Positions 1 to 64,000 of a stretch of DNA of 64,000 nucleotides are shown here, in pieces. Position numbers and translations under genes: made by a program. Numbering within the stretch: the first letter of the stretch is position 1; each line of letters opens with the position of its first letter. This DNA is from a virus. Lineage: Duplodnaviria > Heunggongvirae > Uroviricota > Caudoviricetes. The notes beneath the pieces were generated by a model. That model saw only the letters and a list, made by a program, of their open reading frames with translations. It did no database searches and was not told the origin of the DNA. The stretch spans positions 62,732-126,731 of IMG/VR virus record IMGVR_UViG_3300037510_000569. The stretch is one strand, 5' to 3'.

Positions 1-3
1 AAC

Positions 4-444
4 ATGCACGAGGCGGGCAAAGCTGCCGCCGTGGCGGCGCTGAAGGCGGCGCTGCCGGTTCTCCAAGCCGAAGACGACGAGGACCTCGGTCAGATTCGCG
101 CGCTGGTGATGGGTGAGGAAGGACTTGGCGACGAGGACCTCGGCTTGATCCAGAAGATCGAGCGCCTCGTCAATCTCAACCGCCGGATATGCAAGGCCGA
201 CGCCGTGATGCTCCTGACCGAGAAAGGCCACGCCGGCGCTGTCCGCTTCAAGGGGATCAAGGGGAGCATCCCCTTTGAAGTGGAGGTCTCCTACGGGGAG
301 AAAGACGACCCGCCGCTGACGATCCGCCAAGTCAAAATCACCGCGGGCTGGAAACGCCCTGACTGGCGGAAAATGGATCGCTCCGAGTTGCATGATGCCA
401 CCCAAGAGGCGCGTGACGCCACCCAAGAGGAGGCTAGGGCGTGA
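4..444 (+). CDS. hypothetical protein; the N-terminus may lie left of the window
   Basis: Long ORF with protein-like composition; its stop overlaps the next start. Confidence 0.4.
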   Translation: MHEAGKAAAVAALKAALPVLQAEDDEDLGQIRALVMGEEGLGDEDLGLIQKIERLVNLNRRICKADAVMLLTEKGHAGAVRFKGIKGSIPFEVEVSYGEKDDPPLTIRQVKITAGWKRPDWRKMDRSELHDATQEARDATQEEARA

Positions 445-532
445 CCGAGATTCAGCCCTTTGTCCACCACGGCGAGGTCACGATCTGGGGCTGGGTTCTG
501 CTGATCGTCTTCTTCTTGCGGGCAGGCGACTG

Positions 533-760
533 ATGGCTAGGAAAGTCAAGCTGATCGACGGCCCCTACGCGGGCGTTGAGGTTGAGACCAACGGCGGCGG
601 GGCGATCCTGATGGAAGGCGACTTCCCCGACGGCGGCGGGCACTCAAAGGAGGGCGAGATGGCGCGCTACCGGCCCACCCGCAACCGCGCCGAGTGGCGC
701 TTTAAGGGCTGGGATGACAGCGTGATCCGCCTGCCCCTGCCAGGAGCCTCCGATGGCTGA
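533..760 (+). CDS. hypothetical protein (75 aa)
   Basis: Internal ATG of ORF 392..760 (MARKVKLIDGPYAG...); the upstream part is Arg/Pro-rich junk. Confidence 0.45.
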   Translation: MARKVKLIDGPYAGVEVETNGGGAILMEGDFPDGGGHSKEGEMARYRPTRNRAEWRFKGWDDSVIRLPLPGASDG

Positions 761-950
761 AGCGCTGAAACTCGACGACGCGACCGTCTCGTTGATCGAG
801 GATTGGGTGAGCCGCGTCGAGCGCGCCTCCGACTTGATGGAGGACGCCGCGCAACGAATGGAAGCGGCGGCCAGCAAGCAGTCCTCGGCCGCCACAAGGA
901 TCGACAGCGCCGCGAGCACGATGTACACGGCCGCGGGCATGATGCGCTGA
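753..950 (+). CDS. hypothetical protein (65 aa)
   Basis: ATG overlaps the previous stop; coiled-coil-like composition. Confidence 0.4.
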   Translation: MAEALKLDDATVSLIEDWVSRVERASDLMEDAAQRMEAAASKQSSAATRIDSAASTMYTAAGMMR

Positions 951-1174
951 TGGGCGACTACGACCGTGCCTATGACCGCGCGCTCGACGCCGGGCTCTGC
1001 GACACCGCCGCGGCGGACTACGCCTACGACGTGTGGGCCAACCGCGCCCCCGACCCCTACCCGCAGACGATCTATGAGGAAGACGAGTACGGGGAGCGCT
1101 TCCCGGTCGGTGAACGCGGCGGCGTCACGGACCAGTATCTGGAAATCGAGTACGGCTGGAGGTGCGAGCGATGA
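950..1174 (+). CDS. hypothetical protein (74 aa)
   Basis: ATG overlaps the upstream stop (TGATG); acidic composition. Confidence 0.4.
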   Translation: MGDYDRAYDRALDAGLCDTAAADYAYDVWANRAPDPYPQTIYEEDEYGERFPVGERGGVTDQYLEIEYGWRCER

Positions 1175-1401
1175 GCGAGGTCAAGGAGAAGTGGCTGATC
1201 TGCGTTGGCGGCGGATACGGGTGCTTCGTGTTCGAGGGGACCGAGACTGAGGCCGAGGAGATGCGCCGGCACAAGGCCACCTGGGAGCAGGCGGTAGCGC
1301 GCAAGACGCGGGCCAGCGACAAGGAGAAGATCGAGAAGGAACTTGACGCCTTCGATGTCGTCGACCCCTGGCGGGCAGAGAAGCTCGCAGCGCTCGCATG
1401 A
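1171..1401 (+). CDS. hypothetical protein
   Basis: ATGA start/stop overlap with the upstream gene. Confidence 0.45.
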   Translation: MSEVKEKWLICVGGGYGCFVFEGTETEAEEMRRHKATWEQAVARKTRASDKEKIEKELDAFDVVDPWRAEKLAALA

Positions 1402-1676
1402 CGATGTATAGCTCCGGCCAGGGCAACGACGGGATCACCGTCAAAGACGCCAACTGGCGCGTCGTCAAGCGCGGCCCGATCACCTGGAGCATCGACATCT
1501 CAGGTCGCAAGGAATGGACGGGCCTCGAGGAGGGCGACCGGGTGGTCGGCCCCAAAGGGCAGGTCATGTTCATCGCCACCAAGAAGGCGATGCCCGCGCA
1601 CATCGAGAGCGACTTCGAGGAGGGCTTCGACACGAGCGGTCTCGTCGGCGAGGAAGAAGAGCTCGAGCTTGACTGA
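1398..1676 (+). CDS. hypothetical protein (92 aa)
   Basis: ATGA overlap; acidic C-terminus. Confidence 0.5.
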   Translation: MTMYSSGQGNDGITVKDANWRVVKRGPITWSIDISGRKEWTGLEEGDRVVGPKGQVMFIATKKAMPAHIESDFEEGFDTSGLVGEEEELELD

Positions 1677-1878
1677 GTGCAAGCTGTGCGGTCGCACCCT
1701 GAAGCCAGCGGAGGAGTGTGAGCCCGACGATCCTGCGATGGACTGCGGCGGGGACTGCTGGGGGTGCGTGGGGCCGACCGAGGAGGAACTGCGCCAGCTC
1801 TCGAAGCTCCCCAACGCGATCGACGCTGGCGATCTCCTGCCCGCCAAACGGGTCACGCCAGATGGGACCGAGTGGTGA
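1669..1878 (+). CDS. Cys-rich small protein, possible zinc ribbon
   Basis: CxxC...CxxxC..CxxC pattern; TTG start, so the call is uncertain. Confidence 0.35.
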   Translation: MTECKLCGRTLKPAEECEPDDPAMDCGGDCWGCVGPTEEELRQLSKLPNAIDAGDLLPAKRVTPDGTEW

Positions 1879-2147
1879 GCGACGAGCATCCCGATCGCCT
1901 GCAGGCCGATCCCAAGCTGGAACGCGAGTGGAAGTTTCGCGCCAACTTCAAGCTCGAACCGGAGCTGCCGCCTGGCACCTGGACGGTCGAGGGCGAGGTC
2001 CAAAACGACGAGATCACCAGGGCCAATCTGCTCGCTGCGGTCAACAAGCACGCGCCGGCGAAGCCGACCGTGATGGTCTCCCCGCCGGCGCACATGACGA
2101 TCTTCCCGATCATCGGCTTCGTGCCTCCCTTCAAGCCTTCGGGCTAG
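1872..2147 (+). CDS. hypothetical protein
   Basis: GTG overlaps the upstream stop; the downstream part of ORF 1764..2147 looks protein-like. Confidence 0.4.
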   Translation: MVSDEHPDRLQADPKLEREWKFRANFKLEPELPPGTWTVEGEVQNDEITRANLLAAVNKHAPAKPTVMVSPPAHMTIFPIIGFVPPFKPSG

Positions 2148-2178
2148 TTCCGTCCGTGCTGCGCGCGAGGCTTTCCAC

Positions 2179-2559
2179 ATGGATGCCACCGGAGCAGTAC
2201 GTCAGCTCGGCGGCGATGTCCGCCCCAACGAGGCCGAAAACCTCGAGGCGCTCGTCAGCGAGATCCTCATCCTCCGGCAGAAACTCGCCGACAGCGAGAA
2301 CTCTGAGGTCCGAGCGGAGCGACGGATCGGCAAGGAGATCGAGGCGCGACAGCGCGCCGAGCAGAGGGCCTCGGCAGCCGAGGATGCGCTGTCTACCATC
2401 GAGACCGCCATCGCGCGATCGCGTCGCAAAACGATCAGCGAAGGGGGTACTTTGCGCGGCGTCCGCCAGCCCGGCCGGACAGGCATCGAGCCTGCCAAGA
2501 TCGCCGGTATCGCCAAGGTCGGCGAGGGTGCCGAGTATCCGCGCATCGAGGCGCGATGA
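2179..2559 (+). CDS. hypothetical protein with coiled-coil character
   Basis: 126-aa ORF rich in E/R/A heptad-like sequence. Confidence 0.45.
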   Translation: MDATGAVRQLGGDVRPNEAENLEALVSEILILRQKLADSENSEVRAERRIGKEIEARQRAEQRASAAEDALSTIETAIARSRRKTISEGGTLRGVRQPGRTGIEPAKIAGIAKVGEGAEYPRIEAR

Positions 2560-2709
2560 GGCGGCACCTGCCGCTGCTCGCCGCCGGCGCGGCCGTCGCC
2601 TTCTTGGTCTACGTTCAGTCCCAGCTGCCGGTTTGAAGGGCTGCCCGCGGCACCCGCTGGACCCAGCGGGCCGCGAGCGCCTCGGAGAACCCTGTACCTG
2701 CGAGGAGCC

Positions 2710-3237
2710 ATGAGGGTCGCCGTCGGCTACCTCTGGCATTTCGGCTCGACGACGCTCCACAAGTTCTGGGTTGCCTTCCACCTGATGCGCTGGGTCTTCT
2801 CCGACTACCTGCGCGCGCTCGAGCACGACGACATCCCGCCGCTCCTGCTCTGGCTCGAGCTCGTCAAGCGCGCCCTGCTGCACGATCTCTCCAAGTACCG
2901 GCGTGACGAGGCCCAAGGCTTCGCCCGGACGATTCATCGGCTGGGCAGCACGCCGTATGGCACCGACGCCTACAAAGAGCTTTTGCGGGAGATCAAACCG
3001 TCGATCCAGCGCCACTACAGCCGCAACCGCCACCATCCCGAGTGGCACGCGGATGGCTATGAGGGCATGAGCCGCATCGACCGGATCGAGATGGTCGCCG
3101 ACTGGGGCGCTGCGGTGCGCCGGCACAAGGACGGCGACCTCGAGCGCTCGATCACCACCAACGCCGAGCGTTTCGGCTACGGCGACAACGAGACGATTTT
3201 CCTGCGTTCCACCGCGCGTCGAATGAGACTGCTTTAG
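2710..3237 (+). CDS. hypothetical protein with H..HD..H motifs, possible HD-type metal-dependent hydrolase
   Basis: LLHDLSKY and RHHPEWH motifs; 175 aa. Confidence 0.45.
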   Translation: MRVAVGYLWHFGSTTLHKFWVAFHLMRWVFSDYLRALEHDDIPPLLLWLELVKRALLHDLSKYRRDEAQGFARTIHRLGSTPYGTDAYKELLREIKPSIQRHYSRNRHHPEWHADGYEGMSRIDRIEMVADWGAAVRRHKDGDLERSITTNAERFGYGDNETIFLRSTARRMRLL

Positions 3238-3304
3238 TCCTCCTGGGCATCGCTCGACGACTTAGCTTTGGTAGCTTCCAAGGTCACCGACCAAGGAGGA
3301 CGAG

Positions 3305-3613
3305 ATGCAATTCACGATCAAGGACGGCAACGGCGAGACCGAGCCATCGACCTACGCTGTTTGCCCTGCGATGGGGAGTGCCTACTACCTCTACGGAGGC
3401 GATGACGCCCTTCAGCAAGTGTCGCTCGGAGAGGGCGACATCCCGGACTTCGAGCCAGTCCCGGAGGTCGAGGACCCCGAGGACAAGTTCTTCGGCGGCG
3501 GTGAAGTCGACTGGGACCGCGGCTTCGAGACCGACAGCCAGCGGATCGAAGTCTCGCGGATCAGCGAGGCGCTCAAGGGCGCGACGATCGGCCCGGTCAA
3601 GGCCGAGGTCTAA
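3305..3613 (+). CDS. hypothetical acidic protein (102 aa)
   Basis: RBS and start-associated motif ccgaccaaggagg sit 6 nt upstream of the ATG. Confidence 0.55.
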   Translation: MQFTIKDGNGETEPSTYAVCPAMGSAYYLYGGDDALQQVSLGEGDIPDFEPVPEVEDPEDKFFGGGEVDWDRGFETDSQRIEVSRISEALKGATIGPVKAEV

Positions 3614-3751
3614 CCGCCGCACCGAGGCGTATCTTGGGTCACGGTGCAAGGCCGTGGCCCAAATCGCTTCCTCCGATGGTCCTCGCCGAGGTGCGTCCGC
3701 ACCGAGGCTGGCGCCGTAAGCGAGCGCCGTCAGTAGCGTCGCCCCGTCGTA

Positions 3752-3775
3752 GGCCGCCCTCGCGCAAGGGCGGCC
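3752..3775 (+). terminator. GC-rich hairpin, putative intrinsic terminator
   Basis: ggccgccct cgcgca agggcggcc (9-bp stem) followed by a T-containing tract, just upstream of the first tRNA cluster. Confidence 0.4.
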
Positions 3776-3935
3776 TTCGTCGTTCAGGGCGTGTATCCTT
3801 GCGGAGCAGATGAACCATGATCGCTCTCATACAGCCGCCCCGCGCCGCTTCGACGGTCGAAGTTCGTCTGCCTCATCTCGATATTTGCGCCTGCGACTCG
3901 CCTAGTCGGATTCCGACTCTGGCTCAGTCGCACTA

Positions 3936-4020
3936 GGAAGGTGCTGCTGGGCTGGTCCGGCAACTGGTCTCGAAAGCCAGGGGGCGGTAATACGTCGGGG
4001 TTCGACTCCTCCACCTTCCG
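3936..4020 (+). tRNA. tRNA-Ser(CGA), class II with long variable arm
   Basis: Hand-folded: acceptor ggaaggt/accttcc, anticodon loop ctCGAaa, T-loop ttcgact. Confidence 0.7.
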
Positions 4021-4026
4021 CTACAT

Positions 4027-4101
4027 GCGCGGGTAGGCAAACCTGGCAAAGCCACTCGGTTTAGGCCCGAGGATCTGAGGGTTCGAATCCCTCCCCGCGT
4101 A
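4027..4101 (+). tRNA. tRNA with anticodon TAG (Leu) but a class-I short-variable-arm architecture
   Basis: Acceptor gcgcggg/cccgcgt, anticodon stem ctcgg/ccgag, loop ttTAGgc, T-arm gaggg-ttcgaat-ccctc, discriminator A. Confidence 0.55.
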
Positions 4102-4107
4102 CTTCAC

Positions 4108-4181
4108 GCCCCGCTGGGCAAATCGGCAAAGCCGCCCGCTTCAAACTCGGGAGCTTCCAGGTTCGACTCCTGGGCGGGGTA
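4108..4181 (+). tRNA. tRNA with anticodon CAA (Leu) but a class-I architecture
   Basis: Acceptor gccccgc/gcggggt, loop ttCAAac, T-arm ccagg-ttcgact-cctgg; its D-arm (ggcaaa..ggcaaagcc) resembles the preceding tRNA. Confidence 0.55.
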
Positions 4182-4185
4182 TTGG

Positions 4186-4274
4186 GCCGGATGCTGACGG
4201 CGACTCGGGATCGTCGGGCGGGCTGTAACCCCGTTGCCTCGCAAGGGCTAGAGGTTCGAATCCTTCATCCGGCA
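4186..4274 (+). tRNA. tRNA-Tyr(GTA), class II
   Basis: Acceptor gccggat/atccggc, anticodon stem gcggg/cccgt, loop ctGTAac, long variable arm. Confidence 0.7.
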
Positions 4275-4317
4275 TGACCCGACAAGTCCGGACTTGTCCA
4301 GACCTGCCGGGTCAGAT

Positions 4318-4400
4318 GGAAGGGCGGCAATTGGTGACGCAGCGCCCCTGCTAAGGGCGTGGGTGTAACAGCCCTGCGGGTTCGACCCCCGCCCCTTCCG
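4318..4400 (+). tRNA. tRNA-Ser(GCT), class II
   Basis: Acceptor ggaaggg/cccttcc, anticodon stem cgccc/gggcg, loop ctGCTaa, T-arm gcggg-ttcgacc-cccgc. Confidence 0.7.
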
Positions 4401-4402
4401 CT

Positions 4403-5944
4403 TCAGCCGTCGTACCTCCAAGCGGCCGGGTTGATCGAGCGAGGGCGTCGGCCGCCTTCTTTGACGGAGACCATGCCGTTAGCTTGGCGGCTGTAAACGA
4501 CTCCGCGCGTTCCATCTACTCCTCGGACGATCGGGTCCCCTTTCTCCCAGTTTTCGGGGAGCCTCTTGTCGAGCTTCACCCTCTTTACCTTCTTCGTCGG
4601 CTTGCGCTTCATTACAGCCGATGGCGTGGTCGTGGCAGGACTCTCCGGGAGCGCCAGAGCGGGCAGGTGCATCGCCAGGGAAGCCGTGCGATCGGCGTAG
4701 CGGAAGACGGCTGCGGTGTTCTCCGGCACCGTCTGCGGGACATTCGCTTCCGGGGTGACGACGATCGCCGCCGCGGGGCCGACGACGAAGACGCCAGACT
4801 CTTTCATTCGGGCGACGACACGCCCGCCAGCCCGGTATTCGGCCATGTCCGCCACATCCACGTTGCTGTTGAAGCCAGTCGCCCAGACCACGAGGTCGTA
4901 GCGAGCACCGTCGACGTAGGCACCCTCGAAGGCTACGCCCGAGCTGTCAGCGCGCCTCCGGATGGGCTTCACCCTGGCGTCGGTACCGTCGATGTCCGTG
5001 GGCAGCAGTCGAGCGATGCCCTGGTAGCGGGAGCGGTTGTTTTCCTTCCAGCCCGCACGGAACGCGCAGCTTTCCGGCACCCCATACCAGTCGATCGTCT
5101 CGATGAAGTCGAGCGACGCGACGGACATCTGGCTCGATGGACCTTGGCCAGTCATTGCCTCGATCACGGTCTTGCCCGCGTCACCAGCACCGATCACGGC
5201 GACTCGTTTCAAGCCCTGAAAGGGGAAAGGCTGATCGAGGCTGGCCAGGAACTGTGGGTAGCTCATCATCCGCTCGCCGTCCATCTCGGCGGGTCCCTTG
5301 GGTTCCCCGAGACCAGTCGCGTAGATCACGCGGGCGGTCTTGATCGTCTTGCCATCGGCGAGCGTTACGCTGGTCGAGTTTGCCTCGACTACCTCTCTCC
5401 CCACGATCACTCGTGCGTTCATTGCGAGCGCCGTGCGGATGGAGAAGGAGAGCGCGGAGTTTGGCTGGTACTCGTCGCCGCTCAAGTCGGCAGGCTGAAC
5501 CGGCGCACCAGGCAAGACGTTCAGCGCTTCGCCACGACCGGGGATGCCGAGATTGCCTGGCCGGTTGCGGCTGTTCAGGTAGAAAGTGGAATCACGGCTG
5601 ACCGCGAAGATGCCGCCAGCGCGCGGTTGCGCCTCGATCACGAGCGGTTTCGGATGGCCCTCGGCCACGCGCACCGCGCAGTAGATCGCGGCATGAAGAC
5701 CAGCGCCGACAACGATCTCCGGTGCCTCCTGCGGGACGGCGGCGCTGGCCCACATCATGTCGAGCTCTCGGTCGAACATGGCGCGCGCCTGGGGGACAAG
5801 CGCTACGCCAGTGAGTTTGGCGGCGAGGGTCGAGTCGAACTCTGGCGCGCGCGCCATCATTGCCTTTACGCCGTCGTTCATGCTCTTGTCCTGAGCGATT
5901 TTGGACAGGACAGAACCAACGCGGCTGGGGGGTCGGTCGGGCAT
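4403..5944 (-). CDS. FAD/NADPH-dependent class-B flavoprotein monooxygenase (N-hydroxylating or FMO-like) with a basic C-terminal extension
   Basis: Two dinucleotide-binding motifs (VVGAGLHAAIY and VAVIGAGDAGKTV) plus the ATG motif DLVVWATGF; own RBS gaggagaaagagaATG; start-associated motif about 36 nt upstream. Confidence 0.75.
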   Translation of the reverse strand: MPDRPPSRVGSVLSKIAQDKSMNDGVKAMMARAPEFDSTLAAKLTGVALVPQARAMFDRELDMMWASAAVPQEAPEIVVGAGLHAAIYCAVRVAEGHPKPLVIEAQPRAGGIFAVSRDSTFYLNSRNRPGNLGIPGRGEALNVLPGAPVQPADLSGDEYQPNSALSFSIRTALAMNARVIVGREVVEANSTSVTLADGKTIKTARVIYATGLGEPKGPAEMDGERMMSYPQFLASLDQPFPFQGLKRVAVIGAGDAGKTVIEAMTGQGPSSQMSVASLDFIETIDWYGVPESCAFRAGWKENNRSRYQGIARLLPTDIDGTDARVKPIRRRADSSGVAFEGAYVDGARYDLVVWATGFNSNVDVADMAEYRAGGRVVARMKESGVFVVGPAAAIVVTPEANVPQTVPENTAAVFRYADRTASLAMHLPALALPESPATTTPSAVMKRKPTKKVKRVKLDKRLPENWEKGDPIVRGVDGTRGVVYSRQANGMVSVKEGGRRPRSINPAAWRYDG

Positions 5945-5979
5945 CTCTTTCTCCTCTCGGCCCGAGTATCTCGGGCGTT

Positions 5980-6008
5980 CCTTGGTCGGGTGCCAACAAA
6001 GTTATCAG
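5980..6008 (-). promoter_or_regulatory. conserved start-associated motif copy (minus strand) upstream of the monooxygenase gene
   Basis: Reverse complement reads ctgataactttgttggcacccgaccaagga, followed by hairpin cccgagatactcggg and then the RBS. Confidence 0.5.
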
Positions 6009-6238
6009 GATTCAGACCACGCAGCTACGGCTTATTTGCTTCCCTTCCTGCAGCGCTGATAGCCTTTCTCGTATGGCCCTGTCGCCGACACGAATTACCT
6101 CGAATCCCACGGCGACTACCCGAGGGCGAAAGCCCCAGGGCCAACCCCGCCAGCTTTAGCCGGGCGCTCCTGCGGCGACCCGGCATCAGCTTCCCGCTCC
6201 GGGTTGGTCACATCCGACGCAGCAGTCATAGCTGCCAC

Positions 6239-6592
6239 ATGCCTTACGCCGACCCAGATGCACAGAGGGCTTGCAACCGTCGCTGGTATCAGCGCAATCA
6301 AAGGAAGGAGATCGAAAGAGCCAGAGCACGCAAGATCGAATTGAGGGCGTTCATCCAGTCCCAGAAGGAAGCGCCCTGTGCCGACTGCGGCGGCGAGTTT
6401 CCACCAGTCGCTATGGACTTCGATCATCGCGAGGTAGCCGAGAAGGACATGGCGGTGGCAACGCTCGCGGGCTATGGCAGCAAGACGAGAATCGAAAGAG
6501 AGATAGCGAAGTGCGACTTGGTCTGTGCCAACTGCCATCGGGTCAGGACAGCAGAGCGCAGATCGGAGTCAGAACTTTCCGCGGTGGTGTAA
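6239..6592 (+). CDS. HNH endonuclease (117 aa)
   Basis: CADCGG...DFDHRE...CANCH motif; the true start is an internal ATG of ORF 4484..6592, whose upstream part is antisense to the monooxygenase. Confidence 0.7.
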   Translation: MPYADPDAQRACNRRWYQRNQRKEIERARARKIELRAFIQSQKEAPCADCGGEFPPVAMDFDHREVAEKDMAVATLAGYGSKTRIEREIAKCDLVCANCHRVRTAERRSESELSAVV

Positions 6593-6648
6593 TGGCAGCA
6601 CGCGGCGCTCTGGACGCCGAAACGAGGGTTCGACCCCTTCCCGCGGAT
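6578..6648 (+). tRNA. tRNA-Gln(CTG)
   Basis: U1-A72 acceptor tccgcgg/ccgcgga, D-loop gtgtaatggcag, anticodon stem cggcg/cgccg, loop ctCTGga. Confidence 0.6.
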
Positions 6649-6656
6649 CTTGGAAT

Positions 6657-6729
6657 GGCGTCGTAGCTCAGTTGGCAGAGCAGGCCCCTCTTAAGGGCAA
6701 GGTCGCAGGTTCGATGCCTGCCGGCGCCA
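6657..6729 (+). tRNA. tRNA-Lys(CTT)
   Basis: Acceptor ggcgtcg/cggcgcc, D-arm tagctcagttggcagagca, loop ctCTTaa, T-arm gcagg-ttcgatg-cctgc. Confidence 0.65.
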
Positions 6730-6749
6730 CTGGAAATATTTCCAATATT

Positions 6750-6823
6750 GCGGCGGTAGCTCAGATGGCAAGAGCATCTCGCTTCCAACGAGAAGGTCGC
6801 CGGTTCGAAGCCGGCTCGCCGCT
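6750..6823 (+). tRNA. tRNA-Gly(TCC)
   Basis: Acceptor gcggcgg/tcgccgc, anticodon stem tctcg/cgaga, loop ctTCCaa, T-arm gccgg-ttcgaag-ccggc. Confidence 0.7.
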
Positions 6824-6824
6824 T

Positions 6825-7352
6825 ATGAGGACATTCGACAAGGGCAATATCGCTGAGGCCGCTTGGGTCTCCTTCTTTACTCGCTGCGGCGATGTCGTGC
6901 TTCTGCCTTTCGGCGGCGGCGCACGCTATGACCTCGCAGTTGATCGAGGGAACGGACTGGAGCGGGTGCAGGTCAAGACCGCTCGCCGTCGGGGAGAAGT
7001 GCTGCGAATCCCAACCTGTTCCGTTATGCCCGACCGAAGCCAGAGCAAGCGCTATACGGCCGAGGAAATTGATCTCCTCGCGGCATATTGGCCGGAGGAG
7101 GATCGCTACTTCCTGATCGCCGTAGACGATCTGCCAGCGACGGAGATCAACTTGAGGCTCAATCCGGCGAAAAACGGACAACAAGCTGGTATCCGAGATG
7201 CCCTGGCCTACGAGGTCGTACCGATCCCTAAGATTTCCCTTTCTGCCCGTCGAGCTCACGTTGGCTTCGAGCACTCCCCTCGTAAGGGAGAGGACGCAGG
7301 TTCGATTCCTGTGACGGGCTCTGCGGCTTCGGCCGCCACCCTGGACGGGTAG
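6825..7352 (+). CDS. PD-(D/E)xK-type nuclease-like protein; its 3' end runs through tRNA-Thr
   Basis: ATG 2 nt after tRNA-Gly; motifs YDLAVD ... LERVQVKT (D..ExK); the C-terminal about 35 aa are junk-like and overlap the tRNA at 7245..7320, so the true end is unclear. Confidence 0.45.
   Translation: MRTFDKGNIAEAAWVSFFTRCGDVVLLPFGGGARYDLAVDRGNGLERVQVKTARRRGEVLRIPTCSVMPDRSQSKRYTAEEIDLLAAYWPEEDRYFLIAVDDLPATEINLRLNPAKNGQQAGIRDALAYEVVPIPKISLSARRAHVGFEHSPRKGEDAGSIPVTGSAASAATLDG
7245..7320 (+). tRNA. tRNA-Thr(CGT)
   Basis: Acceptor gcccgtc/gacgggc, D-stem gctc/gagc, anticodon stem ctccc/gggag, loop ctCGTaa, T-arm gcagg-ttcgatt-cctgt. Confidence 0.7.
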
Positions 7353-7417
7353 CTGAGTCCGGTCCAAGCGCCGCTCTGATAAGGCGGTCTACGAAGGTTC
7401 AAATCCTTCCCCGTCCA
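7343..7417 (+). tRNA. tRNA-Ile(GAT)
   Basis: Acceptor ggacggg/cccgtcc, anticodon stem ccgct/ggcgg, loop ctGATaa, T-arm gaagg-ttcaaat-ccttc. Confidence 0.7.
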
Positions 7418-7423
7418 CTTCGG

Positions 7424-7494
7424 TCCCTCGTGGCGTAGCGGCAACGCATCCGACTGTTAATCGGAAGTCCTTGGTTCAAATCCAAGCGAGGGAG
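7424..7494 (+). tRNA. tRNA-Asn(GTT)
   Basis: Acceptor tccctcg/cgaggga, D-stem gcgt/acgc, anticodon stem tccga/tcgga, loop ctGTTaa, T-arm cttgg-ttcaaat-ccaag. Confidence 0.7.
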
Positions 7495-7579
7495 CTTGAG
7501 CGAGATGCGGGAGTCGCTAAGCTGGCGGTGCGATGGCTGCTCGCCGAAAATCGCTGCGACATCCCTAGCCCGACAACTT

Positions 7580-7653
7580 GGGGGCGTAGCTCAACGGCTT
7601 AGAGCGCTGGACTTTTAATCCGGGAGATGGCGGTTCGAATCCGCTCGCCCCTA
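7580..7653 (+). tRNA. tRNA-Lys(TTT)
   Basis: Acceptor gggggcg/cgcccct, anticodon stem ctgga/tccgg, loop ctTTTaa, T-arm ggcgg-ttcgaat-ccgct. Confidence 0.7.
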
Positions 7654-7655
7654 CT

Positions 7656-7728
7656 GCGGCCGTCGTCTAATTGGTCAAGACTTCGGGATGTGGCCCCGAC
7701 AATGCGGATTCGAGTTCCGCCGGTCGCC
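7656..7728 (+). tRNA. tRNA-His(GTG)
   Basis: Acceptor gcggccg/cggtcgc with discriminator C, anticodon stem tcggg/cccga, loop atGTGgc, T-arm gcgga-ttcgagt-tccgc. Confidence 0.7.
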
Positions 7729-7851
7729 TTGACTCAGATAGGGTGCGCGATGCTGATCGGCACTGAGGTCCGGGCCGACCCCCTGCCGTCGCCCGGACCT
7801 CCCTTTACCCTCATCAGGTAGCCTCCCAGCACCCGACCAAGGAGTTGCCCG

Positions 7852-8736
7852 ATGAGCCCGTTGATGATGTTGAGCCGCGAACTGAAGCGCGTTCCCCTCG
7901 ACTTCGATGCCCCGGTTGGAGATACGTGGGCACCGCTTTTGGAGCACCCCGACTGGCACAACTTCCCGGCCTGCGAGACCTGCGGACCACCGACTCTTAT
8001 AGCCCACGGCGGCGAACGCCATCCCTTCGGCACCGACCTCGAGGGGCGTCCGAAGGGTGATGGCTTGACTCCCGAAGCGCGCCAGCTCGACCGCAGTTGG
8101 TATGCGCGCTATATCGGCGACAACGCCCAGCGCCAAGCGCTCTCGTGGGACGACAAGCTCGGCCAGCACGAAGTGGATGCGCTCATCAAGGCGGGCCGGT
8201 TCAACCCCGTGATCGACTGCCCGAAAGGATGCAAGTCGCCCGAGGATCGCGGCGTCGAGCGCGGCCAGCCGTGGAAAACCGACTGCCCCGACTGCCAAGG
8301 CCGGGGCTGGACTCGCCGCCAGCTCGAGCCCGGCGAGATCACTGCCGCCGATGTCAACGCACAACAGCGCGCTGGCGGCTTCGGCCACGACGGGATCAAC
8401 CACAGTATCGCCATGCGCGCACGCTGCGAGCTGCTCGGCTTCGGGGTGAACTGCGAGACCTGCGACGGGCACGGCGACATCGCCACCGACGAGCTGCGCG
8501 AGAAACGCGAAGCATGGGAGCCTCCCAAGCCGCCGGAGGGGCCGGGCTTCCAACTGTGGCAGTCGATCAGTGAGGGTGGTCCCGTCAGTCCGGTCTTCGC
8601 CTCTGCCGAGGAACTCGCAGGGTGGCTCGCGGAGAACTACGAGGTCGTTGGCAACCGCTACGACTCCGACAGTTGGATGAAGGTGCTCGATGGCGAGGCG
8701 AGCGCATTTGAGGTCGGAAGCGGCCAATTGGTGTGA
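7852..8736 (+). CDS. Cys-rich protein with two DnaJ-type CxxCxGxG zinc-finger repeats
   Basis: CPDCQGRG and CETCDGHG plus further CxxC pairs; the partial start-associated motif cccgaccaaggag precedes the ATG. Confidence 0.6.
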   Translation: MSPLMMLSRELKRVPLDFDAPVGDTWAPLLEHPDWHNFPACETCGPPTLIAHGGERHPFGTDLEGRPKGDGLTPEARQLDRSWYARYIGDNAQRQALSWDDKLGQHEVDALIKAGRFNPVIDCPKGCKSPEDRGVERGQPWKTDCPDCQGRGWTRRQLEPGEITAADVNAQQRAGGFGHDGINHSIAMRARCELLGFGVNCETCDGHGDIATDELREKREAWEPPKPPEGPGFQLWQSISEGGPVSPVFASAEELAGWLAENYEVVGNRYDSDSWMKVLDGEASAFEVGSGQLV

Positions 8737-9107
8737 CCGAGTACGTCTGCTCTTTCTGTCTCAAGCCGGACACGATCCGCGAATCGGTGACGCTTCACGG
8801 CTGCTCGGAGAAGGTCAACATCGTCGCCTCAGACTCCGAGAAGTTTCCGGGCCCGCGAGCTATTCAAGCCACGCGACCCGAACGGGCGACCTCTTGGGAC
8901 TCGGTCGACGGCGAAGGCTTCTATTGCACGAACTGCGAGGCGTCTTTCTCCAAGCTCGAGGACATGGTGATCCTCCGGCCCCTCTTCGAGTGCCGCTCCT
9001 GTGGTTGGAGCGGCAGCAACCTCGACGAGCATCTGGACAACTGCCCCGAGACGCCGGAGCGCGTCGATCCAGCCGAAGTCAACCCCGGTCAGGAGACCCT
9101 CACATGA
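8733..9107 (+). CDS. Cys-rich zinc-ribbon protein
   Basis: GTG overlaps the upstream stop; CSFC..CTNC..CRSC..C motifs. Confidence 0.5.
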   Translation: MTEYVCSFCLKPDTIRESVTLHGCSEKVNIVASDSEKFPGPRAIQATRPERATSWDSVDGEGFYCTNCEASFSKLEDMVILRPLFECRSCGWSGSNLDEHLDNCPETPERVDPAEVNPGQETLT

Positions 9108-9361
9108 AAGTCCCAGAGCAGCCGGAAGTCTGGGTCACGCAGGCGCACATGAACCAGCTCGCCAAGGTCTTCAACAGCCTGAGCACCGACTTCTCGAAGG
9201 CGCTCAAACAGCAGTTCAGGCTGATCGTCCTCGCTGGCGCGGCTATCGGCCTGATCGCTGGTGGCGCAGCAGTTGCCGCTGTGCTCCTGCACTTGTGGGT
9301 GATGCTGGTGCTTCCCGCAGTTTGCGCCTTCGCGATCTTCGCGATTTGCAAAGAGGCCTGA
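9104..9361 (+). CDS. small membrane protein with two predicted TM segments
   Basis: ATGA overlap; hydrophobic stretches LIVLAGAAIGLIAGGAAVAAVLL and VMLVLPAVCAFAIFAI. Confidence 0.45.
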   Translation: MKVPEQPEVWVTQAHMNQLAKVFNSLSTDFSKALKQQFRLIVLAGAAIGLIAGGAAVAAVLLHLWVMLVLPAVCAFAIFAICKEA

Positions 9362-9385
9362 TTTCGTCCCGGTGCAGCAGTTAGG

Positions 9386-10519
9386 GTGCCGCCGATGCCC
9401 GACCGCGTTGATTTCGTCTTCAACCTCAACAACGACAGCCTCGCTGTAGGTCGTTGGCAAGAGTTGCGCAACGACCTCGGGTTGACCAAGGCGCTGTCGA
9501 AGACTTGGCCTTGCATCGTCACCGATCCGGCCAGCGACGCGCGCACCTACACCCCGGATGTGATGGACGATCTCGAGAACGAGACCTTCGTTCTGCTCTA
9601 CCGCTTCGGCGATGTCGCGATCGCCGTCCAGCTCGGCCACGGCCATGTCCACGCACGCGCTGCGGGCACGAGCATTGAGGACTGCGCTGCGGCGTTGGAG
9701 CTGCTCCAGGAGTCCCTACCCGAGCACGGCCTCACCGACGACGGCAAGATCCCCGTCACTTTCTGGGCGTACACGCCGAACGGCCCGATGTCGCAGGTTC
9801 GCGACCTTCGCGTGCCAGCGTGGGATGAGATCGCTTGGAACTACGGCGAGCGCGAGCGCTCCGAAGTCGAGCGCCTCGTCTCCCCGGACTTCGTGCCCGG
9901 CCAGGGTGGCCAGCTCCTCCTCTGGCGCGGCATCCCCGGCACCGGCAAGACGACCGCTCTGCGCGCTCTGGGGCACTCCTGGAGGGATTGGGCCCGCATC
10001 CACTACATCACCGACCCCGAGCACTTCTTCGGCGACCACGCTGACTACATGCTCCAGGTGATGCTCGGCGCGGGCGACATTGAGGGCAAAGACAAAGACG
10101 GCAAGTGGCGATTGCTCGTCCTCGAGGACGCCGGCGAGCTCCTGCGCAAAGACTCCAAGGAAAAAGTCGGCCAGGCGCTCAGTCGTTTCCTCAACGCCGT
10201 GGACGGCATGATCGGGCAGGGGCTTCGCTTCCTGACCCTCGTGACGACCAACGAGGAGGACTTGGGCGCTCTTAACGACGCTGTCTCCCGCCACGGCCGC
10301 GCCGCTGCCAACACCGAGTTCAAGAAGCTGACGCCGCAGGAGGCGGCCCAAGTCCTCTACAACCTCCGCAACGGCGACGACGAGCCGGGCTTCGCGATCA
10401 GCGACGCCGAAGACCTCGTCGACTTCAAGCACATGGCCCTCGCCGATGTCTACGCGTTGGCCGAAGGGCGCCAGGACGACCTCCCAGAGAAGCAGGCCGT
10501 GGGGTTCACGAGTGGCTGA
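9386..10519 (+). CDS. AAA+ family ATPase
   Basis: Walker A GIPGTGKTTAL, Walker B LLVLEDAGELL, sensor-like TLVTTNEEDL. Confidence 0.65.
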   Translation: MPPMPDRVDFVFNLNNDSLAVGRWQELRNDLGLTKALSKTWPCIVTDPASDARTYTPDVMDDLENETFVLLYRFGDVAIAVQLGHGHVHARAAGTSIEDCAAALELLQESLPEHGLTDDGKIPVTFWAYTPNGPMSQVRDLRVPAWDEIAWNYGERERSEVERLVSPDFVPGQGGQLLLWRGIPGTGKTTALRALGHSWRDWARIHYITDPEHFFGDHADYMLQVMLGAGDIEGKDKDGKWRLLVLEDAGELLRKDSKEKVGQALSRFLNAVDGMIGQGLRFLTLVTTNEEDLGALNDAVSRHGRAAANTEFKKLTPQEAAQVLYNLRNGDDEPGFAISDAEDLVDFKHMALADVYALAEGRQDDLPEKQAVGFTSG

Positions 10520-10727
10520 GCTCGCGCTCGCGGTCAAGGAGTTCGCTGGAGCGCTCCTTGAAGTCGAAGAGACGCGAGACAAGCTGCAAGGCCTCGTCAA
10601 GTTCGAGCGGGAAGGTCTTCGCTACGCCGACGAGAGCTGGGAAAGCGCAGAGGAGGGCTACTCGCAAGCCTGCGCGCGTCTATGTCGCGCCAAGGACGAC
10701 CTTGAGGAAACGAAGTCCGCGCCATGA
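10512..10727 (+). CDS. hypothetical coiled-coil protein
   Basis: GTG overlaps the upstream stop; the upstream part of ORF 10446..10727 is antisense junk. Confidence 0.4.
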   Translation: MAELALAVKEFAGALLEVEETRDKLQGLVKFEREGLRYADESWESAEEGYSQACARLCRAKDDLEETKSAP

Positions 10728-10963
10728 AGCACTTCATCACCGTCAAGCTCGAGCGCCGGGAGCACAGCTTCGAGCACCCCGAGGGCGTGGCATATGAGCC
10801 GCGCCAACCTGACGACGAGCGCGAGAAGGTCGATCACGAGCCGGGCTACATCCGGCCCTCCGTGAACGAGCGCTGGCGGGCATCCTGCGCCTGCGGCTGG
10901 CAGGGCGAGCCGCACCGGCGACGCAACGAAGCGCGGCGGGAAGGTCGGCGACATGGCGTATGA
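10724..10963 (+). CDS. hypothetical protein
   Basis: ATGA overlap; 79 aa. Confidence 0.4.
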   Translation: MKHFITVKLERREHSFEHPEGVAYEPRQPDDEREKVDHEPGYIRPSVNERWRASCACGWQGEPHRRRNEARREGRRHGV

Positions 10964-11426
10964 GTCCACGAGCGTCCCGGTCGAGAAATCTCAAGGCCAG
11001 ATTCGCAAGCTGCTGACCGACGCTGGTGCCAGCCGCCTCGCCTTCGGAGAGGAACGCGAAGAGGGCCAGCGCGTCGCGATGGTGACATTCGAGATCGGCA
11101 CGAATATCGTGCGCCTGCGGGTTCCGCTGAAGCAGGTTCCCGAGAAGGCCGTGCGAGACAAGCACTACCGCTCTCGCACGAAAACGATGGATCAGGTCCG
11201 GGATGTCCTCTACGAGCAGGAGGAGAAGCGAATCTGGCGGGTGCTGGCTTGGAACCTCAAGGCGCGCATGGTCGCTGTCGAAGAGAAGGTCGAGACCTTT
11301 GAGGAGGCTTTCCTCGCACATCTCCTCGACCCGCAGACCGGCCGCACGATCTACGAGCAGCTCGCCGAAACCGGCAAGGTTCAACTGACCAAGCCGCTGC
11401 CTGCGTTGACCGCAGGGGAAGGCTAA
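10953..11426 (+). CDS. hypothetical protein
   Basis: 157-aa ORF with protein-like composition. Confidence 0.5.
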   Translation: MAYESTSVPVEKSQGQIRKLLTDAGASRLAFGEEREEGQRVAMVTFEIGTNIVRLRVPLKQVPEKAVRDKHYRSRTKTMDQVRDVLYEQEEKRIWRVLAWNLKARMVAVEEKVETFEEAFLAHLLDPQTGRTIYEQLAETGKVQLTKPLPALTAGEG

Positions 11427-11597
11427 CCTCAGGCGATGGGCGACATCGGCACCGAAAAGGAAGTGACGACGATCCCCGAGCCAGACTGGACCGAGCCCGA
11501 GCCGACCCAGCCAGCCCCGCCCGAGCCCGAGCCCGAGCGCGCACCTGAGAAACCGCCCGAGCGCGAGCCGGTCAAGATCCCCGCATAGGAGGCAGCG

Positions 11598-12530
11598 GTG
11601 GGGGACATCATCATCCCCAAGCCGATTGCGGCCTTCCGTAGCTGGCGGGTCGATGGCCTCGGCAGGCTGATTCCCCTTCACCACAGCGGGGAGGATTCGC
11701 CTTGGAGACCGCGTCTGATCGCTCAGGCTCAGTGCGGTAGTCGATCCAGACACAAGGACCTTGTGCCACATGACGGCTGCATGTGCGGACTCTACGGATG
11801 GCTGGAACCAGGGGGAGTAAGCCACAACGCAGGCAGAACCGTAAAGGGCGTCTTCGTCGCCTTCGGCCGCGTCGTTGTTCATGGCCGCGGACTCCGCGCT
11901 GAGAAAGGGCGCATCGTCGCGCTGATCGACGACAGCGACAAGGCACGCGAAGTAGGCAGCCTCTACGAGTTGCGTCTCGTGCCCGACGATGAGGCGCTGA
12001 AGGAGGAGGCCGAGCGTTGGGGCGAGGTGCGTGAGCCGACTGAAGCGCTAGTGAACGACGCTCTGTGGGCGGGCCAGATCACCGCGGCGAAACTCGTGGG
12101 CGAAACGATCACCGCCAAAAGGATCGTCTCCGGCTACCGAACTCCCCAGCAACAAGCCAACCTCGCCAACCATCCGGGCACCAGCAACCACGGTGTCGGC
12201 AGCCACCTCGGCCGGCCGACTCGGGTCGTCGCCATTCTGGAGTTGATGCCGCCCGCGGAAGTCGTTCAGTACCAGCACCCCGGGGGAGGCGTCAGGGTCC
12301 GCGTCAAAAACCTCGATCCCTGCTGGACCATCCGCAACATCATCGAAGAAGTGGAACGCATCGAAGCGCCATTGCCAGGCAGCCAACAGGTCCCGGCCTT
12401 CCCAGGCCGGCGCAGCTTCAAGCTAGAAATCGAAGGGGACTTTCCGGGCTACATCGAGGGCGATCGAGCCCTACGCGCTCTCCTGAGCATCGGCAGGATC
12501 AGCCAGATTTCCCAAGCGCCAATCGTGTAG
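11598..12530 (+). CDS. protein with an N-terminal C..CxCG(L/I)YA..GxRAE domain (paralog family, 3 copies) and a C-terminal region with a peptidase-M15-like SGYRTPQQQ motif
   Basis: RBS aggagg before the GTG; domain shared with 14063..14506 and 28495..29673(-); SGYR(S/T)xxxQ is the first signature of the VanY/LAS family, but the HxxGxAxD motif is not clear. Confidence 0.55.
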   Translation: MGDIIIPKPIAAFRSWRVDGLGRLIPLHHSGEDSPWRPRLIAQAQCGSRSRHKDLVPHDGCMCGLYGWLEPGGVSHNAGRTVKGVFVAFGRVVVHGRGLRAEKGRIVALIDDSDKAREVGSLYELRLVPDDEALKEEAERWGEVREPTEALVNDALWAGQITAAKLVGETITAKRIVSGYRTPQQQANLANHPGTSNHGVGSHLGRPTRVVAILELMPPAEVVQYQHPGGGVRVRVKNLDPCWTIRNIIEEVERIEAPLPGSQQVPAFPGRRSFKLEIEGDFPGYIEGDRALRALLSIGRISQISQAPIV

Positions 12531-12643
12531 TCTTGATCTCGTGATCCGCCGCCTCCCAGACGCGCTTCGATTTCGACCGCCCGCCACGGCGGCGGACGAC
12601 CACACGGGCAACTAGAGCCCCTCGTCCTCCGCCGCCTCACCCT

Positions 12644-12716
12644 GGGGCGGTAGCTCAGCTGGTAGAGCGCTGGCTTGAAACACCAGAGGCCGCCGGTTCG
12701 AGTCCGGCCCGTCCCA
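12644..12716 (+). tRNA. tRNA-Phe(GAA)
   Basis: Acceptor ggggcgg/ccgtccc, D-arm tagctcagctggtagagc, loop ttGAAac, T-arm gccgg-ttcgagt-ccggc. Confidence 0.7.
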
Positions 12717-12720
12717 TCCT

Positions 12721-12792
12721 CGGGCTGAAGTGTTGGTGGCCGCACACGCGGTTTGGGTCCGCGAGGCGAAGGTTCGACTCCTTCCAGCCCGA
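12721..12792 (+). tRNA. tRNA-Pro(TGG)
   Basis: Acceptor cgggctg/cagcccg, anticodon stem cgcgg/ccgcg, loop ttTGGgt, T-arm gaagg-ttcgact-ccttc. Confidence 0.65.
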
Positions 12793-12817
12793 TCCATTGC
12801 TAGGCTTCGACGACCGA

Positions 12818-12889
12818 TGCAGGGTAGAGGAGCGGCTTCCTTGTCGGGCTCATAATCCGAAGACGCGGGTTCGAATCCCGCCCCTGCAA
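12818..12889 (+). tRNA. tRNA-Met(CAT), elongator-type U1-A72
   Basis: Acceptor tgcaggg/ccctgca, anticodon stem tcggg/tccga, loop ctCATaa, T-arm gcggg-ttcgaat-cccgc. Confidence 0.65.
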
Positions 12890-12904
12890 CTCGCACCGCC
12901 CCTT

Positions 12905-12973
12905 GGGGGAGCGACAGGCGGGCGGCGCTGGCCTCCAAAACCGGCGCTGAGGGTTCAATTCCCTCCTCCCCTG
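12905..12973 (+). tRNA. tRNA-Trp(CCA)-like with a shortened D-arm
   Basis: Acceptor gggggag/ctcccct, anticodon stem ctggc/accgg, loop ctCCAaa, T-arm gaggg-ttcaatt-ccctc; only 69 nt. Confidence 0.5.
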
Positions 12974-13046
12974 CTGAAACCTCCCGTCGCAAACTCCGCG
13001 TTTGCCTCCTCCGTATAGCCGACGCTCTGGGTAGGGTGCTCCGCGC

Positions 13047-14066
13047 ATGGACCCGACCGAGACCTGGGCGCTCCCCGCCTCGACGATCAAGCCTTCGCCG
13101 TTGCCGATGATCTGGCGCGGACGCATCCCAGTCGGAGCGCTAACCGTCATCGCGGGGAAGCCCGGTCTCGGCAAGTCAACGCTCGCCACGACGATCGCCG
13201 CGGACATCAGCGCCGATGGCCTGACGGCGATCATCAGCGATCTCGAGGACGACCTCGCGGGCGTCGTGCGGCCACGTCTGGAGGTCGGCGGCGCGATGCT
13301 CGAGCGCGTCCACCTGATCCCGCCCGAGGCCGCGCCGGTCCTGCCCGCCGACCTCAGCCGCCTCTACGGACTCATCACCCAGACCAAAGCCTCCTGTCTG
13401 CTCCTTGATCCGATCGGCGCGCACTTCCGGCCGGAGCGGCGCGTCCATGACCGGCCCACCCTCCGTGAACTGGTCCAGCTCGCGCGCGACACGCGCTGCG
13501 CGATCATCGGCGTCCACCACACCGTCAAGTCCTCGATCGACGGCACCGCCCTGGGCGCAATCGGCGGCCCCTCCGGGGGCCTCGCCGGCACCGCGCGCGC
13601 GGTCTACGTCTACGGCTACGACCCGAACGACGAGGATCGCCGCGCGCTGGCCTGCGCCAAGATCAACGGCGTCGAGGAGCCGCCGACGATGATCTTTGAG
13701 CACGACACGGTGGAGCTCGACTACGGCCCTGACTTGGGTGCCGGCGCCCTGCGCTTCGTCGGCGAATCCGATGCTCACGCCAAGGACGCGCTCAAGCGCG
13801 GCAAGAGCCGCACCGAGCGCGACGGCGAGTGCGGTGAGTGGCTGACCAAGTTCCTCGCAGACGGCGAGGAGGGTAAGCGCCAGGTCTCCGAGGTCAAGAG
13901 AGAGGGGACCGGCATCGGCTTCGCCTGGGCGACCCTGCGCCGCGTCGCGGTCGGCCTGCAAATCGAGCGCCAGAAGGTGGGCTTCGGTAGCGACGGCTTT
14001 TGGACCTGGGGATTGCCCGCCGACCACCCGCTGCGCAACCCCGATGGGCAAGCCCAGGAGCCATGA
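13047..14066 (+). CDS. RecA-like AAA_25 family ATPase (RepA/DnaB-like; replication or recombination)
   Basis: Walker A VIAGKPGLGKSTLA, CAIIGVHHTVKSS, RAVYVYGYDP. Confidence 0.7.
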   Translation: MDPTETWALPASTIKPSPLPMIWRGRIPVGALTVIAGKPGLGKSTLATTIAADISADGLTAIISDLEDDLAGVVRPRLEVGGAMLERVHLIPPEAAPVLPADLSRLYGLITQTKASCLLLDPIGAHFRPERRVHDRPTLRELVQLARDTRCAIIGVHHTVKSSIDGTALGAIGGPSGGLAGTARAVYVYGYDPNDEDRRALACAKINGVEEPPTMIFEHDTVELDYGPDLGAGALRFVGESDAHAKDALKRGKSRTERDGECGEWLTKFLADGEEGKRQVSEVKREGTGIGFAWATLRRVAVGLQIERQKVGFGSDGFWTWGLPADHPLRNPDGQAQEP

Positions 14067-14506
14067 GCGAGGAGCCTCGCTTCGTCGCCGAGGAGGTCAT
14101 CGGCTGGCGGGCGTGGAAGCTGAAGGGCCCAACGATCCTGCGGCCGCCTCGTCTGACCTCGGTGACGACCCGATTCCTCGGCTGGCGCACCGACGACTGG
14201 ACCGTCGCGGAGTGCGCGCGCTGCGAGGAGATACCCGGCGAGAACTGTTCCTGCGGCATATATGCGGCAAGCACCAAAGAGCACCTGAGCGAGCTGGGCT
14301 ATGGGTTGATGGGCGGCACGATCATCGGCGAAGTCGGCCTGGCGGGGAAGGTGGTCGTAGGGACGCAGGGCTATCGCGCCGAGAAGGCGCGGCCGGTCCG
14401 CCTCTTCGTCAGCTACTTCGACTGGCAGCTTGTCCGGCCGCTCCGGGAGACTTTCGGTGTCCCCGTCGAGCTGATGAACACCGACGAGGACGAGGAATGG
14501 AGGTAG
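14063..14506 (+). CDS. paralog-family protein (WRAW..C..CxCGIYA..GYRAEKA domain)
   Basis: ATGA overlap; 147 aa; the domain is shared with 11598..12530 and 28495..29673(-). Confidence 0.55.
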   Translation: MSEEPRFVAEEVIGWRAWKLKGPTILRPPRLTSVTTRFLGWRTDDWTVAECARCEEIPGENCSCGIYAASTKEHLSELGYGLMGGTIIGEVGLAGKVVVGTQGYRAEKARPVRLFVSYFDWQLVRPLRETFGVPVELMNTDEDEEWR

Positions 14507-14640
14507 CAAAGGACGTGGACATCGGCAAGGAGAAGGAGACGATCATCGTCGAGCCGGTCGAGGACCCCTTCCGGCGCGAGCCAGCCCCCGCGCCTGTCGA
14601 GCCTCCCGCGCCGGTGAAGGAGCCCGCGGTCCCCGCCTAA
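14497..14640 (+). CDS. small Pro/Glu-rich protein (47 aa)
   Basis: ATG inside the end of the upstream gene; PAPAPVEPPAPVKEPAVPA tail; short, so weak. Confidence 0.3.
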   Translation: MEVAKDVDIGKEKETIIVEPVEDPFRREPAPAPVEPPAPVKEPAVPA

Positions 14641-14685
14641 TCGTCTGCTGCGGTTCCGTCCGAACGGTGCGGCAGCCTTCGGCCT

Positions 14686-15132
14686 GTGTATCGGGACGAC
14701 GGGCTAGGACTCGTTCACAACGTTGAGGTTGCGCTTCGCGGGCCTGACGGCAAGGTCAAGCAGCGCGAGCTCCTCCACAACCTCATCCCGACGATCGGCA
14801 AAGAAGGCATTGCCGACAACCTCCTCGCCGCCCCCACGCTCGGCAAGCCGACGCACATGGCGATCGGGACCGGCACTGAAGAAGCCAAAGCCGGCGACAC
14901 CAAACTCAAAACCGAGCTTGACCGAAACGCGCTGGCGGAAAAGACCCGCTCGGGCAAAGTCGTCACGATGAAAGCAGAATGGGCTGCGGGCGATGGCACT
15001 GGCGCCATTACCGAGGCCGGTTTGCTCTCAGCCTCTTCCGAAGGCACGCTCTTCGCACGAGCGGTCTTCTCGGTCGTCAATAAGGGCGCCGAAGACACGC
15101 TGACGATCACCTGGACCGTCACGGTCGAATAG
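14686..15132 (+). CDS. tail-fibre N-terminal-domain-like protein (P2 gpH / Mu gpS family)
   Basis: MAIGTGT..AGDTKLKTELDRNAL..EAGLL...TLFARAVF matches, from memory, the conserved N-terminus of P2/Mu tail fibres (MAVGDGNG..DAGQTKLVHEVWRHAL..). Confidence 0.5.
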   Translation: MYRDDGLGLVHNVEVALRGPDGKVKQRELLHNLIPTIGKEGIADNLLAAPTLGKPTHMAIGTGTEEAKAGDTKLKTELDRNALAEKTRSGKVVTMKAEWAAGDGTGAITEAGLLSASSEGTLFARAVFSVVNKGAEDTLTITWTVTVE

Positions 15133-15174
15133 GGGGTGGGCGCTTTGCGTCCCCTTCCCGAAGAGCTTCGCTAG

Positions 15175-17502
15175 ATGGCGAGCCTCGAAAAGAAATTCGG
15201 CTTTAACGGCACGACCTCTGAACAGCGTCGCGAATCATGGGTTCCCACAGTCGGTGGCGCAACCGGCCTGAGCATGAACGACTCGGGAACCCTCGCTGAC
15301 TCCCCCAACGATGCGGGCGCAAATGGCGGCTATTTCTTCCTTAATCGCGAAGGCAAAAGCCTCACGAACGGAGAACCCTTCTGGGAGTGGACCGGCACCT
15401 ATGAACAATTGGGTGTACCAGCGGGGGCGACTATCACGGCGATCAACGTCAGCTATGACTGGCGCTGCAATATCTTCTCAACGGGGGCGTCTAGTACGGC
15501 TGGACCAATGGAGCTACGCGATGAAGCGGCCGCCCTGCGCAAAACCTTTTCTACTTCCCAGGCCTTTGCAGCTACGAGTGAATGGGCGACAAAATCGGGA
15601 ACCAACCAAACCGGCCTCAGCGACAAAGCCTCTACCAAAATCAAGCTCCGGCTTAATGCCAATCCGAAGACTGGAAACGCAAGCAAAGCCGAAGTCAGCC
15701 TCTTGCTCGATTGGGTGGTCGTCACGATCACCTATGAAGAAGGAGCTGGTAAAAAACTCACGCTGGAATTGACGGATACCACGACGGTATCCGAGAGCCG
15801 CGCCGCCAAAGACGCGGCCAAAAGGGCGGACACGATCACGCCTACCGAGGCGCGTTCAAAGCGACCGGGCTTGAGACGCAGCGAGGCGGTAACGCCGGCG
15901 GACGCCCGCGCCAAGCGCGCCGGGCTAAAACGCACGGACGCGGCTACGCCCAGCGAGTCCCGCCAGTTGCGCCCGGGCCTGAAACGCGCCGACGCCGCGA
16001 CCGTCGCCGAAACCCTTAAACGAGCGATCGGCGAGCGGCGCAGCGACCTCGTGACCCTGGAAACTACTCTGCGCAAGGCAGTCGGGGAGAAACGCGCCGA
16101 CGCCGCGGTGCTCGCCGACAAACTGGTGAAGGCCCTTGGCTTGCGCCGCGCCGATGCGGTCAGCCTCCTCGAGGGGCTCAAACGCTCTGCGGGCAAGAAA
16201 CAGGCTGACGGCGTGGTCCTCGCCGACCTGCTGGGGCGGGCATGGGCGGCGAAATTGAAACTCACCGAGACGATCGCGCTAGACGAAGAACTGATCGTCT
16301 TCCTCACCCGTGAACTGGACTTGGAAGACGCCCAGGCTGTCTCGGACGCCTTCGTGCGCGTCTGGGCGGCGCATGTGGGACTCGGCGACATCGCCCAAGG
16401 CATCGACGCCAAGAAGCTCGACGCGGCCCTCAGGAGGGCGGACATCGCCGCGCCCACCGATGCCCTCTCCAAGGCGCTCGCGCGCGCCCGTGCGGACTCA
16501 TTGACGGTCTCCGACGCGCGCCACTTGGCGCAGGGTCTGGGCCTGCCGGAGTTCGTCGGCATCGCCGATGCGATGCACCTGGCCTTTGGCGTCGCCGTCG
16601 GCGTCGGGCATACCTTCGCTGTTCAAGACGCACTGGCGAGGGCCTGGTCGGCACGGCTCGCCGCAGCGGACTCCTTCGCCGTGGGCGACGAACTGCAGAC
16701 GATCGATCTCGGGCGCCTCTTCAGCGAGGGCGTCTCCGTCTCGGAGTCGCACGCCTGGGCTGCGGCGAAGCTCCTTGATGACTTCTTCGAAGTGTTGGAG
16801 GCTATGCACTCGGTTGTTGGCAAGCGTCTCAGCGATTCGGCGGTGATATCGGAGAGTCGGAAACGAGGGCTGGGGAAGAACCTCGCCGACGGGGTGGCCA
16901 TCCTCGAGGAGTTGGGCTTTTCGGGCGGCGAACTGCTCGCAGACGCATTTGCGCTGGTGGACGCCCGAAGGCTCACGCTGGCGAAACTCCGCACCGAGTT
17001 CTTGGCGCTCACCGAGACCCGCCATGCCGCTGTCTCAGCCAGCCGCAAGGACTCCGCCGTGGTGGTTGATTCGCTGCGGCAGGCCTCGAGCATGAAGGTC
17101 GCCGACGCGGTTCTGGTCGCCGATGCCTTGGCGAAGGCACTGGGCCTCAGCGTTGCGGAGACCATCGCTTTCGCCGATGCGCTCGAGACCTTGCGCGGCC
17201 TCGGCATATCTATCGACGAGTCAATCGGCGCGGCCGACTCGCTGCGGCGAGGTTCGACGCTGGCTTTCCACGAAGTCGCCCACGTCATCGACAAAGCCAA
17301 ACCCCTCGGCGTCGCCGCCCACCTCGCGCTTCTGCTTCTCGCCGATGTGCTTACCACTCACCTGTCCCTCTCAGATGGTGCCGAGGGAATCGCTGAGATC
17401 GCCGATAGCTCAGCCACCCTGCTCTACCTGGATGACGCCCTGCCCGACGCGGATGTATCCGACCGCCGCAGCACTACCCTTTCCCTGGACGATCACGGAT
17501 GA
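15175..17502 (+). CDS. 775-aa repeat-rich fibrous protein (about 18-21-aa ADxxxLxDxLxKAxGxxRxD repeats), putative fibre shaft
   Basis: Dozens of degenerate repeats after a 200-aa N-terminal globular region. Confidence 0.55.
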   Translation: MASLEKKFGFNGTTSEQRRESWVPTVGGATGLSMNDSGTLADSPNDAGANGGYFFLNREGKSLTNGEPFWEWTGTYEQLGVPAGATITAINVSYDWRCNIFSTGASSTAGPMELRDEAAALRKTFSTSQAFAATSEWATKSGTNQTGLSDKASTKIKLRLNANPKTGNASKAEVSLLLDWVVVTITYEEGAGKKLTLELTDTTTVSESRAAKDAAKRADTITPTEARSKRPGLRRSEAVTPADARAKRAGLKRTDAATPSESRQLRPGLKRADAATVAETLKRAIGERRSDLVTLETTLRKAVGEKRADAAVLADKLVKALGLRRADAVSLLEGLKRSAGKKQADGVVLADLLGRAWAAKLKLTETIALDEELIVFLTRELDLEDAQAVSDAFVRVWAAHVGLGDIAQGIDAKKLDAALRRADIAAPTDALSKALARARADSLTVSDARHLAQGLGLPEFVGIADAMHLAFGVAVGVGHTFAVQDALARAWSARLAAADSFAVGDELQTIDLGRLFSEGVSVSESHAWAAAKLLDDFFEVLEAMHSVVGKRLSDSAVISESRKRGLGKNLADGVAILEELGFSGGELLADAFALVDARRLTLAKLRTEFLALTETRHAAVSASRKDSAVVVDSLRQASSMKVADAVLVADALAKALGLSVAETIAFADALETLRGLGISIDESIGAADSLRRGSTLAFHEVAHVIDKAKPLGVAAHLALLLLADVLTTHLSLSDGAEGIAEIADSSATLLYLDDALPDADVSDRRSTTLSLDDHG

Positions 17503-17795
17503 CCGACAACCTCTACGACATCGGCGATCGCCCCGTCCTGACGGCGACCTTCAAGGACCCCGAAAGCAAAGAACTGGTCGACCCCGACGTAGTCGTCTGC
17601 ACCGTGCGACCGCCGGATTCCACCGTCGCCGAACAGCTCACGCCGACCGTCGAAAAAGTCTCGACGGGCGTCTATCGGACGACGCTCAGCGTCGATCGAG
17701 CGGGGCGCTGGTGGTATGCCTTCGACGGCGCGGGCGACAACCAGGCGTCCCAGGAGCGCTCCTTCACGGTGCGCGAGCAGCAGGTTCCCCGCTGA
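17499..17795 (+). CDS. hypothetical beta-rich small protein, possible fibre accessory or assembly protein
   Basis: ATGA overlap with the repeat-protein gene. Confidence 0.45.
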   Translation: MTDNLYDIGDRPVLTATFKDPESKELVDPDVVVCTVRPPDSTVAEQLTPTVEKVSTGVYRTTLSVDRAGRWWYAFDGAGDNQASQERSFTVREQQVPR

Positions 17796-17817
17796 TCCGT
17801 CGTCGGGGGAGCCTAGT

Positions 17818-17979
17818 GTGTTCCTCGTGAAACGCCCGCGCACGATCCCGCGCAAGCGCAAGGCGAAGAAGTCGCCCAGCGAGCTCGCCGCTCGTCAGCG
17901 CCGCCGCCAGGCCCGCCGGGAAGGACACGGTCGACGCCGACGCCGCGGCGCTATCGGACCGGCGATCCGCTATGCGTAG
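17818..17979 (+). CDS. very basic Arg/Lys-rich small protein (53 aa)
   Basis: GTG after gggggag; RKRKAKK..RQRRRQARR; could be a nucleic-acid-binding peptide; weak. Confidence 0.3.
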   Translation: MFLVKRPRTIPRKRKAKKSPSELAARQRRRQARREGHGRRRRRGAIGPAIRYA

Positions 17980-18199
17980 GGTCGTTCTCTGGGGTGGCCG
18001 CGCCGGCGATCTCCAGTTCGGCTCCCCCGCCGATCGCCAGCGCCAGGTTTGGCTTCGCCAGCGCGCCGCATGGATGCGGATGTCGGTGAAGTGGGCCGAA
18101 GCGATGACCGAAATTCAGAAGGCGGCCCTCGCCTCGGCGAAGATCATGGCCTCGGCGATGCTCAGCCAACGCGCCAAGCTGCCCGAGGTGACGCGGTGA
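17972..18199 (+). CDS. hypothetical protein
   Basis: 75-aa ORF whose ATG overlaps the upstream stop. Confidence 0.35.
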   Translation: MRRVVLWGGRAGDLQFGSPADRQRQVWLRQRAAWMRMSVKWAEAMTEIQKAALASAKIMASAMLSQRAKLPEVTR

Positions 18200-18378
18200 A
18201 GGCCGAGGGCGAGGGCGTCAGCCTCAGAAAGCAGGGTCTCAAGGCCGACTCCCTCTCTTGCCCGGAGGGTGGCCGTCACGCGGTCAGCGAGGCCGCCCTT
18301 GCCGCCGCCAAAGCACGCGGCGGGGGTGCCGTGACCTGCGTGAAGTGCGGACGCTCGGTTGCGATCAATCAGCGCTAG
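18196..18378 (+). CDS. small protein with a CxxC zinc-ribbon motif
   Basis: GTGA overlap; CVKCGR. Confidence 0.35.
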   Translation: MKAEGEGVSLRKQGLKADSLSCPEGGRHAVSEAALAAAKARGGGAVTCVKCGRSVAINQR

Positions 18379-18408
18379 GCATCCCGCCTGCGCTCTACCC
18401 TGCTCCTC

Positions 18409-21400
18409 GTGCTGCGCGAACCCGTTTTCGAGCCGATCGAGCAAGCGGCTGACGAGGACGATCCCGAGGGCCTGCTTGGCACCGCGGCCGGGCGTCTCCT
18501 CGAGGGTGCCGCCCACAGCGGTGCGATGGTCGCGCTCTACCCCGACGCCGCCACGGCGGCCGAGCTTGCCATCTCTGACGGCGAGGACGCCGACGAGCTC
18601 CACCTGACCCTCGCCTTCCTGGGCGAAGCGGAGAAGCTGAACCTCACGCGGGCGCTCCAGGTCGTCGCCGAGTGGGCCGCAGCCTGCCCGCCCAGCCTCT
18701 CGGGTGAGATCAGCGGCGTCGGCCAGTTCGCCACGGGTCCGGTCACCTACCTCTCAGTCGATCTGCCGGATCTCCCGCCTCTGCGCGAGCGTCTGGTCGA
18801 TGGGTTCGATGCAGCAGGGGTGCCGCCGAAGCGCGACCACGGCTTCACGCCCCACATCACGCTCGACTACGCGCGGCGCCGGCCCAAGATGGACAGGCCG
18901 ATCCCGATCCGCTTCGACCGCGCGACCCTGGCCTGGGCCGGTTCCCAGTTCAGCTTCCCGCTCGGCGTCCGCTCGGCGGTGCCCCTGCAGGAGGCCCGGA
19001 TGCTCCTGGAGGGCAAATGGGACGCGAGCCTCCACCCGCGCTGGCCGAAAGGCACCCCGCGCGCGGGCGAGTTCATGCGCGTGGGCCAGCGCTTCATCGG
19101 CTCCGACGGCAAGGAGTGGCAGATCGCCCACATCGCCGGGGGCAAGGTGATCGCCAACCGCGCCGAGGGCAAATACGCCGAGACGGAGACGGGGGTCTTC
19201 CATCCCGAGAAGGTCAAGGGCGGCAAGTCACCCCTCGAAGGCGGCGAGGAGACCCACGTCATCGCCGATGTGAAGAAAGAGGCCGCACCGCGCAAGGTCC
19301 AGGGAGGCAAGGGCAAGGGCGCGACGGTGCCGATCGTCGATCCCTACGTGGACGGGTCAAGCCACGACGCCTCTCTGCCGGTTCCGGCTGGCTCGAAAGT
19401 CAGCGCCGAGGAGTGGAAACGCTTCGGCAAGATCGACCAGGAGCACTACGCCGAGTTGATGCAGCGCTTCGGCAAATACAGCCCTGGCAAGGCCAAGTCG
19501 ATGATCGACGAGGCCTACAAGGACTACGAGGCCGAGATTCAGGCGATCGTGAAGAACGCCTACAGCGCCCAGTACGGCTCCTCCTCGGGCTTCACGCTGA
19601 GCCTCACCGGCGTCTTCAAGGCGATCACCGGCCAAGACAAGAAGGAGCTGGCGAAGCTCGACGCCCAGCGCCAGCGCGCCCTCGAGCTTCAGGGCCGCCA
19701 CAAAGACGTGATCGCCTGGGACCTCTACAACCGCACGCGCTCCCCTGACGTGGCGGTCTTCCACAAGTCCAACGACCCGCCGAGCTACTGGCAGGAGTTC
19801 ATCCAGGGCAACCGGCCGGTGATGTCGGGGCTGTCGCAGTCGTTCAACTTCGGCGCGAACTTCGGCTTCGGCTCGAACACGCTGGCGACCCCGCTGGCGA
19901 TCCGCCACGTCCTGATGTCCTCCTACTCCGCCCAGCCGATCCCCGGTCAGACCCACTTCGCCGGCGAGCTCGAGATCAGCGTCGCCGAGCAGCTCAAGAT
20001 CGACAACCGCTCGATCACCTTTTCGCTGCACGACATCACCGCCAACCAGAAAAAGTGGCTGATGGGAGTCACCAAGGCACCCACCGGCGGGGACACCGTA
20101 GAGCGCTTCAAGGAAGCGCTGCAGTCCGGCGAGATGCTGCCGACCCCGCCCGCCCCGCCGGACATTCAGATGCAGGGGGAGGGGCAGAAGCTCTGGATCG
20201 ATCCGCCGCCGGAGGCCGCCGATTACATCGAGCGCTTCGCCGACAAACTGCCGGCGCAGCAGGGGTCTCCGCTGGACCCCGGCAAACTCGACAAGAAAGG
20301 TCCGTGGGCCTTCAAGGATGCGGGCGGCTTGCCGAAAGCGACCGTCGCCAAGGAGTCCGAATACAAGCCCGGCGACTACATGCTGGGGCTGAAGGGCACG
20401 CTCTACATCGTCGTCGAGGACCCCGGCGACCCGACCGGCTTCGGCTTGCGCTACGTCAAGATCGAGAACGGCAAGTTCAGCGGGGAGTCCTACAACTTCG
20501 AGGGCGGCGGCGGCAATCAGTACTTCAAGCTCAGCGCCCACTACGAGCTCCCCGACCCCCACAAAGAAGCGAAAGCATCCGACCTCTTCGACCCGCACGC
20601 CTGGGTCAACGGCGAGAAAGAGAAGTTCGTCGGCAAGCTGGAGCCGGGCGACAAGTTCAAGGTCAACGGCAGCCCCTACGAGGTCAAAGCCCAGCTGAGC
20701 GGCGCCCAGACCCAGATCACCGACCTCACCAGCGGCAAGGTCGGCACGATCAACACCGACTACAAGACCCATGTCCTGGTGCCGAAGGAGGGCTACGTGC
20801 CCGAGGCACCCGAAGGGGAGAAGCTGGCGCCGGCCAAAGGGATGACGCTCGCCTACGACGGCACAAAGCACGTCGTGACGACGATCCTGAAGGACGGCAC
20901 CGTCAAGGCGAAACCGACCGGCGGCGGCAAAACGGTGGCGATCGCAGCAGACGATCCTGAGCTGGACAACCTCTATGACCCAACCGCCCACAAGATCGGG
21001 GCCAAAATCAAGGCCGGCGACCTCGCCGTCGGCCAGCTCTTCCACGGCGGCCGCGGTTCCACGCAGCGCCCCTACGTCATCACGGGCGCGGAGGGCAACA
21101 AGGTCACCTGGCGATCGCTGGACACTGGCGAGGAGGGCATCTTCACCAAGGCCAAGCAGGTCCGACTGCTCGATGACGCGGAAGCGCCAGAGCCGGAGGC
21201 AGAGCAGCCGAGCGTCGAGCCGATCTCGCACGACCAACTCAAGCCGGGGGACTCAACGACGATCTCCAACTTGAAGGCGGGCGACTTCTTCTCGGTCGAT
21301 GGCGAAGTCTTTAACGTGGTCTGGGAGCCGCCGACGCTCGAGGACAACGCCGGCGTGGCCAAGGTGATGCCATCAGGCGAGATCGGCGCGGGGAGCAGCG

Positions 21401-22713
21401 AGGGCGCTTACCCGGACAAGCTCGTCACCTACACGGGCACTGCGCCGCCGCTACCCGCCACCGATATGCCCGAGGGCGGATTCCCCGACCTAGTGGCCGA
21501 GGGCGGATTTGACCCCTACAAGTCGAAGTACGGCAGCGGCGGCAAATACACCCACGACAAGCTCGGCGAAATGGTCCCCGGCACGATCTTCCGCGACAAG
21601 GGCGGCAAGCTCTGGAAGATCAAGGAGGCCGACCACGCCGTCATCGTCACCGATGGCAATGTCCTCTACACCGCCGACGCTTCGCTGCGCGGGCGGGTCG
21701 TCCAAGCGGAGTTCGTCGACACGACCGGCCCGGTCAAGGGCCCGCACGCCGATCCTCAAGAGGTCGCCGCAGCGGAGGGCTTGGCCCCGAACAGCAAGGG
21801 CCTGACGATGGCTGATCTGCCAGCCGGTGCGACCGTCTTGGTCAACGGCGAGGTCCAAGTGGTCAAGGCGCCCGCCGAGCCCGGCGACGAGGTGAGCGCG
21901 CTGGCTGCTTCCACCGAACTCGCAGACGGAGGCGAGAACCTTCTGGGTCCGGCGATCATCCCCGATCAGATCAAGCTGCCACCGAAGGTGAAATCGTTGG
22001 GAGCCCTCAAGGAAGGCGACACCTTCGCAGGCGCGGACGGTAAGCAGCACATCGTCGTAGCCAAGTCCGTCGATGGCGACGTAGTCGTTAAGACGCCAGG
22101 AGGTCAGCTGTGGAAGCTCCCGCCCTCGACCCCGCGCGACGCGGTCGACGCCGGTGTCGATGGTGGCCTCGCTGCGCCGCCGAAACCGGCACCCCCACCA
22201 GGTGATTTGAAAGTCGCCGACCTCGAGGACGGCGCGGTATTCATGGGTGCAGGGGGCGAGCTCAATACGGTCGTCGCCAAGACGGTTGACGGCGGGATCG
22301 TCGTGATGAAGGGCGACAAGCCCGGCGGCGAGATGACGACCCTCCCCGGCACCGCGGTCATCAAGGCAAGCCAAGTCGATGTGGAAGCCGAGGGCGGCGT
22401 AGCGGGTATCCCGTCCGAGGGCGAGTGGAGCGAGGCAGTGCAGCAGGCTCTCGGCGAAGCAGGGGTCACGATGGAGGAGGTCCCGGTGGCGAGTGGGATC
22501 GAGGGCTACAAGTCCAAATGGGGCTCTGGCGGCAAGTACCAGCACTACATGCTGAGCGAGCTCGAGCCCGGCGCCGTCTTCGTCGACAAGCAGGGCAACA
22601 GCTACACCGTCGTCGGCGGCGGGCCGAAGGGGTCGATCCTGGTGCTCGGCTCAGCCAGCGGCCTGCTCAGCCTCGCGCCGGCGGGCCTGCGCGCGAAACG
22701 CCTCGAAAGCTGA
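18409..22713 (+). CDS. giant 1434-aa multidomain protein: N-terminal 2H phosphoesterase (LigT/CPDase-like), putative R-S-ExE ADP-ribosyltransferase region, then many repeats of a roughly 40-aa small beta domain
   Basis: Two HxTx motifs (HLTLAF and HITLDY) about 85 aa apart; YNRTRS...SGLSQSF...AGELEIS spaced like ART R / STS / ExE; repeats of L(K/E)xGDxF..G..Y.VV...DG.V.V and GYKSK(Y/W)GSGGKY. Confidence 0.7.
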   Translation: MLREPVFEPIEQAADEDDPEGLLGTAAGRLLEGAAHSGAMVALYPDAATAAELAISDGEDADELHLTLAFLGEAEKLNLTRALQVVAEWAAACPPSLSGEISGVGQFATGPVTYLSVDLPDLPPLRERLVDGFDAAGVPPKRDHGFTPHITLDYARRRPKMDRPIPIRFDRATLAWAGSQFSFPLGVRSAVPLQEARMLLEGKWDASLHPRWPKGTPRAGEFMRVGQRFIGSDGKEWQIAHIAGGKVIANRAEGKYAETETGVFHPEKVKGGKSPLEGGEETHVIADVKKEAAPRKVQGGKGKGATVPIVDPYVDGSSHDASLPVPAGSKVSAEEWKRFGKIDQEHYAELMQRFGKYSPGKAKSMIDEAYKDYEAEIQAIVKNAYSAQYGSSSGFTLSLTGVFKAITGQDKKELAKLDAQRQRALELQGRHKDVIAWDLYNRTRSPDVAVFHKSNDPPSYWQEFIQGNRPVMSGLSQSFNFGANFGFGSNTLATPLAIRHVLMSSYSAQPIPGQTHFAGELEISVAEQLKIDNRSITFSLHDITANQKKWLMGVTKAPTGGDTVERFKEALQSGEMLPTPPAPPDIQMQGEGQKLWIDPPPEAADYIERFADKLPAQQGSPLDPGKLDKKGPWAFKDAGGLPKATVAKESEYKPGDYMLGLKGTLYIVVEDPGDPTGFGLRYVKIENGKFSGESYNFEGGGGNQYFKLSAHYELPDPHKEAKASDLFDPHAWVNGEKEKFVGKLEPGDKFKVNGSPYEVKAQLSGAQTQITDLTSGKVGTINTDYKTHVLVPKEGYVPEAPEGEKLAPAKGMTLAYDGTKHVVTTILKDGTVKAKPTGGGKTVAIAADDPELDNLYDPTAHKIGAKIKAGDLAVGQLFHGGRGSTQRPYVITGAEGNKVTWRSLDTGEEGIFTKAKQVRLLDDAEAPEPEAEQPSVEPISHDQLKPGDSTTISNLKAGDFFSVDGEVFNVVWEPPTLEDNAGVAKVMPSGEIGAGSSEGAYPDKLVTYTGTAPPLPATDMPEGGFPDLVAEGGFDPYKSKYGSGGKYTHDKLGEMVPGTIFRDKGGKLWKIKEADHAVIVTDGNVLYTADASLRGRVVQAEFVDTTGPVKGPHADPQEVAAAEGLAPNSKGLTMADLPAGATVLVNGEVQVVKAPAEPGDEVSALAASTELADGGENLLGPAIIPDQIKLPPKVKSLGALKEGDTFAGADGKQHIVVAKSVDGDVVVKTPGGQLWKLPPSTPRDAVDAGVDGGLAAPPKPAPPPGDLKVADLEDGAVFMGAGGELNTVVAKTVDGGIVVMKGDKPGGEMTTLPGTAVIKASQVDVEAEGGVAGIPSEGEWSEAVQQALGEAGVTMEEVPVASGIEGYKSKWGSGGKYQHYMLSELEPGAVFVDKQGNSYTVVGGGPKGSILVLGSASGLLSLAPAGLRAKRLES

Positions 22714-22731
22714 GGCGGTATTTTCGGGCGG

Positions 22732-23073
22732 ATGCCCGACCAGAACCTCCTTGCCCTCGCTCGCGCCAACCAGGTGCGAGAAGAACGGAAAGCGATCAAA
22801 GACAAGCTGGCGCGGCGGGAGCTTCTGCTCGACGATGTGCTCGAACAGCCGATCCCTCGATGCCTCGCCAACATGCGCGTTGTCGATCTGATCGCCTCGG
22901 CTCGCGGTTTCGGACAACCCAAGGCGAAAAGGGTGATTAAGCGCTTCCGCCACCCCGAGAGTCGTAGGCTCGGAAGCCTCTCCAAGCCTCAGCGAGTCGA
23001 GCTGGTCTTGCTCCTCGCTCGCCACAACGGACAGGCGCTCTACGGTGCAGCACACCGCGAGTACATCTGCTAA
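22732..23073 (+). CDS. mihF: mIHF / sIHF-like actinobacterial integration-host-factor-type DNA-binding protein
   Basis: MRVVDLIASARGFGQPKAKRVIKRF..RRLGSLSKPQRVELV resembles mycobacterial mIHF (recalled from memory). Confidence 0.55.
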   Translation: MPDQNLLALARANQVREERKAIKDKLARRELLLDDVLEQPIPRCLANMRVVDLIASARGFGQPKAKRVIKRFRHPESRRLGSLSKPQRVELVLLLARHNGQALYGAAHREYIC

Positions 23074-23098
23074 CTTTGTTGGCACCCGACCAAGGAGG
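23070..23098 (+). promoter_or_regulatory. full copy of the start-associated motif
   Basis: ctaactttgttggcacccgaccaaggagg ending 6 nt before the ATG at 23105. Confidence 0.55.
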
Positions 23099-23104
23099 TG
23101 CCCC

Positions 23105-23347
23105 ATGCAAAGGGCAGCCGTTTTCATCGTTTCAGAGGGCTTGCCGATGCTCTGCGAGCTCGCCATCCGAGAGTCCACGACGGCACCTGGCAGGATCAAG
23201 GTCGGCTTCGTCGCCGACATCCCTGAGGAGGGCGAGGTGCTGGCGACCGGAGCTGCGGCGGAGCAGCTCGGCGAGGTCTCCACGCTCCCGGAGGGCGCGG
23301 GAGGAAAGAGCCTGATGGGTCCCGAGTTCCGCCTGGAGATGAACTGA
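23105..23347 (+). CDS. hypothetical protein (80 aa)
   Basis: Strong RBS within the start-associated motif. Confidence 0.5.
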   Translation: MQRAAVFIVSEGLPMLCELAIRESTTAPGRIKVGFVADIPEEGEVLATGAAAEQLGEVSTLPEGAGGKSLMGPEFRLEMN

Positions 23348-23770
23348 ATGAAGCTCGCCACGAAGGTGATCTTCGACCGCGAAGAGAGAGCGGTGGTCCG
23401 CTCTGCCTATACCCACATTCGGATCAGCTTCCCTGACCCAACTGCGGCGGAGGAAGACGCCATCTTCCGCGCCTTGAACGCGATGGTTGAAGGGCAGGAG
23501 GTCGGCCGAGTCCAGATCGAAAACGCGATCGGGGGTTTCACGACTCTGGCCGAGGATTGCAAAGCCCAGTCCGAGCGTGCTTACTGGCGCAGGGCAATGA
23601 AGCTGGAAGAGCCTCAGGTCGAGCGCCCTAGTCGAGTCGGGGGCGTCGCCTTGATCGCCGACCCAGAGCAGACGGCGATGATGCTCGCCGAGACGCGCCG
23701 CTTTCAGCAAGACGACGCTCAGCGCGCAGTCGAGTTGCTGGAGCGGGCGCTTAGGCACGTACGCGACTGA
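23348..23770 (+). CDS. hypothetical protein
   Basis: 140-aa ORF, ATG 3 nt after the upstream stop. Confidence 0.5.
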   Translation: MKLATKVIFDREERAVVRSAYTHIRISFPDPTAAEEDAIFRALNAMVEGQEVGRVQIENAIGGFTTLAEDCKAQSERAYWRRAMKLEEPQVERPSRVGGVALIADPEQTAMMLAETRRFQQDDAQRAVELLERALRHVRD

Positions 23771-24372
23771 TGGGCCGCGCCAGTCGCCGCAAGCAGGAAA
23801 CTACCCGCGAGGAACGCATCGCCGGGCGCGAGACTCAAGCGACGCCGATGAGCTTCCGGGAGTTCTCGGACATCGTTCAGGAGGCCGAGCGCAACGACTA
23901 CGAAAGGCGGCGCGGGGCCGCCAACGACCCCAATCCCAAGCTGCTGCTCGAACGCGATGGGAAGCTGAAAATCATCTTCTTCGATCACGCGATGTTCAAC
24001 ACCGAGGAGGGGAAGGACGCCGCCGCCGCCGCGATTCTCGAGGCCGTAAAGAAGTCTGGGGCGCGCAAGGTCGCCTTCGCTCAGCCCGGATGGGGTCTCT
24101 TCGATCCGGAGGCGAACCAAAAAGCCATCGATGGAACCGGCCCGACCCCGATCGACCACCCAGACCGCAAGGAGATCCATGTCCTGATCGTCTTGGACGC
24201 TGAGCGTGTAGAGACCTACGTTGCGGAGGTCGAGCGCCTCGGCAAGAAGAAGCGCGGCCATCTGCGCCCCTGGAATGAGCATGTTGGCGGCGGCCCCCTG
24301 CTTGACGACATGGCCGCTGGCAACTATGTGGACAGCCGGTTCATCAACCCAGTGAAGGAGGCTTTGCGATGA
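23770..24372 (+). CDS. hypothetical protein
   Basis: 200-aa ORF with protein-like composition. Confidence 0.5.
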   Translation: MGRASRRKQETTREERIAGRETQATPMSFREFSDIVQEAERNDYERRRGAANDPNPKLLLERDGKLKIIFFDHAMFNTEEGKDAAAAAILEAVKKSGARKVAFAQPGWGLFDPEANQKAIDGTGPTPIDHPDRKEIHVLIVLDAERVETYVAEVERLGKKKRGHLRPWNEHVGGGPLLDDMAAGNYVDSRFINPVKEALR

Positions 24373-24623
24373 GAGAGACGCGCGCGCAAAAACGTATCCG
24401 CAAGGCTATGGAAGCTCGTCAGCCAGAAAAGATCACCTATGAGGAACTCGCGAACGTGGTGCAAGAAATCCGCGAACCCTGGCGGCCTCCCCCGGTAAAC
24501 TCGCCGAGGGGCTCATGTCCCCGGTCAGGAGCGACGGAGGGCCGAAGTCTGCGGGTTATCCCTTTCCTTTTACGAAAGAACTCCCGTCGGCAACAACATG
24601 CTCGCCGCTCGCTCGTGCGCTAG
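24369..24623 (+). CDS. small hypothetical protein; its 3' end is uncertain because the frame runs into the first Y-RNA-like unit
   Basis: ATGA overlap; MRETRAQKRIRKAMEARQPEKITYEELANVVQEIRE looks real, the tail is junk-like. Confidence 0.3.
   Translation: MRETRAQKRIRKAMEARQPEKITYEELANVVQEIREPWRPPPVNSPRGSCPRSGATEGRSLRVIPFLLRKNSRRQQHARRSLVR
24530..24612 (+). ncRNA. Y-RNA-like unit 1 (minimal)
   Basis: GGGCCGAAG..GGGTTATCC 5' motif and caacatgctcgcc 3' motif; no tRNA-like module. Confidence 0.5.
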
Positions 24624-24644
24624 GCTTTCTTCGCTTCAAGAGCC

Positions 24645-24780
24645 TGGTGTCGGGCCGAAGCGGATCGGTTATCAATTGGACAGAGCGCTCGCGCAAGCGA
24701 GAGGTTGCGGGTTCGATCCCCGCCTTCCACCGCTCCAACGGTGGATGTAGCTACACCGACTGCACCCCACGCTCGGCACC
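24645..24780 (+). ncRNA. Y-RNA-like unit 2 with tRNA-like T-arm module
   Basis: GGGCCGAAGcggatcGGTTATC ... gcgggttcgatccccgc ... gcaccCCACGCTCGGC. Confidence 0.55.
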
Positions 24781-24794
24781 TTCGCTAGACTCGG

Positions 24795-24933
24795 CTCCGC
24801 CGGGCCGAAGTGAATCGGTTATCTCATGCCAAGAGAGAGGTCGCGGGTTCGAGTCCCGCTCCGGGCCGCAAGGACCGGGTAGCTCAGCTGGTAGAGCGCT
24901 AAAACTCCGATTTGCACCCCATGCTCGGCGCTT
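24795..24933 (+). ncRNA. Y-RNA-like unit 3 with T-arm-like and D-arm-like elements
   Basis: GGGCCGAAGugaaucGGUUAUCUC (near-identical to the human Y RNA GGUCCGAAG..GUUAUCUC stem, from memory) ... cgcgggttcgagtcccgc ... gggtagctcagctggtagagcgc ... caccCCATGCTCGGC. Confidence 0.6.
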
Positions 24934-24947
24934 CTCGCTAGACTGGC

Positions 24948-25056
24948 CCCGCCAGGCCGAAGCGATCGTCGGTTATCACTGGTTCGATTCCTGTCAGCCC
25001 GCACTTGGGCTGTGCTCATGGGAGCTTCCCGACTCGCACCCCACGCTTGGCGACTT
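24948..25056 (+). ncRNA. Y-RNA-like unit 4
   Basis: AGGCCGAAGcgatcgtcGGTTATC ... ggttcgattcc ... gcaccCCACGCTTGGC. Confidence 0.5.
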
Positions 25057-25074
25057 CCACGCGCTAGACTCGCT

Positions 25075-25222
25075 TCCGCCGGGCCGAAGCAGGTTGGTTA
25101 TCGGCTCATAACCGGGTGGCCGCGGGTTCGAGTCCCGTCGCACCTCCGCCTTCGGGCCACGGGTGCGTAGCTCAGTTGGTAGAGCACCTAAACGCCAATC
25201 GGCAATCCCACGCTCGGCACTT
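25075..25222 (+). ncRNA. Y-RNA-like unit 5 with T-arm-like and D-arm-like elements
   Basis: GGGCCGAAGcaggttGGTTATC ... cgcgggttcgagtcccg ... gtgcgtagctcagttggtagagcac ... caatcCCACGCTCGGC. Confidence 0.55.
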
Positions 25223-25259
25223 CCTCGACGCGACACCGGACCCTTTGCTAGTGTCGCGC

Positions 25260-25330
25260 GTGGGCGGGCCGAAGCCCTTCGGTTATCTCTTACGGAAAAG
25301 ACCCGATCGGCAACCCCACGCTCGCTCGTC
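25260..25330 (+). ncRNA. Y-RNA-like unit 6 (minimal)
   Basis: GGGCCGAAGcccttcGGTTATCTC ... caaccCCACGCTCGCT; ends about 30 nt before the Ro60 start. Confidence 0.5.
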
Positions 25331-25360
25331 TCTTGTACTCCACTGACCGGGAGGACCCCA

Positions 25361-26974
25361 ATGGGCCAGTATCTGCGCCAGCACTCCACGCGCTCCACGC
25401 CGCAGTCCGAGCCGATGAGCTCAGACCAGCGCCAGAACCCGGCCGGCGGCTTCGCTTGGCCGGTCGATGACTGGACGCGCGCGCGTCGCTTCCTGATCCT
25501 CGGTGCCGAGGGTGGCACCTACTACGTCGGTCAGCGCGAGCTCGTGAAGGACAACGCTGCGGCGCTTGAGCGCTGCCTCGCCGAGGACCCGATGCGCACG
25601 ATCGAGATGATCTGCGACATCAGCGACGGCGGTCTGGCGAAGTCCAACGACCCGGCGCTGTTCGCGCTGGCGATGGCGGTTGGCTCAAACGACCTGGAGA
25701 CGCGCCGCGAGGCTTGGCGTCGTCTGCCCCAGGTCGCCCGCATCGGCACGCACCTCTTCCACTTCGTTGCCTACATGCAGCAGTTCCGCGGCTGGGGGCC
25801 GCTGGCTCGCCGCGGCGTCAGCGCTTGGTACGAGGGCAAGGAAGCCGACAAGCTCGCCTACCAGCTCGTCAAGTACCGCCAGCGCGACGGTTGGAGCCAC
25901 CGCGACGTTCTGCGCCGCGCGCACCCCAAGGCACCGAGCGAACTGCACAAGGCGCTCTACGACTTCGCCTGCGGCCGGGAGTTCGGCGGCGGCGTGATCG
26001 AGGGCGAGGGAGGCGAGCGAGCTCTCAACATGATCGAGGGCTACCTGGCGGCGCAGAAGGCCGCAAGCCCGGCCGAGTCGGCGCGGCTGATCGGCGAGCA
26101 CGACCTGCCGCGCGAGGCGGTCAAGACCGACCACCTGACCTCGCCCGAGGTCTGGGAGGCGCTCCTGCGCAACATGCCGATCACGGCGATGATCCGCAAC
26201 CTCGCCAACCTGACTCGCGTGGGGATCATCAAGCCGATGAGCGACGGCGAGAAGCTCGTGGCAGAGCGTCTCGGCGACGAGGAGCGCCTGCGCAAGGGCC
26301 GTGTACATCCGATCGCGGTTCTCTCGGCGCTGACGATCTATGAGCGCGGCCATAGCGCCCTCGGTCGGGGCGAGGACTGGACGCCGTCGCAGAAGGTTGT
26401 TGACGCTCTCGATGCCGCCTTCTATACGGCCTTCGGGTCGGTGGAGCCCGCGAACAAGCGCACGCTGATCGCCGTCGATGTCTCCGGCTCGATGGGCTGG
26501 GGTGACATCGCTGGCGTTCCGGGGCTGACGCCGCGAGTCGGCGCCGCTGCGATGTCTCTGGTGACGGCGTCGACGGAGCCCGATCACGCGATCACCGCCT
26601 TCTCGCACACGATGGTCCCGGTCTCGGTCTCGCCGCGTCAGCGGATGGACGATGTGCTCCGCACCTTCGATGCTCTGCCGATGGGCGGCACCGACTGCGC
26701 GCTGCCGATGATCTACGCGGAAGAAATGGACCTCGAGATCGACACCTTCATCGCCTACACCGACAGCGAAACGTGGGCTGGGGAAGTCCACCCGGCTCAG
26801 GCCCTGCGCACCTACCGCGAGAAGACTGGCATCAACGCCCGCCTGATCGTCGTCGGCATGGTGTCGAGCGAGTTTTCGATCGCCGACCCCAACGACGGGG
26901 GGATGCTCGATGTCGTCGGCTTCGACAGCGCCGCGCCGGCGACGATGAGCGCCTTCTCCCGCGGCGAGGTCTAG
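25361..26974 (+). CDS. rsr: Ro60 (Rsr) orthologue: TROVE domain plus vWA domain with MIDAS motif
   Basis: RFLILGAEGGTYY, DGWSHRDVLRRAH, MPITAMIRNLANLT, RVHPIAVLSALTIYERGHS, LIAVDVSGSM (DxSxS), PMGGTDCALPMIYA, GMLDVVGFD; start set to the ATG with RBS gggagga because the upstream ORF extension overlaps the Y-RNA array. Confidence 0.85.
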   Translation: MGQYLRQHSTRSTPQSEPMSSDQRQNPAGGFAWPVDDWTRARRFLILGAEGGTYYVGQRELVKDNAAALERCLAEDPMRTIEMICDISDGGLAKSNDPALFALAMAVGSNDLETRREAWRRLPQVARIGTHLFHFVAYMQQFRGWGPLARRGVSAWYEGKEADKLAYQLVKYRQRDGWSHRDVLRRAHPKAPSELHKALYDFACGREFGGGVIEGEGGERALNMIEGYLAAQKAASPAESARLIGEHDLPREAVKTDHLTSPEVWEALLRNMPITAMIRNLANLTRVGIIKPMSDGEKLVAERLGDEERLRKGRVHPIAVLSALTIYERGHSALGRGEDWTPSQKVVDALDAAFYTAFGSVEPANKRTLIAVDVSGSMGWGDIAGVPGLTPRVGAAAMSLVTASTEPDHAITAFSHTMVPVSVSPRQRMDDVLRTFDALPMGGTDCALPMIYAEEMDLEIDTFIAYTDSETWAGEVHPAQALRTYREKTGINARLIVVGMVSSEFSIADPNDGGMLDVVGFDSAAPATMSAFSRGEV

Positions 26975-26995
26975 AGCCGGGTCTATCCTTTCGGC

Positions 26996-27166
26996 ATGTC
27001 TGAGGAGGTCCTGATCCAGCAGTACCCGCCCTTCGTCGTCTCGGTAGACCAGCGAGAGCGCTGGGATGCGGCGAAGGGCATCGCGGAGGCCATCATGGGC
27101 GACGCTGGCGACGAGGCTGTCTGGGGCGCGACGCGCGCGATCTACTTTTCGCCAGCACCGACCTGA
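26996..27166 (+). CDS. small hypothetical protein (56 aa, not in the ORF track)
   Basis: ATG 22 nt after the Ro60 stop; MSEEVLIQQYPPFVVSVDQRERWD.. Confidence 0.3.
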   Translation: MSEEVLIQQYPPFVVSVDQRERWDAAKGIAEAIMGDAGDEAVWGATRAIYFSPAPT

Positions 27167-27376
27167 TGCGCGACCCCGACCTCGAGGGAATCGCCCGCGC
27201 CTGGAAGTCCAACGCCGCCGGTGACCCACGTAGCTCGACGAGCCTCGTCTCCTGGATCGTCAACGGGCCCTTCCATCCGGCTTGGGTCGTGGTGGCTCGT
27301 GGCGCTCATCAGCCTGCACGAAGTACCTGGCATCCCTCCTGCGCAGAAAAGCTACCCCGACGCCGAATACGAGTTG

Positions 27377-27625
27377 ATGATCGCCAGCCTCAACCCCGAG
27401 TGCTGCCCGCCGGACCCAGACATGCCAGGGCAGTTGATGGTCTTGACGCCAATCGATCTCGTCTACCAGTTCGACGTGCGCGACCAGGAGGCTGCAGAAG
27501 AGATCGCCGACTTGGCCGTGAAAGCGATCGTCCAGGGGAAGCTCTCACCCGACCAGGATTACCGCCCGGTCTGGCAGCAGGTCCTCAAAACCACCGTCGA
27601 CCACTACAAGCAGGGCATCCACTGA
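27377..27625 (+). CDS. hypothetical protein; may be the downstream part of a frameshifted gene beginning at 27166
   Basis: Frame of ORF 27221 looks real from about 27330 onward, whereas the frame of ORF 27166 looks real only for about its first 45 codons. Confidence 0.3.
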   Translation: MIASLNPECCPPDPDMPGQLMVLTPIDLVYQFDVRDQEAAEEIADLAVKAIVQGKLSPDQDYRPVWQQVLKTTVDHYKQGIH

Positions 27626-27655
27626 CCATCCGGCAGCAGGGCTACGTTTTCCCCG

Positions 27656-27856
27656 ATGGGCGAGGCTGATCCGACCGCCAACCTTCGTGCCCGCATCGAG
27701 CGAGCGAAGGCAGAGCACCCCGATCCTGCCGAGCGGGACCAGGTCCTCGCCGCGCTCGAGGAGGACCTGAACGATCTCCTCGGCCGCGTCCGCACCTATC
27801 GAAGCGATGCCCGTCTTCAGCTAGAAGGCGGCGGCGGGGAGGCCTCGAGTGGCTGA
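27656..27856 (+). CDS. hypothetical protein (66 aa)
   Basis: ATG-initiated ORF of coiled-coil composition. Confidence 0.4.
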   Translation: MGEADPTANLRARIERAKAEHPDPAERDQVLAALEEDLNDLLGRVRTYRSDARLQLEGGGGEASSG

Positions 27857-28205
27857 CGGGTGCAACGGCAAGCACACCATCGATCCGTCTGACCGCAAGC
27901 GAGCGATGGAGTCGTCCAAAGGCGCGACGGTCAAATGCAAGACCTGCGGCAAGCGCCTGCGACTGAAGCCCTCCTCGGGCGAATCGGTCAAGGACGAGGC
28001 CAAGGTTCAGGAGGCAAAGCTCTCCAGCCAAGCCCGCAACGATCTGCCGGCGTCAGCCTTCGTCTTCCCCAAGGAACGGCGCTACCCGATCCACGACGAA
28101 TCCCACGCCAAGAACGCGCTGGCGCGATCGTCGGGTAAGCCGGAGGAGGCGACGGTCCGCGCTGCGGTTTACCGCCGTTATCCCGGCCTCAAGAAGAAGG
28201 AATGA
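27849..28205 (+). CDS. hypothetical protein with CxxC and YPIHDESHAKNALAR motif
   Basis: GTG start whose ORF overlaps the upstream stop by 8 nt; 118 aa. Confidence 0.45.
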   Translation: MADGCNGKHTIDPSDRKRAMESSKGATVKCKTCGKRLRLKPSSGESVKDEAKVQEAKLSSQARNDLPASAFVFPKERRYPIHDESHAKNALARSSGKPEEATVRAAVYRRYPGLKKKE

Positions 28206-28498
28206 CGGTGATGATCGGACTCCCGACGCCTGCGGCCCAGATTCGGGAGGAGCTCGCTCGATTGCGGCGCAAGGGCCTGAGTTTCGAGATCGCCTGGCGG
28301 CGAGCACTTGAGCGCGTGAAGTGGCCCGAAGAGAAAGGGCCGCGCGACGAATGGAAGGCGATCCTCGCCGACGGCAGGCCGATGTGGGAGGACGCCTACC
28401 TCCGCAACGGCAACAAGCCGAAGGGCATGGAGGCGATCACCGGCTTCTTCCTCTCAGACGCCTCGGGCGAGCGCCAACCGCTCGAGGTCCTCGCCTAG
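28202..28498 (+). CDS. hypothetical protein
   Basis: ATGA overlap; 98 aa. Confidence 0.45.
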   Translation: MTVMIGLPTPAAQIREELARLRRKGLSFEIAWRRALERVKWPEEKGPRDEWKAILADGRPMWEDAYLRNGNKPKGMEAITGFFLSDASGERQPLEVLA

Positions 28499-29673
28499 CG
28501 CTTCACCCGCCGGAACCAGAAGGGCAGCAGGTACCCGATGCCGGTCGCGCAGGCGATGTAGAAGCCGGAGAAGAACACGCTGTGATCTGAGACGCTCATG
28601 GCGAAGTTCCACACGTAGCTGACGAAGAAGAGCAGGCAGAAGAACAGCATCACCGCGGAGACCGCCCTGTCGTACTTCAGGATGAAGCGGTCACTGCGGT
28701 CGAGCTTGATGTAGACCACAGCAGGGTGTTTCTTCGAGTGTCCGGGAGGGCAGACCTCGCCGACGTACATCACCATTCCCTCGCGCTCCTCCGGCGTCTT
28801 GTCGCCAGAGAGGACCTCGATCTCGTAGTTGCCGCGGGCGCGCGGCCTGCCATTGATACGAATGAGACCGCCTTCGCTCAGCGTCATCGGCGGCGCCCAG
28901 AAGATGTCGTTGGGGGTGGTGTCGAGCTCTGGCCGCATCTCCTCAGGAACGACATCGCCGTCTGTCTGGGACTCAACCCACGCGCGCATTGCTTTGGGCT
29001 TCGGCTCGATCACCTCGACTCCGTAGCGCCCGACCGCGCGTTTGAGCGCCGCCGCCAGGTCGTAGCTCGCCCCCTTCTCCTCGATCATCGCTTGCACCGG
29101 GGTACAGAGTGCGACGATTTCGGCGTACTCGGCTCGGATGCCCGCGTGGTGGACCTCCATGTCACCCCAGGCTCGGACGATGCCCGCGACCGGGATTGCT
29201 TCGCTCTTGCCGAAGCGGACCAGCTCGACATCACGCGGGTCGTGGTAGGCGTAGAGGCCGCAGCCGCAGTTGGCGAGGGGAGCGCGGTGCCCGTCGGCGA
29301 AGTCGGCCACGCAGACAGCGACATTGCGACCAGCCTCCCAAGTGGTGTTCCCCTGTCCCTGCGAGGTCAGGTATCCAGCTGCGTCAAGTTGCCAAGCGCG
29401 GAAACCGTAAACCGCCCCGACGAGATCCGGCGGAACCTCCGGCCGCGCCGGCGGCTCGAACTTCAGAGAGGCCGCTTCCCACTCTTCGATCGAAGTCTGC
29501 TCCCAATTGGTGCGCAAGTCGGTGACGCTGAGGACCAGCGTTTCGCCCATCCCACCAACCCGAGCAGGCAAGGTCTGTACGACCACGACCCCAGGAGCGA
29601 CAGGGACATGCTGAATTACGCGGACGAGCTTTAGCGGGTCCGCTGCGTTGCGCCAGTAGGTGCTCTCCAGCAC
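28495..29673 (-). CDS. paralog-family protein (FRAW..C..CGCGLYA..GIRAEYA domain) with C-terminal TM segments
   Basis: Minus-strand ORF with GTG start; third copy of the domain seen at 11598 and 14063; hydrophobic C-terminus LFFCLLFFVSYVW and FYIACATGIGYLLPFWF. Confidence 0.55.
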   Translation of the reverse strand: MLESTYWRNAADPLKLVRVIQHVPVAPGVVVVQTLPARVGGMGETLVLSVTDLRTNWEQTSIEEWEAASLKFEPPARPEVPPDLVGAVYGFRAWQLDAAGYLTSQGQGNTTWEAGRNVAVCVADFADGHRAPLANCGCGLYAYHDPRDVELVRFGKSEAIPVAGIVRAWGDMEVHHAGIRAEYAEIVALCTPVQAMIEEKGASYDLAAALKRAVGRYGVEVIEPKPKAMRAWVESQTDGDVVPEEMRPELDTTPNDIFWAPPMTLSEGGLIRINGRPRARGNYEIEVLSGDKTPEEREGMVMYVGEVCPPGHSKKHPAVVYIKLDRSDRFILKYDRAVSAVMLFFCLLFFVSYVWNFAMSVSDHSVFFSGFYIACATGIGYLLPFWFRRVKR

Positions 29674-29676
29674 CGT

Positions 29677-29820
29677 TTAAGCGGGGACCTTCTCGGGTGC
29701 CTTCTCTGGTGCCTTTTCAGGCGCGCGCTCAGGCTTTGGCTCCGTGCGCTCTGGCGGTGGCGCGGGGGCACGAGCGGGGTCGTCTACGCGGATGCGCTGG
29801 GGCTTGCCTGGAAGGGTCAT
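29677..29820 (-). CDS. small Pro/Glu-rich protein (47 aa)
   Basis: RBS aaggaga before the ATG (reverse complement), partial start-associated motif; PERTEPKPERAPEKAPEKAPEKVPA; hand-translated. Confidence 0.35.
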   Translation of the reverse strand: MTLPGKPQRIRVDDPARAPAPPPERTEPKPERAPEKAPEKAPEKVPA

Positions 29821-29830
29821 CGAGATGTCT

Positions 29831-29923
29831 CCTTGGTCGGTTCGTTGGAGACTACATCCTGGCGCGCAACGCAGACAACAAAGCTGTGCAGCAGGTAGTC
29901 TGCCGCTACCCCGACCAAGGAGA
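29831..29923. promoter_or_regulatory. divergent regulatory region with two partial start-associated motifs, one per strand
   Basis: ccttggtcggttcgttgg on the minus side and ccccgaccaaggag on the plus side. Confidence 0.4.
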
Positions 29924-29926
29924 TTC

Positions 29927-30739
29927 GTGGCAGACCCGTTTCGCGTCTATGGCCCCGAGGAGTGCGGCCAGGACGGCTATCCCTTCATCTGGCATCGCAA
30001 CGACGGCTCGCTCGACGCTCTGATCGCAGAGCTAGAAATCGCTGAGACCTCTGGCGTCAAGCACATCGTCCGCGCCCAGGCTGCGCACCGCTGTCTGCGC
30101 TGCAACCACCCCTTCGTGGTCGGGGAGTCGGGAGTGATGGAGGGTCCTCAGGCCGAAGCTAAGTCCTGGGCGGCCGAGATGGGCGTCGATGTCGAGGTCC
30201 TCGATGAGGTCTTCGCCGACATCGGCGTGCCCGGCCTGACGCGCGAGCAGGAGATGAAAGCCCTTGAGCGCGCGCGGCGGATCAACTGGTCACGCTGCGA
30301 CAAGCTCTGTACCCACGGTGGCCCGATCCGGGCGGCGTGGGAGAACAAGGAGACCGGCGAGACCGAAAAAGGCGATACCTGGTCGCCGACCAGCGTCGCC
30401 ACCGCCGGCGAGCTTCATCAGGAGTGGCTCGGCAAGGGCAGGATCGAAGCCGCCTGGCGCATCCTCACCGTCCACCACCTCGACGAGGTGAAGGCGAACC
30501 TGCGCTGGTGGAACCTAGTCGCGCTCTGCCAGCGCTGCCACCTCCTGATCCAGCGCAAGGTGACGATGGACCACCCCTGGCCATGGGAGCACTCGGACTG
30601 GTTCCGACCCTACGCTGCGGCTTGGTACGCGCTGAAGTATCGCGGCGAAGAGCTGAACCGGCTCGAAACGCTCGGCCGCCTTGAGGAGCTGCTGGCGCTC
30701 GGCCAGCGCGAAGAGTCCGTAGAGAGGATGCCGCTTTGA
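29927..30739 (+). CDS. HNH endonuclease with an N-terminal CxxC domain
   Basis: GTG after ccaaggag; HHLDEVKANLRWWNLVALCQRCHLL HNH core; HRCLRCNH. Confidence 0.65.
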   Translation: MADPFRVYGPEECGQDGYPFIWHRNDGSLDALIAELEIAETSGVKHIVRAQAAHRCLRCNHPFVVGESGVMEGPQAEAKSWAAEMGVDVEVLDEVFADIGVPGLTREQEMKALERARRINWSRCDKLCTHGGPIRAAWENKETGETEKGDTWSPTSVATAGELHQEWLGKGRIEAAWRILTVHHLDEVKANLRWWNLVALCQRCHLLIQRKVTMDHPWPWEHSDWFRPYAAAWYALKYRGEELNRLETLGRLEELLALGQREESVERMPL

Positions 30740-31530
30740 GCGTCCCCAGCGCCCTGCTCGACGAGCACCCGCCGATGGCGGAGTGGAGCATCCTGCTCGC
30801 CTACCGCGGCTCGATCGCGCACGGCATGTACGAGCCCAACGACATGCCGACCTCGACCGACGACAAAGACCTGATCGGAGTCTGCGTGCCGCCGCTCGAC
30901 CACTACGTCGGCTTCCGCGAGTTCGGCAACCAGCGCACCTACGAGGTGATGAGCGACCCCTGGGACATCGTGGTCTACGAGGCGACCAAGGCGATCAAGA
31001 TGCTAGCCGACGGCAACCCCAATGTCCTCAGCTTTCTCTGGCTGCCCGAGGACCTTTACCTCTCCGTCTCGTCGGCGGGGCGGCGCTTGATCGACTCCCG
31101 CGACATCTTCGCCGCTCGCTCGACCTACTTCCGCTTCATTGGCTACGCGCGCGAGCAGATGCGCAAGATGGAGAGCGGCGCCTACCTCGGCTACATGGGC
31201 GAGAAGCGCAAGCGCTTGGTGGAGGCTTTTGGCTACGACACCAAGAACGCCTCGCACCTGATCCGCATCCTGCGCATGGGGATTGAGTTCCTCGACGACG
31301 GAACGATGCGAGTTCAACGCCAGGACGCCGCCGAACTGATGGCGATCAAGCATGGCGGCTGGCCGCTGGAGAAGGTGAAGGCGGAGGCTGAGCGTCTCTT
31401 CGAGCTGGCCGCAGAGTCCCATGTGCGATCGCCTCTTCCCGACGAGCCAGATCGCGCTCGCGTCAATTCCCTGGCGGTCCAAGTCGTCCTCGAGGCGCTG
31501 ACCGAACGGGCCGAGCTCCCCAAGACCTGA
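30736..31530 (+). CDS. predicted nucleotidyltransferase (Pol-beta-like GS...DxD fold, pfam10127-like)
   Basis: LAYRGSIAHGMYEPNDMPTSTDDKDL; TTGA overlap start, or an alternative ATG at 30775. Confidence 0.5.
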   Translation: MSVPSALLDEHPPMAEWSILLAYRGSIAHGMYEPNDMPTSTDDKDLIGVCVPPLDHYVGFREFGNQRTYEVMSDPWDIVVYEATKAIKMLADGNPNVLSFLWLPEDLYLSVSSAGRRLIDSRDIFAARSTYFRFIGYAREQMRKMESGAYLGYMGEKRKRLVEAFGYDTKNASHLIRILRMGIEFLDDGTMRVQRQDAAELMAIKHGGWPLEKVKAEAERLFELAAESHVRSPLPDEPDRARVNSLAVQVVLEALTERAELPKT

Positions 31531-31571
31531 CCAACCGCGCTTCGGCGCAGAAAGAAGGACAAGAGAACCCA

Positions 31572-32612
31572 ATGAGCAACGAAACGAGTTTCCCGATCGG
31601 GTGGCTTATCGCGGTCGTGGTGGCTTTCCTTTTCGTCATCGTGGCGATCGGTAGCTGTTCCTCGCTGAACCGGACCGGCCCGACCGAGGTCGCGCTGATC
31701 CGCAACGGCGGCCCCTTCGACAACAAAAGCATCCGGGAGGTCCGACCGCCGAGCCAGGGCTACAAGGTCAGCGGGCTTGCCTCTGAAGTGCGCAAGTACA
31801 TCGCCGGAAACGAGCAGCGCTACTACAAGGTCTCGAGTGACCCAAGCCTGGGTAGCGAAAGCGGCTCTGACTTCATCAAAGTCCCTACCAAGGACGGCGT
31901 GAACGTCGAGGTCGACGCCCAGATCAGCTTCCGCACGAACTTCACCAACGAAGGCGGAGAACTGACGCCCTGCGACTGCCCCAACGAAAAAGGCGATCAG
32001 GAATACGAGTGGTTGCTGGAAAAGTTCGACACCAACTACGGCAACCGCAACTACCGCGCCAAGGACGGAGACCAGTTGAAGGTCTGGGAAGGCAACGATG
32101 GATGGAACGCCTTCCTCGACAGCATCTTCCGGCCGGTCGTGGAGAACGCCTTCCGCGAGCAGGTCGGCTCGGTCAACTGCGCCGACCTGGTGAGCAGTTG
32201 CGCGCTCGTCCAGTCCTCCAGCCAGGACCAGTCCGTCGCCTTCACCGGAGCTGACAACCGCAAAAACTTCGAGCGGATTCAGAACTCGGTGCAGGCTCAG
32301 ATCGACGAAGGCGTCGAAAGCGCCCTCGGCACCGAATACCTGACCGGCTTCAAAGTCCAGCTGACGAAGGTCTCGCTGCCACAGAAGGTCCAGGACGCGA
32401 TCGACGACGCTCAGGCCAGCTTCGCCAAGATCGCTGAGGCACGAGCAGGCAAGATCCAGGCCGACTACCAGGCAGAAGCCAACGAACGGCTCGCCGCCGC
32501 CTACCGCGGCAACCCGATCCTCGGCTACATCAAAGCGATCGAATCCCTCAAGGACTCGACCGCGACGATCATCGTCGGCGAACCGGGCACCGGGCTCAAC
32601 ATCGGACGCTGA
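31572..32612 (+). CDS. SPFH / band-7 (stomatin-prohibitin-HflK/C-like) membrane protein
   Basis: N-terminal TM WLIAVVVAFLFVIVAIG, SPFH-like core, C-terminal Ala/Glu coiled coil; GC somewhat lower than neighbouring genes. Confidence 0.65.
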   Translation: MSNETSFPIGWLIAVVVAFLFVIVAIGSCSSLNRTGPTEVALIRNGGPFDNKSIREVRPPSQGYKVSGLASEVRKYIAGNEQRYYKVSSDPSLGSESGSDFIKVPTKDGVNVEVDAQISFRTNFTNEGGELTPCDCPNEKGDQEYEWLLEKFDTNYGNRNYRAKDGDQLKVWEGNDGWNAFLDSIFRPVVENAFREQVGSVNCADLVSSCALVQSSSQDQSVAFTGADNRKNFERIQNSVQAQIDEGVESALGTEYLTGFKVQLTKVSLPQKVQDAIDDAQASFAKIAEARAGKIQADYQAEANERLAAAYRGNPILGYIKAIESLKDSTATIIVGEPGTGLNIGR

Positions 32613-32617
32613 TGTAG

Positions 32618-32752
32618 ATGGGCCGGCTCGTCCCCTTGCTCAGCGTGGCGGCTTCGGCGACGACCCTCTTCCTGGGCTGGATCAAAATCAAAGCCTGGAA
32701 ACAGGAAGAGCGGAAGCGAAAGGGTCCCGACCAAGACGGTCGGGACCCTTAG
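32618..32752 (+). CDS. small membrane peptide (44 aa)
   Basis: ATG 6 nt after the SPFH stop; ends inside the terminator hairpin; weak. Confidence 0.3.
   Translation: MGRLVPLLSVAASATTLFLGWIKIKAWKQEERKRKGPDQDGRDP
32716..32750. terminator. bidirectional intrinsic-terminator hairpin between convergent units
   Basis: aaaGGGTCCCGACCaagacGGTCGGGACCCtt, an 11-bp perfect stem, lying between the plus-strand SPFH operon and the minus-strand Ku gene. Confidence 0.55.
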
Positions 32753-32773
32753 CGCCACAGACGCAAGCCGAGT

Positions 32774-33622
32774 CTATTTCGCGGCGGCGAGGCTGGCCTC
32801 CAGCACATCGGCCACCTTGTCGCTCTGGACGGCGTCGGCCGTCGCCGTCACCGGCACCTCGATTGCCTCGCCCGCGGCGGCCTGCTCGACCAGCTCGCGC
32901 TTACGGTCGATCGCGGCGTCGATCGGCGCGTCCCAGTCGCCCGCGTCAACCTCCATGAGGGTGAGGACGACCTTGCGCGCTTTCTCGACCTGCGGTTGCT
33001 CGACCTGCGCGACCTGATGCGCCAGGACCGCCTCGTCGGGCTCCCGCACTTCTGCGGCGAAGGTCAGGGTGTTGAGGACGAGGCACCCTTTCTCGGCGTC
33101 GGCGTAGACCACGCCGAGTTTCTGGCGCGACCGGGCGGTGAACTTGACCCGCAGGGCGAGCCGCTGTTTGTCGGCTTTCGTCTTGCCCTTCTGGGGTAGC
33201 AGAGCGCGGTAGATCAGGTTGTAGACCTTGTGCGCGCCGGATTTGGCGGGGACCTGTAGGTAGTAGAGGCCGGTCGCCCGCTCGAACGGGATGTCCTCGT
33301 AGGGCACCGCTCTTTCGACCCGCATATCGACCAGCTTGGTCGCCTCCTCGATTGCCTCGATCTGCTCCTCGGGGATCGGCTTGAACTGGTCGCCGACGCG
33401 GACCCCGCGCTGACGCTCGGCGTAGTCGAAGACCTCGCCCGTCGCTTTGTCGACGTATTGGGTCTCGTACTCCGCGCCGCTCGGTGCCGCACCGTCGTAC
33501 TTCACGTCCACCGAGCCGGTCGCTTTGCAGATCTGCACCGGGAAGTGGAGCAGGGGAACATCGGTCTCCGTAGCGGCGTCGAAGCTGGTGGTGATGACGA
33601 GATCGTTGTTGGTGCCCTTCAT
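32774..33622 (-). CDS. ku: Ku protein (NHEJ DNA-end-binding)
   Basis: 282 aa; resembles bacterial/mycobacteriophage Ku (core beta-barrel region plus C-terminal extension) from memory; RBS and start-associated motif directly upstream. Confidence 0.75.
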   Translation of the reverse strand: MKGTNNDLVITTSFDAATETDVPLLHFPVQICKATGSVDVKYDGAAPSGAEYETQYVDKATGEVFDYAERQRGVRVGDQFKPIPEEQIEAIEEATKLVDMRVERAVPYEDIPFERATGLYYLQVPAKSGAHKVYNLIYRALLPQKGKTKADKQRLALRVKFTARSRQKLGVVYADAEKGCLVLNTLTFAAEVREPDEAVLAHQVAQVEQPQVEKARKVVLTLMEVDAGDWDAPIDAAIDRKRELVEQAAAGEAIEVPVTATADAVQSDKVADVLEASLAAAK

Positions 33623-33628
33623 CGGGAA

Positions 33629-33661
33629 CCTCCTTGGTCGGGTTGTGCCAACAAAGTTAGC
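33629..33661 (-). promoter_or_regulatory. full start-associated motif copy (minus strand) before ku
   Basis: Reverse complement reads ctaactttgttggcacaacccgaccaaggagg. Confidence 0.55.
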
Positions 33662-33685
33662 ACAGAATCGCCTAGTGCAGCAGCG

Positions 33686-34099
33686 TTAGGCAGAGCGCTT
33701 TAGCTCGCGCAGGCGGGCTGTCGCCTGCTCTCGGTAGGCAAGCTCGGAATCCGTGAGCTTACGACCACCAGAGCCATAAGTGAGGATCAGGTCTGCCAGA
33801 ACTCCAGCCTCCGCCTTCTTAACGACCAGATAGGGCTGTATCGCGTCAAGTACCTCACGAACACCCTTAGCCCCCTGCACTGACCAAGCGTAAACAGGAC
33901 GGTGCTCGCCCTTGCCTTTGCAGCGCTGGTAGACAGACCCGCCGAATATGCCTTGAAGCTTCTTCAGTGCAGCGAGGTTCGTATTGCCGACCGTGATTCG
34001 TGGCATATGCCGCTGGCGAGAAGCCAGATTCCGATGAACATCGAGACATCCCTCACCGTCGATGAAGCCAGCGGCCCATGCGCGGTCAGTCTCTCGCAT
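33686..34099 (-). CDS. LAGLIDADG homing endonuclease (single-motif type)
   Basis: AWAAGFIDGEGC motif; ATG at 34099 chosen, or alternatively TTG at 34162; sits between the divergent ku and ligase genes. Confidence 0.65.
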   Translation of the reverse strand: MRETDRAWAAGFIDGEGCLDVHRNLASRQRHMPRITVGNTNLAALKKLQGIFGGSVYQRCKGKGEHRPVYAWSVQGAKGVREVLDAIQPYLVVKKAEAGVLADLILTYGSGGRKLTDSELAYREQATARLRELKRSA

Positions 34100-34137
34100 G
34101 GTCAGGCAGCCTACTGGCTGCGATCCAGCCAAATAAG

Positions 34138-34167
34138 TGCTAACTTTCTTGGCACCGACCAAGGGGA
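34138..34167 (+). promoter_or_regulatory. full start-associated motif copy before the ligase gene
   Basis: gctaactttcttggcaccgaccaagggga, 4 nt before the ATG. Confidence 0.55.
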
Positions 34168-34171
34168 AGCA

Positions 34172-35095
34172 ATGAGCAAGACCGTAGCAATTCCTGCCGC
34201 ACCGACTTCACCGATTGATCTCGTCCAGAAGGCTGAGACCAAACAAGGAATGAACCCAGAGCAGTTAGGCGACCACTGGACGATGGAGCCCAAGTGGGAC
34301 GGCTGGCGCTTGCTCGCCCATGTGACTGAGACCGGCGTGCATCTCTACACGCCCACCGGCAACGTCCAGGACGGGAAGCTCCTGGAGATAGAGGCCGAGC
34401 TTTCCCGGCTCCCGGCTGGAACCTGGATCGACGGCGAGGCGGTCGCCCTGATGCTCGACGGCGACATGGTGGTCCATGAATGGAACGCGGTCCAGAAATG
34501 CCTCGGTTGCTCTGACCTCACCAAGGCTCGCGCCCGTTCTGGCCCGATCACTTTCGTCGCCTTCGACCTGATCTCCCACGCAGACATCGACGCGCGCTCA
34601 CTGCCCTTCGTCAAGCGGCGGGACCTGCTGGAGCGCGTCTTGGACCAGCACTCCTGGGAGCGGGTGATCCTGACCCCTCAGGTCGCGCCGACCGACGAGC
34701 ACCTCGCCTCCTTCATCGCCCAGGGCTTCGAGGGCGGCGTTGCGAAGTCCTTGACCGCCCCCTACGCGAGCGGCCAGCGGGGACAGGGGCAGATCAAGTT
34801 CAAGCCTCAGGCGACTGACGACTTCGTCGTGATGGGCTTCAAAGAGGGTGAGAACGGCTTCACTGGGTTGATCGGCGCGATCGTCTTTGGCGCCTACGAG
34901 AACGGGGAGCTTGTCGAACGCGGCCGGTGCTCAGGGATGGATATGGCAACGCGCGTGCGGATTTCCAAGGACCGTGACAGCTACCTCGGCAATGTGCTGG
35001 AGGTCGCCCACATGGGTTTCATCGGGGCTGGCTACCGCCACCCACAATTCAAGCGTTGGCGCCCAGACAAAGCGCCAGCGGAATGTGTCGTCTAG
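34172..35095 (+). CDS. ATP-dependent DNA ligase (LigD ligase-domain type)
   Basis: Motif I EPKWDGWR (KxDGxR), DGEAV (III), FVAFDL, EGGVAK (IV), QIKFK (V); 307 aa. Confidence 0.8.
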   Translation: MSKTVAIPAAPTSPIDLVQKAETKQGMNPEQLGDHWTMEPKWDGWRLLAHVTETGVHLYTPTGNVQDGKLLEIEAELSRLPAGTWIDGEAVALMLDGDMVVHEWNAVQKCLGCSDLTKARARSGPITFVAFDLISHADIDARSLPFVKRRDLLERVLDQHSWERVILTPQVAPTDEHLASFIAQGFEGGVAKSLTAPYASGQRGQGQIKFKPQATDDFVVMGFKEGENGFTGLIGAIVFGAYENGELVERGRCSGMDMATRVRISKDRDSYLGNVLEVAHMGFIGAGYRHPQFKRWRPDKAPAECVV

Positions 35096-35108
35096 CGAAA
35101 GGAGCACC

Positions 35109-35453
35109 GTGGCTGCCGATCTCATGGCAGGACTGGATCGTCTTATCCAAGAAGCAGAAGGCGATCTGAACACCCTCAAGGAGGCCAAGCTGAGCCTCCA
35201 GGGGCGCAAACGAGCAGGGCGGAAGAAAGGTGCGCCGAAGGCGCGCAAACGCGAGACCCGACGCGGGCGCAAGACGCGGGCGGTGGAGGCACTCCAGATG
35301 ATCGAGGAGAAGCCAGGCATCGGGGCGACCGAGATCGCCAAAACGATGAAGATCAAGTCGAACTACCTCTACCGAGTCCTCGGCAAGCTGGAGGACGAAG
35401 GGAAGATCAAGAAGAGCGGCCCCCGCTCCTACGAGCCGGTTCCGACGGCCTGA
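35109..35453 (+). CDS. basic protein with C-terminal winged-helix HTH, putative DNA-binding regulator
   Basis: GTG after aaaggag; KRAGRKKGAPKARKR then GIGATEIAKTMKIKSNYLYRVLGKLEDEGKI. Confidence 0.5.
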   Translation: MAADLMAGLDRLIQEAEGDLNTLKEAKLSLQGRKRAGRKKGAPKARKRETRRGRKTRAVEALQMIEEKPGIGATEIAKTMKIKSNYLYRVLGKLEDEGKIKKSGPRSYEPVPTA

Positions 35454-35947
35454 TGCCACCGCAGTCCGAGCCACCCACTCCCGCGAGCGACCTCCAGGCG
35501 AAACTCGCCAAGGACATCGAGCGCGTGGGGTGGGTGGCTATCGGGGTGATGCCGACCGAGGACGATCCGATCGACCCCTTCACCTACACGCTCAACCTCT
35601 GGCGCAAGTTCGACCACCCCGAGCTGATCGTGACCGGGATGCGTCAGGAGGTCGCCCACTCCATGATCGCTGGTTTCATCTCACGGATCGAACAGGGCGA
35701 TCGCTTCGACACCAGCCTCGATCATCCCAAAGCGCTGCAGGGCCAGGGAGACAAGACCTACACCGCCGCGATACGGCCGGTCACGCCGACACAGCGAGAC
35801 GAGCATCTGCGCTTCGCAGACTGGTGGAACGGCGGCGAGGACTTTCCAGCGATGCAGATCGTCTGGCCGGACCCCGCTGGCCTCTTTCCCTGGGAGGACG
35901 GCTACGATCGCCGCTATCTCCAGCCTCTGCTGACCGACGATGGATGA
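35453..35947 (+). CDS. hypothetical protein (DUF4262-like)
   Basis: 164-aa ORF; IVWPDPAGLFPWEDGYD motif. Confidence 0.45.
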   Translation: MPPQSEPPTPASDLQAKLAKDIERVGWVAIGVMPTEDDPIDPFTYTLNLWRKFDHPELIVTGMRQEVAHSMIAGFISRIEQGDRFDTSLDHPKALQGQGDKTYTAAIRPVTPTQRDEHLRFADWWNGGEDFPAMQIVWPDPAGLFPWEDGYDRRYLQPLLTDDG

Positions 35948-36167
35948 CGAGCAACCGACAGAGGTCCTCGAACACCAGCTACCCGCCCACAACGAGCGGG
36001 ACCCGCTGAGCCGAATCGCCATCGCCGTCGAGCTCATGGCGGCATCTGTGATCGAGAGCACGACGATCTTGCGCGCGATGGCCGCGCGCGACCCCCATGT
36101 CAGCGAGGAGGTCCGGCGTCTTGAACGAGAGCGCCACAAGCCGACTCCGCCGCCTCCGCACCGCTAG
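35940..36167 (+). CDS. hypothetical protein
   Basis: ATGGATGA overlap; 75 aa. Confidence 0.4.
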   Translation: MDDEQPTEVLEHQLPAHNERDPLSRIAIAVELMAASVIESTTILRAMAARDPHVSEEVRRLERERHKPTPPPPHR

Positions 36168-36234
36168 GTGCAGCGTGCAGCGAAAATCCGCTTGGGGGTG
36201 GTAGCCGTAGGCGGGGCTACGCTTCGCAGCAACG

Positions 36235-39200
36235 ATGGCCGCCTCGCCAACGAATCGCACGCTGCAGGAGGTCAGCTCGTCGGTCTACCCCAAGCTCGAG
36301 CGCAAACCGGGGAAGCAGAACTGGGTTGACTACGCCGGCGGTCTGCCGTCCTACATCGAACGGATCGCCAAACACCTCCACTACGAGAAGGGCAAAGACA
36401 TCTCGACGGCGATCGCGATCGCCGTCAACACGGTCAAGAAGTGGGCGACGGGAGTCAACCACAACGGCTCGAAACTGAAGCCGGACACCGTTGCCAAGGC
36501 GCAGGCCGCCGTGGCGGAGTGGGAGGCGAAGAAGGCCAAGGCGAAAGGCAAGAGCCTGGCCGAGGCCGCTTACAACGAAGCGCCAGGCGGGATCGAGATG
36601 AGCGCGGAGGACCGCGCCTCGGTCGTTGGCACCTTCTCCCACCGCCTGACGCTCCTGGAGGGCTTCGCGCTGAACCTCAAGGGCGCCTCGACCAAAGGGA
36701 AGAGTGCGGCGCTCGACAATGCGATCGCTCTGCTGGAGGGCCGCGAGGTCAAGCTGGCGATCGGCGGCGGCAACGCCGACTCGCGCGCTCTCGCTCGCGC
36801 TCAGTCAGCGCTCGGCAAGGAGGCCGCGGAACTGCGCTCGGTGCTCGAGGCCTTCGAAGGTCCTCAGGTCAGAGCCGCTCGCCGCGATGTCAAGCAGCAG
36901 GCGAAAGGCCGAAACGGTCAGGCGGTCTTCGACGAATCCAAACACCCTCGCGCCGGGAAGGGCCAGCCGACCGGCGGGCAGTTCATCCGCAAGGGCGCCA
37001 CCGGCAGCGAGGTCAAGGGCATCCAGCGCGCGCTCGGGATCAAAGCCGACGGGAAGTTCGGCAACAAAACCAAGTCGCGCGTCGAAGAGTTCCAGCGCAA
37101 CCACGGCCTGACGGTCGACGGCGTCGTCGGCGCTCAGACCGCTGGCGCTCTCCACGGAACCGAAGCGGTGCCAGGCCCGCTCCTCTCCCACCACCGAGGG
37201 CGTCTGCGCAAGATCAGTCAGAAAGTCGAGAAGCAGTACTCGAAGGCATCGTTGGCGGCGGCCGACGCCAAGGAAAAACGCGAAAACAAGGCGCGCAAAG
37301 CCCGCAAAGAAGCTAGAAAAGAAGCAGAATCTAAGGCGAAATCTTCGTCTTCTTCGTCGTCCTCCTCCTCAGCCACGGGTACGGACAGTGGTGTCGGCTC
37401 GACGCTCGGCCCGGACTCAAGCCTGCCCGAGAAAGTCGTGCAGCTGATCCAGCGCAAACTCGGCATCGACACCAGCGGCTCCTACGACGAAGCGACCGAG
37501 AAGGCGATCCGCAAGTTCCAGCGCGACCACGGCCTGCTCGTCGACGGCATCGTCGGCACCCAGACCCTCGCCGCGCTGCGTGGCGATGAATCCCCGCCGG
37601 AGCCGGGTGCCTTCAGTGAGTCCGACTGGAGTTGGCTGACCCAGCACCAGGCCGGCGGCCAGCGCGAAAGGCGGCATGAGCGTCAGAAGGAGCATCGCCA
37701 GGAGCGTCGCCAGCGCCAGGAAGAAAAGCAGGAAGAACGCGAACTGCGGGTCGAAGAGGCGATGGTCAAGGACGACTTCGTGCGGCGCTACGGCGCCGGG
37801 ATGACTGGTGCGCCCGACGAGGCGACCGGCCACCTTCAGCGCCGCCTCACCGAGCTTGGCTACGAGCCGGGTGCTGACGACGGCCGCTACGGAGAGAAGA
37901 CCAAAGGCGCGGTCTCGAAGTTCCAGGGCGACCACGGCCTCAAAGAGGACGGCGAGGTCGGTCACGACACGAAGCTCGCGTTGCGCGGCACCGACCCCGA
38001 GGAGGTCGCCCGTCGGCGCACCAGCGAGGAGTCGGAGACCTCGGAGGAGAAGTCCGACGAGAAAAATGCTCAGAAACCTGTTCAGAAAAGTGACCAGGAA
38101 CCTGCTGAGGGCGAGCAGGAGGAGAAGGAGCCCAGCGAACGCCACAGCCTCGCCGGCGCAGTCCTCACCAAGGGCGCGGGCGTTGATGCCGAGGACGCCG
38201 ATCCTTCGGTCGAACAGATGCAGAGCATCATCGGCACCGAGGTCGATGGGCGCTTCGGCCCCGAGACCGAGAAGAAGCTGAAGTCGGTTCAGCGCCGCTA
38301 CGGGCTGAAGGCCGACGGCGTCGTAGGGCCCAAGACCGGCCGCCTGCTCGACCGCATGGCCTCCAAGCACAAGCCCGACCCGAAGAAGATGAAGGAGGCT
38401 GCTCTCGATGCCGCGATCCTCGATCGCATGGAGGCCGCCGTCGCGGGCGACAACACCGCCTTCATCAGAGCACGCGCTCGAGAGGAGCACGCGCGCCAGA
38501 ACCTCGCCGAGGCTTCCCTGCGCGGCATCGGCGGCGATCTCGTCCGCAGCTTCTACCGCCTCGACGACGGCACCTTTGCGCCGAAAGGGATGGGCCGCAT
38601 CCTCAAGCCGGGTGAGGAGATCAAGCTCCCCCACCGGAACGGCGAGGGCTCAGTCCGCGCTCGGATCGAACCGGGCGGCAACAAAGGCCGCGGCATCGCC
38701 AGGATTCTCGACGGCCCCGACGAGGGCCAGCTGGCGGCCGTGCGGACCGCTGCGCCAGCGGGGACCAGCCCACGCGGCTTCCCGCGGCCGCTCTCGAGGA
38801 AGCCCGCGCCACTGCCGCCAGGTGACCCCAGCAGCGGGGCCAAAGTGCAAGAGGTCAAATCGCAGAACTACCGCGACGCGATCAACCACCACATCACCAA
38901 GGGCGAGGACCACGCCGTTCAGGACCACCTGGACGACATGGAGAGCGATCACCAGTGGTCCGAACGTCAGGGCTACGGCAAGGCGATCGCCAACTACGAC
39001 GCGGCCAAGTCCGCAGGCGAGCACTTCCTGACCCACGGCGAGCCCCCTCAGCGGGAGTTGACCGGAACCGACGAGATCGCACGCGCGATGCGCGGCGGCG
39101 GGGAGACGATCACCACTCCAGCCGGGACTTTCAAGATCAGCGAGGACGAGGGGGGCTGGTATGCGCTCGACACCAGTGATCCAGAATCCGAGCACCTGGT

Positions 39201-40641
39201 AGACCAGACCCGGCACGGTCTGGCCCGCCAGCTCAGCGGGCCGCAGCGAGCACCGATCGACTTCACCGCCAAGTCCGACGCCGAGCTCGACCAGCTCCAG
39301 GCCTCGATCAGCGACGAGAGCGGCGTGGTCCGCACCAACGGCCGCGACCGGAGCATCTTCCAGGCGATCACGAAAGAGCGCAAGCGCCGCGCTGAGCGCG
39401 CATACCGCGACGCCAAGAGCGACAAGGAGCGCGCCAGCCTGGCCGACCTCGTGGCCCAGTGGACCGGCCGCAGGCCGCAGGGGGCGCCGCAACCTCAGTA
39501 CTCGCCGCCGGAGGGCTACGCGCCCAACGAGAGCGCGACCCAGATCAAAGAGATGGGACCTGGCGACACCTTCTACATCGGCAAATACAGCACGCCGTTC
39601 GTCTGGCACAAGCAGGTCGGACCAGAGTTCATCGTCGCCAAGCCGGTCGGCGGCGGCAAAGCGAAGCCCTTCCACATGGAGATGGCGCCGACCTTCCTCG
39701 GGCCGCACGATGACAGCTACCCGAATCAGCCCGCCAGCGCCAGCGCGCAGGAGCCGACGACGGCTGGTGACGACGACCTCTTCGACAAGCTGAAAGCGAG
39801 CATCAAGCCGAAAACCGGGCCGTTCGGAGAAGGCGAGTCCGGTCCTCCGCTGGGAGAGGTTCCGTCCAAGCCGAAGAGTCCAGCGCGATCGCCGTCGGGC
39901 AACCTGCGCAACTTCAAGGCGATGAGCGACAAAAAGCTCTACGACCTCGCGGTGGAGATGAAGCAGCACCCCGACGACACCGACGCGGTCAAAGCAATCG
40001 TCGCCGAGATGCAAGTTAGGAGCGCATCGCCGACAAGCAACGTCACTGGCGAGCACCCGGAGAAAGAGTCGAAGCCGTCGCTGCCGAAAACCCACGAGCC
40101 GCCGAAAGTCAAGTCCGCCGATGAGAAGATCGCTGCGGCTTGGGGCGCATACCAGACGAAGAAAGCGGAGTTCGACGCTCTTCCCGATGACGCCGACAAA
40201 GCAACCCGCGCGAAACTTGCCTCGCAGGTCCGCGCGGCGAAGTTCCGCATCAAGCGCGTCGGGGGAGATCCCAATAAGCCGCCGTCGGCTGCGCCCTCAC
40301 CACCGAAGAAGAAGGCGAAACCGGCCCCGAAACCGAAGCCCAAGGAGGTCGCCAAACCGGCACGAGAGACCCCGAAGCCGCCCGCAGCAGACTTCGAGGA
40401 CCTGGTCGCCCAAGGCGTTGAGAAGGAACACGCCAAAAAAGCCGAGATGGTCGCCTCTCAGGCTGCGATGAAACTTGGCCCCGACTGGGGCTCCAAACAG
40501 ATCAGCGCGGCGCTCGACCAGCTAGAGGAAAAGGGTCTTTCCTTCGATCGTGAGCAGGAGTCCCCGGACACGCTGGCCGCGGTCATCAAGGCCGCTGGAC
40601 TGAACCCAGCCGATCTGAAGACGATCGGCACGACGAGTTAG
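36235..40641 (+). CDS. giant 1468-aa protein with four peptidoglycan-binding (PG_binding_1-like) domains and long charged low-complexity linkers; candidate virion-associated cell-wall-binding protein
   Basis: Four repeats of the form GSEVKGIQRALGIKADGKFGNKTKSRVEEFQRNHGLTVDGVVGAQT; SSSSSSSSS tract; HPRAGKGQPTGGQF motif shared with the 18409 giant protein. Confidence 0.7.
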   Translation: MAASPTNRTLQEVSSSVYPKLERKPGKQNWVDYAGGLPSYIERIAKHLHYEKGKDISTAIAIAVNTVKKWATGVNHNGSKLKPDTVAKAQAAVAEWEAKKAKAKGKSLAEAAYNEAPGGIEMSAEDRASVVGTFSHRLTLLEGFALNLKGASTKGKSAALDNAIALLEGREVKLAIGGGNADSRALARAQSALGKEAAELRSVLEAFEGPQVRAARRDVKQQAKGRNGQAVFDESKHPRAGKGQPTGGQFIRKGATGSEVKGIQRALGIKADGKFGNKTKSRVEEFQRNHGLTVDGVVGAQTAGALHGTEAVPGPLLSHHRGRLRKISQKVEKQYSKASLAAADAKEKRENKARKARKEARKEAESKAKSSSSSSSSSSATGTDSGVGSTLGPDSSLPEKVVQLIQRKLGIDTSGSYDEATEKAIRKFQRDHGLLVDGIVGTQTLAALRGDESPPEPGAFSESDWSWLTQHQAGGQRERRHERQKEHRQERRQRQEEKQEERELRVEEAMVKDDFVRRYGAGMTGAPDEATGHLQRRLTELGYEPGADDGRYGEKTKGAVSKFQGDHGLKEDGEVGHDTKLALRGTDPEEVARRRTSEESETSEEKSDEKNAQKPVQKSDQEPAEGEQEEKEPSERHSLAGAVLTKGAGVDAEDADPSVEQMQSIIGTEVDGRFGPETEKKLKSVQRRYGLKADGVVGPKTGRLLDRMASKHKPDPKKMKEAALDAAILDRMEAAVAGDNTAFIRARAREEHARQNLAEASLRGIGGDLVRSFYRLDDGTFAPKGMGRILKPGEEIKLPHRNGEGSVRARIEPGGNKGRGIARILDGPDEGQLAAVRTAAPAGTSPRGFPRPLSRKPAPLPPGDPSSGAKVQEVKSQNYRDAINHHITKGEDHAVQDHLDDMESDHQWSERQGYGKAIANYDAAKSAGEHFLTHGEPPQRELTGTDEIARAMRGGGETITTPAGTFKISEDEGGWYALDTSDPESEHLVDQTRHGLARQLSGPQRAPIDFTAKSDAELDQLQASISDESGVVRTNGRDRSIFQAITKERKRRAERAYRDAKSDKERASLADLVAQWTGRRPQGAPQPQYSPPEGYAPNESATQIKEMGPGDTFYIGKYSTPFVWHKQVGPEFIVAKPVGGGKAKPFHMEMAPTFLGPHDDSYPNQPASASAQEPTTAGDDDLFDKLKASIKPKTGPFGEGESGPPLGEVPSKPKSPARSPSGNLRNFKAMSDKKLYDLAVEMKQHPDDTDAVKAIVAEMQVRSASPTSNVTGEHPEKESKPSLPKTHEPPKVKSADEKIAAAWGAYQTKKAEFDALPDDADKATRAKLASQVRAAKFRIKRVGGDPNKPPSAAPSPPKKKAKPAPKPKPKEVAKPARETPKPPAADFEDLVAQGVEKEHAKKAEMVASQAAMKLGPDWGSKQISAALDQLEEKGLSFDREQESPDTLAAVIKAAGLNPADLKTIGTTS

Positions 40642-40648
40642 GAGAACG

Positions 40649-40969
40649 ATGAGCTTCAACACCAGCGACAGCCGGAGCTTCACCACAAAAGACGCCGACT
40701 CCTCGCCTGAGGTCTTCAAGAAGGGCAACACCAAGACCGCGACTCTGCTCGTGCGCAACACAGGCGAAAAAACCGCGACCTACAAAGTCGAGGGCTCGAT
40801 CGACGGGGAACATTTCGTCGACCTGGTGGAAGCCGCGGACCTCGCCAAAGAAAAATCGAAAGTCCACTCGATCACCGACTACTGGCCGATCCTGCGGATC
40901 ACCGGCAAGTCAAAAGAAGCCGGGAAACCGACGACGGTGGCGATCGCCATCGCCTCGATCGAGGCCTAG
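40649..40969 (+). CDS. hypothetical protein, first gene of the structural block
   Basis: 106-aa ORF directly after the giant gene. Confidence 0.45.
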   Translation: MSFNTSDSRSFTTKDADSSPEVFKKGNTKTATLLVRNTGEKTATYKVEGSIDGEHFVDLVEAADLAKEKSKVHSITDYWPILRITGKSKEAGKPTTVAIAIASIEA

Positions 40970-40975
40970 TCCAGG

Positions 40976-41020
40976 AAAAGTCAATCCGGGGGGGACCCTC
41001 TGCTGCGCTGCTACGGTCGG
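40976..41020 (+). promoter_or_regulatory. conserved structural-operon motif, copy 1
   Basis: aaaagtcaatccgggggggaccctctgctgcgctgctac immediately before the ATG at 41024. Confidence 0.5.
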
Positions 41021-41023
41021 CGC

Positions 41024-42370
41024 ATGACGACCGCAGCAGTGCCAAAGGATGCCCTCCGTCTCCAAGAGGCGATCGCCTCCCGGCCCGGCGCTCTACAGCA
41101 GGACGGAGAGCACGCGGGGACGGTCATCATCGACGTAATCCGTCCTACGGTTGGCCTCGGTCAGGGTCGCCATCTCTACGAGGCCAAGATGCTCGAGCAG
41201 TACGCCGGCATCTTCGGCGAGCACGTCGAGGAGGGCGAGAAGGTCCGGGGTTGGAAGATGTACGCCGACCACGAGGACCCGAAGGCGATCAAAGCCCGCA
41301 ATGGCCTGCCCCGTCCGATCGCCCACACCGGAGGCCGCATCGAGGAGTCCTGGTGGGACCCCGATGTTCCCGCGGAAGGCCGATTCGGCCAGGGCGCCGT
41401 TCGCGCCCGAGTCCGCCCCGTCGGTCTGGTGCGGCGGCTGCTCGAAGAGGACCCGCAAATCCTCGAGGCGAGCATCAACGCGCAGGCGACCGCTGTGCGC
41501 CCCGACCTTCACGATGGCCAGCAGGTCTGGGTCGTTGAGGGAATCGAGGGCGGCGGCTCGGTCGATTGGGTCTCCGAAGGCGGCGCCGGCGGCAAGGTCG
41601 TAGAGCTGATGGAGGCAATGGTCCGTGAGATCGGTGCCGACGACGAGCACGATCCGCTCTCCGTTCTGGAGTGCCTGACCGACAACGAACTTGGCGACTA
41701 CATCGCCAGCAAACGCTCGGGGCTGCTAGAGGCTGCCGCCGGCGAGGAATCCACCACGCCTGAAGGAGGCGAGATGGCAGAAGTTACCCCCGAGGACATT
41801 CAGGAGGCTCTCCGCGATCCCGAGAGCGGCGTACGCGAGTACGTCGGCGAGCTCGTAGAGGCTGGCCTGAGTGAGCGCGGAGAGGTGATCCGGGCCGAGG
41901 CGAAAGCCGAAGCCGATCGCCAGGTTCAGCTCCGCGACATGCGCGACGAAGCGCACCGCATGATCGAGGCCACCGATCTGCCGGACTCCTGGAAGAACAA
42001 GCTCCGAGGCGAGTTCTCTCTCGTAGAGGGCAAGCCGACGGCGAAGCTCGACCAGGTGGACGAGGTCGACGACAACGGCGAGGTCACGAAGGGCGCTGCG
42101 GCGTTCCTGGCCGAGGCGGTCGAGGCAACGATCACCGAGCAGCGCGAGCTGCTCGCCGAGGCAGCTCCCACCCGCATCGAGGGTCAGGGCGCAGGCTCGA
42201 GCGAGGAGGGCGCCAAGAGCGCCGAGAGCGGCACCCCCTACTGGAAAGAGTTCCTCCAGGAGGCGGGCGTCCAGGACCCCGACAGCGTGTACGGCGGCGC
42301 GGCGAAGGCGGAGGTCGAGGAGGAGAAATCCTCCGAGTCCGAGGCCGAGGCTGCGGCGGCGGCGGCGTAG
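41024..42370 (+). CDS. putative scaffolding protein, possibly a prohead protease-scaffold fusion
   Basis: 448 aa; acidic coiled-coil C-terminal half ending EAEAAAAAA; located just before the decoration and major capsid genes. Confidence 0.45.
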   Translation: MTTAAVPKDALRLQEAIASRPGALQQDGEHAGTVIIDVIRPTVGLGQGRHLYEAKMLEQYAGIFGEHVEEGEKVRGWKMYADHEDPKAIKARNGLPRPIAHTGGRIEESWWDPDVPAEGRFGQGAVRARVRPVGLVRRLLEEDPQILEASINAQATAVRPDLHDGQQVWVVEGIEGGGSVDWVSEGGAGGKVVELMEAMVREIGADDEHDPLSVLECLTDNELGDYIASKRSGLLEAAAGEESTTPEGGEMAEVTPEDIQEALRDPESGVREYVGELVEAGLSERGEVIRAEAKAEADRQVQLRDMRDEAHRMIEATDLPDSWKNKLRGEFSLVEGKPTAKLDQVDEVDDNGEVTKGAAAFLAEAVEATITEQRELLAEAAPTRIEGQGAGSSEEGAKSAESGTPYWKEFLQEAGVQDPDSVYGGAAKAEVEEEKSSESEAEAAAAAA

Positions 42371-42388
42371 GGGAGAAGGAGCTACCCA

Positions 42389-42778
42389 ATGCCTTACAAG
42401 AGGCCGGGAGAGGGCGTCTACGTCACGAACGAAACCGGGGGCAATCTGACCCACGGCCAGCCGTTCGTAGACAAAACCAAAGCGTTCGTCGGCGTTGCTG
42501 TGAAGCAGAAGGCCGTCGGCTTCGCGGAGGGAATGGCCGCCCAGGCCGTCATCCCTGACGACGAGGAGTTCTTCCTCATCACCAAGGGTGTCGTGCAGGT
42601 CGCAGAGGTCTCCGGCTTCGCAGTCGGCGACGACGTCTGGATCGACCCCACCGACAACAAACTCACCGAGACCGCCGAAAAAAACGTCAAGTTCGGCCGG
42701 GTCGTCGAGATCGAGAACGAACGCGGTACGCCCGCCAACAAGGTGCGTATCGACCTCGACGCCAAGGACAGCTTCTAA
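42389..42778 (+). CDS. small structural protein, possible head decoration protein (DUF2190-like position)
   Basis: 129 aa, beta-rich, located between the scaffold and the major capsid gene. Confidence 0.4.
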   Translation: MPYKRPGEGVYVTNETGGNLTHGQPFVDKTKAFVGVAVKQKAVGFAEGMAAQAVIPDDEEFFLITKGVVQVAEVSGFAVGDDVWIDPTDNKLTETAEKNVKFGRVVEIENERGTPANKVRIDLDAKDSF

Positions 42779-42811
42779 GCCGTCCGGCTAGAGGAGAAGG
42801 AGACCAAGAGA

Positions 42812-43885
42812 ATGTCCAAATACGGTGAGTATCGCCGTCCCGTTCTCCTCCTGGAGGCGTACAAGGACTGGTACGCCGACCGCATCGGCGGTCTTCAGGA
42901 GGGTAGCGTGGAGCTGCGAGAGGCCGCTTCAAAGGCGGACTTCCCGGAGTTCCTCTTCGGGCCGATTCGGACGAGCGTCTACCAGGGGTACACGCGGGTC
43001 ACGCCGCAGTACCGCCGGTATGCACGGATCGAGAACGCCACGGACTTCCGCGAGCGCCGCATCAAAGGCCTCTGGGGTCTGACGGGCATCGGCTACGTCG
43101 GGGACCACGGCGAGTACCCCGAAATGCAGCGGACCGAGCGCCCCTCGGCCACGCTGGTGATCGACACCTACGGGGCCGTCTACGCGATCACGCGGCAGAC
43201 GATCATCAACGACGAATCGGGGGACCTGCTCAGCAAAAACCCCGACGACATGGGCTACGCGGCAGCGCAGTTCGTCACCGAGGCGATCATCGCCTACATC
43301 GAGGGCAACCCGACGGCGCCGGACGGCAACCCCGTGTTCTCCGAAGCTCGCGGCAACCAGATCACGAGCCCGCTGAGCGAGGACTCCCTCGCCTCGGCGA
43401 TCTCGACGATGGAAATCCAGCGAGACGGTGACGGTCGTCGCATCGTCGTCCGCCCCCAGGTCCTCGCGGTCCAGAGCGTCCGCATGGAGCTGATCGCCAA
43501 CCGGATTCTCCGCTCACAGGAGACCGGCACCAACGCCGCCTACACGGGCGCCGCGGGTGCGGGCTCGAACGTGTTCGACAAGGGCACGATCAACCCGCTC
43601 GCCGGCATCCTGCCGCAGGGCGCCGTCGTCCGCGACCCCTACTGGTCGGACGCGAACGACTGGTACCTGTTCGCCAACCCCAGCGACGTTCCGGCCTTCG
43701 CGGTCGGCTTCCTGGGCGGACGCGAGGAGCCTCAGGTGTTCAAGAAGAACAGCGAGACCTCCTCGGCCCTGAGCGGTCCCGACCCCTACACCTGGGAGCT
43801 CGACTCGGTCGACTTCAAGGTCCGCCTGGACTTCGGCGTAGGAAACGTCGATCCGGCGGGTGCGTTCCGATCGGTGGTCGCCTAG
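42812..43885 (+). CDS. major capsid protein
   Basis: 357 aa with strong RBS ggagaaggag; position and size; composition typical of capsid proteins. Confidence 0.65.
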   Translation: MSKYGEYRRPVLLLEAYKDWYADRIGGLQEGSVELREAASKADFPEFLFGPIRTSVYQGYTRVTPQYRRYARIENATDFRERRIKGLWGLTGIGYVGDHGEYPEMQRTERPSATLVIDTYGAVYAITRQTIINDESGDLLSKNPDDMGYAAAQFVTEAIIAYIEGNPTAPDGNPVFSEARGNQITSPLSEDSLASAISTMEIQRDGDGRRIVVRPQVLAVQSVRMELIANRILRSQETGTNAAYTGAAGAGSNVFDKGTINPLAGILPQGAVVRDPYWSDANDWYLFANPSDVPAFAVGFLGGREEPQVFKKNSETSSALSGPDPYTWELDSVDFKVRLDFGVGNVDPAGAFRSVVA

Positions 43886-44404
43886 ATGCCGGCCGGGAAC
43901 GACGCACAGGCTGCCTACAGCGAGCTCACCGATCGCTTCGGTGCCGGTCACGGCCGCGCCGAGGACCTGATCGAGGCCCGCCGGGATGCCTACCCCGAGG
44001 AGCTGCGCGCTGCGCAGCTCCGGGGGGTAGACGAGAACGCCACGGCGCTGATCGACGACGCTGAAGTCGCCGATGCCGCCGGGGTAGACGAGGCAGCGAT
44101 CCAGTCCAAGGCAGTCCGCGGCGATGCGGTAATCGCCGTGGTCGAAGGCGACGATGGCCGCACGGCGAAGGTCATGCTGCCCCTGTCGGTCTTCGAGGAC
44201 GTGGCGGAGGAGGCTGGTCAGGAAGACAGCGGCCCCACCGCGATCTTCGCCTCGGACGCCGCGGAGGAGTTCGCCAACTCGAAGAACCTGACGGCAGAGA
44301 CCATCGCGGTCTACCTGCCCGATGGCGGTTCGGGCAAGGACGGCTCCTTCACCAAGTCCGATGTCGCCAAGGCGGCAGAGGCAAAGGCGGCGGCCGCGGT
44401 CTAG
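43886..44404 (+). CDS. hypothetical structural protein
   Basis: ATG immediately after the capsid-gene stop; acidic, Ala-rich. Confidence 0.4.
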   Translation: MPAGNDAQAAYSELTDRFGAGHGRAEDLIEARRDAYPEELRAAQLRGVDENATALIDDAEVADAAGVDEAAIQSKAVRGDAVIAVVEGDDGRTAKVMLPLSVFEDVAEEAGQEDSGPTAIFASDAAEEFANSKNLTAETIAVYLPDGGSGKDGSFTKSDVAKAAEAKAAAAV

Positions 44405-44478
44405 CCGCTCGTTCAAAGCAAGGCTCTGACGAGGGCCGGGGCCTGACGGTCCCGGCCCTTGTCACGTAAGGAGGAAAC

Positions 44479-45006
44479 GTGGAAGCACCAACCGTCACCG
44501 AGATTCGCCTCTGGTCCCGCGTTGACTTCGCCGATCTCGAATACGAGGCGACGACCGACCCCGAAAAAGATCCGCTGAAAGTCCTGGTCTCGCGCTCGAT
44601 CGACTACGTGATGGACGTGACCGGGCGGACGCTCGAAGATGTGCCGACCGAGCTCGTCACGACCGCGCAGGAGGCGATCCAGCGCCGCGTCGAGCAGCTG
44701 GCCTACCAGCAGCAGGAAGACCACGTAGAGACCGCAGCGGACGAGCTGATCAGCTCCTTCGGCGCCGGCTCCTACAACGAGCGCAAGCGCGAAGTCAAGG
44801 ACCTCGGCGTGCAGCAGACCAAACAGGTCAACAACTGGCACCTCCTCCACGACTTGCTCTGGCGCCTGATGACCGAAGAGAAACGCGAATGGTGGGAAGA
44901 ACAGATCACCGGCAAGAACCGGCCCGCCTTCGCCGTCACCGAGGTCGATTGGCAGGGCGGCGACTACCTCGGCCCCGCCAGCGATCCCTACCTTCACGGG
45001 GCGTAA
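44479..45006 (+). CDS. putative head-tail connector/adaptor protein
   Basis: GTG after aaggagg; position between capsid and tail genes. Confidence 0.4.
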   Translation: MEAPTVTEIRLWSRVDFADLEYEATTDPEKDPLKVLVSRSIDYVMDVTGRTLEDVPTELVTTAQEAIQRRVEQLAYQQQEDHVETAADELISSFGAGSYNERKREVKDLGVQQTKQVNNWHLLHDLLWRLMTEEKREWWEEQITGKNRPAFAVTEVDWQGGDYLGPASDPYLHGA

Positions 45007-45432
45007 GTGGCGCTGGGCAGCGCCATGAAGGACCGCGGGCGCATCCTCCGCAAGGAGGCCGACGCCAAGCGGGTCGAGGGCCGCACCAAGTTCAATCCGC
45101 GGGCTCTGCCGCTCTTCCGCTGCCGCCTGACGATCCAGGATGCCGCGGAGAGCCCGGAGGAGGGCGGACTCGTGACCAAGCGCCCGGTGCCCCAGCTGAT
45201 GACCCTCGCCAAAGACACCGAGCGCAACAAGCTGGAGTTCAGGATCGGCGACTCGGTGGAAGTCGAATCACGCGACCTCGGCGTCGCCGAGGAGAAGGGC
45301 TGGCACCTGGTCGGTGTCTTCGAGGTCGAAGGGGAGCCCAAACCGATCCGCAAGAAGCGGCGTGTGATCGGCTGGGAGCTTCGCCTCGCCCGCCTCGACG
45401 AGGACAACTTCGATCGCGGCAGGACGACCTGA
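45007..45432 (+). CDS. putative head-closure / head-tail joining protein
   Basis: GTG immediately after the upstream stop; 141 aa; position. Confidence 0.4.
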   Translation: MALGSAMKDRGRILRKEADAKRVEGRTKFNPRALPLFRCRLTIQDAAESPEEGGLVTKRPVPQLMTLAKDTERNKLEFRIGDSVEVESRDLGVAEEKGWHLVGVFEVEGEPKPIRKKRRVIGWELRLARLDEDNFDRGRTT

Positions 45433-45938
45433 TGCCCTACATCGGCGGCAAGCTCGCGCCCTGGTTCGATCGAGGCCCGATCACCCCGACGCTGAAAAAC
45501 ATGGCGCGGCTCGGCGCTCACCGCGGGCGCGAGCTGGCCGAGCGCTTCACGCCGGTAGACACTGGCGACCTGAAGCGATCGTGGAAGGAGAGCCGCGCGC
45601 ACAAAGTCGTCGGCTCGACCTATCCGGGCTCGGGCTACGGAGCCTCCTGGTACACCGAGGTCGACTACGCCCCCTACGTCGAGCACGGCACCGGCCTGTG
45701 GGGACCCGAGCACCGCAAGTACCTGATCCTGCCGAAAAAACCAGGTGGCGTCCTGCACTGGGTCGATGCTGGGGGCCACGATGTCTTTGCCGCCAAAGTC
45801 CTCCACCCCGGCTCGCCCGGCGCCCACATGCTGGCGAAGTCTGCAGCGAGGTTGGAAATGAGCCTCGAGAGCGTGCTCCGGCCGGCGCTGCGCAACTGGG
45901 CGCGCGTCACCGAGCACCAGAACCCCTACGCCGTATGA
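45432..45938 (+). CDS. HK97 gp10-like neck / tail-completion protein
   Basis: Real start is an internal ATG of ORF 44889..45938 that overlaps the upstream stop; TGDLKRSW..VGSTYPGSGYGASWYTEVDYAPYVEHG. Confidence 0.45.
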   Translation: MPYIGGKLAPWFDRGPITPTLKNMARLGAHRGRELAERFTPVDTGDLKRSWKESRAHKVVGSTYPGSGYGASWYTEVDYAPYVEHGTGLWGPEHRKYLILPKKPGGVLHWVDAGGHDVFAAKVLHPGSPGAHMLAKSAARLEMSLESVLRPALRNWARVTEHQNPYAV

Positions 45939-46474
45939 GGACCAGCCGAGATGCCATCCGCTCGCTCGCCCGCTACATGTCGCGGGCCTTCGGCCCTGAC
46001 TGGGAGGTCGGCTTCTTCTCGGAGGAGGGAACCTTCGGCAGGCCAGGGGTCATGGTCAAGGCGACTGGCCCACAGCTATCCAGCGGCTCCCGGCACACGA
46101 TCGATGTGATCCAGCCCTTCGCGGTCTACGCCTACCCCGCCGAAGCGGAGGGCGTCGAAGACACCTTCGACAACGCAATGGTGGCCGAGGAGATCATCTG
46201 GCACGCCTTCAACGTGGGCGTCGGAGAGGGAAGACCAGGCCGAGTGCCGCTGTTCGACTACGAGGGCGTCCCGATCGACGAACCGACGAGCCTGCGTCGC
46301 TACCCCGACTACATGCGGGTGCTGGATCTAAGCATCGACCGCGCCCAGGCACCCGAAGACGAAAAGAAGTGGACCGTCACCGCCGAGCTCCGCCTCGGCT
46401 GGCGCCGCGCCGGCGAGCTACCGAGCGGCACACGTCTGGCCCAGTCATTGAGGACGCTCGAAATCACCCCGTAG
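45935..46474 (+). CDS. putative neck / tail terminator protein
   Basis: ATGA overlap; position just upstream of the sheath gene. Confidence 0.4.
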   Translation: MRTSRDAIRSLARYMSRAFGPDWEVGFFSEEGTFGRPGVMVKATGPQLSSGSRHTIDVIQPFAVYAYPAEAEGVEDTFDNAMVAEEIIWHAFNVGVGEGRPGRVPLFDYEGVPIDEPTSLRRYPDYMRVLDLSIDRAQAPEDEKKWTVTAELRLGWRRAGELPSGTRLAQSLRTLEITP

Positions 46475-46477
46475 TCA

Positions 46478-46545
46478 AAAAGTCAATCCGGGGGTGGACC
46501 CTTGCTGCGCTGCTACCTTCGACGGCAGTTGGCGCAGCAGACCAA
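46478..46545 (+). promoter_or_regulatory. conserved structural-operon motif, copy 2
   Basis: aaaagtcaatccgggggtggacccttgctgcgctgctacc...ggcgcagcag with inverted repeat ctgctgcgc/gcgcagcag. Confidence 0.5.
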
Positions 46546-46568
46546 GACCGACTTCTCGTAGGAGAGAC

Positions 46569-46808
46569 ATGGCCGACGACAAATCCACCGCTTCGGAACC
46601 CGGCAAGAAGGAGCAGGCGAAGGAGCCTGCCGAGGAGAAGGTCGAGCGCGAGCGCCTCATCGCCGAGTCCCACCAGTTCTTCGGCTTCGGCCCGCATGTC
46701 GTGGCCGGTGCTCTATACGGCCTCGACGATCGTGCAACCGCCTTCAAACCGTCCGATGTCGAGGAGGCGATCGAGAAGTTCCTCAAGCGCAAGGTGAAGG
46801 AGGCCTAA
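46569..46808 (+). CDS. hypothetical small structural protein
   Basis: RBS taggagagac before the ATG; 79 aa. Confidence 0.4.
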   Translation: MADDKSTASEPGKKEQAKEPAEEKVERERLIAESHQFFGFGPHVVAGALYGLDDRATAFKPSDVEEAIEKFLKRKVKEA

Positions 46809-46811
46809 GAG

Positions 46812-48293
46812 ATGCCCTTCTCGAAATCAAACCGCCCCACGCTGCCGGACAGCTACTTCAACTTCGAAACGACCCCGACCACGGTCATCCCGCCGGCAGC
46901 GGGCTCGACGGTCGCAGTCCCGATCATCAACGACTGGGGTCCTTTCAAGGAGGCGCACCTAGTCTCCTCCTTCGCGCAGTACCAGGCGCTCTACGGCTAC
47001 TCCGACGACACGCCCGGCTACCTCGCGGTCAAGCAGGCGTTCCTCGGCGAGGGCCTGGCCGGCCGCCTCGGCGCGGGCGCGGTGCTCGTCTACCGCTTCG
47101 GCGACACCGGCGCTGCGAAGGCGACGAAAACGCTGAAAAACACCGAGGGCTCCCCGGCAGACGCGATCAAAGTCAGCGCCAAATACGAGGGCACGCGAGG
47201 CAACGACCTGCGGATCACCACCCGCGACAACGCCGCCGACGCGACCAAGGACGACTTCGTTCTGCTCGACGGCACCGCCGTCCTGGAGACCTACACCTAC
47301 CTCGAGGCCGACATTGCCGACCTCGTGGCGAAGATCAACAAACGGTCCAACTGGATCACGGCCGAACTGAAAAAAGATGGCACCAAACTGGCGACCGTCA
47401 CCAGCACCGCGATGACCGGCGGCGACGACGGCAACGAACCCGTCGCCGAAGACTGGACCGACGTGATGGATCAGATCGCCCTCGAGCGCTTCGGGATCTT
47501 CGCGCCCTACAACCTCACCGACGAATCGATCATCGCTGCGATCCAGGCCTGGGTCCGCGACCAGAACGACAACAAGAACAAGCGCTTCATGGCTGTCGTC
47601 GGCGGCAAAATCGGCGAGGAAGTCGAAGAAGCCAACGAACGCTCCGAAGCGATCGCCGACCCCGAAGTCGTCAACATCGGCGGCGGCACCTACCGCGACG
47701 AGGACCTCGGTCCCGGCGGAGCGGAAATCGAACTTTCGACCGCACAGCTCGCGCCGCGGATCGCTGGAATCCTCGCCGCCAAGGGCGAGTACGCAGCGCT
47801 CACCTACGCGCGTCTGGCCGGTCTGTCGATCGTCAAAGGCGCGACCGACGCGGAGATCGCGGTCGCCTACGACGCGGGCACCGTCGTCCTGGCTCGGGAC
47901 GACGATCCGGATGCGCCGACGCACATCAAAGTCGGTCACTCGACCTGGACGGAAGCCGACGCGGAGGCCGAAGACCTCAAGCCCTACATCATCTACCGCG
48001 AGCCGAAGTACGTCCGCACGATGCACGGCATCCAGTCGGACCTCAGTGCCTACTTCCGCAGGGAAATCCTCGGACGCCGGCCGGTCAACGACGACACGCG
48101 GGACGCGGTCATCTCGGAGGCCAAGCGCCTCCTGGACGAGCGTCAGCGCCTCGGCGTGATCCAGCCCGGATGGAAGGTGGGGATCGACCAGGACCCGCCG
48201 CCTTCCGACGATGACGAGTTCGTCGCCCTGATCGTCGAACTCAAGTTCGGTCGCGCCCTCAAGCAGGTGTTCGTCTCGCTGAAGATCAGCTAG
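46812..48293 (+). CDS. tail sheath protein
   Basis: 493 aa, immediately upstream of the tube gene; composition and motifs typical of contractile-tail sheath proteins. Confidence 0.7.
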   Translation: MPFSKSNRPTLPDSYFNFETTPTTVIPPAAGSTVAVPIINDWGPFKEAHLVSSFAQYQALYGYSDDTPGYLAVKQAFLGEGLAGRLGAGAVLVYRFGDTGAAKATKTLKNTEGSPADAIKVSAKYEGTRGNDLRITTRDNAADATKDDFVLLDGTAVLETYTYLEADIADLVAKINKRSNWITAELKKDGTKLATVTSTAMTGGDDGNEPVAEDWTDVMDQIALERFGIFAPYNLTDESIIAAIQAWVRDQNDNKNKRFMAVVGGKIGEEVEEANERSEAIADPEVVNIGGGTYRDEDLGPGGAEIELSTAQLAPRIAGILAAKGEYAALTYARLAGLSIVKGATDAEIAVAYDAGTVVLARDDDPDAPTHIKVGHSTWTEADAEAEDLKPYIIYREPKYVRTMHGIQSDLSAYFRREILGRRPVNDDTRDAVISEAKRLLDERQRLGVIQPGWKVGIDQDPPPSDDDEFVALIVELKFGRALKQVFVSLKIS

Positions 48294-48329
48294 AGCCGCG
48301 CGCAAGGGATCACGAAAGGAATCTGACCA

Positions 48330-48896
48330 ATGCCATCACCACTTGTCACCAACGAGGGGCTCTTCCGAATGGGGGGCATGTGGGGGGCTGCCTTCGACTC
48401 GGCAGGAAATCTCCTGGCCGAGGTCACGGAGGTCTCCGCCACGGTCGAGGTCAACCGCCTCGAGGTGCCGCTCGTCGGCAAAACCAAGCAGGGCTACAAG
48501 CCCGGTCGTGAGTCCCGCGAGGGAACCTTCCGCGTCCAGAAGATCGACGCGAAGTGGGAGCTGCAGGTCTACGACTTCATCAACACCGACATCGAAGCGC
48601 GGCGCGCGATGCGCGGCACGGTCAACTCGGTGCTGAAACCGTTCTCGCTGCTGGTCGGCTACAACGACCCCGAGGCGCTCGGCGAAGAGAAGTGGCGGCT
48701 GGATGGCTGCCTGCTCTGGCGCCTGCCGCTCGGGTTCTCGATCGGCGACGACATTCGGGATCTCGAGTTCCCCTTCACCTTCGAGTCCGAGAAGCCGATC
48801 ACCGCGTTCGTCCGCACCGGGACGACCGACGCGACGACCGGGCTCCCCGCGATTTCGTACCGCTTCTCCAAAGGCGTGCCCTCCGGGGCCGCGTAA
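48330..48896 (+). CDS. tail tube protein
   Basis: 188 aa, follows the sheath gene, beta-rich. Confidence 0.6.
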   Translation: MPSPLVTNEGLFRMGGMWGAAFDSAGNLLAEVTEVSATVEVNRLEVPLVGKTKQGYKPGRESREGTFRVQKIDAKWELQVYDFINTDIEARRAMRGTVNSVLKPFSLLVGYNDPEALGEEKWRLDGCLLWRLPLGFSIGDDIRDLEFPFTFESEKPITAFVRTGTTDATTGLPAISYRFSKGVPSGAA

Positions 48897-48922
48897 GCCC
48901 GCTCACGGGCTGAAAGGCCGAC

Positions 48923-49321
48923 ATGAGCGAGCTCGTAGACCACGAGCGGGCATGGCTTCACCTCAAGGCCTACATCGCCTCCAAGCGATCGCATGGAGGA
49001 CGAGAACTGGCCGAGGTCATGGCCCGGCTCGAGGTCGAGTCGATGTACGGGGACGAGGCACCCCGACCAGATGCCTCAACCGATTCAGGACCACTCACCT
49101 CCGACGCCGATGAGCCGTCGGGCGCGATGTCCGAGACCCCAGACCCACTAGCCGCCGAAGGAGGCGACTCATGGCAGACACCAGCAAGCCGACCGACGAG
49201 CGCGAGGAACGCATCGAGGAGGCCCCAGAGAAGTCCGAGTCCAACGGAGCCGGAGGGGGAGAGTCCGAACTCTCCGACCAGAAGCTCCAGGAACGGCTCG
49301 AGGCCCAGCGTAGCGGTCTGA
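48923..49321 (+). CDS. tail assembly chaperone (G-like); the 3' 150 nt overlap the next gene in another frame
   Basis: Position between tube and tape measure; the tail of the ORF is junk-like, suggesting the real end is reached by frameshifting or lies earlier. Confidence 0.4.
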   Translation: MSELVDHERAWLHLKAYIASKRSHGGRELAEVMARLEVESMYGDEAPRPDASTDSGPLTSDADEPSGAMSETPDPLAAEGGDSWQTPASRPTSARNASRRPQRSPSPTEPEGESPNSPTRSSRNGSRPSVAV

Positions 49322-49848
49322 AGACCGTTGGCAGTGAGGGCGAGGAGCCACGCGCGGGCTCCACGGCCGTAGCCGCAGCGCGCGACGGCCGCAAGCTGAC
49401 CGACGGGGAGAAGTCCTCGGCGCTCAACTGGTTCCTCAACGAGGACCCTCGTGCAGCGGACGAAGAGACCAAGCACCTCGAACTGAACTTCGGAACCCAG
49501 GACGAGCCGAACTACATCGACTGGACGATCAAGCCCGTGCCGATGGAGGTCATGCGGGCGGTTCGCCGCAAGGCCGCCAACACGCGCCTGGCGCGGACCA
49601 CGGGGGAGGTCGACGAGTACCGCGTCAACCTCGAGATCGTCGTCGAGGGCACCCTGGACCCCGACATCCGCGCCGCTGCTCAGCAGCTCGCAGAGGAAGG
49701 GCGAGGACCTGGAGACCCCGTGGATGCGCTGCGGGCGAAGTTCCAGTCCAAACCCGGCTACATCGCGCAGCTGGCGGGTCAGATCATGACCCTCTCCGGC
49801 TTCAACGATGAGGACGTACGCGAGGCGGAGAAGGCCGCAAAAAACTAG
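49171..49848 (+). CDS. tail assembly chaperone (T-like, or the frameshift extension partner)
   Basis: Strong RBS gaaggagg 8 nt before the ATG; lies in the -1 frame relative to 48923..49321. Confidence 0.45.
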   Translation: MADTSKPTDEREERIEEAPEKSESNGAGGGESELSDQKLQERLEAQRSGLKTVGSEGEEPRAGSTAVAAARDGRKLTDGEKSSALNWFLNEDPRAADEETKHLELNFGTQDEPNYIDWTIKPVPMEVMRAVRRKAANTRLARTTGEVDEYRVNLEIVVEGTLDPDIRAAAQQLAEEGRGPGDPVDALRAKFQSKPGYIAQLAGQIMTLSGFNDEDVREAEKAAKN

Positions 49849-49850
49849 TC

Positions 49851-50156
49851 ATGGCGGGAGGGGAGGCACTCGTGCTCGCGCTGGCTATGAAGGCCGGGCA
49901 CGACCCCTACCGCCTCTACAACTCGCTCGACGCCGAGTATCGCCGGACCACGGCCCCGCACCCGTGCCCGATGTGCTACTCGCTGCCGCTGAAACGAGGT
50001 GTCAGCGAGTGCTCCATGTGCCGCAACCGCGGGGTCGTCTTCCTCCCCACCGACGAGCTCAGCGAGCCTCGGCTGCCGCCTTACCCGCACAGGGTCAAGG
50101 CGTTCTCCTACGGCTGCATCTGGGCGCTGAACGAGCTGGAAGGCGGCCGGAGGTAG
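49851..50156 (+). CDS. small Cys-rich zinc-ribbon protein
   Basis: CPMC...CSMC; ATG 3 nt after the chaperone stop. Confidence 0.4.
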   Translation: MAGGEALVLALAMKAGHDPYRLYNSLDAEYRRTTAPHPCPMCYSLPLKRGVSECSMCRNRGVVFLPTDELSEPRLPPYPHRVKAFSYGCIWALNELEGGRR

Positions 50157-50159
50157 GTC

Positions 50160-53100
50160 ATGGCCGCCACGGTCGAGGGGCTCTTCAAGATCATCGACGG
50201 CGCGAGCGGTCCGATGAAACGGATGGAGCGCCAGGCCAAACAGACCGACAAAGCGATCGACAAACTCGGCGATCGCCTCGACAGGGTCGGCTCTGACAAG
50301 CAGCTCAAGCAGATGGACCAGGTGGATCGCCAGATCCGCTCCATCGACCGCGACTCCCGCACGTTCGCCGGTGGCTCCGGCGGCGGCGGGCGTCTGCGCT
50401 CCACCCTGCAAGGCGCTGGTGATGACTCCGATCGGCTGAGCACCAAACTCGCGCGAGTCGGCATCTCGCTGGCGAGCATCGGCAAGATTTTCCAGGCGCT
50501 GAAACTACCCCTGATCGTCGCGGGGGTGGTTGCCCTGGTCCAGGGCGTCTCGGCGCTCGCCGGTGGCCTCGTCGCCTTGCTCCCCCAGCTCACCGATGTC
50601 GCCGGCGTCGCCGCAGCCCTGCCCGCCAGCCTGGCCGGAATCGGCATCGCTGCGATCTCGGTGAAACTGGCGCTGGGCGGGATGGGGGCTGCGCTCAAAG
50701 GGACGAAAGGGGCGATGGCACAGCTGACGCCTCAGGCGCGTGAGTTCGTGCGCACCCTGAAAGAGCTGAAACCGATCGGCAGGTCCCTGCGCAACAGCGC
50801 CCAGGCTGGTCTGCTGCCAGGGCTGACCGAAGCGCTGACCCAGCTGAAAGGCGGGGTCCCGATGGCCCAGCGGCTCCTGAAACGGGGCGGTGCCACCGTC
50901 GGCGGCATCGCCGATCGCGCAGCGACGGCCTTCACCCAGCCTGGCTTCATGCGTGACCTTGAGGGGATCGGCAACCAGGGCCTGACGGTCGTCAATCGAC
51001 TGGGTTCGGCCTTCATCAACGTCGCCGAGGCGATTCGCCATGTGGCCGTCGTCGCCCGCCCCTTCACCGACTGGCTGACCAAAACGATCCTGGGCTGGAC
51101 ACAAATGTGGGAGGTCTCCGCGCGCGCTGGGCGTCAGACGGGCGAGATGAGCCGCTTCTTCGATCGAACCCGGGCCTCCCTGGAAACCTTCGGCTCGATC
51201 CTCTCGAACCTCTGGGGGACCTTCCGCGGTATCGGCAAAGCGGCGCGCCCGCTAGGCGAAGACCTCTGGGAGAGTGCTGACAAAGCGACCGACCGCTGGG
51301 ACCGCTTCGCTAACTCGCTCGCTGGACAGAACCAGCTGCGCGAATACTTCGACGGGCTCAAAGACAACCTGCACGCAATCTTCGACTTCACCGGAGAGCT
51401 GAGCAAGGCGTTCCTGCGGCTGGGTACCTCGAGCGGCTTCACCTCGACCGCCGACGCGCTGACCAAGGCGATCCAGCCGCTCGAGCATCTCTTCCAGATG
51501 ATCGGCGAAAAGTTCGGGCCGCGCTTCGCCGTGACCCTCGAACAGCTGATCCGCCTCTTCGACAACCTGGGTGGCACCTCCAGCTCGCTCGCCACGTTGA
51601 TCGACATGCTGAACCTGTTGCTGGAAGGGATCAACGCCCTGCTGGAAAAGATCCCTGGCCTCTCAAACCTGCTCGCCGGGGTGCTGAGCGTCGCCGCGAT
51701 CTCCAGCCTCGCCTCGCGCCTGCGTGTGCTGGCTGGTTCCTGGGGCCTGGTGGCCAAGGGCGCCGCCGACGCCGCGGTCGCACAGCGCGCGGCGGCGACC
51801 TCCGGCGCGGTCGCCGGCGCGGCCGGGGCCACCGGGGGCTTCCTGCCGATGATCTTCGGCCGCGGCCGCGGCGGCGTCGGGCGTGGAGGGGTGGCGAAGC
51901 CAGCCGGGATGCTGAGCGCCGCGGACATGGAGGCGATGGGTCTCGGCGCGGCGGCGGGCGGTGGCTTGGCGCGAGGAGCCGGCGGTATGCTCGCCAGGGG
52001 CGCTGGGAGCCTCGCACGCTTCCTCGGGCCGGTGGCCCTCCTGTTCGGTGGCGTAAGCGCTCTGACGGGTCCTGGTGGCCTCTCAGCGGCTCCGCAGCGC
52101 TTCGCCAGCGGTGCGACCTTCGGGATGATCCCTGAACCGCTTAGCACCGATCAGCAGCAGTCCAAAGGCGGGACGATGGCTGGCGAACTGTCGCGGAATG
52201 TCTTCCGCAACGTCAAAGGCAAAGGGCTAGCGGGACTCAAATTCGCGCGCGGCTACCTGGGCATTGGAACCGGCGATCCCCGCGAGCTTCTCGAAGCAGG
52301 CAACACCGGGACCTCGATCCTCGGCGGTGACACCTTCAACCAGAAGCTCAGCGACTCCGGCATCGAGGCCGCCCGCGCTGCCTTCAAAAAGGCGATCAAA
52401 CAGATCAACATGGAGATCGCCAGCCGAAGCGCCGACGCGGGCGTCAAATCGATCGAAGACTTCTCCAAAGCCTGGGCGATCCGCGCGAAGGCCCAGAGCG
52501 CTCGCCAGGCAGCCGATGCGCTCCTGCAGCCGCTCCTCAAACGCATCGGTCCGGTGCTTGGCAAGCAGGGCTCGACCGAGCTCGCCAACGCCTCGCTGCG
52601 CTGGTACGCAACCGCGGCCAAGCACAACCCCAAGCTGCGCGGCCTCTACGACGAACTAGCCGATGGCATCGAGCGCCGCTTCCGCCGGATGGGGGAGAAC
52701 ATCGAGGTGGTCAACGGCCGGATCTACACCGGCTCGAGCAAGGAATGGAAAGCGATCGCCGACGGGATGAGCTCGCAGGCCGAGCGCGCCAAGCAGGAAG
52801 TCTCCTCGGCCTTCACCGCGCTCCAGCGCCAGGCTGTCGGCTCCCTGATCGCTATGGGCTACGACCGCCAGCAGGCGACCAACATCGTCAAAGGGCTGGA
52901 GCACGGCGGCGCGGCTGGTCGGGTTGCTGAAGCCAACGCCGAAACCGGCCCGGTCCTCAACGGCCAGCTTCCCTTCACGCCGCCCGGTCAGCAGGCGAAA
53001 ATGGGCCACCACGGGGGCCACCGCGCCCGCGGCGGCCGCGTACCGGGCTTCGGCAACCAAGATCGCTACGCGCTAGGCGGCGGTCATGTTGGTGCTGCGG

Positions 53101-54404
53101 GCGAGCTGATCGTCAACAAGCACACCGAGCGCGACGCGAACGCGCTGCTCGGCATGTTCGGCACCTCGCTCGGGCGGATGGTCGGCAAGGAGGGCCGCCC
53201 GCACTCCGAACTGATCGCACACGCGCGCGGTGGCCGGGCCGGAGGCGGCCTGGAAAGCGTAGGCCAGTACGCCTCGGGGATGGGGCTCTCGGTCAGCGGT
53301 GGGCCTGGCTTCGGCGGCGTACCCTCCAGCGGTCACGTCGGCGGCTCCCTGCACTACTCGGGCCTCGCCTACGACGTTTCGGGTGCGCCGGCCCTGATGA
53401 TGAAGTTCCGCCGTGCAGCAGAGGCGCGTTACCTGGGCCACGGCCTCAACGAGCTCTTCTACGACCCCTACTCCTACTACATCGACGAGGGCCAGAAGGT
53501 CCCCGGCTCGATCGGCGGCCACTCCGACCACGTCCACATCGGCTTCTTCCCAGGCGGACCCAGCGGCGCCTCGGCGGTCCGGGGGCTGATGGGAGGCATG
53601 GGTGCTTTCAAAGCGCTCAAAGCGCCGCGGGCGAAAACCGGCGGCGTGCCGGGTGCGATGGCTCAGGCGGGGATGAACGCGATGACCAAGGCGATGAACG
53701 CGAAACTGCGCAAACGAGCCGGGGTCTCCGCGCAGGGCGTGCCAATGCTCGGCGGCGGCAACCTGCGCCGCTACAACCACATCTTCCCCTCCGGTGTGCA
53801 ACTGAGCCCGAAGGTGGTCGAAATGATCGCCGCTTCCGCCGGGCTGCCCCCGGTTCTCTTCCAGCAGCTCGCACACGGCGAGTCCAACTACGAACCGGGC
53901 GTCGTCGGCACAGACCCCGGCGGCACCCACGGCTACGGCCTCTGGCAGATCACCACTGGCGTCGGCAACGACGCGATGATCAACAAGCTCGGCGGGCCTC
54001 GAGCGATGCTCAACCCGCTGATCAACGCGCGCGCGGCGAAAATGATCTACGACAGCGCGGGGGTGGGTGCCTGGTACGGGACCAAGTTCGTCACCGGACA
54101 CTCCCGCGGCGGCCGCGTCCCCGGCTTCGCCGGATGGTTCGGCCAGGGCGGCTCGGTCGAAGCCCACGGCCCGACCCTCCTCGGCATCGGCGATGGTGGC
54201 TCAGAGATCGCCACCGTGCGCCCGAAGGGACGCGGGCGAGCAGGCGGTGGCGGCGGCATCCGCATCGGCTCGCTGAAGATCGAGAACCACCGACCGGGCG
54301 ACATCCGAAAACAGCTCGAGCGCGAGGTCAACGAAGCGTTCAACCGGCTCGCCGACGAGCTCGACATGGCACCCGACACCGACGATGAGGAGGTGCTGGC
54401 CTGA
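50160..54404 (+). CDS. tape measure protein (1414 aa) with embedded M15-like peptidase and lytic-transglycosylase (SLT) motifs
   Basis: Length, position, TM/coiled-coil segments; SLHYSGLAYDVS..HSDHVHI (HxxGxAxD..HxH) and ESNYEPG..GYGLWQI (SLT-like). Confidence 0.8.
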   Translation: MAATVEGLFKIIDGASGPMKRMERQAKQTDKAIDKLGDRLDRVGSDKQLKQMDQVDRQIRSIDRDSRTFAGGSGGGGRLRSTLQGAGDDSDRLSTKLARVGISLASIGKIFQALKLPLIVAGVVALVQGVSALAGGLVALLPQLTDVAGVAAALPASLAGIGIAAISVKLALGGMGAALKGTKGAMAQLTPQAREFVRTLKELKPIGRSLRNSAQAGLLPGLTEALTQLKGGVPMAQRLLKRGGATVGGIADRAATAFTQPGFMRDLEGIGNQGLTVVNRLGSAFINVAEAIRHVAVVARPFTDWLTKTILGWTQMWEVSARAGRQTGEMSRFFDRTRASLETFGSILSNLWGTFRGIGKAARPLGEDLWESADKATDRWDRFANSLAGQNQLREYFDGLKDNLHAIFDFTGELSKAFLRLGTSSGFTSTADALTKAIQPLEHLFQMIGEKFGPRFAVTLEQLIRLFDNLGGTSSSLATLIDMLNLLLEGINALLEKIPGLSNLLAGVLSVAAISSLASRLRVLAGSWGLVAKGAADAAVAQRAAATSGAVAGAAGATGGFLPMIFGRGRGGVGRGGVAKPAGMLSAADMEAMGLGAAAGGGLARGAGGMLARGAGSLARFLGPVALLFGGVSALTGPGGLSAAPQRFASGATFGMIPEPLSTDQQQSKGGTMAGELSRNVFRNVKGKGLAGLKFARGYLGIGTGDPRELLEAGNTGTSILGGDTFNQKLSDSGIEAARAAFKKAIKQINMEIASRSADAGVKSIEDFSKAWAIRAKAQSARQAADALLQPLLKRIGPVLGKQGSTELANASLRWYATAAKHNPKLRGLYDELADGIERRFRRMGENIEVVNGRIYTGSSKEWKAIADGMSSQAERAKQEVSSAFTALQRQAVGSLIAMGYDRQQATNIVKGLEHGGAAGRVAEANAETGPVLNGQLPFTPPGQQAKMGHHGGHRARGGRVPGFGNQDRYALGGGHVGAAGELIVNKHTERDANALLGMFGTSLGRMVGKEGRPHSELIAHARGGRAGGGLESVGQYASGMGLSVSGGPGFGGVPSSGHVGGSLHYSGLAYDVSGAPALMMKFRRAAEARYLGHGLNELFYDPYSYYIDEGQKVPGSIGGHSDHVHIGFFPGGPSGASAVRGLMGGMGAFKALKAPRAKTGGVPGAMAQAGMNAMTKAMNAKLRKRAGVSAQGVPMLGGGNLRRYNHIFPSGVQLSPKVVEMIAASAGLPPVLFQQLAHGESNYEPGVVGTDPGGTHGYGLWQITTGVGNDAMINKLGGPRAMLNPLINARAAKMIYDSAGVGAWYGTKFVTGHSRGGRVPGFAGWFGQGGSVEAHGPTLLGIGDGGSEIATVRPKGRGRAGGGGGIRIGSLKIENHRPGDIRKQLEREVNEAFNRLADELDMAPDTDDEEVLA

Positions 54405-55282
54405 TGGCGAAAATCGGCGTCGACCCCGCGCGCGTTGTCTCCCGACCTGACGATGACCGCGGCGGCAGCGGGCACGACTCCCAGGACGGGCGCTGGCACG
54501 AGGAGGGCCTGCGCGTCAGCCTCAGCCGCTTCAACGCCACCAAGAAGGGCGTGTTGGAGGACGACCTCGACTTCCAGGTGCCGCCGCTCGAAGAGTTCTC
54601 CTGGACCCAGGCTGCATCCCACCAGGACTTCGACACGCTCTCCCGCGGCCAGTTCAGCCGCCGCGGCGCGCGATCGCTGCTGACCTTCGAACTGCGGACG
54701 ATGGTGCTCGACTACCAGCCCCACTGGGTCGCCTGGCGCCGCGCGCGCCCCAACCAGCCGCACCCCCAGCGCGTCGCCCAGCTGCTCAAACACCTGGTTC
54801 AGCTGGGGACGCCGATCATGTTCCACGCTCGCAGCGCCTATTGGGAAGGTCCCGACCTGCGCCTGCCTGTGACGCTCCGCTCGGTCACGGTCGCAGAGCG
54901 CGCCGGCGAGATCGAGACGCGCTACTTCGACATGTCCTTCGTGGAGTGGCGCGAGCAGGAGCTGGACCGCAAGGACAAGGGCAAAAAGCGCGATCGCCAC
55001 GCCCTGCCGACGACCGTGGAAATCCAGGCCTCCGGTGTGGTCGTGGAAGCGGACGGCGGCAAGATCGGCTCGCGCACCGATGCGGCGACCCTCCAGGACC
55101 TCGCCCAGCACTTCTACGGCGACCCGACCTACTGGCGCCCGATCGTGCGCGAGAACGGCATCGAAGGCTTCGCGCCGAGCCGCCCGCTGAACGAGTTGAA
55201 GAAGAACGGCAAGACGATCCGCAAGCTGCGCATCCCCGATCTCGCCGACCCGAAGACCGGCGGCCTGGAATCGCCTGTATGA
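54404..55282 (+). CDS. tail protein with C-terminal LysM-like motif
   Basis: ATG overlaps the upstream stop by 1 nt (TGATG); TLQDLAQHFYGDPTYWRPIVRENGI. Confidence 0.5.
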   Translation: MAKIGVDPARVVSRPDDDRGGSGHDSQDGRWHEEGLRVSLSRFNATKKGVLEDDLDFQVPPLEEFSWTQAASHQDFDTLSRGQFSRRGARSLLTFELRTMVLDYQPHWVAWRRARPNQPHPQRVAQLLKHLVQLGTPIMFHARSAYWEGPDLRLPVTLRSVTVAERAGEIETRYFDMSFVEWREQELDRKDKGKKRDRHALPTTVEIQASGVVVEADGGKIGSRTDAATLQDLAQHFYGDPTYWRPIVRENGIEGFAPSRPLNELKKNGKTIRKLRIPDLADPKTGGLESPV

Positions 55283-56601
55283 GCGCCCGCGCCAACAACG
55301 GCAAGCAGGGTCGAGGCCGCAACAAGCGCGACCACCTCCCCAACTACTGGCAGCGCCCGGCCGCCGACCTCAGCTTCGGTGAGGAGAACTTCCGCGTCAC
55401 GGCTTTCCGCCCGGAGCGAAAGAGCGCTGACGAGCGAGTCGTCTCGCTGGACGCCTATGTCACCGGGCTCTCATGGGAAGACACCGGGCCGATTCTCACC
55501 GGCTCGATGGTCCTCCAGAAGGGTCGCGGTAAACGCCCCCTGGCGATCAATGAGGGGCACCGCATCCGCCTCGAGGTTGCCCCTGAGCTCGGGGGCCGAT
55601 ACCAGGTGGTCTGGGAGATGCGTATCACCGACTCGGGGATCACCGCCTCCTCTGGGACACACGAATACCAGCTCGCCGACGAGCTCGCCTGGCTGCAGAA
55701 ATCGCGCGATGACTGGCAGTTCCGCAAATCGAAGAACAAGAAGGGCGACAAGAAGACCAAGCGGCCAAACGGCTGGTTGGCCCATCAGATCGCCGCCGAG
55801 GTCTGTCGCCGCTACGGAGTGAAAGTAGGGAAGCTCGCCAAGGGGACGAAACGGATCAACAACCTGACCGAGCACAACGCCTCGCCGCTGGACATCATCC
55901 TAAAGGCCTACAAGCTTGAGCGTCAGCACTCTGGCCGCCGCTTCGTCGTCAGGATGACCGCAGGCAAGCTCGAGGTCGTCGCACTGCGACGTTCCAAGAG
56001 CCTCCTGCTGCTCGGTGAGACGCTGATCGAGGCGAGTATCCAGCGCTCCCTGCGCAAGGCTTTCGCCACTGCTGCACATGTGCGTGCGACGGTCAAGGAC
56101 GGCAAAAAACAGAAGCACAAAAAGCTCGAGGTCGATGTCGTCGCCGACCGCGCCTCCAAGCGCTACGGCTACATCCACAAGACGATCCGGCTTGACGACC
56201 CCGTCCATTCCAAGGCCGAGGCGCGCAAACTCGCCAAGCGCGAACTGGCGAAAACCATGAGGCCAAACCGCGAAGTGACGATCGAACACTCCGGCATCGC
56301 CACCTTGCGCCGCGGTGACGCTGTGAAGCTCCGACTGCCCGAACTGGGAGTCGTGGAAATCGTCTACGTCAAGTCCGTATCTCATAGCGTCAGCGCCGGC
56401 TCGTACAACATGAGCGTGACCTGTCGCTTCTCGGACCCCTACATCGACAAAAAGGGGAAAGAAATCCGCAAGAAGCGCTGCGAGGCGGCGCGCAAAAGCG
56501 ATCGTCGCCAGCCGGACTTCTGCAGTGGGAATGAGGAAAGGCCTCAGCCCCACCGCGCGCAGAGTCGATCCGATCAAGCCCGCGCGGGGAGTGGTCGTTA
56601 A
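55279..56601 (+). CDS. putative baseplate hub / late-control-D-like tail protein
   Basis: ATGA overlap start inside ORF 54841..56601; 440 aa; position after the tape measure. Confidence 0.4.
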   Translation: MSARANNGKQGRGRNKRDHLPNYWQRPAADLSFGEENFRVTAFRPERKSADERVVSLDAYVTGLSWEDTGPILTGSMVLQKGRGKRPLAINEGHRIRLEVAPELGGRYQVVWEMRITDSGITASSGTHEYQLADELAWLQKSRDDWQFRKSKNKKGDKKTKRPNGWLAHQIAAEVCRRYGVKVGKLAKGTKRINNLTEHNASPLDIILKAYKLERQHSGRRFVVRMTAGKLEVVALRRSKSLLLLGETLIEASIQRSLRKAFATAAHVRATVKDGKKQKHKKLEVDVVADRASKRYGYIHKTIRLDDPVHSKAEARKLAKRELAKTMRPNREVTIEHSGIATLRRGDAVKLRLPELGVVEIVYVKSVSHSVSAGSYNMSVTCRFSDPYIDKKGKEIRKKRCEAARKSDRRQPDFCSGNEERPQPHRAQSRSDQARAGSGR

Positions 56602-57659
56602 TGCCGGTAATCGGTTTCCGCCGCCACGCAACGCCGGGTACGCCGAAATCTCTGGCTGCCAACACCAAGTACCTGACGCGGGTAAACGTGCCCTACGAGG
56701 TTCGTGTCCCGAAGCTCACCGCTCAGCTTGACGGGCTCGCCGGCGGCAGCGAAACGCAGCCCCTGCGTGCGGTGATCTACCGGGTCTCGAACGGCTTCCG
56801 AATCGCAGAAGGAGATGAGGTAAAAGTCACACCGGGCACAGATGCGGCCTGGGTCGACCTCACTTTCCCCGACGCGGGCGGCGTTGTTCTCTCCGCCGGG
56901 GAATACGACATCGGCATTATCGCGGGCAGCCCGTCGACAGCGCGACTGGCGACGATCGAAAGCGTCGGCTCGCGCTTCTTTGGCGAAGACACCTACGGCC
57001 AGGTAATCACTACGACGACTGAAGACATAACTCTGCCGGTCACGTCGATCAAAGTCGTCTCGACGACCGGCTTCGATGGCATCGGTCTCCTTGACATTCT
57101 CGGTCAGAAGGTTCTCTACACGAGCAAAGAGGCGGCCAAATTCAAAAGCACGAGCGGTGGCTCAGGGGTGGTTCCGGCTGAAACCCAGGTGATCCAGGAA
57201 GGCCCTGGAGCACTGCGCGGACAGCCCAAAGCGCTCACCGCCGAAGCAGGGGAGTTCCAGGTCTTCGCCACCTACTTTCTCGAGTCGAAGGTGCCCGAAG
57301 TTGACGATGCACATATCGCCCGCTACCCGTTCTCCTACGCCCAATCGATTCTTGGCGCCGAACCGCCATTGGCGGGCACCTCGCGCCTGGCCGCTTGCAC
57401 ATGGCATGGCACGCTCGTACATCCTGACCGTGGCAGCTTCGCCCTAGTCCGACGCGATAGCGAGTTCTCGAATCTCGTCGGCGAGCGGATTCGGATTACT
57501 ACCTTCGCCGGGCGCGAAGTATTTGCCTATGTAATCGCAGAAGCCGACCTTGAGGACGACATCAGCCTGACTCGGCGGGTCTTTATGAAGCTTGCGCCGC
57601 TCGCCACTGATCAGCTCAGCGTGCGAGCTGAGGTCCTCGCGACGAAAGGTGAACCGTGA
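56601..57659 (+). CDS. hypothetical baseplate/tail protein
   Basis: ATG overlaps the upstream stop (TAATG); 352 aa. Confidence 0.45.
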   Translation: MPVIGFRRHATPGTPKSLAANTKYLTRVNVPYEVRVPKLTAQLDGLAGGSETQPLRAVIYRVSNGFRIAEGDEVKVTPGTDAAWVDLTFPDAGGVVLSAGEYDIGIIAGSPSTARLATIESVGSRFFGEDTYGQVITTTTEDITLPVTSIKVVSTTGFDGIGLLDILGQKVLYTSKEAAKFKSTSGGSGVVPAETQVIQEGPGALRGQPKALTAEAGEFQVFATYFLESKVPEVDDAHIARYPFSYAQSILGAEPPLAGTSRLAACTWHGTLVHPDRGSFALVRRDSEFSNLVGERIRITTFAGREVFAYVIAEADLEDDISLTRRVFMKLAPLATDQLSVRAEVLATKGEP

Positions 57660-58066
57660 GCGGGCTGAAATCAGCAGCGCAAGCGATCCGCCGAACCTCC
57701 CACGATGTTGCCAATCGCAAGCAGCGGACGATGGTCGCCGTCGTGCGCCAAGTCGCTCCGCTGCGAGTCGAGCTAACCGAATCGCGCATCTTCCTCGATG
57801 AGGACGATCTCAGCCTCGGCCAATGGGTGAGGCGATACGAGAAGGACAAAGGGCTAAAAGTCGGCGACTCTCTGGTGGTTACGCCCCTGCACTCCGGTGA
57901 CTGGGTGGCCTCGGAGGTGCTGAGCTCTCAGGAACCGCCGATCAACGTCGATGCAAACGACAAAAAGCCGAAAATCACCGGCTCCCGCGACAGCAACGCA
58001 GCGCTAAAAGACCTGCTGAAAGCCCTGAATGACCTGGGCATCGTCAAAGACGAAACCACCGCATGA
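57656..58066 (+). CDS. hypothetical baseplate protein
   Basis: GTGA overlap; 136 aa. Confidence 0.4.
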   Translation: MSGLKSAAQAIRRTSHDVANRKQRTMVAVVRQVAPLRVELTESRIFLDEDDLSLGQWVRRYEKDKGLKVGDSLVVTPLHSGDWVASEVLSSQEPPINVDANDKKPKITGSRDSNAALKDLLKALNDLGIVKDETTA

Positions 58067-58115
58067 AAGTCAATCAAAGGCAAACGCAGCAAGGGGACCT
58101 AGACTGGAGCGCAGC
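58065..58115 (+). promoter_or_regulatory. conserved structural-operon motif, copy 3 (variant)
   Basis: gaaagtcaatcaaaggcaaacgcagcaaggggacc...gcgcagcag before the ATG at 58118. Confidence 0.4.
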
Positions 58116-58117
58116 AG

Positions 58118-58660
58118 ATGCCTGATGAGTTCGAACAGCTTGAGCAGGAACAGATCGTCCCCGAGCTCTTCGAGGAGCCCGAGCTCCCCGATGAGGCTGG
58201 AGACGCTTTCGCGCGCGCCGAAGAAGGGGTCGAATCCGATGATCTCGTGGTCAGCGTCGAGCCGCCTCCGGCGCCGCTAGGCCGTTCCTGGGCTTTCGAC
58301 TTCTCAGCCAAGCGCTTCGTCATGGCCGGGCACGCCCCGGTCGAGACCCGCCGCGAGCAGACGCTGCTCTACTGGATTCAGAAGTGCCTGCTCACCCCGC
58401 AGGGCGGCTCGCCGATCGAGCCCGCCGACTACGGCTTCGACTCCCCGACCAACATCTTCGGCGACCAGTTCGACTCCTCGGACATCGGCACCTTTGAGGA
58501 CCGCGTGCGCGAAGCGCTGCTCTTCCACCCCTCGATCACCGGCATCGAGAACTTCCGCCTCGAACCGGACGCCGACGACGAAGAGGCAGCCCAGGTCTTC
58601 TTCGAAGCGGTCCTCGACGACGACACGAGGCTCGATGTCGCAGCGGGGGTGACGCCCTAG
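58118..58660 (+). CDS. baseplate wedge protein (gp25 / GPW-like) with acidic N-terminal extension
   Basis: LLTPQGGSPIEPADYGFDS core motif typical of the gp25-like family. Confidence 0.5.
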   Translation: MPDEFEQLEQEQIVPELFEEPELPDEAGDAFARAEEGVESDDLVVSVEPPPAPLGRSWAFDFSAKRFVMAGHAPVETRREQTLLYWIQKCLLTPQGGSPIEPADYGFDSPTNIFGDQFDSSDIGTFEDRVREALLFHPSITGIENFRLEPDADDEEAAQVFFEAVLDDDTRLDVAAGVTP

Positions 58661-59818
58661 ATGCCCGACATCACTGATCGCATCCCGCTCACCAGCGTGA
58701 CCGTCGAGGAGGTCCGTGCTCGCGTCGATGCCGACGCCAACGCCGGTCTGGACCCAGACGACGACCGCTTCATCGACACCACCGAGGGGGGCTTCTACTG
58801 GGACCTCACCCAGCCGGCGATCCTCGAGATCGCGCGCCTGTGGGACTTCGCTGCGGCAGAGGTGCCGGCGGCTATCTACGTCGCCTCCAGCTGGGGCGAA
58901 AACCTCGACGACCACGGCGAGACGATCGACGTGCCCCGCAAGGACGAGAGCTTTGCGACCGGCCAGGTGACATTCCTCGGCGAAAACGGAACGATCATCG
59001 GCATCGGTACCCAGGTTGGGGTAGCGCAGACCGACCCAAACGAGGACCCGCCGAGCTATGTAACTACAGCAGCGGGAACGATAGAAGAAGGCAAAGTTCT
59101 GCTGGCCGTAAAAGCCGAGGAGGCGGGTGCGGCTAGCAACGTGAGCGCTGGCGCGGCCTCCTTCCTGCTCTCACCTCTCGAAGGAGTTTCGGAAGTCGCA
59201 AACGAAGAAGCAATCACCGGAGGGGCCGATGTGGAGACCGACGAGTCCTACCGAGCGCGCCTTCTCATCGAGCTTGGGGCCGCCCAGGGTGCCGGCAATG
59301 TCGCCGACTACAAACGCTGGGCGCTAGCCCACGAAGGTGTCGGCTTCGTCAAGGTTGTGCCGTTGTGGGAAGGTGCGGGCACAGTACTAGTCGTCATCAC
59401 CGACGACGAAAACAACCCTTCCTCCGCAACCGTTGTTGAAAGCTTGCAAAACGAACTTGACCCAGCGCCGGGCGAAGGCCAGGGCAAAGCGCCGGTTGGC
59501 GCGATCGTAACCGTATCTACGCCAAGCGCAACCAACGTCACCGTCCAAGCAAATGTAGATCTAGAACCCGGTTACACCCTAGATGGTTCTGGCGGCACGA
59601 TAGCTGTCCGTGAATCCCTGGAAACAGTGTTGGCGGAATATATAGATCGTCTCTCTCCAGGCGATGACGTTCTCCTGAACAAAACTGAGTCGCGCTTCTT
59701 CCTAATCGAGGGCGTCCACGATGTCAACGGAGTTGAACTCAATGGCCTTGCTGCGAATGTGTCGATCACTGACACACAAGTTGCTGCAATGGAAACGATC
59801 ACTCTGACGGAAATCTGA
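58661..59818 (+). CDS. baseplate J-like protein
   Basis: 385 aa; GGADVETDESYRARLL motif; follows the gp25-like gene as in P2/Mu baseplate operons. Confidence 0.65.
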   Translation: MPDITDRIPLTSVTVEEVRARVDADANAGLDPDDDRFIDTTEGGFYWDLTQPAILEIARLWDFAAAEVPAAIYVASSWGENLDDHGETIDVPRKDESFATGQVTFLGENGTIIGIGTQVGVAQTDPNEDPPSYVTTAAGTIEEGKVLLAVKAEEAGAASNVSAGAASFLLSPLEGVSEVANEEAITGGADVETDESYRARLLIELGAAQGAGNVADYKRWALAHEGVGFVKVVPLWEGAGTVLVVITDDENNPSSATVVESLQNELDPAPGEGQGKAPVGAIVTVSTPSATNVTVQANVDLEPGYTLDGSGGTIAVRESLETVLAEYIDRLSPGDDVLLNKTESRFFLIEGVHDVNGVELNGLAANVSITDTQVAAMETITLTEI

Positions 59819-59858
59819 TGGCTCATCAGCCGAGGAAAATTCGCAGCGATAGGAGAAC

Positions 59859-61643
59859 ATGATGCCCTTCACTCCCAAGGCTTGGAAAAACGACGAAGCA
59901 GGCCACACTAAGATCGACGCGGCTGCGCTCATTGATCTTGAGCAGCGCCTTGCTGGATACGTCGATGCCGCAGATTCATCCCTAGCCACAGCCGACGCGA
60001 CAGAGCAAGAACGCGCCGAATCCGCGGAGTCAACCAAGCAGCCCCTCGACCCAGACCTAACGGCGATATCTACGATCGAACCTAAAGACGGCGACATACT
60101 CATATGTTCGAGCGGAACTTGGGCGCCACTAGCGGTCGGTTCACCTGGTCAGCATCTAGTCGTGAGGTCCGACGGAACAGTGAGGTGGACGACGCCCGCC
60201 GCTATCTTGGCATCCGCCTGGGGGGTAAAAGCTGACGGAGTAACTAACGATTCAACGGCTCTACAGGAAGCGTTTAACGAAGGCGTCGCAAAAGGCTTGC
60301 CTGTTCGTCTACCTAGCGGCGAAATAATTACTAACAAAGAATTGACTTGGAAATCTAGTTATATCGCGATCGAAGGAGCAGGTTCTAAGAAAACCAAGAT
60401 AGTCACCGAAAAATCCACTTATCACGCGCTATCTGTTGGACCTGGCAATGAAGGGCAGGACAACAGGCTGGGCGGCTTCCTGCGCGACTTTACTATCGCT
60501 GGTGGTAATGCCGAACGGCTGAAAGCTGGAGTTGAACCTGTAACGGAAAAGTCTGCCCTCAAACTTAACGGTGCCCGGCTACTACAGGTCTCCGATATAG
60601 AGATCGAGGGCACGCACGATATTGGCGTTTCGCTAACCAATAACTGTTATGGATCGAGCTTTACAAATCTTCGTTGCGAACTTGATGCCTGCCGGGTTGG
60701 TGTCTACATGGCAAAAGGCAGCGAAAACGGTGAAGATATCGACTTCAACAACTGTTGGATCTCGGGCGAGGTTGCCGCACTACATATAACCAGCGGTAAA
60801 AACTACCGCGTGCGCGGCGGGCAGCTCACCGCATCTCGCCAAGCTGCAGCCGAAGAGGACTTGCGTGGTGTCGTTATCCTCGGCAAGGATTACCTGGGTG
60901 CAGCGGGCGCAGAAGACACCGAGATTACTCTCGAAACCAGCTTTGAGGGCTTCAAGCGTTGTTGGGCTATTCGTGCTTTCAAACTGGTGAAGATCACCGC
61001 GCACTCAACCTTCAACGCCAATGCCGCATCGGCTGCCATTGGCTTTTATAAAAACGCCGCGCACGGCGCCAGCTACGTCACCCTAGACGGATGTGGATTT
61101 GTTGGAACCTTCTCGAAGGCGTCTACCGAAATGGTAATTCGTGAAGGTTCGACCAGCGGCTCGACATGGCATGAGCGGGGAAGCTGGGGAAGCTACAAAG
61201 ACGGCACTGGCGAAACGAGTGCTCTCTTCAACAATATGGCTCGCCGAGCCGAAGTTTCCAGAGCACAGGGAACCCGTGATGGAAACATCTTTTACATGCA
61301 GGGAATGGAATTTAAGGTTACGGGTGGAATCCTTGAAGTCTCGGAACTGCATAAAGAAAGCTGGCGAGCGGTCACTGGACGGCTGGAAGAAATAGCGGCG
61401 TCGAACACCCTCGCACCAAAAGCTACTGCCACCCTAGTGAAGGTTAAAGAAAACACGGAAATTAAAAAAATAACTGCTACCTTTGCGTCTCATCGGATCG
61501 TCCTTCTCTTCTCCGGAACCCCGACCGTAAAAGATGGGGAAAACCTGAAACTAGCCGGCGACCTTGTTGCGACCGTAGATGACACACTAGAGTTGATATG
61601 CGATGGAACTAACTGGTATGAGATCTGCAGGTCGGTTAACTAG
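59859..61643 (+). CDS. tail spike / receptor-binding protein with pectate-lyase-like right-handed beta-helix domain
   Basis: WGVKADGVTNDSTALQEAF motif typical of beta-helix glycosidase/lyase N-termini; markedly lower GC (roughly 55%) than the flanking DNA. Confidence 0.6.
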   Translation: MMPFTPKAWKNDEAGHTKIDAAALIDLEQRLAGYVDAADSSLATADATEQERAESAESTKQPLDPDLTAISTIEPKDGDILICSSGTWAPLAVGSPGQHLVVRSDGTVRWTTPAAILASAWGVKADGVTNDSTALQEAFNEGVAKGLPVRLPSGEIITNKELTWKSSYIAIEGAGSKKTKIVTEKSTYHALSVGPGNEGQDNRLGGFLRDFTIAGGNAERLKAGVEPVTEKSALKLNGARLLQVSDIEIEGTHDIGVSLTNNCYGSSFTNLRCELDACRVGVYMAKGSENGEDIDFNNCWISGEVAALHITSGKNYRVRGGQLTASRQAAAEEDLRGVVILGKDYLGAAGAEDTEITLETSFEGFKRCWAIRAFKLVKITAHSTFNANAASAAIGFYKNAAHGASYVTLDGCGFVGTFSKASTEMVIREGSTSGSTWHERGSWGSYKDGTGETSALFNNMARRAEVSRAQGTRDGNIFYMQGMEFKVTGGILEVSELHKESWRAVTGRLEEIAASNTLAPKATATLVKVKENTEIKKITATFASHRIVLLFSGTPTVKDGENLKLAGDLVATVDDTLELICDGTNWYEICRSVN

Positions 61644-62255
61644 ATGAAAAAACCAGCGCTATACCCCTCGGCAGCGCTATACCCCTCGGCAGCGCTATAC
61701 CCCTCGAGCGGGCTAGCCGCTGGCGCGAGAGTACTATCGCTAGCGGGTAAGCGCCACATTGACTTGATGCCTCACTACTATGCTGAGGACCCTGCGGCGC
61801 AGGCTGTTGTAGACTCGCTCGCGCGCGAGCTAGAGCGCCTTGAGGACTTCCTTAATCTTGTTCGCAAACAGTGGTTCCCCCAGAACGCGGCCGATGATTA
61901 TGGACAGCTCGGACTGCGTGAGGCACAGCTAGGTATTCCGGTCGAACCGCTGGGTGTCAGCCTAGAACAGCGTCGAGCTATCGTCCATGCCTATGAACGT
62001 GCGAGGCTCTCGGGCTCGGGCGAAGACTGGATCGTCCTGCTCACTATCGCGCTTGGGGCGACTGTCTGGGAACACGAGGAGAACGACCCTGGCGACTACG
62101 ACCTGCGTATCACGATCCCCTACGCCGCTGAAAGCTATACGACCGCCCAGGTGGAGATTCTGGCCGATGTCGTAACCCCTGCCCATCTCAACATCGCCAT
62201 GCAGTTTGAACAGGGATTCGTAGTTGGCGTCTCCCGCATCGGCGATCTTATGTAG
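61644..62255 (+). CDS. putative tail fibre accessory protein (DUF2313 / YmfQ-like); contains an 18-nt x3 tandem repeat
   Basis: ATG immediately after the spike-gene stop; 61661..61714 repeats gcgctatacccctcggca three times, encoding ALYPSA x3. Confidence 0.45.
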   Translation: MKKPALYPSAALYPSAALYPSSGLAAGARVLSLAGKRHIDLMPHYYAEDPAAQAVVDSLARELERLEDFLNLVRKQWFPQNAADDYGQLGLREAQLGIPVEPLGVSLEQRRAIVHAYERARLSGSGEDWIVLLTIALGATVWEHEENDPGDYDLRITIPYAAESYTTAQVEILADVVTPAHLNIAMQFEQGFVVGVSRIGDLM

Positions 62256-62263
62256 GAGCGAGC

Positions 62264-63316
62264 ATGTCTCAGAACGATCCACTCGACCACGGCCAAATCC
62301 TCCATGAGGGGTTTACGGACGCAATCCAGGAGCTTCTCGGTGCCCACGCTCCGACGAACTTCAAGCTCGAACGGGTTAACGGCACGACGATCAAGGTCGC
62401 CGCCGGCACCGAAAACAGCCAGGTCTCAATCGCCGTCAAAGGCCGCTATCGCTGGCGCACGACCGAAACGACAGCGGTTCTCCCAGGAGGTCTTCCCGAC
62501 GGCGAGCATCCTGTATTCGTCACCGCGTCGGACAACGACTACACCGGTCCGATCGAAGACCCGGATGCCCCGACCGTCTACACCTTCGGCCTCGAAATCA
62601 AGGAATCGGGGAAAACGCCCGCGACAGCCCTTTGGCGCGAAGTCGGCAAAGTCACCGTCACCGCTGGCGCGATCACCGCGATCCGCCAGACGGTTGCCTC
62701 GGTCAGCGGAGCCCAGATCGAGAACGGCGCGCTCTCCTCGGAATCGCCCAGCGACATCGAATGGACGCGGGCACCTGGTGGTGGCCTCGTCGCCAAGCTC
62801 AGAGCCGCGCTCGCCGCAGAACTCGGAGTTGATGGCTCGAAGGCAGATAGCTCGCTCGTGACCAAAGAAGAGTCGCGGAGTGGCGAACCATTCGCCTCGA
62901 TGGCGACAGAAGATAAAGCGGTGATCACGCTCGCGACGGCAGGGCTGATGCGCATTGGTGTGATGGCCGAGATAAAATCCTCAAAAAGCTCGGCTGGCTT
63001 GATCGCCGTTGAGATCAACGGGGTGATCGCAGGTGTCACTGCTGGAGAAAGCATCAAGATCGAAGGCAAAAGCATCGAAGAAAAATGGACGAAGATATTC
63101 ACCAGCCCGGAGCATCTCATCTCAGTAGAAGCGGACGAAGACCACGTCCTGACCTTGGAGCAAATGGGAATCTCGGGTACAGCCCCCGCAGGAACACCTT
63201 GGGTCTATCGAGCGCCTGCGGGCACCTATATCGTCAAGCTCAAGTACAAAACAAATAGCGGCACGGTCTCCGCTCGTAACCGCTGTCTCTACGTCGAAGG
63301 TCAAGAGTTCCACTAA
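62264..63316 (+). CDS. putative tail fibre protein
   Basis: 350 aa, Gly/Thr/Ser-rich beta-type composition, end of the tail gene block. Confidence 0.45.
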   Translation: MSQNDPLDHGQILHEGFTDAIQELLGAHAPTNFKLERVNGTTIKVAAGTENSQVSIAVKGRYRWRTTETTAVLPGGLPDGEHPVFVTASDNDYTGPIEDPDAPTVYTFGLEIKESGKTPATALWREVGKVTVTAGAITAIRQTVASVSGAQIENGALSSESPSDIEWTRAPGGGLVAKLRAALAAELGVDGSKADSSLVTKEESRSGEPFASMATEDKAVITLATAGLMRIGVMAEIKSSKSSAGLIAVEINGVIAGVTAGESIKIEGKSIEEKWTKIFTSPEHLISVEADEDHVLTLEQMGISGTAPAGTPWVYRAPAGTYIVKLKYKTNSGTVSARNRCLYVEGQEFH

Positions 63317-63888
63317 AGGTTTTCCAGCATCCGGCAGATTTGGTTATGGCCGACGCGGCCCCCGATCCCATTGGTCTGACCGAAGGGTCCTAGCCCAAGG
63401 CGAGGTAGCTGGCGCACATACGGCAACTTTGCGCATTGGGCATAGGCATCAGCGAAATGCTCACTGGGGTCATATAGCTTCGGTTCGGAGGGAATGTTCC
63501 ATTCCCCTTCGAGGCCGAGTATTTGCATGAACCGTTCCCTTGCCCACCCGGGCAAGACATTGGTGTCGAAGTTATGACCTAGCTCGTGGTAGAAGGTTTC
63601 CCTTGGGAAGAAGCCGACGACCATTGCCGGAGCTATCCAGATCATTCTTTCGCTTGGTTGGGTGCAGGCAGCGTAGTTCAGCTCGCGGCTTGGACAACCA
63701 TGCTCGGCGGTGGTCTCAACAACCGTAATCGGCCCGTCGGGCATCGGCATCTTTGCTTCATCGGCCCAACGCTGGTAGGGCAGAGAGCAGGGTTCGCAGT
63801 TGATTGTCAGCGCCGAGGCGGGTGCTGCTTGGACGGCAAACGCGGCACCAGCGAAAGCGAAAACGAGAGTGATGAGGCACTTCCTCAT
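63313..63888 (-). CDS. secreted zincin-like metalloprotease (signal peptide plus HExxH)
   Basis: Start moved to the internal ATG (MRKCLITLVFAFAGAAFAVQAAPASA signal peptide) because the upstream 13 codons are the start-associated motif itself; FYHELGHNFD zinc-binding motif; lower GC. Confidence 0.55.
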   Translation of the reverse strand: MRKCLITLVFAFAGAAFAVQAAPASALTINCEPCSLPYQRWADEAKMPMPDGPITVVETTAEHGCPSRELNYAACTQPSERMIWIAPAMVVGFFPRETFYHELGHNFDTNVLPGWARERFMQILGLEGEWNIPSEPKLYDPSEHFADAYAQCAKLPYVRQLPRLGLGPFGQTNGIGGRVGHNQICRMLENL

Positions 63889-63893
63889 GTGGT

Positions 63894-63925
63894 CCTCCTT
63901 GGTCGGGTACGCCAACAAAGTTAGC
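63894..63925 (-). promoter_or_regulatory. full start-associated motif copy (minus strand) before the metalloprotease gene
   Basis: Reverse complement reads gctaactttgttggcgtacccgaccaaggagg, 6 nt from the ATG. Confidence 0.55.
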
Positions 63926-64000
63926 ATCTTTGGTCTGCCGCAGCAAGTGCGTCCGATGGCGGTGCAAGGCTGATTTCGGTGTCTGTGCCACCCATCACCA

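Follow-up and report, generated by a model that had tools for sequence, protein, structure and literature searches.

The tailed-phage genome fragment analysed here (hereafter the window, 64,000 nucleotides) carries two tandem type I leucine tRNA genes, in which the variable region consists of a loop of only 5 nt. We consider it probable (roughly 80%) that both are functional leucine isoacceptors of a lineage widespread among phages and mobile tRNA arrays, that they would be charged by the LeuRS of the host and that they would read CUA and UUG codons. The short-armed tRNA-Leu is a genuine but ordinary feature, since the same form is annotated in several phages and has relatives in hundreds of them as well as in tRNA arrays, and since a short-loop tRNA of Streptomyces accepts leucine.

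Structure of the two leucine tRNA genes

Both genes lie on the plus strand. ARAGORN calls a tRNA-Leu(UAG) at 4027-4102 and a tRNA-Leu(CAA) at 4108-4181, and the Rfam tRNA model (RF00005, gathering score 29) aligns in full to 4027-4101 with 56.8 bits and to 4108-4181 with 48.3 bits. An earlier note on this DNA had described adjacent tRNAs with leucine anticodons and a short variable arm; both programs place them at the same positions with the same anticodons. It had put the variable loop at 4-5 nt, which was right as to its shortness, the length being exactly 5 nt in each gene (GAUCU in the UAG gene, AGCUU in the CAA gene), with no stem. The genes are 74-75 nt long and do not encode CCA. They share a 7-bp acceptor stem with G1:U72 and discriminator A73, a 3-bp D stem (GGC/GCC around AAA..GG.AAA), a 5-bp anticodon stem (with a C31.U39 mismatch in the CAA gene) and a T arm with a 5-bp stem and a TTCGA T-loop. 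The UAG and CAA anticodons stand in a standard 7-nt loop according to ARAGORN, with which the Rfam alignment agrees, and are followed by G37 and A37, respectively. The leucine-type core is complete in both genes (U8:A14, A15:U48, the 3-bp D stem, G18G19, a canonical T-loop and A73), and in minimum-free-energy folds the acceptor, anticodon and T arms reappear, the z-scores being -1.9 (UAG) and -2.2 (CAA).

The possibility that extra residues build a long arm finds no support: neither ARAGORN, Rfam nor ViennaRNA gives any alternative fold with a variable stem-loop of more than 10 nt. With 5 nt between the anticodon and T stems and a total of 74-75 nt, a canonical bacterial class II tRNA-Leu is ruled out, and the 64-kb window contains no class II tRNA-Leu elsewhere.

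The D-arms, which had struck the earlier note as unusual, turn out to have the ordinary tRNA-Leu architecture (3-bp stem, A13 A14 A15, G18 G19, A21 A22). In phage T4, the class II tRNA-Leu shares this architecture (GGTCAAATTGGTAAAGGC) and has A73, and the class II tRNA-Leu(UAA) of Solirubrobacterales/Conexibacteraceae has a D-arm identical to the one described here (GGCAAACTGGCAAAGCC), again with A73. The T4 and actinobacterial tRNAs differ from those of the window in their variable stem-loop of 15-16 nt and their length of 84-87 nt. If the hairpin is taken out of the actinobacterial arm TG[CTCGAGAGAG]CTT, TGCTT remains, a common type I loop. The lineage has probably lost the long variable hairpin while retaining the rest of the tRNA-Leu body.

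The term 'mitochondria-like', which had also been proposed, fits the short loop but not the elbow between the D and T loops, which is fully canonical: G18G19, T54, T55, C56 and A58 are as expected in both genes, and the general tRNA model scores high. In animal mitochondrial tRNAs, the D and T loops are reduced or atypical and the elbows weak, and the canonical loops and elbow rule out an animal-mitochondrial-type tRNA-Leu here. The animal mitochondrial tRNALeu(UUR/CUN) resemble the window genes in the shortness of the variable loop, and the LeuRS that charges them is of bacterial type. The human mitochondrial tRNALeu(UUR) is not charged by the LeuRS of Streptomyces coelicolor (ScoLeuRS; PMC6614811).

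The tRNA clusters and their phage context

The leucine genes belong to a cluster headed by a class II tRNA-Ser(CGA) with a long variable arm (3936..4019, plus strand), called by ARAGORN at 3940-4019 (80 nt); the Rfam tRNA-Sec model aligns to 3936-4019 with 39.2 bits and an acceptor stem of GGAAGGU/ACCUUCC. A class II tRNA-Ser(GCU) follows downstream (4318..4401, plus strand; 84 nt in ARAGORN, 32.5 bits with the tRNA-Sec model). Between them, the class II tRNA-Tyr(GUA)-like gene at 4186..4274 on the plus strand is marginal. It has an atypical D region, with 3 nt separating the acceptor and D stems, is missed by ARAGORN at default settings and found at 90% thresholds, matches the tRNA-Sec model only (30.9 bits) and folds with a z-score of -1.0. 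The description of all three as normal class II tRNAs therefore holds for both serine genes but not for the tyrosine-like one.

Two further blocks lie on the plus strand. The second, at 6578..7728, comprises Gln(CUG), Lys(CUU), Gly(UCC), Thr(CGU), Ile(GAU), Asn(GUU), Lys(UUU) and His(GUG), called by ARAGORN and scoring 50-68 bits with Rfam. The third, at 12643..12973, was likewise found with ARAGORN and Rfam and comprises Phe(GAA), Pro(UGG) and Met(CAU), with 68.7, 48.9 and 59.3 bits, and a marginal Trp(CCA). This last gene (12905-12973) reaches 26.5 bits, short of the gathering score of 29, and is called by ARAGORN at 95% thresholds only; its reduced D region of 13 nt cannot be aligned, so that the earlier description of a truncated D-arm was correct. 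The total of 17 tRNAs given previously consists of 15 confident genes and these two marginal ones (Tyr-like and Trp-like). ARAGORN gives a 16th tRNA, Ala(ggc), on the minus strand at 28417-28505; Rfam finds no tRNA there at E<=1, and the call is probably false. Between the tRNA blocks lies a small open reading frame for an HNH endonuclease (6239..6592, plus strand), whose start codon is uncertain; PHROG HNH families match residues 573-698 of the reading frame 4484-6592, with E-values down to 6.6e-27.

A megablast search of positions 3000-9000 against isolate phages gave no match. The window holds sheath and tape-measure genes of a tailed phage; the tail sheath is at most ~24% identical to that of any isolate phage, and one IMG/VR contig encodes a sheath with 74% identity, its retrieved flank being devoid of tRNAs. 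One of two tRNA-adjacent proteins led to a 31%-identical locus without tRNAs and the other had no match, and the only homologous block found is a Ser-Leu-Ser block on the viral contig L278. The window also carries genes of RNA-repair type, namely Ro60 with YrlA-like RNAs, RlaP and a LigT-like domain. Relatives of its Ro60 occur in phages of Gordonia, Mycobacterium and Streptomyces, and its Ku protein has no phage homologue by tblastn. The Ro60 relatives, the G+C content of 65% and the absence of an encoded CCA give only a hint that the host could be an actinobacterium.

Distribution of short-armed leucine tRNAs

The earlier note had implied that this form is rare, which does not hold: it is annotated as plain tRNA-Leu in several isolate phages, and the family consensus matches 725 isolate phage records. 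Annotated short tRNA-Leu genes occur in the Mycobacterium phages PegLeg, StAugustine and JHC117, the Streptomyces phage Samy, the Cellulophaga phage phi17:2, the Acinetobacter phage Ab_121 and TrudiGerster, a T5-like coliphage. Those of PegLeg, StAugustine, JHC117, Samy, phi17:2 and TrudiGerster resemble the window genes in their length of 74-75 nt, the lack of CCA, the 5-nt loop, the 3-bp D stem with AAA..GG..AAA, A73 and, usually, G1:U72. In PegLeg, Samy and StAugustine the D-arm is the same nearly base for base, and their tRNA-Leu are 72-80% identical to the window genes (80% for the CAA gene against the PegLeg group). The isolate-phage tRNAs carry the anticodons CAG, UAG and UAA, and none of these phages is closely related to the one studied here. 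Closer at hand, the type I tRNA-Leu of L278 is ~90% identical to tRNA-Leu(UAG) and has the same stems, but its anticodon is CAG, not UAG. The tRNA-Ser(CGA) of the window is in turn homologous to the Ser(tga) of that contig, and the homologous Ser-Leu block points to anticodon drift between UAG and CAG in a type I body.

A first scan with the D-arm alone was dominated by chance matches (14 tRNAs with the motif, two of them from isolate loci, against 120 loci) and was therefore replaced by a pattern with the T-loop added. This pattern fixed the D-arm and GTTCRA and allowed either class of variable region. It recovered 97 IMG/VR contigs with 92 tRNAs (73 unique), in all of which the variable region is short. 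All 92 have leucine anticodons (caa 41, tag 32, gag 9, cag 8, taa 1, aag 1), and A73 is present in 71 of the 73 unique sequences. The window genes fit two family alignments without difficulty. The tandem Leu-Leu arrangement, searched for as a pattern in IMG/VR, gave no match.

On the same viral contigs, the variable arm is long in 53 of 54 tRNA-Ser and 22 of 26 tRNA-Tyr, and short in 48 of 69 further tRNA-Leu. A loss of the arm confined to leucine tRNAs fits the established view that the long variable arm serves SerRS and bacterial TyrRS but not LeuRS.

In bacterial genomes, 32 short leucine tRNAs were found among the first 120 matches, mostly in dense tRNA arrays, and the motif is present in arrays of Mycobacterium, Streptomyces, Micromonospora and Isosphaeraceae. 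Seven of the same first 120 matches are stand-alone tRNA-Leu(CAA) genes, the three with a displayed source coming from Jiangellales-type Actinobacteria. A blastn search with both genes against plasmid and E. coli genome collections (E<=1e-3) gave no match, the 155-nt query having little power. A short-variable-loop tRNALeu(TAG) was noted in passing in Mycobacterium tRNA clusters, where the core-genome isoacceptor keeps the normal long loop (Behra et al., 2019; PMC6582537). It shares with the window the anticodon TAG, the short loop and a dense cluster with an HNH endonuclease gene (PMC6582537); however, the mycobacterial clusters are bacterial arrays on chromosomes or large plasmids, whereas ours lies in a tailed-phage genome. 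Our literature search, which did not extend to older subscription literature (on phage T5 tRNAs, for example), found no paper on short-armed tRNA-Leu in phages.

Structural conservation and leucine identity

We aligned 64 family representatives of less than 88% identity. Their cloverleaf is 99.5% paired, with 386 double-sided changes, and the covariation score is 0.851, compared with 0.195 in shuffles and 0.11-0.16 in slid controls, which shows that the structure is under strong selection throughout the family. Invariance within the D-arm and part of the T-loop is given by construction, because the search pattern fixes these positions; A14 and A15, which never vary, belong to the fixed D-arm, whereas U8, U48 and A73, invariant in 64 of 64, all lie outside the pattern. 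The variable loop has 5 nt in 54 representatives, 6 nt in five and 7 nt in five, with a minimum of 5. The anticodon loop is constantly of 7 nt, with T33 in at least 90% of the representatives, and position 37 is a purine throughout, mostly G with UAG, mostly A with CAA and mixed with GAG and CAG.

The bacterial leucine identity set has been summarized as A73, U8:A14, A15:U48, G18G19 and the T-loop (PMC6614811). In the IMG/VR and bacterial scans, the body paired with the A73 discriminator carries leucine anticodons only, and the occurrence of one body under six leucine anticodons from both codon boxes is what a LeuRS identity blind to the anticodon predicts. The D-arm by itself is not specific for leucine, because the bacterial genome scan found the same arm in tRNA-Gln(UUG) of cyanobacterial arrays. 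These look-alikes have U1:A72, G73 and UUG, whereas the window genes have G1:U72, A73 and A35, which argues against a tRNA-Gln identity for the latter.

Charging and codon use

The closest biochemical precedent is the type I tRNALeu(CAA) of S. coelicolor, whose variable loop of 5 nt does not prevent its leucylation by ScoLeuRS in vitro (Fan et al., 2019; PMC6614811). The kcat/Km was 6.25, compared with 14.2 for type II; the minimum variable loop was 5 nt including nucleotide 48, U8:A14 was an identity element and A73 was reported to be unimportant for this enzyme (PMC6614811). Like the window genes, this tRNA has G18G19 and a canonical elbow and coexists with class II tRNAs (PMC6614811). Unlike them, it is chromosomal, and its loop, ACAGC, ends in C48 and not in the U48 that pairs with A15 here. 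It may thus not be close kin of the family described here. In the LeuRS of Aquifex, removal of the variable arm mainly reduces affinity, and deletion of U48 abolishes charging (PMC2377443). In vitro, the type I tRNALeu(CAA) of S. coelicolor was not a substrate for the LeuRS of E. coli (PMC6614811), so that chargeability depends on the host.

We picture the following course, by analogy with these systems. The two tRNAs would be transcribed, processed at their ends, provided with CCA by the CCA-adding enzyme and charged with leucine by the host LeuRS, since bacterial LeuRS reads A73 and the tertiary core (in the proposed scheme U8:A14, A15:U48 and G18G19:U55C56) and ignores both the anticodon and the variable-arm hairpin. 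tRNA-Leu(UAG) would then read CUA, and possibly other CUN codons by U34 wobble, and tRNA-Leu(CAA) would read UUG. Both would form part of a phage set of ~17 tRNAs that may supplement or back up the host pool during infection. The demand for them is small, because both codons are rare in this phage (65% G+C), making up 2.7% (CUA) and 6.9% (UUG) of leucine codons; no enrichment is seen in late genes, each codon amounting to 2.9% of leucine codons in structural genes.

Why the arm was lost, and alternative roles

Of the three readings offered earlier, non-canonical class I leucine isoacceptors, tRNAs for another amino acid and decoys, the first has held up and the other two are poorly supported. 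One may also ask whether functional leucine tRNAs gained something by losing the arm, as a leucine-decoding set resistant to host toxins or nucleases that recognize class II arms. We consider this unlikely. No bacterial toxin or nuclease is known to recognize tRNA-Leu by its arm. That the short form is found mainly on phages and on dense, probably mobile tRNA arrays, and that the window encodes the Ro60, RlaP and LigT-like functions mentioned above, are both in line with evasion. So is the toxin MenT3 of M. tuberculosis, for which the long variable loop of class II tRNASer is a recognition element; the same paper cites earlier in vitro work as reporting toxin activity on one M. tuberculosis tRNALeu (PMC11162799). 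However, MenT3 barely acts on tRNALeu in vivo (PMC11162799), the serine and tyrosine tRNAs of the same clusters retain their long arms and would thus remain vulnerable, and type I tRNA-Leu(CAA) also occurs as a stand-alone, apparently chromosomal gene in Actinobacteria (our scan; PMC6614811). Moreover, neutral loss of a dispensable hairpin in genomes constrained in size would give the same pattern. That arm loss is a counter-defence trait, the type I tRNA-Leu acting beside a Ro60/Y-like RNA, RlaP and LigT-like RNA-repair module, is a slightly less doubtful but still speculative idea. If it were true, many bacterial LeuRS would have to accept type I tRNAs, including that of E. coli for the tRNA-Leu of T5-like phages, contrary to the view of Streptomyces LeuRS as exceptional.

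It is very unlikely that the genes are pseudogenes in decay, or that they yield decoys of tRNA shape or regulatory RNAs acting outside translation. Since the Tyr-like and Trp-like genes are marginal, a degree of decay among the clustered tRNA genes is plausible; a stem of the CAA gene is mismatched at one pair, the two tRNAs serve rare codons, and one type I tRNALeu was not charged by the E. coli LeuRS in vitro. Against this, the full-model Rfam scores of both genes greatly exceed the threshold, and the pairing and compensatory changes, maintained across diverse phages and bacteria, are unlike those of decaying copies. The 7-nt anticodon loops, T33 and purine 37 count on the same side. A decoy for a nuclease or toxin would also be expected to retain the recognized feature rather than to lose it. 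Least probable is that the tRNAs carry another amino acid and the phage recodes CUA and UUG: LeuRS ignores the anticodon, so that a change in the body could in principle switch identity, the D-arm and 5-nt loop are common to the cyanobacterial tRNA-Gln(UUG), and GlnRS prefers weak first pairs such as G1:U72, but the leucine identity elements are all present and invariant in the family, the look-alikes differ precisely at the glutamine identity positions, the body bears six leucine anticodons and no other when A73 is present, the Streptomyces type I tRNALeu is leucylated in vitro, and the two codons are merely rare, with no unusual usage.

Implications

Functional leucine isoacceptors thus being the preferred reading, the annotation of the two genes is settled as tRNA-Leu(UAG) and tRNA-Leu(CAA), neither pseudogenes nor suspected recoding tRNAs. 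In the searchable literature, bacterial type I tRNALeu figures as a Streptomyces rarity (PMC6614811) or in a one-sentence mention (PMC6582537); our survey finds short-armed tRNA-Leu to be common on phages and mobile tRNA arrays of several bacterial phyla. This suggests that bacterial LeuRS enzymes broadly tolerate arm-less tRNA-Leu. The gap in the literature is of modest interest for the rules of tRNA identity, and it may bear on the reasons for which mobile elements carry tRNAs of their own.

Anatomy of the two tRNA-Leu genes

ARAGORN called 16 tRNA genes in the whole window, among them tRNA-Leu(UAG) (4027-4102 in ARAGORN, 4027-4101 in Rfam) and tRNA-Leu(CAA) (4108-4181), both on the plus strand. 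They match the Rfam general tRNA model end to end with 56.8 and 48.3 bits, respectively (gathering score 29). Rfam alignments and ARAGORN drawings give both genes a 7-bp acceptor stem with G1:U72 as its first pair and the discriminator A73. Both also have U8, a 3-bp D stem (GGC/GCC) around AAA-(2-3 nt)-GG-C-AAA, a 5-bp anticodon stem with a 7-nt loop (a single C31.U39 mismatch occurs in the CAA gene only) and a 5-bp T stem with TTCGA in the T-loop. The variable loop is 5 nt long and ends in U48 (GAUCU in the UAG gene, AGCUU in the CAA gene), and neither sequence encodes a CCA end. Thermodynamic folding gives the acceptor, anticodon and T arms back, with z-scores of -1.9 and -2.2. None of the programs used found residues in either gene able to build a long variable arm. 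The leucine anticodons and class I length proposed in an earlier note are thus upheld by ARAGORN, Rfam alignment and folding, and we found neither other anticodons or structures nor a hidden long arm. At the level of sequence, the two genes are type I tRNA-Leu genes, i.e. with a short variable loop, in every feature compared, and they lack the long variable arm that defines class II tRNA-Leu.

Among the 17 tRNAs called by hand in the earlier note, 15 are solid and two are marginal. The two Ser genes of the cluster are indeed class II (80 and 84 nt; ARAGORN, Rfam). The Tyr(GTA) gene (4186-4274), described as normal class II, is weaker than claimed, being missed by ARAGORN at default and found only at 90% thresholds, while only the tRNA-Sec model matches it (30.9 bits). 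The Trp(CCA) gene (12905-12973) scores 26.5 bits, under the threshold, and its D region is unalignable. An 89-nt tRNA-Ala(ggc) called by ARAGORN on the minus strand (28417-28505) spans the junction of two ORFs (28202-28498, plus strand; 28495-29673, minus strand), has no Rfam tRNA match even at E<=1 and is probably a false positive. The sole long spacer of the tRNA block holding the Leu genes, which separates the Tyr-like gene from tRNA-Ser(GCU), is filled by an imperfect long hairpin, TGACCCG-ACAAGTCCGGACTTGT-CCAGACCTGC-CGGGTCA (about 4275-4316), perhaps a signal for processing or termination.

Relatives in phages, viral contigs and bacteria

A sensitive blastn search with the cluster retrieved annotated tRNA-Leu genes of 74-75 nt from Mycobacterium phages (PegLeg group, StAugustine), Streptomyces phage Samy and Cellulophaga phage phi17:2, which align with the window genes and are near base-for-base identical in the D-arm. 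We then scanned for a pattern in which the D-arm and the T-arm GTTCRA were fixed with 26-46 nt between them, a spacing that allows either class of variable region to match. The complete IMG/VR scan yielded 97 contigs and 92 such tRNAs (73 unique), all with leucine anticodons (caa 41, tag 32, gag 9, cag 8, taa 1, aag 1) and all 92 with a short variable region. A73 is present in 71 of the 73 unique sequences and G1:U72 in 46. A search with a type I consensus hit 725 records of isolate phages (294 Mycobacterium, 190 Salmonella, 99 Escherichia and 46 Streptomyces phages, plus others), three of which were examined individually and the remainder assigned to type I because their ungapped matches extend from the anticodon stem across the 5-nt loop and into the T stem. 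In 201 of the 725, the match spans 80% or more of the query, and nearly all of the matches listed lie under annotated tRNA-Leu features. The three records are those of Mycobacterium phage JHC117 (tRNA-Leu(cag), 74 nt), Acinetobacter phage Ab_121 (tRNA-Leu(tag), 77 nt + CCA) and the T5-like coliphage TrudiGerster (tRNA-Leu(taa), 74 nt + CCA, with the 5-nt loop GTTTT, G1:U72 and A73). In two viral contig loci, L260 (523-992) and L311 (3450-3919), a class II tRNA-Ser(tga) is followed by three tandem type I tRNA-Leu (cag, gag, caa) and a class II tRNA-Leu(taa), so both tRNA-Leu classes can share one operon.

The scan of bacterial genomes gave at least 120 loci, with three tRNA groups among the matches listed. 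At least 32 are short Leu tRNAs, mostly in dense arrays (5-32 tRNAs per 8 kb) whose hosts, among the matches listed, are Isosphaeraceae, other Planctomycetota, Streptomyces, Mycobacterium, Micromonospora and Krasilnikovia. At least seven short Leu genes stand alone; all are tRNA-Leu(CAA), and the three with a displayed source are from Jiangellales-type Actinobacteria. At least five loci are class II tRNA-Leu of 84-87 nt (four UAA, one CAG) with an identical D-arm, the displayed sources being Solirubrobacterales, Conexibacteraceae and a Myxococcales bin. Finally, at least 17 are tRNA-Gln(UUG) in arrays of Nostoc and other cyanobacteria (loci L126, L128, L140, L142, L143, L169, L175, L182, L185, L203, L204 and others). 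These share the D-arm (GGCAAAcAGGCAAAGCC), the 5-nt variable loop and the T arm of the type I tRNA-Leu family but differ at U1:A72, G73 and the anticodon, which suggests, from sequence comparison, that one scaffold may have switched between Gln and Leu identity inside mobile tRNA arrays.

The class II tRNA-Leu of phage T4 has a matching D-arm architecture, GGTCAAATTGGTAAAGGC. Since T4 and bacterial class II tRNA-Leu share it, the D-arm of the window genes, previously called unusual, is a normal tRNA-Leu D-arm; nor are these genes mitochondria-like at the elbow. Type I lacks nothing but the variable-arm hairpin: the actinobacterial class II arm TG[CTCGAGAGAG]CTT without its hairpin becomes TGCTT, among the commonest type I loops.

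Selection and leucine identity

We counted base pairs on the type I cloverleaf in an alignment of 64 representatives (<88% identity), including both window genes. Standard pairs occupy 99.5% of cells, double-sided changes occur at 16 of 20 pairs (386 cells) and the covariation score reaches 0.851; shuffles score 0.195, and sliding the partners gives 0.11-0.16. The search pattern put no constraint on the acceptor, anticodon and T stems, but it fixed the D stem together with part of the T-loop, which are therefore uninformative on selection. This pattern of change marks a selected tRNA family rather than pseudogenes.

U8, U48 and A73, also free in the pattern, are invariant in 64 of 64 representatives, whose variable loop never falls below 5 nt, the length found in 54 of them. 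The conserved positions match the leucine identity set of bacterial LeuRS: A73, A14 (with U8), A15-U48, G18G19-U55C56 and U54-A58 (PMC6614811). With Aquifex LeuRS, taking away the variable arm entirely chiefly reduces affinity, whereas charging is abolished when U48 is deleted (PMC2377443). The natural type I tRNALeu(CAA) of Streptomyces coelicolor, with a 5-nt loop, is leucylated with a kcat/Km of 6.25 versus 14.2 s-1 uM-1 for the class II isoacceptor, and the minimum loop there is five nucleotides including nt 48 (PMC6614811). One type I body occurs under six Leu anticodons of both codon boxes, and a viral contig homologue (L278) about 90% identical to the window Leu(UAG) carries CAG, as anticodon-independent leucine identity predicts. 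On the same viral contigs the long arm is kept in 53 of 54 tRNA-Ser and 22 of 26 tRNA-Tyr, and 48 of 69 additional tRNA-Leu are short. The variable arm is used in recognition by SerRS and bacterial TyrRS, not by LeuRS.

Codon demand and genome context

In 54 ORFs picked by third-position G+C (15,569 codons), CUA and UUG account for 2.7% and 6.9% of Leu codons, and the two window tRNAs are rare-codon isoacceptors. An enrichment of these codons in late genes, raised in the earlier note, is absent, each making up 2.9% in the structural half; UUG reaches 9.4% in the non-structural half, about three times as much. In this genome of ~65% G+C, AAA represents 33% of lysine codons; tRNA-Lys(UUU) and tRNA-Lys(CUU) are both among the phage tRNAs.

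The G+C content varies between 56 and 67% along the window (64.4% overall). The window encodes a tail sheath, a tape-measure protein and a large protein with four peptidoglycan-binding repeats; the phage, assembled from a metagenome, is contractile-tailed, and we found no close relative among isolate phages. Its Ro60/TROVE gene (25163-26974) has its best relatives in Gordonia, Mycobacterium and Streptomyces phages (44-48% identity), and an actinobacterial host is plausible. Immediately upstream of the annotated Ro60 start, and slightly overlapping it, are two plus-strand matches to the YrlA family of bacterial Y RNAs (24836-24900 and 25091-25211; 36.9 and 40.8 bits, below the gathering score of 69, local E 1e-5 and 1e-6), each including a tRNA-like module. 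They probably form a Ro60-Y RNA module with the gene, whose real start probably lies downstream.

Genes of RNA- and DNA-repair type are clustered in the window: a 1434-aa protein with an N-terminal LigT/2'-5' RNA ligase-like domain (18409-22713), RlaP, a nucleotidyltransferase of an RNA repair pathway family (30736-31530), Ku (32774-33622, minus strand), for which tblastn against isolate phages detected no homologue, and an ATP-dependent DNA ligase (33902-35095). A small HNH endonuclease ORF (about 6239-6592, plus strand) sits between the first tRNA block and the second, and its end overlaps with tRNA-Gln at 6578. HNH or homing endonucleases have also been reported inside Mycobacterium tRNA clusters (PMC6582537), as well as beside the T4 tRNA region and the tRNA arrays of cyanobacteria (PMC8421152).

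Discussion

Alongside the gene anatomy, family membership, structural selection and conserved leucine identity elements demonstrated here, we envisage that the tRNA cluster would be transcribed and processed, CCA ends added enzymatically and both window tRNAs charged with leucine by the host LeuRS. They would then decode CUA (perhaps other CUN) and UUG within a supplement of roughly 17 tRNAs. The Streptomyces type I tRNA was not a substrate of E. coli LeuRS in vitro (PMC6614811), so acceptance is not guaranteed in every host. However, T5-like coliphages keep a type I tRNA-Leu, which suggests that acceptance may be wider than this experiment implies.

Charging with another amino acid, i.e. recoding, is unlikely, as the leucine identity elements are conserved and the Gln look-alikes differ precisely at Gln identity positions. 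One could also imagine that arm loss lets tRNA-Leu escape toxins that read the class II long arm, as MenT3 reads that of tRNASer (PMC11162799); this would fit the link of type I tRNA-Leu with mobile elements and the RNA-repair genes of the window. Nevertheless, Ser and Tyr tRNAs retain their arms and tRNALeu is hardly affected by MenT3 in vivo (PMC11162799), and we regard such counter-defence as quite improbable. Pseudogenes or decoys are contradicted by the Rfam scores and the covariation.

The type I form of the two genes has described precedents. Among the nearest is the S. coelicolor type I tRNALeu(CAA) which, compared by description only, has C48 in contrast to U48 in the window genes. 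A tRNALeu(TAG) with a short variable loop received a one-sentence remark in a Mycobacterium tRNA cluster that also contains an HNH gene (PMC6582537), and GenBank annotations of phages include many short tRNA-Leu, passed over without comment. In the literature searched, we did not find a paper on how common short tRNA-Leu is on phages and tRNA arrays. The short-armed form of the window genes is real and already known in phages and bacteria; it will not surprise a specialist of phage tRNAs, and the two genes deserve correct annotation. The breadth of short tRNA-Leu across phages and tRNA arrays may be under-appreciated.

Follow-up and report, generated by a model that had tools for sequence, protein, structure and literature searches.

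A giant phage protein with an N-terminal 2H phosphoesterase domain and a plausible, divergent ADP-ribosyltransferase-like core: a candidate head-delivered effector

Why would a phage join several domains of disparate biochemical activity, here a 2H phosphoesterase and an ADP-ribosyltransferase (ART)-like domain, in a single chain? The question is raised by an open reading frame encoding 1434 residues in a 64-kb stretch of viral DNA, which we refer to as the window. The source is an uncultivated high-GC phage with a contractile tail, whose related contigs reach ~110-130 kb. The gene call is identical to one in a public assembly (P0001), and homologue alignments to the protein begin at residue 1. 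Its parts are arranged in the order N-terminal cargo (here the 2H domain), HPR junction motif, a conserved core of ~370 aa, a linker and a barrel array (Table 1). In the core, a single SH3-like barrel and a helical subdomain accompany what is plausibly a very divergent ART-like domain. A first-pass annotation had proposed a virion-packaged effector in the manner of T4 Alt, and all of the motifs on which it drew are present in the protein.

Table 1. Positions of features of the 1434-aa protein and of the second HPR motif copy within the window
Feature	Residues	Position	Strand	Basis or remark
Whole ORF	1434 aa	18409..22713	+	GTG start; identical public 1434-aa gene call
2H phosphoesterase domain, LigT/ThpR-like	~33-190	18505..18978	+	Pfam, PHROG, HxT motifs
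Catalytic H65xT67	65-67	18601-18609	+	Motif
Catalytic H149xT151	149-151	18853-18861	+	Motif
Junction motif W-D-x3-H-P-R-W-P-K-G-T-P-x-A-G-E/Q-F	204-226	19018..19086	+	Between N-terminal cargo and conserved core
First SH3/KOW-like barrel, in conserved core	~228-291	19090..19281	+	
Helical subdomain and ART-like catalytic domain	~315-565 (predicted strands 447-540)	19351..20103	+	Predicted structure
Conserved residues of the ART-like domain	W437, D438, Y440, R442, D447, H452, S473, S476, R499, E520, E522			
Linker, partly helical then Pro/Ala-rich, with PPAPP sequence	566-651	20104..20361	+	Low model confidence
~10 SH3/KOW/Tudor-like five-stranded barrels, acidic (pI 4.9)	652-1431	20362..22701	+	
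Second HPR motif copy, in the 1468-aa PG_binding protein (36235-40641)	237 of that protein	36928..36999	+	Motif

The assignment of the N-terminal domain to the 2H family, with an intact catalytic tetrad, is solid at the level of sequence. The two H-x-T-x motifs previously read as the LigT/CPDase type occur in ELHLTLAFLG (residues 63-72) and PHITLDYAR (148-156) and lie 84 residues apart; the annotation had held that unconserved histidines would speak against this reading, and instead the tetrad residues of H65-L-T67 and H149-I-T151 are invariant in 34/34 homologues. The Pfam search that it recommended for this region returned PF13563 (2_5_RNA_ligase2; E 3.4e-12, 47.1 bits against a curated cut-off of 27) and PF02834 (LigT_PEase; E 6.5e-6, 26.7 bits against 23.3), and since these scores exceed the curated cut-offs the match is not attributable to chance. 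PHROG 2659 also matches the domain (E 6.5e-20). The NCBIfam equivalog TIGR02258 was matched with E 2e-8 and 34.3 bits, under its cut-off of 65.7, and we therefore regard the domain as a superfamily member rather than a ThpR orthologue. Among PDB sequences the nearest solved structure is E. coli ThpR/LigT (4QAK, 5LDI), at an E-value of only 0.04; this enzyme likewise has two HxT motifs, but it is a stand-alone protein of 180 aa rather than the N-terminal domain of a giant one. The same search gave no match to structures of Acb1, the phage-encoded 2H enzyme that has an HxT/HxT tetrad and destroys CBASS signals (PMC9117128). Acb1, a small soluble protein, offers an anti-immunity precedent for the degradation of cyclic-oligonucleotide signals, and by analogy the 2H domain described here may have an anti-signalling role. 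To our knowledge, Acb1 is not fused to virion proteins.

The evidence for an ART is more mixed. The segments YNRTRS (residues 440-445), SGLSQSF (473-479) and AGELEIS (518-524) are where the first-pass annotation placed an R-S-E site, and their key residues are near-invariant among ~98 homologues: R442 in 92 of the 96 with a residue there, H452 in 98/98, S476 in 94/96 (S473 being conserved as well), R499 in 97/99, and E520 and E522 in 95/98 each, the reverse of the poorly conserved ExE glutamates that would have counted against the proposal. Moreover, an ART-like fold is plausible at residues ~447-560, with E520xE522 at the start of a predicted strand. The profile and structure searches that had been recommended gave no such indication. 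No ART model in Pfam, NCBIfam or PHROGs matched the 1434-aa protein at E-values up to 1, nor did any in these collections match the isolated module, 23 relatives or three stand-alone forms; the conserved core from HPR motif to ART-like domain, SH3 barrel and helical subdomain included, matched no model of the three collections, ART-PolyVal among them. HMM searches against PDB sequences were empty, Foldseek against the PDB found nothing significant (best E 0.14), and hhalign against the neighbouring ADPrib_exo_Tox group gave a probability of 0.1. The claim is thus borne out for the conserved residues and plausible for the fold, and membership in any ART family is not supported.

Nor is the R-S-E type well supported. 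Enzymes of the R-S-E clade (cholera toxin, C3, T4 Alt) carry an arginine on strand 1, S-T-S on strand 2 and (Q/E)-x-E on strand 5, and those of the H-Y-E clade (diphtheria toxin, PARP) a histidine, a tyrosine and a glutamate on the corresponding strands. In the structure prediction R442 lies five residues ahead of predicted strand 1, and it is the invariant H452 that falls within the strand. Stand-alone ART-like relatives of 249-273 aa also exist, in which R442 and E520 are not conserved and which read FHGG / GYSW / x-E, in sequence terms an H-Y-E-type pattern. The candidate site is H452 / S476 / R499 / E520-x-E522, of which H452 and E522 may, by resemblance of motifs, be the counterparts of the diphtheria toxin and PARP residues. 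At the position of L475 on strand 2, leucine is found in 69 homologues and tyrosine in 11; because the aromatic residue typical of H-Y-E enzymes is replaced by leucine in the window protein, the domain may bind NAD+ differently or not at all.

The remainder of the protein is largely repetitive. The first-pass annotation's estimate of at least eight small beta-domain repeats is borne out by 11 mutually alignable copies of an L-x-x-G-D-x-F...G...V module, of which one lies in the core (near residue 222) and the other ten in the stretch 650-1431. AlphaFold predicts that they form separate five-stranded barrels; YKSKYGSGGKY (1037-1047) and YKSKWGSGGKY (1367-1377) are N-terminal extensions of two of them. 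The linker ahead of the array was modelled with pLDDT values of 40-66 (model residues ~390-446). The number and sequence of the barrels are little conserved among relatives, and the core is the constant part. At the N-terminal edge of the core lies the HPR motif, in which H209, P210, G220 and G226 are invariant across 24 relatives; those relatives with a degenerate core copy have a canonical copy close to the N-terminus. The sharing of this motif with a second giant protein, at 36235, was correctly noted before, and beyond it no similarity between the 1434-aa and 1468-aa proteins was detectable. In Streptomyces phage Gilgamesh, gp48 has an HPR motif at its N-terminus and is encoded directly after a portal-MuF fusion gene.

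Giant proteins with the same core form 91 representative clusters, found only in metagenomic phages; no cultured relatives of the core family were found. They reach 3500 aa, and members may be only 30-40% identical. What precedes the core differs among the relatives examined. Pfam matches to 2H are confined, among the relatives retrieved, to the eight closest (P0001-P0008), two of which (P0002 and P0004) have Tad3, an inhibitor of type I Thoeris (PF25185; PMC13243611), inserted between the 2H domain and the HPR motif (E 1.9e-30, residues 197-304), giving the set 2H, Tad3 and ART-like. Tad3 is absent from the window protein, whose cargo position is the same. The distant member P0123 pairs the ART-like domain with an SPP1 gp7/MuF domain (TIGR01641, scoring 40.5 bits where the cut-off is 39.65), for which neither PF04233 nor TIGR01641 gave a match in the window protein. 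C-terminal to the core, a Pfam scan of four members, two of them longer than 3200 aa, found nothing beyond KOW/gpW-like barrels. Since the 2H domain is confined to the window's small lineage, it appears to be a swappable N-terminal cargo on which the ART-like domain does not depend, and functional coupling of the two, as formerly proposed, is unlikely to be the reason for their fusion.

Evidence on delivery comes mainly from these relatives. In five independent cases (L003/L009, L005, L011, L013 and L014) a portal gene is followed by a giant gene bearing an ADPrib_exo_Tox or NUDIX domain and then by the core gene; in relatives lacking 2H the core gene lies one or two genes past the portal. The same 2H domain is fused in other proteins to portal (PF06074, PF04860) or S78 prohead protease (PF14550), and in Gordonia and Streptomyces phages it occurs beside or within capsid-protease/MuF genes. 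Portal adjacency, the MuF fusion of P0123 and the 2H-portal/S78 fusions make head packaging plausible for the family by analogy, and by extension the window protein may be delivered in the virion. Within the 64-kb window itself no portal homologue was found; there, and in the loci of the closest relatives, no portal adjoins the gene and its neighbours are non-structural.

The combination had been thought undescribed, but 2H fusions to MuF or portal, for which packaging in the head has been proposed (PMC5512222 section 20; PMC9503650 section 3.4.5), and ARTs in virion-delivered polyvalent proteins (PMC5512222 sections 9 and 20; PMC9503650 sections 3.4.5 and 3.7.1) were reported by Iyer et al. 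in 2017 and 2022. The 1434-aa protein is probably another version of these multi-domain phage proteins of proposed head delivery, with which it shares large size, unrelated enzymatic domains and, in relatives, a position right after the portal gene and, once, a MuF domain. It differs from them in that MuF, portal and processing peptidase domains are all missing from the window copy, in that over half of it is an SH3/KOW-like barrel array, and in its candidate H-(Y/L)S-R-ExE site, polyvalent ARTs being of the H-Y-D type.

Other readings were weighed against head delivery. The neighbourhood of the window gene would suit an unpackaged intracellular enzyme of RNA repair or anti-defence, expressed with RNA-maintenance genes, in which 2H heals the 2',3'-cyclic-phosphate ends left by host anticodon nucleases and the barrels, which resemble SH3-like domains that bind RNA, ribosomes or RNA polymerase, do the same. 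Upstream lies an AAA_25 ATPase with weak helicase-like matches, and downstream are Y-RNA-like RNAs, Ro60 and a DNA ligase; a Ro60/TROVE gene follows by 2.4-4 kb in 4/4 2H-bearing loci (window, L001, L006, L007), with Y-RNA-like matches ahead of it in three. Moreover, genes for RtcB and a PNK 3'-phosphatase lie upstream in L007, the window encodes ~16 tRNA genes, and a portal is missing nearby. We nonetheless judge this reading rather unlikely, as most family members lack 2H, the gene lies just past the portal in five portal-containing loci, one member carries MuF and this 2H subtype recurs in fusions with portal or prohead protease. The Ro60 linkage, seen only in one fairly narrow lineage (47-76% identity), may reflect shared ancestry rather than function.

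A mainly structural virion component (a head fibre, decoration, internal scaffold or ejectosome element), in which the array does the work, the core is non-catalytic and only 2H is enzymatic, would account for members of up to 3500 aa with little but barrels after the core, for the loss of the canonical strand-2 tyrosine to leucine in most members and for the failure of ART profiles to match. We consider it improbable: a purely structural role gives little reason to expect that H452, S476, R499, E520 and E522 stay near-invariant at 30-40% identity, or that a stand-alone gene of ~270 aa exists, and it is the array that varies in number and sequence and the core that is constant. T4 Alt, a head-packaged and injected R-S-E ADP-ribosyltransferase, serves as the model for an ART that arrives with the virion and acts as infection begins. 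An Alt-like, arginine-specific enzyme that passes its product or a by-product to the attached 2H domain, through ADP-ribose-phosphate or Appr>p chemistry, seems to us very improbable. The conserved R442, S473/S476 and E520xE522 of the giant forms would fit it, as would the cooperation of KptA with 2H enzymes in RNA repair (PMC9503650 section 3.7.3), but the placement of H452 rather than R442 in strand 1, the loss of R442 and E520 in the stand-alone relatives and the presence of Tad3, MuF or unrelated N-termini outside the eight 2H-bearing relatives all count against it. Unlike Alt, the window protein appears to have an H-type layout on strand 1, and its packaging is putative; no sequence or profile relationship between the two was detected.

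We lean, with slightly better than even confidence, towards a gene of the modular, polyvalent, head-delivered effector type, with exchangeable cargo and an ART-like core. Such a protein would be made alongside head proteins, loaded into the capsid and carried into the cell together with the DNA, whereupon the 2H domain would hydrolyse either RNA ends bearing a 2',3'-cyclic phosphate or immune signals built from cyclic or 2'-5'-linked nucleotides, and the ART-like domain would modify a host target using NAD+; these activities and substrates, and any role of the HPR motif, are our proposals. More tentatively, and with well under even confidence, we hypothesize that the slot before HPR-x-G-x-F holds exchangeable modules against host defence, among them 2H, Tad3 and several N-terminal domains without known family, that the motif is a signal for capsid targeting or proteolytic release, and that the constant warhead is a new clade of the ART superfamily with the site H-(Y/L)S-R-ExE. 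Large actinophage-like viruses would then possess, in this family of ~90 clusters, a means of head delivery that had gone unrecognised. If this is true, the N-terminal modules of unknown family in relatives such as P0018, P0086, P0117 and P0121 would be immediate candidates for new immune-evasion domains.

All sequence features reported for the giant gene by the first-pass annotation were found in its 1434-aa product. These include the HxT pair, ELHLTLAFLG at residues 63-72 and PHITLDYAR at 148-156, with an HxT to HxT spacing of 84 residues, and the R-, S- and ExE-like motifs YNRTRS (440-445), SGLSQSF (473-479), and AGELEIS (518-524). The segment YKSK(Y/W)GSGGKY occurs twice (1037-1047 and 1367-1377), and the small module L-x-x-G-D-x-F...G...V is present in eleven alignable copies. 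A public assembly contains an independent gene call for the identical product (P0001, 100% identity), and alignments with homologues begin at residue 1. The observation is confirmed, and the interpretation placed on it is partly supported.

On sequence grounds, the identity of the N-terminal domain as a 2H phosphoesterase, as had been proposed, is certain. Residues ~33-190 match PF13563 (E 3.4e-12) and PF02834 (E 6.5e-6), both above the curated Pfam cut-offs, and all 34 homologues of the domain retain H65, T67, H149, and T151. PHROG 'RNA ligase' (2H) families also match, with E down to 6.5e-20, and TIGR02258 matches at E 2e-8, yet below its equivalog cut-off. Among solved structures, E. coli ThpR/LigT is nearest in sequence (4QAK/5LDI, E 0.04).

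Relatives of this protein are themselves giant (850-3500 aa); their sources are metagenomes and, in IMG/VR, viral contigs 38-130 kb long. Searches of 50,697 cultured phage records with the whole protein and the core (megablast, tblastn) matched the 2H domain only, and a scan of 185,579 genomes returned no prophage or host copy of the family. The constant part of the family is a junction motif, here called the HPR motif, together with the core that follows it, while the preceding sequence is variable. Because of this variability the 2H and ART-like (ADP-ribosyltransferase-like) domains do not form an obligate pair, and an obligate coupling of the two was rejected: among the relatives retrieved, 2H was detected in the eight closest only, one small lineage. 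Tad3, a Thoeris inhibitor (PMC13243611), lies beside 2H in two homologues, P0002 and P0004, in the latter exactly between 2H and the HPR motif (residues 197-304; PF25185, E 1.9e-30). Another homologue, P0123, has a genuine SPP1 gp7/MuF domain, scoring 40.5 bits with TIGR01641 (cut-off 39.65), and several N-terminal modules of relatives match no known family.

The HPR motif is indeed common to both giant proteins of the window, at residues 204-226 of the first and at residue 237 of the 1468-aa PG_binding protein. In four homologues (P0014, P0018, P0020, and P0078) the copy at the core is degenerate and a canonical 'LHPRDRFGRFIET'-type copy occurs near the N-terminus, while in P0086 two copies flank an unknown module. 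Such a copy pattern would fit a motif of which each protein needs a single copy, perhaps to direct targeting or processing. A short-query tblastn of the motif against cultured phages recovered gp48 of Gilgamesh and, weakly, a haloarchaeal virus, but nothing else, and a literature search on the motif found nothing useful. Gilgamesh offers a cultured system in which its role could be tested. Apart from this motif the second giant protein is unrelated to the first; its homologues range from 344 aa to >3700 aa. In the window and in locus L003, where head genes fall within the fetched flanks, its gene is closely followed by those for a 448-455-aa protein and the major capsid protein. A virion-associated role in cell-wall binding or ejection is possible.

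AlphaFold, given a 22-sequence alignment of residues 195-640, produced a confident core model (pLDDT 84.7, pTM 0.81) with an SH3-like barrel (~228-291), a helical subdomain (~333-443), and a beta-rich domain (447-540). Attempts to place the last in a described ART family did not succeed. A Foldseek search of the PDB with the core model gave nothing significant (best E 0.14), and no ART family was matched in Pfam, PHROGs, or NCBIfam at E up to 1 by the full protein, the isolated 141-aa module, 23 relatives, or three stand-alone forms. Profile HMMs of the core, the module, and the stand-alone forms returned nothing or noise from all PDB sequences (aspartate aminotransferase at E ~0.2 among the latter), and hhalign of the module against neighbouring bona fide ADPrib_exo_Tox domains, a weak target profile of 3 sequences, gave a probability of 0.1.

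A search of 1.84 billion representatives with a profile of residues 425-565 recovered 91 proteins. Over ~98 aligned sequences, with denominators counting those that have a residue at the position, conservation was 98/98 for H452, 94/96 for S476, 97/99 for R499, 95/98 for both E520 and E522, and 92/96 for R442; position 475 is Leu in 69 and Tyr in 11. The model places H452 within the first strand (VAVFHKS), R442 five residues ahead of it, and E520xE522 at the start of a later strand. The stand-alone forms, encoded by genes of 249-273 aa (P0118, P0120, and P0124, the last complete and internal), retain FHGG, GYSW, PIR, and a single Glu, and lack R442 and E520. A strand-1 'HG' and a strand-2 'Y[SF]' are signatures of diphtheria toxin and PARP, which we take the FHGG/GYSW-type motifs to resemble. 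What all forms share is thus H...(Y/L)S...R...E. The R-S-E site of cholera-toxin/Alt type that had been proposed fits less well, since H452 rather than R442 occupies the predicted strand 1 and the stand-alone forms dispense with R442 and E520; the site looks more like a modified H-Y-E site with a gained ExE. The Tyr-to-Leu change in the giant protein leaves activity uncertain, and the near-invariance of five polar residues, as judged from the alignment, argues against a dead fold. We consider an ART-like fold plausible and indeed likely, and the chances of an active ART about evenly balanced. A DNA-condensing role for the barrel array in the C-terminal 55% of the protein was rejected, the array being acidic (pI 4.9).

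Whether the giant protein travels in the head was weighed from gene context. In its favour, indirectly, five independent loci of relatives without 2H share the order portal (phrog_10963, E 1.7e-26), giant ADPrib_exo_Tox or NUDIX protein, and core protein, followed further on by PG-binding, 455-aa, and major capsid proteins. Elsewhere the same 2H subtype occurs in fusions with portal (PF06074, PF04860) or with S78 prohead protease (PF14550) domains, and in Gordonia, Arthrobacter, and Streptomyces phages it lies beside or inside capsid-protease/MuF genes. Gp48 of Streptomyces phage Gilgamesh (MN234216, from 11911), an unannotated protein of 4625 aa encoded directly after a 'portal and MuF-like fusion protein' gene, begins with the HPR motif, as W-x-P-x-L-H-P-R-D-x-x-G-R-F, and an SH3-like segment. 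Against this, the gene that precedes the giant one in the window and the three closest loci encodes a 775-1261-aa repeat protein rather than a portal, and no portal was found in the 64-kb window by PHROG scans of 30 ORFs, phmmer with relatives' portals, or an HMM built from five portals. The surrounding region encodes an AAA_25 ATPase with weak helicase-like matches, Ro60, HNH endonucleases, and a DNA ligase; head and tail genes begin ~20 kb downstream. MuF was not detected in the ART/NUDIX giant proteins of relatives. On balance, head packaging is the best-supported reading, and we lean modestly towards head delivery. The giant proteins between portal gene and core protein in relatives belong to a further family (841-2659 aa and longer). 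Its members have their N-terminal and C-terminal modules in common and contain ADPrib_exo_Tox or NUDIX insertions; none has a detectable homologue in the window.

For the 2H domain itself, two roles are considered, which this analysis cannot separate. The domain may destroy immune signals, as does Acb1, a phage 2H enzyme with the HxT/HxT tetrad that degrades CBASS signals (PMC9117128); Iyer et al. proposed such anti-signalling for MuF/portal-fused 2H domains (PMC5512222 section 20; PMC9503650 section 3.4.5), and the slot does host anti-defence cargo, as the insertion of Tad3 in this position demonstrates. Alternatively, it may heal RNA ends. Ro60 lies 2.4-4 kb downstream in 4/4 2H-bearing loci, with sub-threshold YrlA-like RNA matches just upstream of it in 3/4 (the window, L001, and L007), and L007 additionally encodes RtcB and a PNK 3'-phosphatase. 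However, these four loci are fairly close relatives, so the Ro60 linkage may be inherited rather than functional. In the window the two YrlA matches reach 40.8 bits (E 1.6e-6) and 36.9 bits (E 2e-5), below the gathering score of 69, and with Ro60 they are probably a phage Ro60-Y RNA module.

Features of the window and of related loci (L-numbers)
Feature	Position	Strand	Remarks
tRNA genes	3940-12890	+	sixteen by ARAGORN, 13 by Rfam; three clusters upstream of giant gene
Two HNH endonuclease-containing ORFs and ATP-dependent DNA ligase	4484-6592, 29744-30739, 33902-35095	+	one HNH ORF 702 aa, HNH only at C-terminus; ligase paired with Ku in L006
775-aa repeat protein	15175-17502	+	degenerate Ala/Asp/Arg-rich repeats (...KRADA..., ...RRADA...); no match in Pfam, PHROG or NCBIfam; conserved upstream neighbour in 2H-bearing lineage (1261 aa in L001, 956 in L006)
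Giant gene	18409-22713	+	GTG start, 1434 aa
Small protein, S13-like H2TH_5 domain	22732-23073	+	directly downstream of giant gene; same arrangement in L007 and L015
198-aa ORF	24515-25111		covers one YrlA match; may not be a real gene
YrlA (Y RNA-like) matches	24836-24900, 25091-25211	+	sub-threshold
Ro60/TROVE + vWA	25361-26974	+	Pfam: PF05731 E 1e-42, PF25045 E 4e-63
tRNA-Ala	28417-28505	-	doubtful
Second giant protein	36235-40641	+	1468 aa, four PG_binding_1 repeats, HPR-x-G-x-F
Structural module	41024-63316	+	contractile-tailed phage; no terminase identified in window
448-aa protein	in module from 41024	+	unknown function
HK97-type capsid protein	42812-43885	+	<=31% identity to any cultured phage
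Neck protein	44889	+	
Tail sheath	46812-48293	+	
Tape measure	50160-54404	+	1414 aa, SLT domain
Further giant family	L003 7483-10008; L005 7173-9995 and 12963-16424; L004 1531-9510; L013; L014		

The general concept is not new, since polyvalent effectors packaged in the head, with 2H and ART domains among them, have been described before. What is proposed for the giant protein matches polyvalent MuF-associated effectors and T4 Alt: large, head-delivered phage proteins in which disparate enzymes are joined, 2H and ART components included. The new elements are a conserved core outside every curated library searched, its unusual ART-like site, the HPR junction motif, the long SH3/KOW barrel arrays, and the 2H/Tad3 cargo slot. 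With the core, the ADP-ribosyltransferase superfamily would gain a very divergent branch, and the HPR motif, common to the second giant protein and Gilgamesh gp48, is a testable candidate signal for targeting or processing. New anti-defence domains could be sought in the variable N-terminal slot by their position alone. Should the protein be injected, the family would illustrate how large phages can deliver immune-evasion enzymes ahead of any phage gene expression; the cargo here is a 2H phosphoesterase, joined in close relatives by Tad3.

Follow-up and report, generated by a model that had tools for sequence, protein, structure and literature searches.

Nine copies of a two-block motif in intergenic, gene-sense positions

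The window, i.e. the whole 64-kb stretch of DNA analysed here, belongs to a myovirus-like phage that is uncultivated and unrelated to Cluster K, with a genome of about 135 kb. No nucleotide match to cultured phages was found. Within the window, nine intergenic copies of a short sequence, block B (CCGACCAAGGAG), are present as compared to 0.5 expected; the corresponding cassettes and the genes that follow them are listed in Table 1. When one mismatch at most was allowed, the search with CCGACCAAGGAG gave 10 matches against 0.51 expected, a number reached in 0 of 100 shuffles. The copies are therefore more frequent than expected. The tenth match (1774-1785, CCGACCGAGGAG) is located in a coding sequence, without an upstream hexamer, and was dismissed as chance. 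Each of the nine intergenic copies is gene-sense and points to the downstream gene, whereas the initial annotation had the motif working in either orientation. All the coordinates that it gave were correct, and so was its placement of the motif 4-8 nt before the start codon, observed for eight of the nine copies.

Table 1. Motif cassettes of the window. Positions are those of the window; the 23068..23097 cassette is the copy on which the initial annotation is centred.
Class	Cassette (strand)	Upstream element	Between hexamer and block B	Block B	Start codon	Gene and context
I	5978..6007 (-)	TGA + TAACTT (5999-6004)		CCGACCAAGGAA (5978-5989)	ATG 5944	Pyr_redox_2 oxidoreductase
I	23068..23097 (+)	TGC + TAACTT (23071-23076)	TGTTGGC, spacer AC	CCGACCAAGGAG (23086-23097)	ATG 23105	80-aa protein
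I	33630..33662 (-)	TGC + TAACTT (33654-33659)	spacer ACAAC	33630-33641	ATG 33622	Ku
I	34138..34166 (+)	TGC + TAACTT (34141-34146)	TCTTGGC	CCGACCAAGGGG (34155-34166)	ATG 34172	ATP-dependent DNA ligase
I	63895..63946 (-)	-35-like TTGCTG (63941-63946), 17-nt spacer ending TGC, TAACTT (63918-63923)		63895-63906	ATG 63888	secreted HExxH protease
II	3272..3298 (+)	TAGCTT (3272-3277)	9 nt	3287-3298	ATG 3305	
II	7819..7844 (+)	TAGCCT (7819-7824)	8 nt	7833-7844	ATG 7852	after tRNA cluster
II	29829..29854 (-)	TAGTCT (29849-29854)	8 nt	29829-29840	ATG 29820	47-aa ORF, then 392-aa ORF
II	29896..29922 (+)	TAGTCT (29896-29901)	9 nt	29911-29922	GTG 29927	HNH-like protein; back to back with 29829..29854

Two classes of copies were distinguished. 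In five of the nine (class I, or "full"), block B is accompanied by block A, TGnTAACTTT(G/C)TTGGC. The spacer between the two blocks varies from 1 to 5 nt, and for this reason a search with a rigid 28-mer recovers two copies only. The four other copies (class II, or "block-B-only") carry a TAGNNT hexamer in place of block A. These hexamers, TAGCTT, TAGCCT and TAGTCT, occupy the position of TAACTT in the full copies. The class II copies, described as partial in the initial annotation, are thus not degenerate since each has its own TANNNT hexamer.

The sequence flanking the motif differs from copy to copy, and no relatedness was observed between flanks. Yet a relative showing 65-77% nucleotide and 37-72% protein identity carries the 28-nt motif unchanged. 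This argues against the copies being remnants of one duplication. The tagged genes are non-structural (Ku, ligase, HNH-like protein and, beyond the window, recT and a gene preceding a methylase). The structural modules are devoid of copies, both at 36-63 kb, where sheath, baseplate and tape-measure-like genes are found, and in the structural region of the relative. The tagged genes are ordinary non-structural genes, whereas the initial annotation called every gene with the full motif a moron-like accessory gene; neither integrase nor repressor was found among the window proteins scanned or in the precomputed annotations of the flanks. The related idea of a cassette travelling with mobile genes is hinted at by a reverse-strand module that is lacking in the relative and is bordered by two motif copies (n=1), and by one class I cassette with unrelated genes behind it in the two genomes; other indels are however without a motif copy.

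Individual cassettes were compared across genomes. The 23068..23097 cassette is identical in the relative (L064), where the orthologous protein is 44% identical. The TTGCTG-N17-TGCTAACTT geometry of the protease cassette was found again in L235, L236 and L238, the L236 ortholog of the protease gene being a Peptidase_M10. The promoter-leader layout of 7819..7844 recurs in the relative (L159:301), with no protein orthology detected between gp7852 and the L159:301 gene. The relative's ortholog of the HNH-like gene at 29927 is coupled to an upstream ssb-like gene, without the cassette. Finally, the 5978..6007 cassette has a leader hairpin and a separate RBS after block B; block B is kept there though it is not the Shine-Dalgarno sequence.

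Scans of the sequence collection with a block A 15-mer and a block B 14-mer returned single chance matches only, and the motif search in cultured phages gave matches at chance level. A literature search on the motif sequence returned unrelated primers, and a Ro60 query for related loci, unrelated phages only. GTGCWGCAC was considered as a regulatory palindrome and rejected, as it is not enriched (15 found, 15.1 expected). A GUUGG/CCGAC mini-hairpin within the motif was also discarded: its loop would range from 1 to 6 nt, and compensation is absent. The likeness of TAACTTT to the T7 gene-10 epsilon enhancer (TTAACTTTA) was ruled out because class II has TAGNNT at this place.

Block B is associated with a -10-like hexamer

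The 3′ part of block B, AAGGAG, is a Shine-Dalgarno core. Conservation extends past this core, into CCGACC, for which we know of no counterpart in the usual 16S rRNA 3′ tail. Seven further genes rely on an AAGGAG(G) lacking CCGACC, showing that CCGACC is dispensable for a good RBS. Moreover, the decamer CCGACCAAGG is retained in three copies having a separate RBS (window 5978-5989, L159:5552 and L099:966), and in these three copies the distance between block B and the hexamer is maintained. A leaderless start at block B was ruled out by the perfect Shine-Dalgarno sequence, by its 4-8-nt spacing and by the three copies with distant start codons.

A TANNNT hexamer was observed 7-12 nt upstream of block B in 21 of the 25 intergenic copies of the window genome, the relative and L222, and in 22 if the recT copy, with the hexamer at 17 nt, is included. 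None of the in-gene near-matches of block B has the hexamer. Among 28 sites where AAGGAG is followed by an ORF, the hexamer is present in 11 of the 12 with CCGACC as compared to 0 of the 16 without it (exact p about 6e-7). CCGACC is linked to the -10-like hexamer, not to Shine-Dalgarno use. At 17 of the 22 sites, the 7th or 8th nucleotide past the hexamer is an A.

The hexamer is also found away from block B. At 8 of 78 gene starts, TANNNT is located 5-10 nt upstream and no Shine-Dalgarno sequence is present, the null being 0.8%. This arrangement is the leaderless-mRNA layout typical of Actinobacteria. TANNNT looks like a working -10 in this phage, and we infer an actinobacterial host, partly on the basis of the leaderless architecture.

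In all five class I copies the hexamer is preceded by a TGn extension (TGC or TGA). As for a -35-like element, TTGCTG-N17 is found at the protease gene in four genomes; elsewhere there is either CTGCAC at 15-17 nt or nothing. A promoter consensus scanner reported no promoter. Block B is placed behind at least three upstream types, one of them being CGTCCGG-N9-11-TAGNNT near recT, which shows that it is not part of the promoter. Block A contains a weak 6-3-6 inverted repeat, and the 7 nt that directly follow TAACTT, TGTTGGC, are conserved beyond the requirement of a -10. A sigma-54 reading of TTGGCAC was ruled out from the sequence, no TTGC being present at -12; to our knowledge, sigma-54 is absent from the probable host phylum.

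A predicted small RNA upstream of recT carries the complement of block B

In the same genome, 2.4 kb beyond the end of the window, an RNA of about 120 nt (range about 100-165 nt) is predicted upstream of recT, at L223 4744-4866. A hairpin loop in this RNA carries CCUUGGUCGG, the exact complement of block B. The loop itself, UUGGUC closed by CC/GG, corresponds to the exact complement of CCGACCAAGG. The initial annotation had proposed a search for a complementary small RNA; the predicted RNA does provide a complement, but to block B (CCGACCAAGG) and not to TTGTTGGCAC as it had envisaged.

The element is conserved. In 10 of the 10 related genomes recovered, among which RecT identity falls to as little as 44%, the gap preceding recT contains CCTTGGTCGG on the recT-sense strand, and CCUUGGUCGG does not vary between these genomes. 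Every complete case also has a single TANNNT, located 34-51 nt before the anti-B sequence. RNAalifold predicted the hairpin with the loop and a terminator-like stem of 11 bp, with compensatory changes in 9 of 15 pairs; the pairs that close the UUGGUC loop covary. The covariation score of the hairpin was above those of 500 out of 500 shuffles and of all slid controls, and the fold z-score of the predicted RNA was -2.9. In L239, an HNH gene is inserted between the predicted RNA and recT, and both are retained. The terminator-like stem is mostly without a canonical U tract, no terminator was detected by a simple scanner, and no Rfam family matches the predicted RNA.

RNAduplex energies calculated with the whole small RNA did not discriminate leaders from controls in this GC-rich sequence (-31 kcal/mol for targets and -27.5 kcal/mol for controls). 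Contiguous Watson-Crick complementarity to the loop segment was adopted instead. It amounts to 10-13 nt in 13 leaders as compared to at most 8 nt (mostly 4-5) in 66 other start regions. In L244, the leaders are changed to CCGACCAGGAGG while the loop is unchanged, leaving a pairing of 9 bp that includes a G.U pair; there is thus no sign of co-variation between tag and anti-tag. Covariation in the flanks of the small RNA preserves the hairpin and does not extend target pairing. Overall, the tag and its complement are conserved across diverged genomes, and the stems of the small RNA covary.

A model for the function of the motif and its alternatives

We give about an even chance to a model in which each cassette combines a promoter and a tagged leader, the tag being read by an antisense small RNA that would mask the ribosome-binding site. 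Each cassette would contain a host-type, sigma-A-like -10 element. For class I, this would be the extended -10 TGnTAACTT, preceded at about 17 nt by a weak -35-like element (TTGCTG or CTGCAC); for class II, it would be TAGNNT. Such a promoter-plus-RBS cassette had been proposed in the initial annotation, and the idea is retained here. Transcription would start 7-8 nt past the hexamer, usually at A, so as to place block B, CCGACCAAGG(AG), at the extreme 5′ end of a leader of about 20-25 nt, with AAGGAG in its 3′ half as the Shine-Dalgarno sequence. Block B would then be an RNA-level tag on at least 13 non-structural mRNAs, expressed from at least three promoter types, and the putative pairing site of the conserved phage small RNA encoded upstream of recT. 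Since the predicted duplex would hide the first half of the Shine-Dalgarno sequence, the most likely effect of the small RNA would be a reduced translation of the whole tagged set of early and middle genes. Structural genes, being untagged, would escape this control. We infer the start sites, the production of the small RNA, its pairing with the leaders and the sign of its effect from sequence features. The conservation of TGTTGGC in block A is left unaccounted for by this model.

The promoter and leader evidence would also fit if block B were part of an optimised leader only. In that case it would be a strong unstructured initiation region, or a sequence to which an RNA-binding protein attaches, and would be inherited as a unit with the promoter. 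The reverse copy near recT would then act in cis only, as a long leader or attenuator pairing with recT's block B, or would have no role elsewhere. Consistent with this, in 9 of 10 genomes anti-B precedes the block B of recT itself by only 120-150 nt, and cultured actinophages have repeated promoter-leader cassettes without a known antisense partner (Hashim76, 4 copies; Cluster K ESAS/SAS, PMC11373665). We nevertheless consider this explanation rather unlikely. A good RBS does not need CCGACC, as judged from the seven AAGGAG(G) genes, CCGACCAAGG is kept at sites where it is not the RBS, and the RNA element is kept in L239 despite the gene inserted before recT. In addition, a strong covarying stem is located between anti-B and recT. 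That the motif corresponds to DNA operators appears improbable. In this case, block A (GCTAAC-TTT-GTTGGC, a 5/6 inverted repeat over the -10), block B (about +2 to +12) or both would be bound by a phage regulator shutting off the promoters, in a way resembling L5 stoperators or the repressor that has been proposed for the ESAS inverted repeats. A candidate regulator is a MarR-like winged-helix protein (35109-35453); its gene belongs to the ligase operon, which is of class I, and the relative has a counterpart with 37% identity. Conservation of block A over 16 nt, beyond what a -10 needs, and its partly palindromic character, as read from the sequence, would suit an operator. The invariant decamer, found in both orientations, is equally compatible with a double-stranded DNA site present once inverted. 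Against operators, block B is asymmetric and gene-sense except for one copy, which is inside a covarying RNA hairpin; the sequences upstream of block B are unrelated, and the C variant of block A lowers the palindrome to 4/6.

Another explanation starts from the complementarity between the 16 nt upstream of block B and the Shine-Dalgarno/start region (Fisher p 2e-5 versus shuffles and 0.002 versus genomic segments; about 4e-4 and 5e-3 without the non-independent class I copies; 0.8 and 0.5 for controls with ordinary Shine-Dalgarno genes). If the start site is placed as above, these 16 nt are not in the transcript, which counts against the model with the antisense RNA. Were the region from hexamer to block B transcribed instead, from upstream promoters or by read-through, it could pair with the Shine-Dalgarno/start region and expose CCGACCAA in a loop as a translational operator or kissing-loop target. 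Minimum-free-energy folds of most copies do join the 5′ arm to the Shine-Dalgarno/start region with block B in the loop, and CUCC/CCUCC is present upstream of block B in recT leaders. However, p values at single sites are mostly >0.05 and the overall result is driven by three or four sites, the fold z-scores of the whole motif range from -0.2 to -2.1, and an orthologous change of GGUGCC to GGUACC disrupts the stem without compensation. This explanation also leaves the invariance of T-A-N-N-N-T and the hexamer before leaderless genes unexplained. As a replacement for the model with the antisense RNA, we judge such a hairpin very unlikely, but it may exist in addition, for read-through transcripts. 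Finally, chance similarity or decaying, functionless remnants of a duplicated segment have nothing in their favour except the short core. This last possibility is hardly credible in view of the excess of matches, of the intergenic and gene-sense position of the copies, and of unrelated flanks around a motif that is identical at 37-72% protein identity and present down to 44% RecT identity.

If the model with the antisense RNA is true, a single RNA would regulate post-transcriptionally, and compactly, a dozen or more scattered viral transcription units, and the tag with its anti-tag would be an orthogonal, ready-made means to control genes in high-GC bacteria. Should the promoter-leader part alone be true, the annotation of this novel family of phages would gain rules on TANNNT -10 elements, on leaderless genes and on three promoter types.

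Comparison with known systems

The initial annotation had likened the motif to the start-associated sequences (SAS) of Cluster K mycobacteriophages, and this likeness was upheld. First reported in 2011, SAS have turned up in several clusters of actinophages since then. Like the Cluster K SAS and ESAS (PMC3203893; PMC11373665), the present motif is a short asymmetric repeat found before many non-structural start codons (at 3-9 nt), including a Shine-Dalgarno core, conserved beyond rRNA complementarity, in one orientation, and not in structural genes. A subset of the Cluster K SAS has an upstream extension containing a SigA-like promoter, to be compared with the hexamer observed here. The sequences are however different (CCGACCAAGGAG here, GGGATAGGAGCCC in Cluster K). 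The hexamer lies 7-12 nt upstream in 21 of 25 copies here whereas ESAS accompany only about half of the Cluster K SAS, and the pair of 17-bp inverted repeats of the Cluster K ESAS is absent here. The motif is the same kind of element as the Cluster K SAS, not a member of the same family.

Recent papers continue to call the role of SAS unknown, and no antisense RNA was proposed for them in PMC3203893 or PMC11373665. One reverse-oriented SAS per K1 phage has been reported away from gene starts (PMC3203893). Adephagia was found to have 16 SAS plus one reverse copy. This reverse copy occupies the loop of a 10-bp stem, the hairpin lying at positions 58660-58715 of the Adephagia record, in the gap that separates genes 92 and 93 and in which late transcription reportedly begins (PMC11373665). 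A reverse SAS was not found in TM4 (Cluster K2), showing that the Cluster K parallel is not general. Tentatively, and with somewhat less confidence than an even chance, we propose that block B serves as a private address tag carried by early and middle mRNA leaders, through which one small RNA would switch off or retune the tagged set while sparing host and untagged late mRNAs. The same logic would explain the Cluster K1 SAS, via the reverse copy in the hairpin loop of a transcribed non-coding region. The lineage studied here would thus offer a concrete, falsifiable mechanism for SAS, namely a promoter-proximal leader tag and one antisense RNA with its exact complement. Adephagia is cultivable, and its reverse SAS hairpin between genes 92 and 93 is an obvious test site.

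Other actinophages have comparable repeats. Microbacterium phages of Cluster EF have an SAS-like motif, GGGAAAGGACCCC, and other start-proximal repeats are found in Clusters EC, EG and EI (PMC7302621). As here, these repeats are cluster-specific, occupy short intergenic gaps before non-structural genes and are kept across diverged genomes. They differ in sequence and distance, the EC, EG and EI motifs being 14-30 nt upstream and not including the RBS (PMC7302621). In Mycobacterium phage Hashim76, we observed four copies of a cassette made of GGTAACTT/GGTAATTT (-10), a conserved leader, (A)CCGGACAAGGAG or CCGACCAAGGAG, and then ATG. The cassette design is shared, and the -10 and Shine-Dalgarno contexts are similar. 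In the Hashim76 leader, however, a conserved hairpin, AGGCGGGAyyGACCCGCC, follows the -10 and precedes the Shine-Dalgarno sequence, and the genomes are unrelated.

Stoperators are 13-bp asymmetric repressor-binding DNA sites of temperate phages, found in many short intergenic regions and oriented with transcription. Those of Cluster A (L5 gp71 sites) are mentioned in PMC3203893. Stoperators are not known to be linked with a -10 hexamer or with the RBS position whereas the present copies are linked with both, and the proteins scanned revealed neither repressor nor integrase; the motif is therefore not a stoperator of the Cluster A type.

Regarding the predicted RNA, the P1/P7 c4 RNA, the P4 CI RNA and P22 sar are antisense RNAs of phages, which control a developmental decision by masking a ribosome-binding site or a leader. 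In these systems, as predicted here, a small structured phage RNA offers short complementary segments to phage mRNA leaders or RBSs. They belong to temperate phages and act on one operon, where they have one to three target sites, whereas the predicted target here is a tag present on at least 13 transcription units. The actinobacterial 6C RNA addresses many Shine-Dalgarno regions through a conserved loop motif. S. aureus RsaE likewise has a conserved UCCC loop motif directed to many Shine-Dalgarno regions (PMC2790875). The pairing predicted here shares with both the use of a hairpin loop against Shine-Dalgarno-proximal sequences of multiple mRNAs. The RsaE and 6C loops read the generic G-rich Shine-Dalgarno sequence, whereas the loop described here would read a private 10-nt tag located mostly upstream of it and would thus be specific to phage mRNAs.

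Conserved start-proximal elements in the window

At 23068-23097 the window reads TGC-TAACTTTGTTGGC-AC-CCGACCAAGGAG, followed by GTGCCCC and ATG. With at most one mismatch allowed, CCGACCAAGGAG (block B, a start-proximal tag that includes the Shine-Dalgarno core) gave 10 matches against 0.51 expected, a number reached by no shuffle. Nine of these are intergenic and oriented toward the following gene; the tenth lies within a coding sequence and was taken as a chance match. The start-associated sequence reported in the initial annotation is therefore confirmed, and its coordinates were all correct on re-check. Five block-B copies also carry block A, TGnTAACTTT(G/C)TTGGC, thus forming class I cassettes. 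Because the spacer between the two blocks varies from 1 to 5 nt, a rigid 28-mer search yields only two copies. No block-B copy was found in the structural modules. The window derives from a 134.7-kb metagenome contig, to which identical Logan contigs add 7.3 kb on the left (L224) and 9.3 kb on the right (L223); the merged 80.6 kb contains 13 gene-proximal copies.

From the interpretation first given to the motif, the promoter-plus-RBS cassette and the likeness to mycobacteriophage start-associated sequences are retained, but orientation independence and the moron status of the genes are not. The gene previously called a secreted metalloprotease encodes a 191-aa product with a signal peptide and a HELGH motif. 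Though it has no Pfam or PHROG match, that call is supported by a positional ortholog annotated Peptidase_M10 in a related genome (L236).

Probable promoter hexamers and the block B leader

The four copies described as partial bear a TANNNT hexamer (TAGCTT, TAGCCT, TAGTCT and TAGTCT) at the position of TAACTT in the full copies, and are not degenerate. Across 25 intergenic copies from the window genome, one relative and one metagenome fragment, TANNNT lies 7-12 nt 5′ of block B in 21 and at 17 nt in one further case, whereas in-gene near-matches of block B have no such hexamer. Among 28 AAGGAG sites with a start codon and an ORF, CCGACC precedes 12, of which 11 have the hexamer, as compared to 0 of the 16 sites without CCGACC (exact p ~6e-7). 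CCGACC therefore tracks the -10-like hexamer and not Shine-Dalgarno use as such. AAGGAG(G) is used without CCGACC by seven other genes.

The TGn of an extended -10 element precedes all class I hexamers, the protease gene has TTGCTG 17 nt upstream in four genomes, and an A is the 7th or 8th base past the hexamer in 17 of 22 sites. From these features, together with the linkage of the hexamer to block B, we infer that the hexamer is a -10 element and that transcription would begin within the 0-5 nt preceding block B, which would make block B the 5′ terminus of a ~20-25-nt leader. We regard this promoter-plus-leader reading as well supported.

Block B is a leader module, neither a promoter part nor merely an RBS. 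It is found behind at least three upstream types, namely class I, class II (a TAGNNT hexamer, cagcagGTAGnCT) and a type from the recT region, whose hexamer is preceded at 9-11 nt by CGTCCGG. At three copies (window 5978-5989, L159:5552 in the relative, and L099:966) the gene has a separate RBS 17-36 nt downstream, and CCGACCAAGG is retained there 8-10 nt from TAACTT. The one close relative in IMG/VR (130 kb) carries an identical motif between diverged flanks; its nucleotide identity is 65-77% and the compared orthologous proteins are 37-72% identical.

Eight start codons without a Shine-Dalgarno sequence have a TANNNT hexamer 5-10 nt before them (null 0.8%). These genes are probably transcribed as leaderless mRNAs, a layout typical of Actinobacteria. 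GCAGCAG precedes several of them. In the recT-methylase region, CGTCCGG is conserved upstream of the -10 hexamer, that of the predicted small RNA included, and may mark a third class of promoter or a site for an activator.

Some cassettes differ in their surroundings. In the window and in the relative, the TGA-variant class I cassette is joined to homologous leaders of 45-65 nt that contain a hairpin (GCCCGAG...CUCGGGC). The genes behind it are unrelated, encoding a 513-aa oxidoreductase in the former and a ~110-aa protein in the latter. The divergent Ku and ligase promoters are separated by an inserted gene for a LAGLIDADG homing endonuclease (Pfam E 2e-6), the insertion ending 8 nt before the CTGCTGCAC element that lies upstream of Ku's promoter; the relative lacks this gene and its two promoters are ~90 bp apart. 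A reverse-strand ORF pair (47 and 392 aa, no family matches) is accompanied by back-to-back class II cassettes; this arrangement was not found in the relative, as far as the latter is sequenced. The HNH-like ortholog of the relative is directly coupled to an ssb-like gene, without a cassette.

Coordinates of the features considered
Feature	Sequence	Position	Strand	Remark
Block-B match in coding sequence	window	1774-1785		
Metalloprotease gene	window	63313-63888	-	
Genes with TANNNT and no Shine-Dalgarno	window	starts 9395, 11436, 13047, 18409, 22732, 26996, 27656, 41024		
CGTCCGG element	L223	7370-7412		
CGTCCGG element	L233, L235, L236, L240 (related genomes)			upstream of recT, PDDEXK gene, small gene before methylase
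TGA-variant class I leader	window; L159	5944-5990; 5460-5552	-	
LAGLIDADG gene	window	33686-34102	-	
Reverse-strand ORF pair	window	28495-29820	-	
Back-to-back class II cassettes	window	29829-29922		
MarR-like gene	window	35109-35453		
RNA-repair set	window	25361-26974, 30736-31530, 18409-18900		
tRNA-Ala(GGC) call	window	28417-28505	-	89 nt
tRNA-Ser calls	window	3940-4019, 4318-4401		
Reverse decamer	L223	4776-4785	opposite to tag	~2.4 kb past window end
Predicted small RNA	L223	4744-4866		window coordinates ~66420-66542 (beyond end); upstream of recT
Reverse SAS of Adephagia	record	58682-58694		gene 92-93 gap
Reverse-SAS hairpin of Adephagia	L242	48660-48715		record 58659-58714; GGCCTCCTATCCC on top strand

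A predicted anti-tag RNA upstream of recT

Beyond the gene-proximal copies, one further copy of the decamer was found on the opposite strand, in a 228-nt gap upstream of recT. The small RNA predicted there comprises a TACTCT -10-like hexamer, a terminator-like stem, and a hairpin whose UUGGUC loop falls within the invariant CCUUGGUCGG, which is complementary to block B. Using RecT homologs, ten related genomes with conserved synteny were recovered (RecT identity 77% to 44%). In all ten, CCTTGGTCGG is invariant on the recT-sense strand of the gap, and every complete case shows a single TANNNT 34-51 nt 5′ of it and a strong stem after it. In L239, from a related genome, the element and recT both persist with an HNH gene inserted between them.

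An unconstrained RNAalifold run predicted two consensus helices: a 4-bp stem around the UUGGUC loop, with AU/GC and CG/UA switches at two of its pairs, and an 11-bp terminator-like stem with compensatory changes in seven pairs. The hairpin covariation score exceeded those of 500/500 shuffles and of all slid controls, and the region folds better than shuffles (z = -2.9). No Rfam family matches the predicted RNA. In the window genome, thirteen leaders are complementary to the loop segment over 10-13 contiguous nt, as compared to at most 8 nt, and mostly 4-5, for 66 other start regions. In L244, from another related genome, the leaders are changed to CCGACCAGGAGG and the loop is unchanged.

Proposed mechanism and alternatives

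We propose that a small RNA of ~100-165 nt would pair by its loop with the 5′-terminal tag of all block-B mRNAs. Such pairing would mask the AAGG of the Shine-Dalgarno sequence and jointly lower translation of the tagged mRNAs; late structural mRNAs, being untagged, would be spared. We favour repression, given that the Shine-Dalgarno sequence would be masked, though the RNA may instead stabilise or activate its targets. On conservation, covariation and complementarity, we judge this antisense-RNA reading an even call. Alternatively, the invariant decamer could be a DNA site. An operator overlapping the class I promoters is also plausible, because the seven bases after TAACTT are conserved more than a -10 element needs, block A (GCTAAC-TTT-GTTGGC) forms an inverted repeat matching at 5/6 positions, and the ligase operon contains a MarR-like winged-helix gene conserved in the relative. 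Such an operator could coexist with antisense-RNA control.

A further feature is left unexplained by the promoter model. Complementarity to the Shine-Dalgarno/start region tends to occur in the 16 nt that precede block B (combined p 2e-5 with shuffles and 0.002 with genomic segments as the reference; ~4e-4 and ~5e-3 when recalculated without the non-independent class I copies; controls, 0.8 and 0.5). Their pairing would place CCGACCAA in a loop. If start sites are placed as proposed, these 16 nt are untranscribed; the complementary bases might act in read-through transcripts.

Genomic setting

The window has 64% G+C and 16 tRNA genes, and encodes tail sheath and baseplate proteins, Ro60/TROVE, RlaP, Ku, an ATP-dependent ligase and a 2′-5′ RNA-ligase domain. 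No nucleotide match was found among the cultured phages searched with the window. Its sheath protein shows ~24% identity to Firmicute phage sheaths; the sole host-indicating similarity to cultured phages is that of the RNA-ligase domain, which matches actinobacteriophages. Genes for RNA repair or quality control are abundant (a Ro60/TROVE + vWA protein, the RlaP nucleotidyltransferase, and the LigT-like 2′-5′ RNA ligase domain, which forms the N-terminus of a 1434-aa protein). Rfam found no Y-RNA-like element. The ARAGORN tRNA-Ala(GGC) call is probably a false positive, since it overlaps two ORF ends and is not reported by the Rfam tRNA model; two tRNA-Ser calls are likewise missing from the Rfam list.

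Comparison with known start-associated sequences

Mycobacterium phage Hashim76 (PQ844485.1; L226-L228) carries four copies of another promoter-leader cassette, upstream of genes 2, 48, 98 and 99. Its order is a -35-like element, GGTAACTT/GGTAATTT, the hairpin AGGCGGGAyyGACCCGCC, (A)CCGGACAAGGAG or CCGACCAAGGAG, and ATG, and in one copy the block B 12-mer is present without mismatch.

Among known elements, those most like the present one are the start-associated sequences (SAS) and extended SAS (ESAS) of Cluster K mycobacteriophages, together with a SAS-like motif in Microbacterium phages of Cluster EF (PMC3203893, PMC7302621). Current opinion places SigA-like promoters within the ESAS, whereas no role has yet been assigned to the SAS (PMC11373665). 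The present element is of the same kind but differs in its sequence, its unrelated genome and a tighter link between -10 and tag. An anti-tag RNA would be a new component for such elements, the element being otherwise of known kind.

A lone SAS in reverse orientation, away from gene starts, was noted for every K1 phage (PMC3203893, 2011); no reverse copy was found in TM4 (K2). In Adephagia, the reverse SAS lies in a hairpin loop closed by 10 perfectly paired bp, CGTCGACCAG/CTGGTCGACG. TAGACT is found ~95 nt upstream, and gene 92 is followed by a strong terminator. [quoted passage not shown] The parallel with Cluster K is a lead, not a result, by which the antisense hypothesis becomes testable in a cultivable phage.
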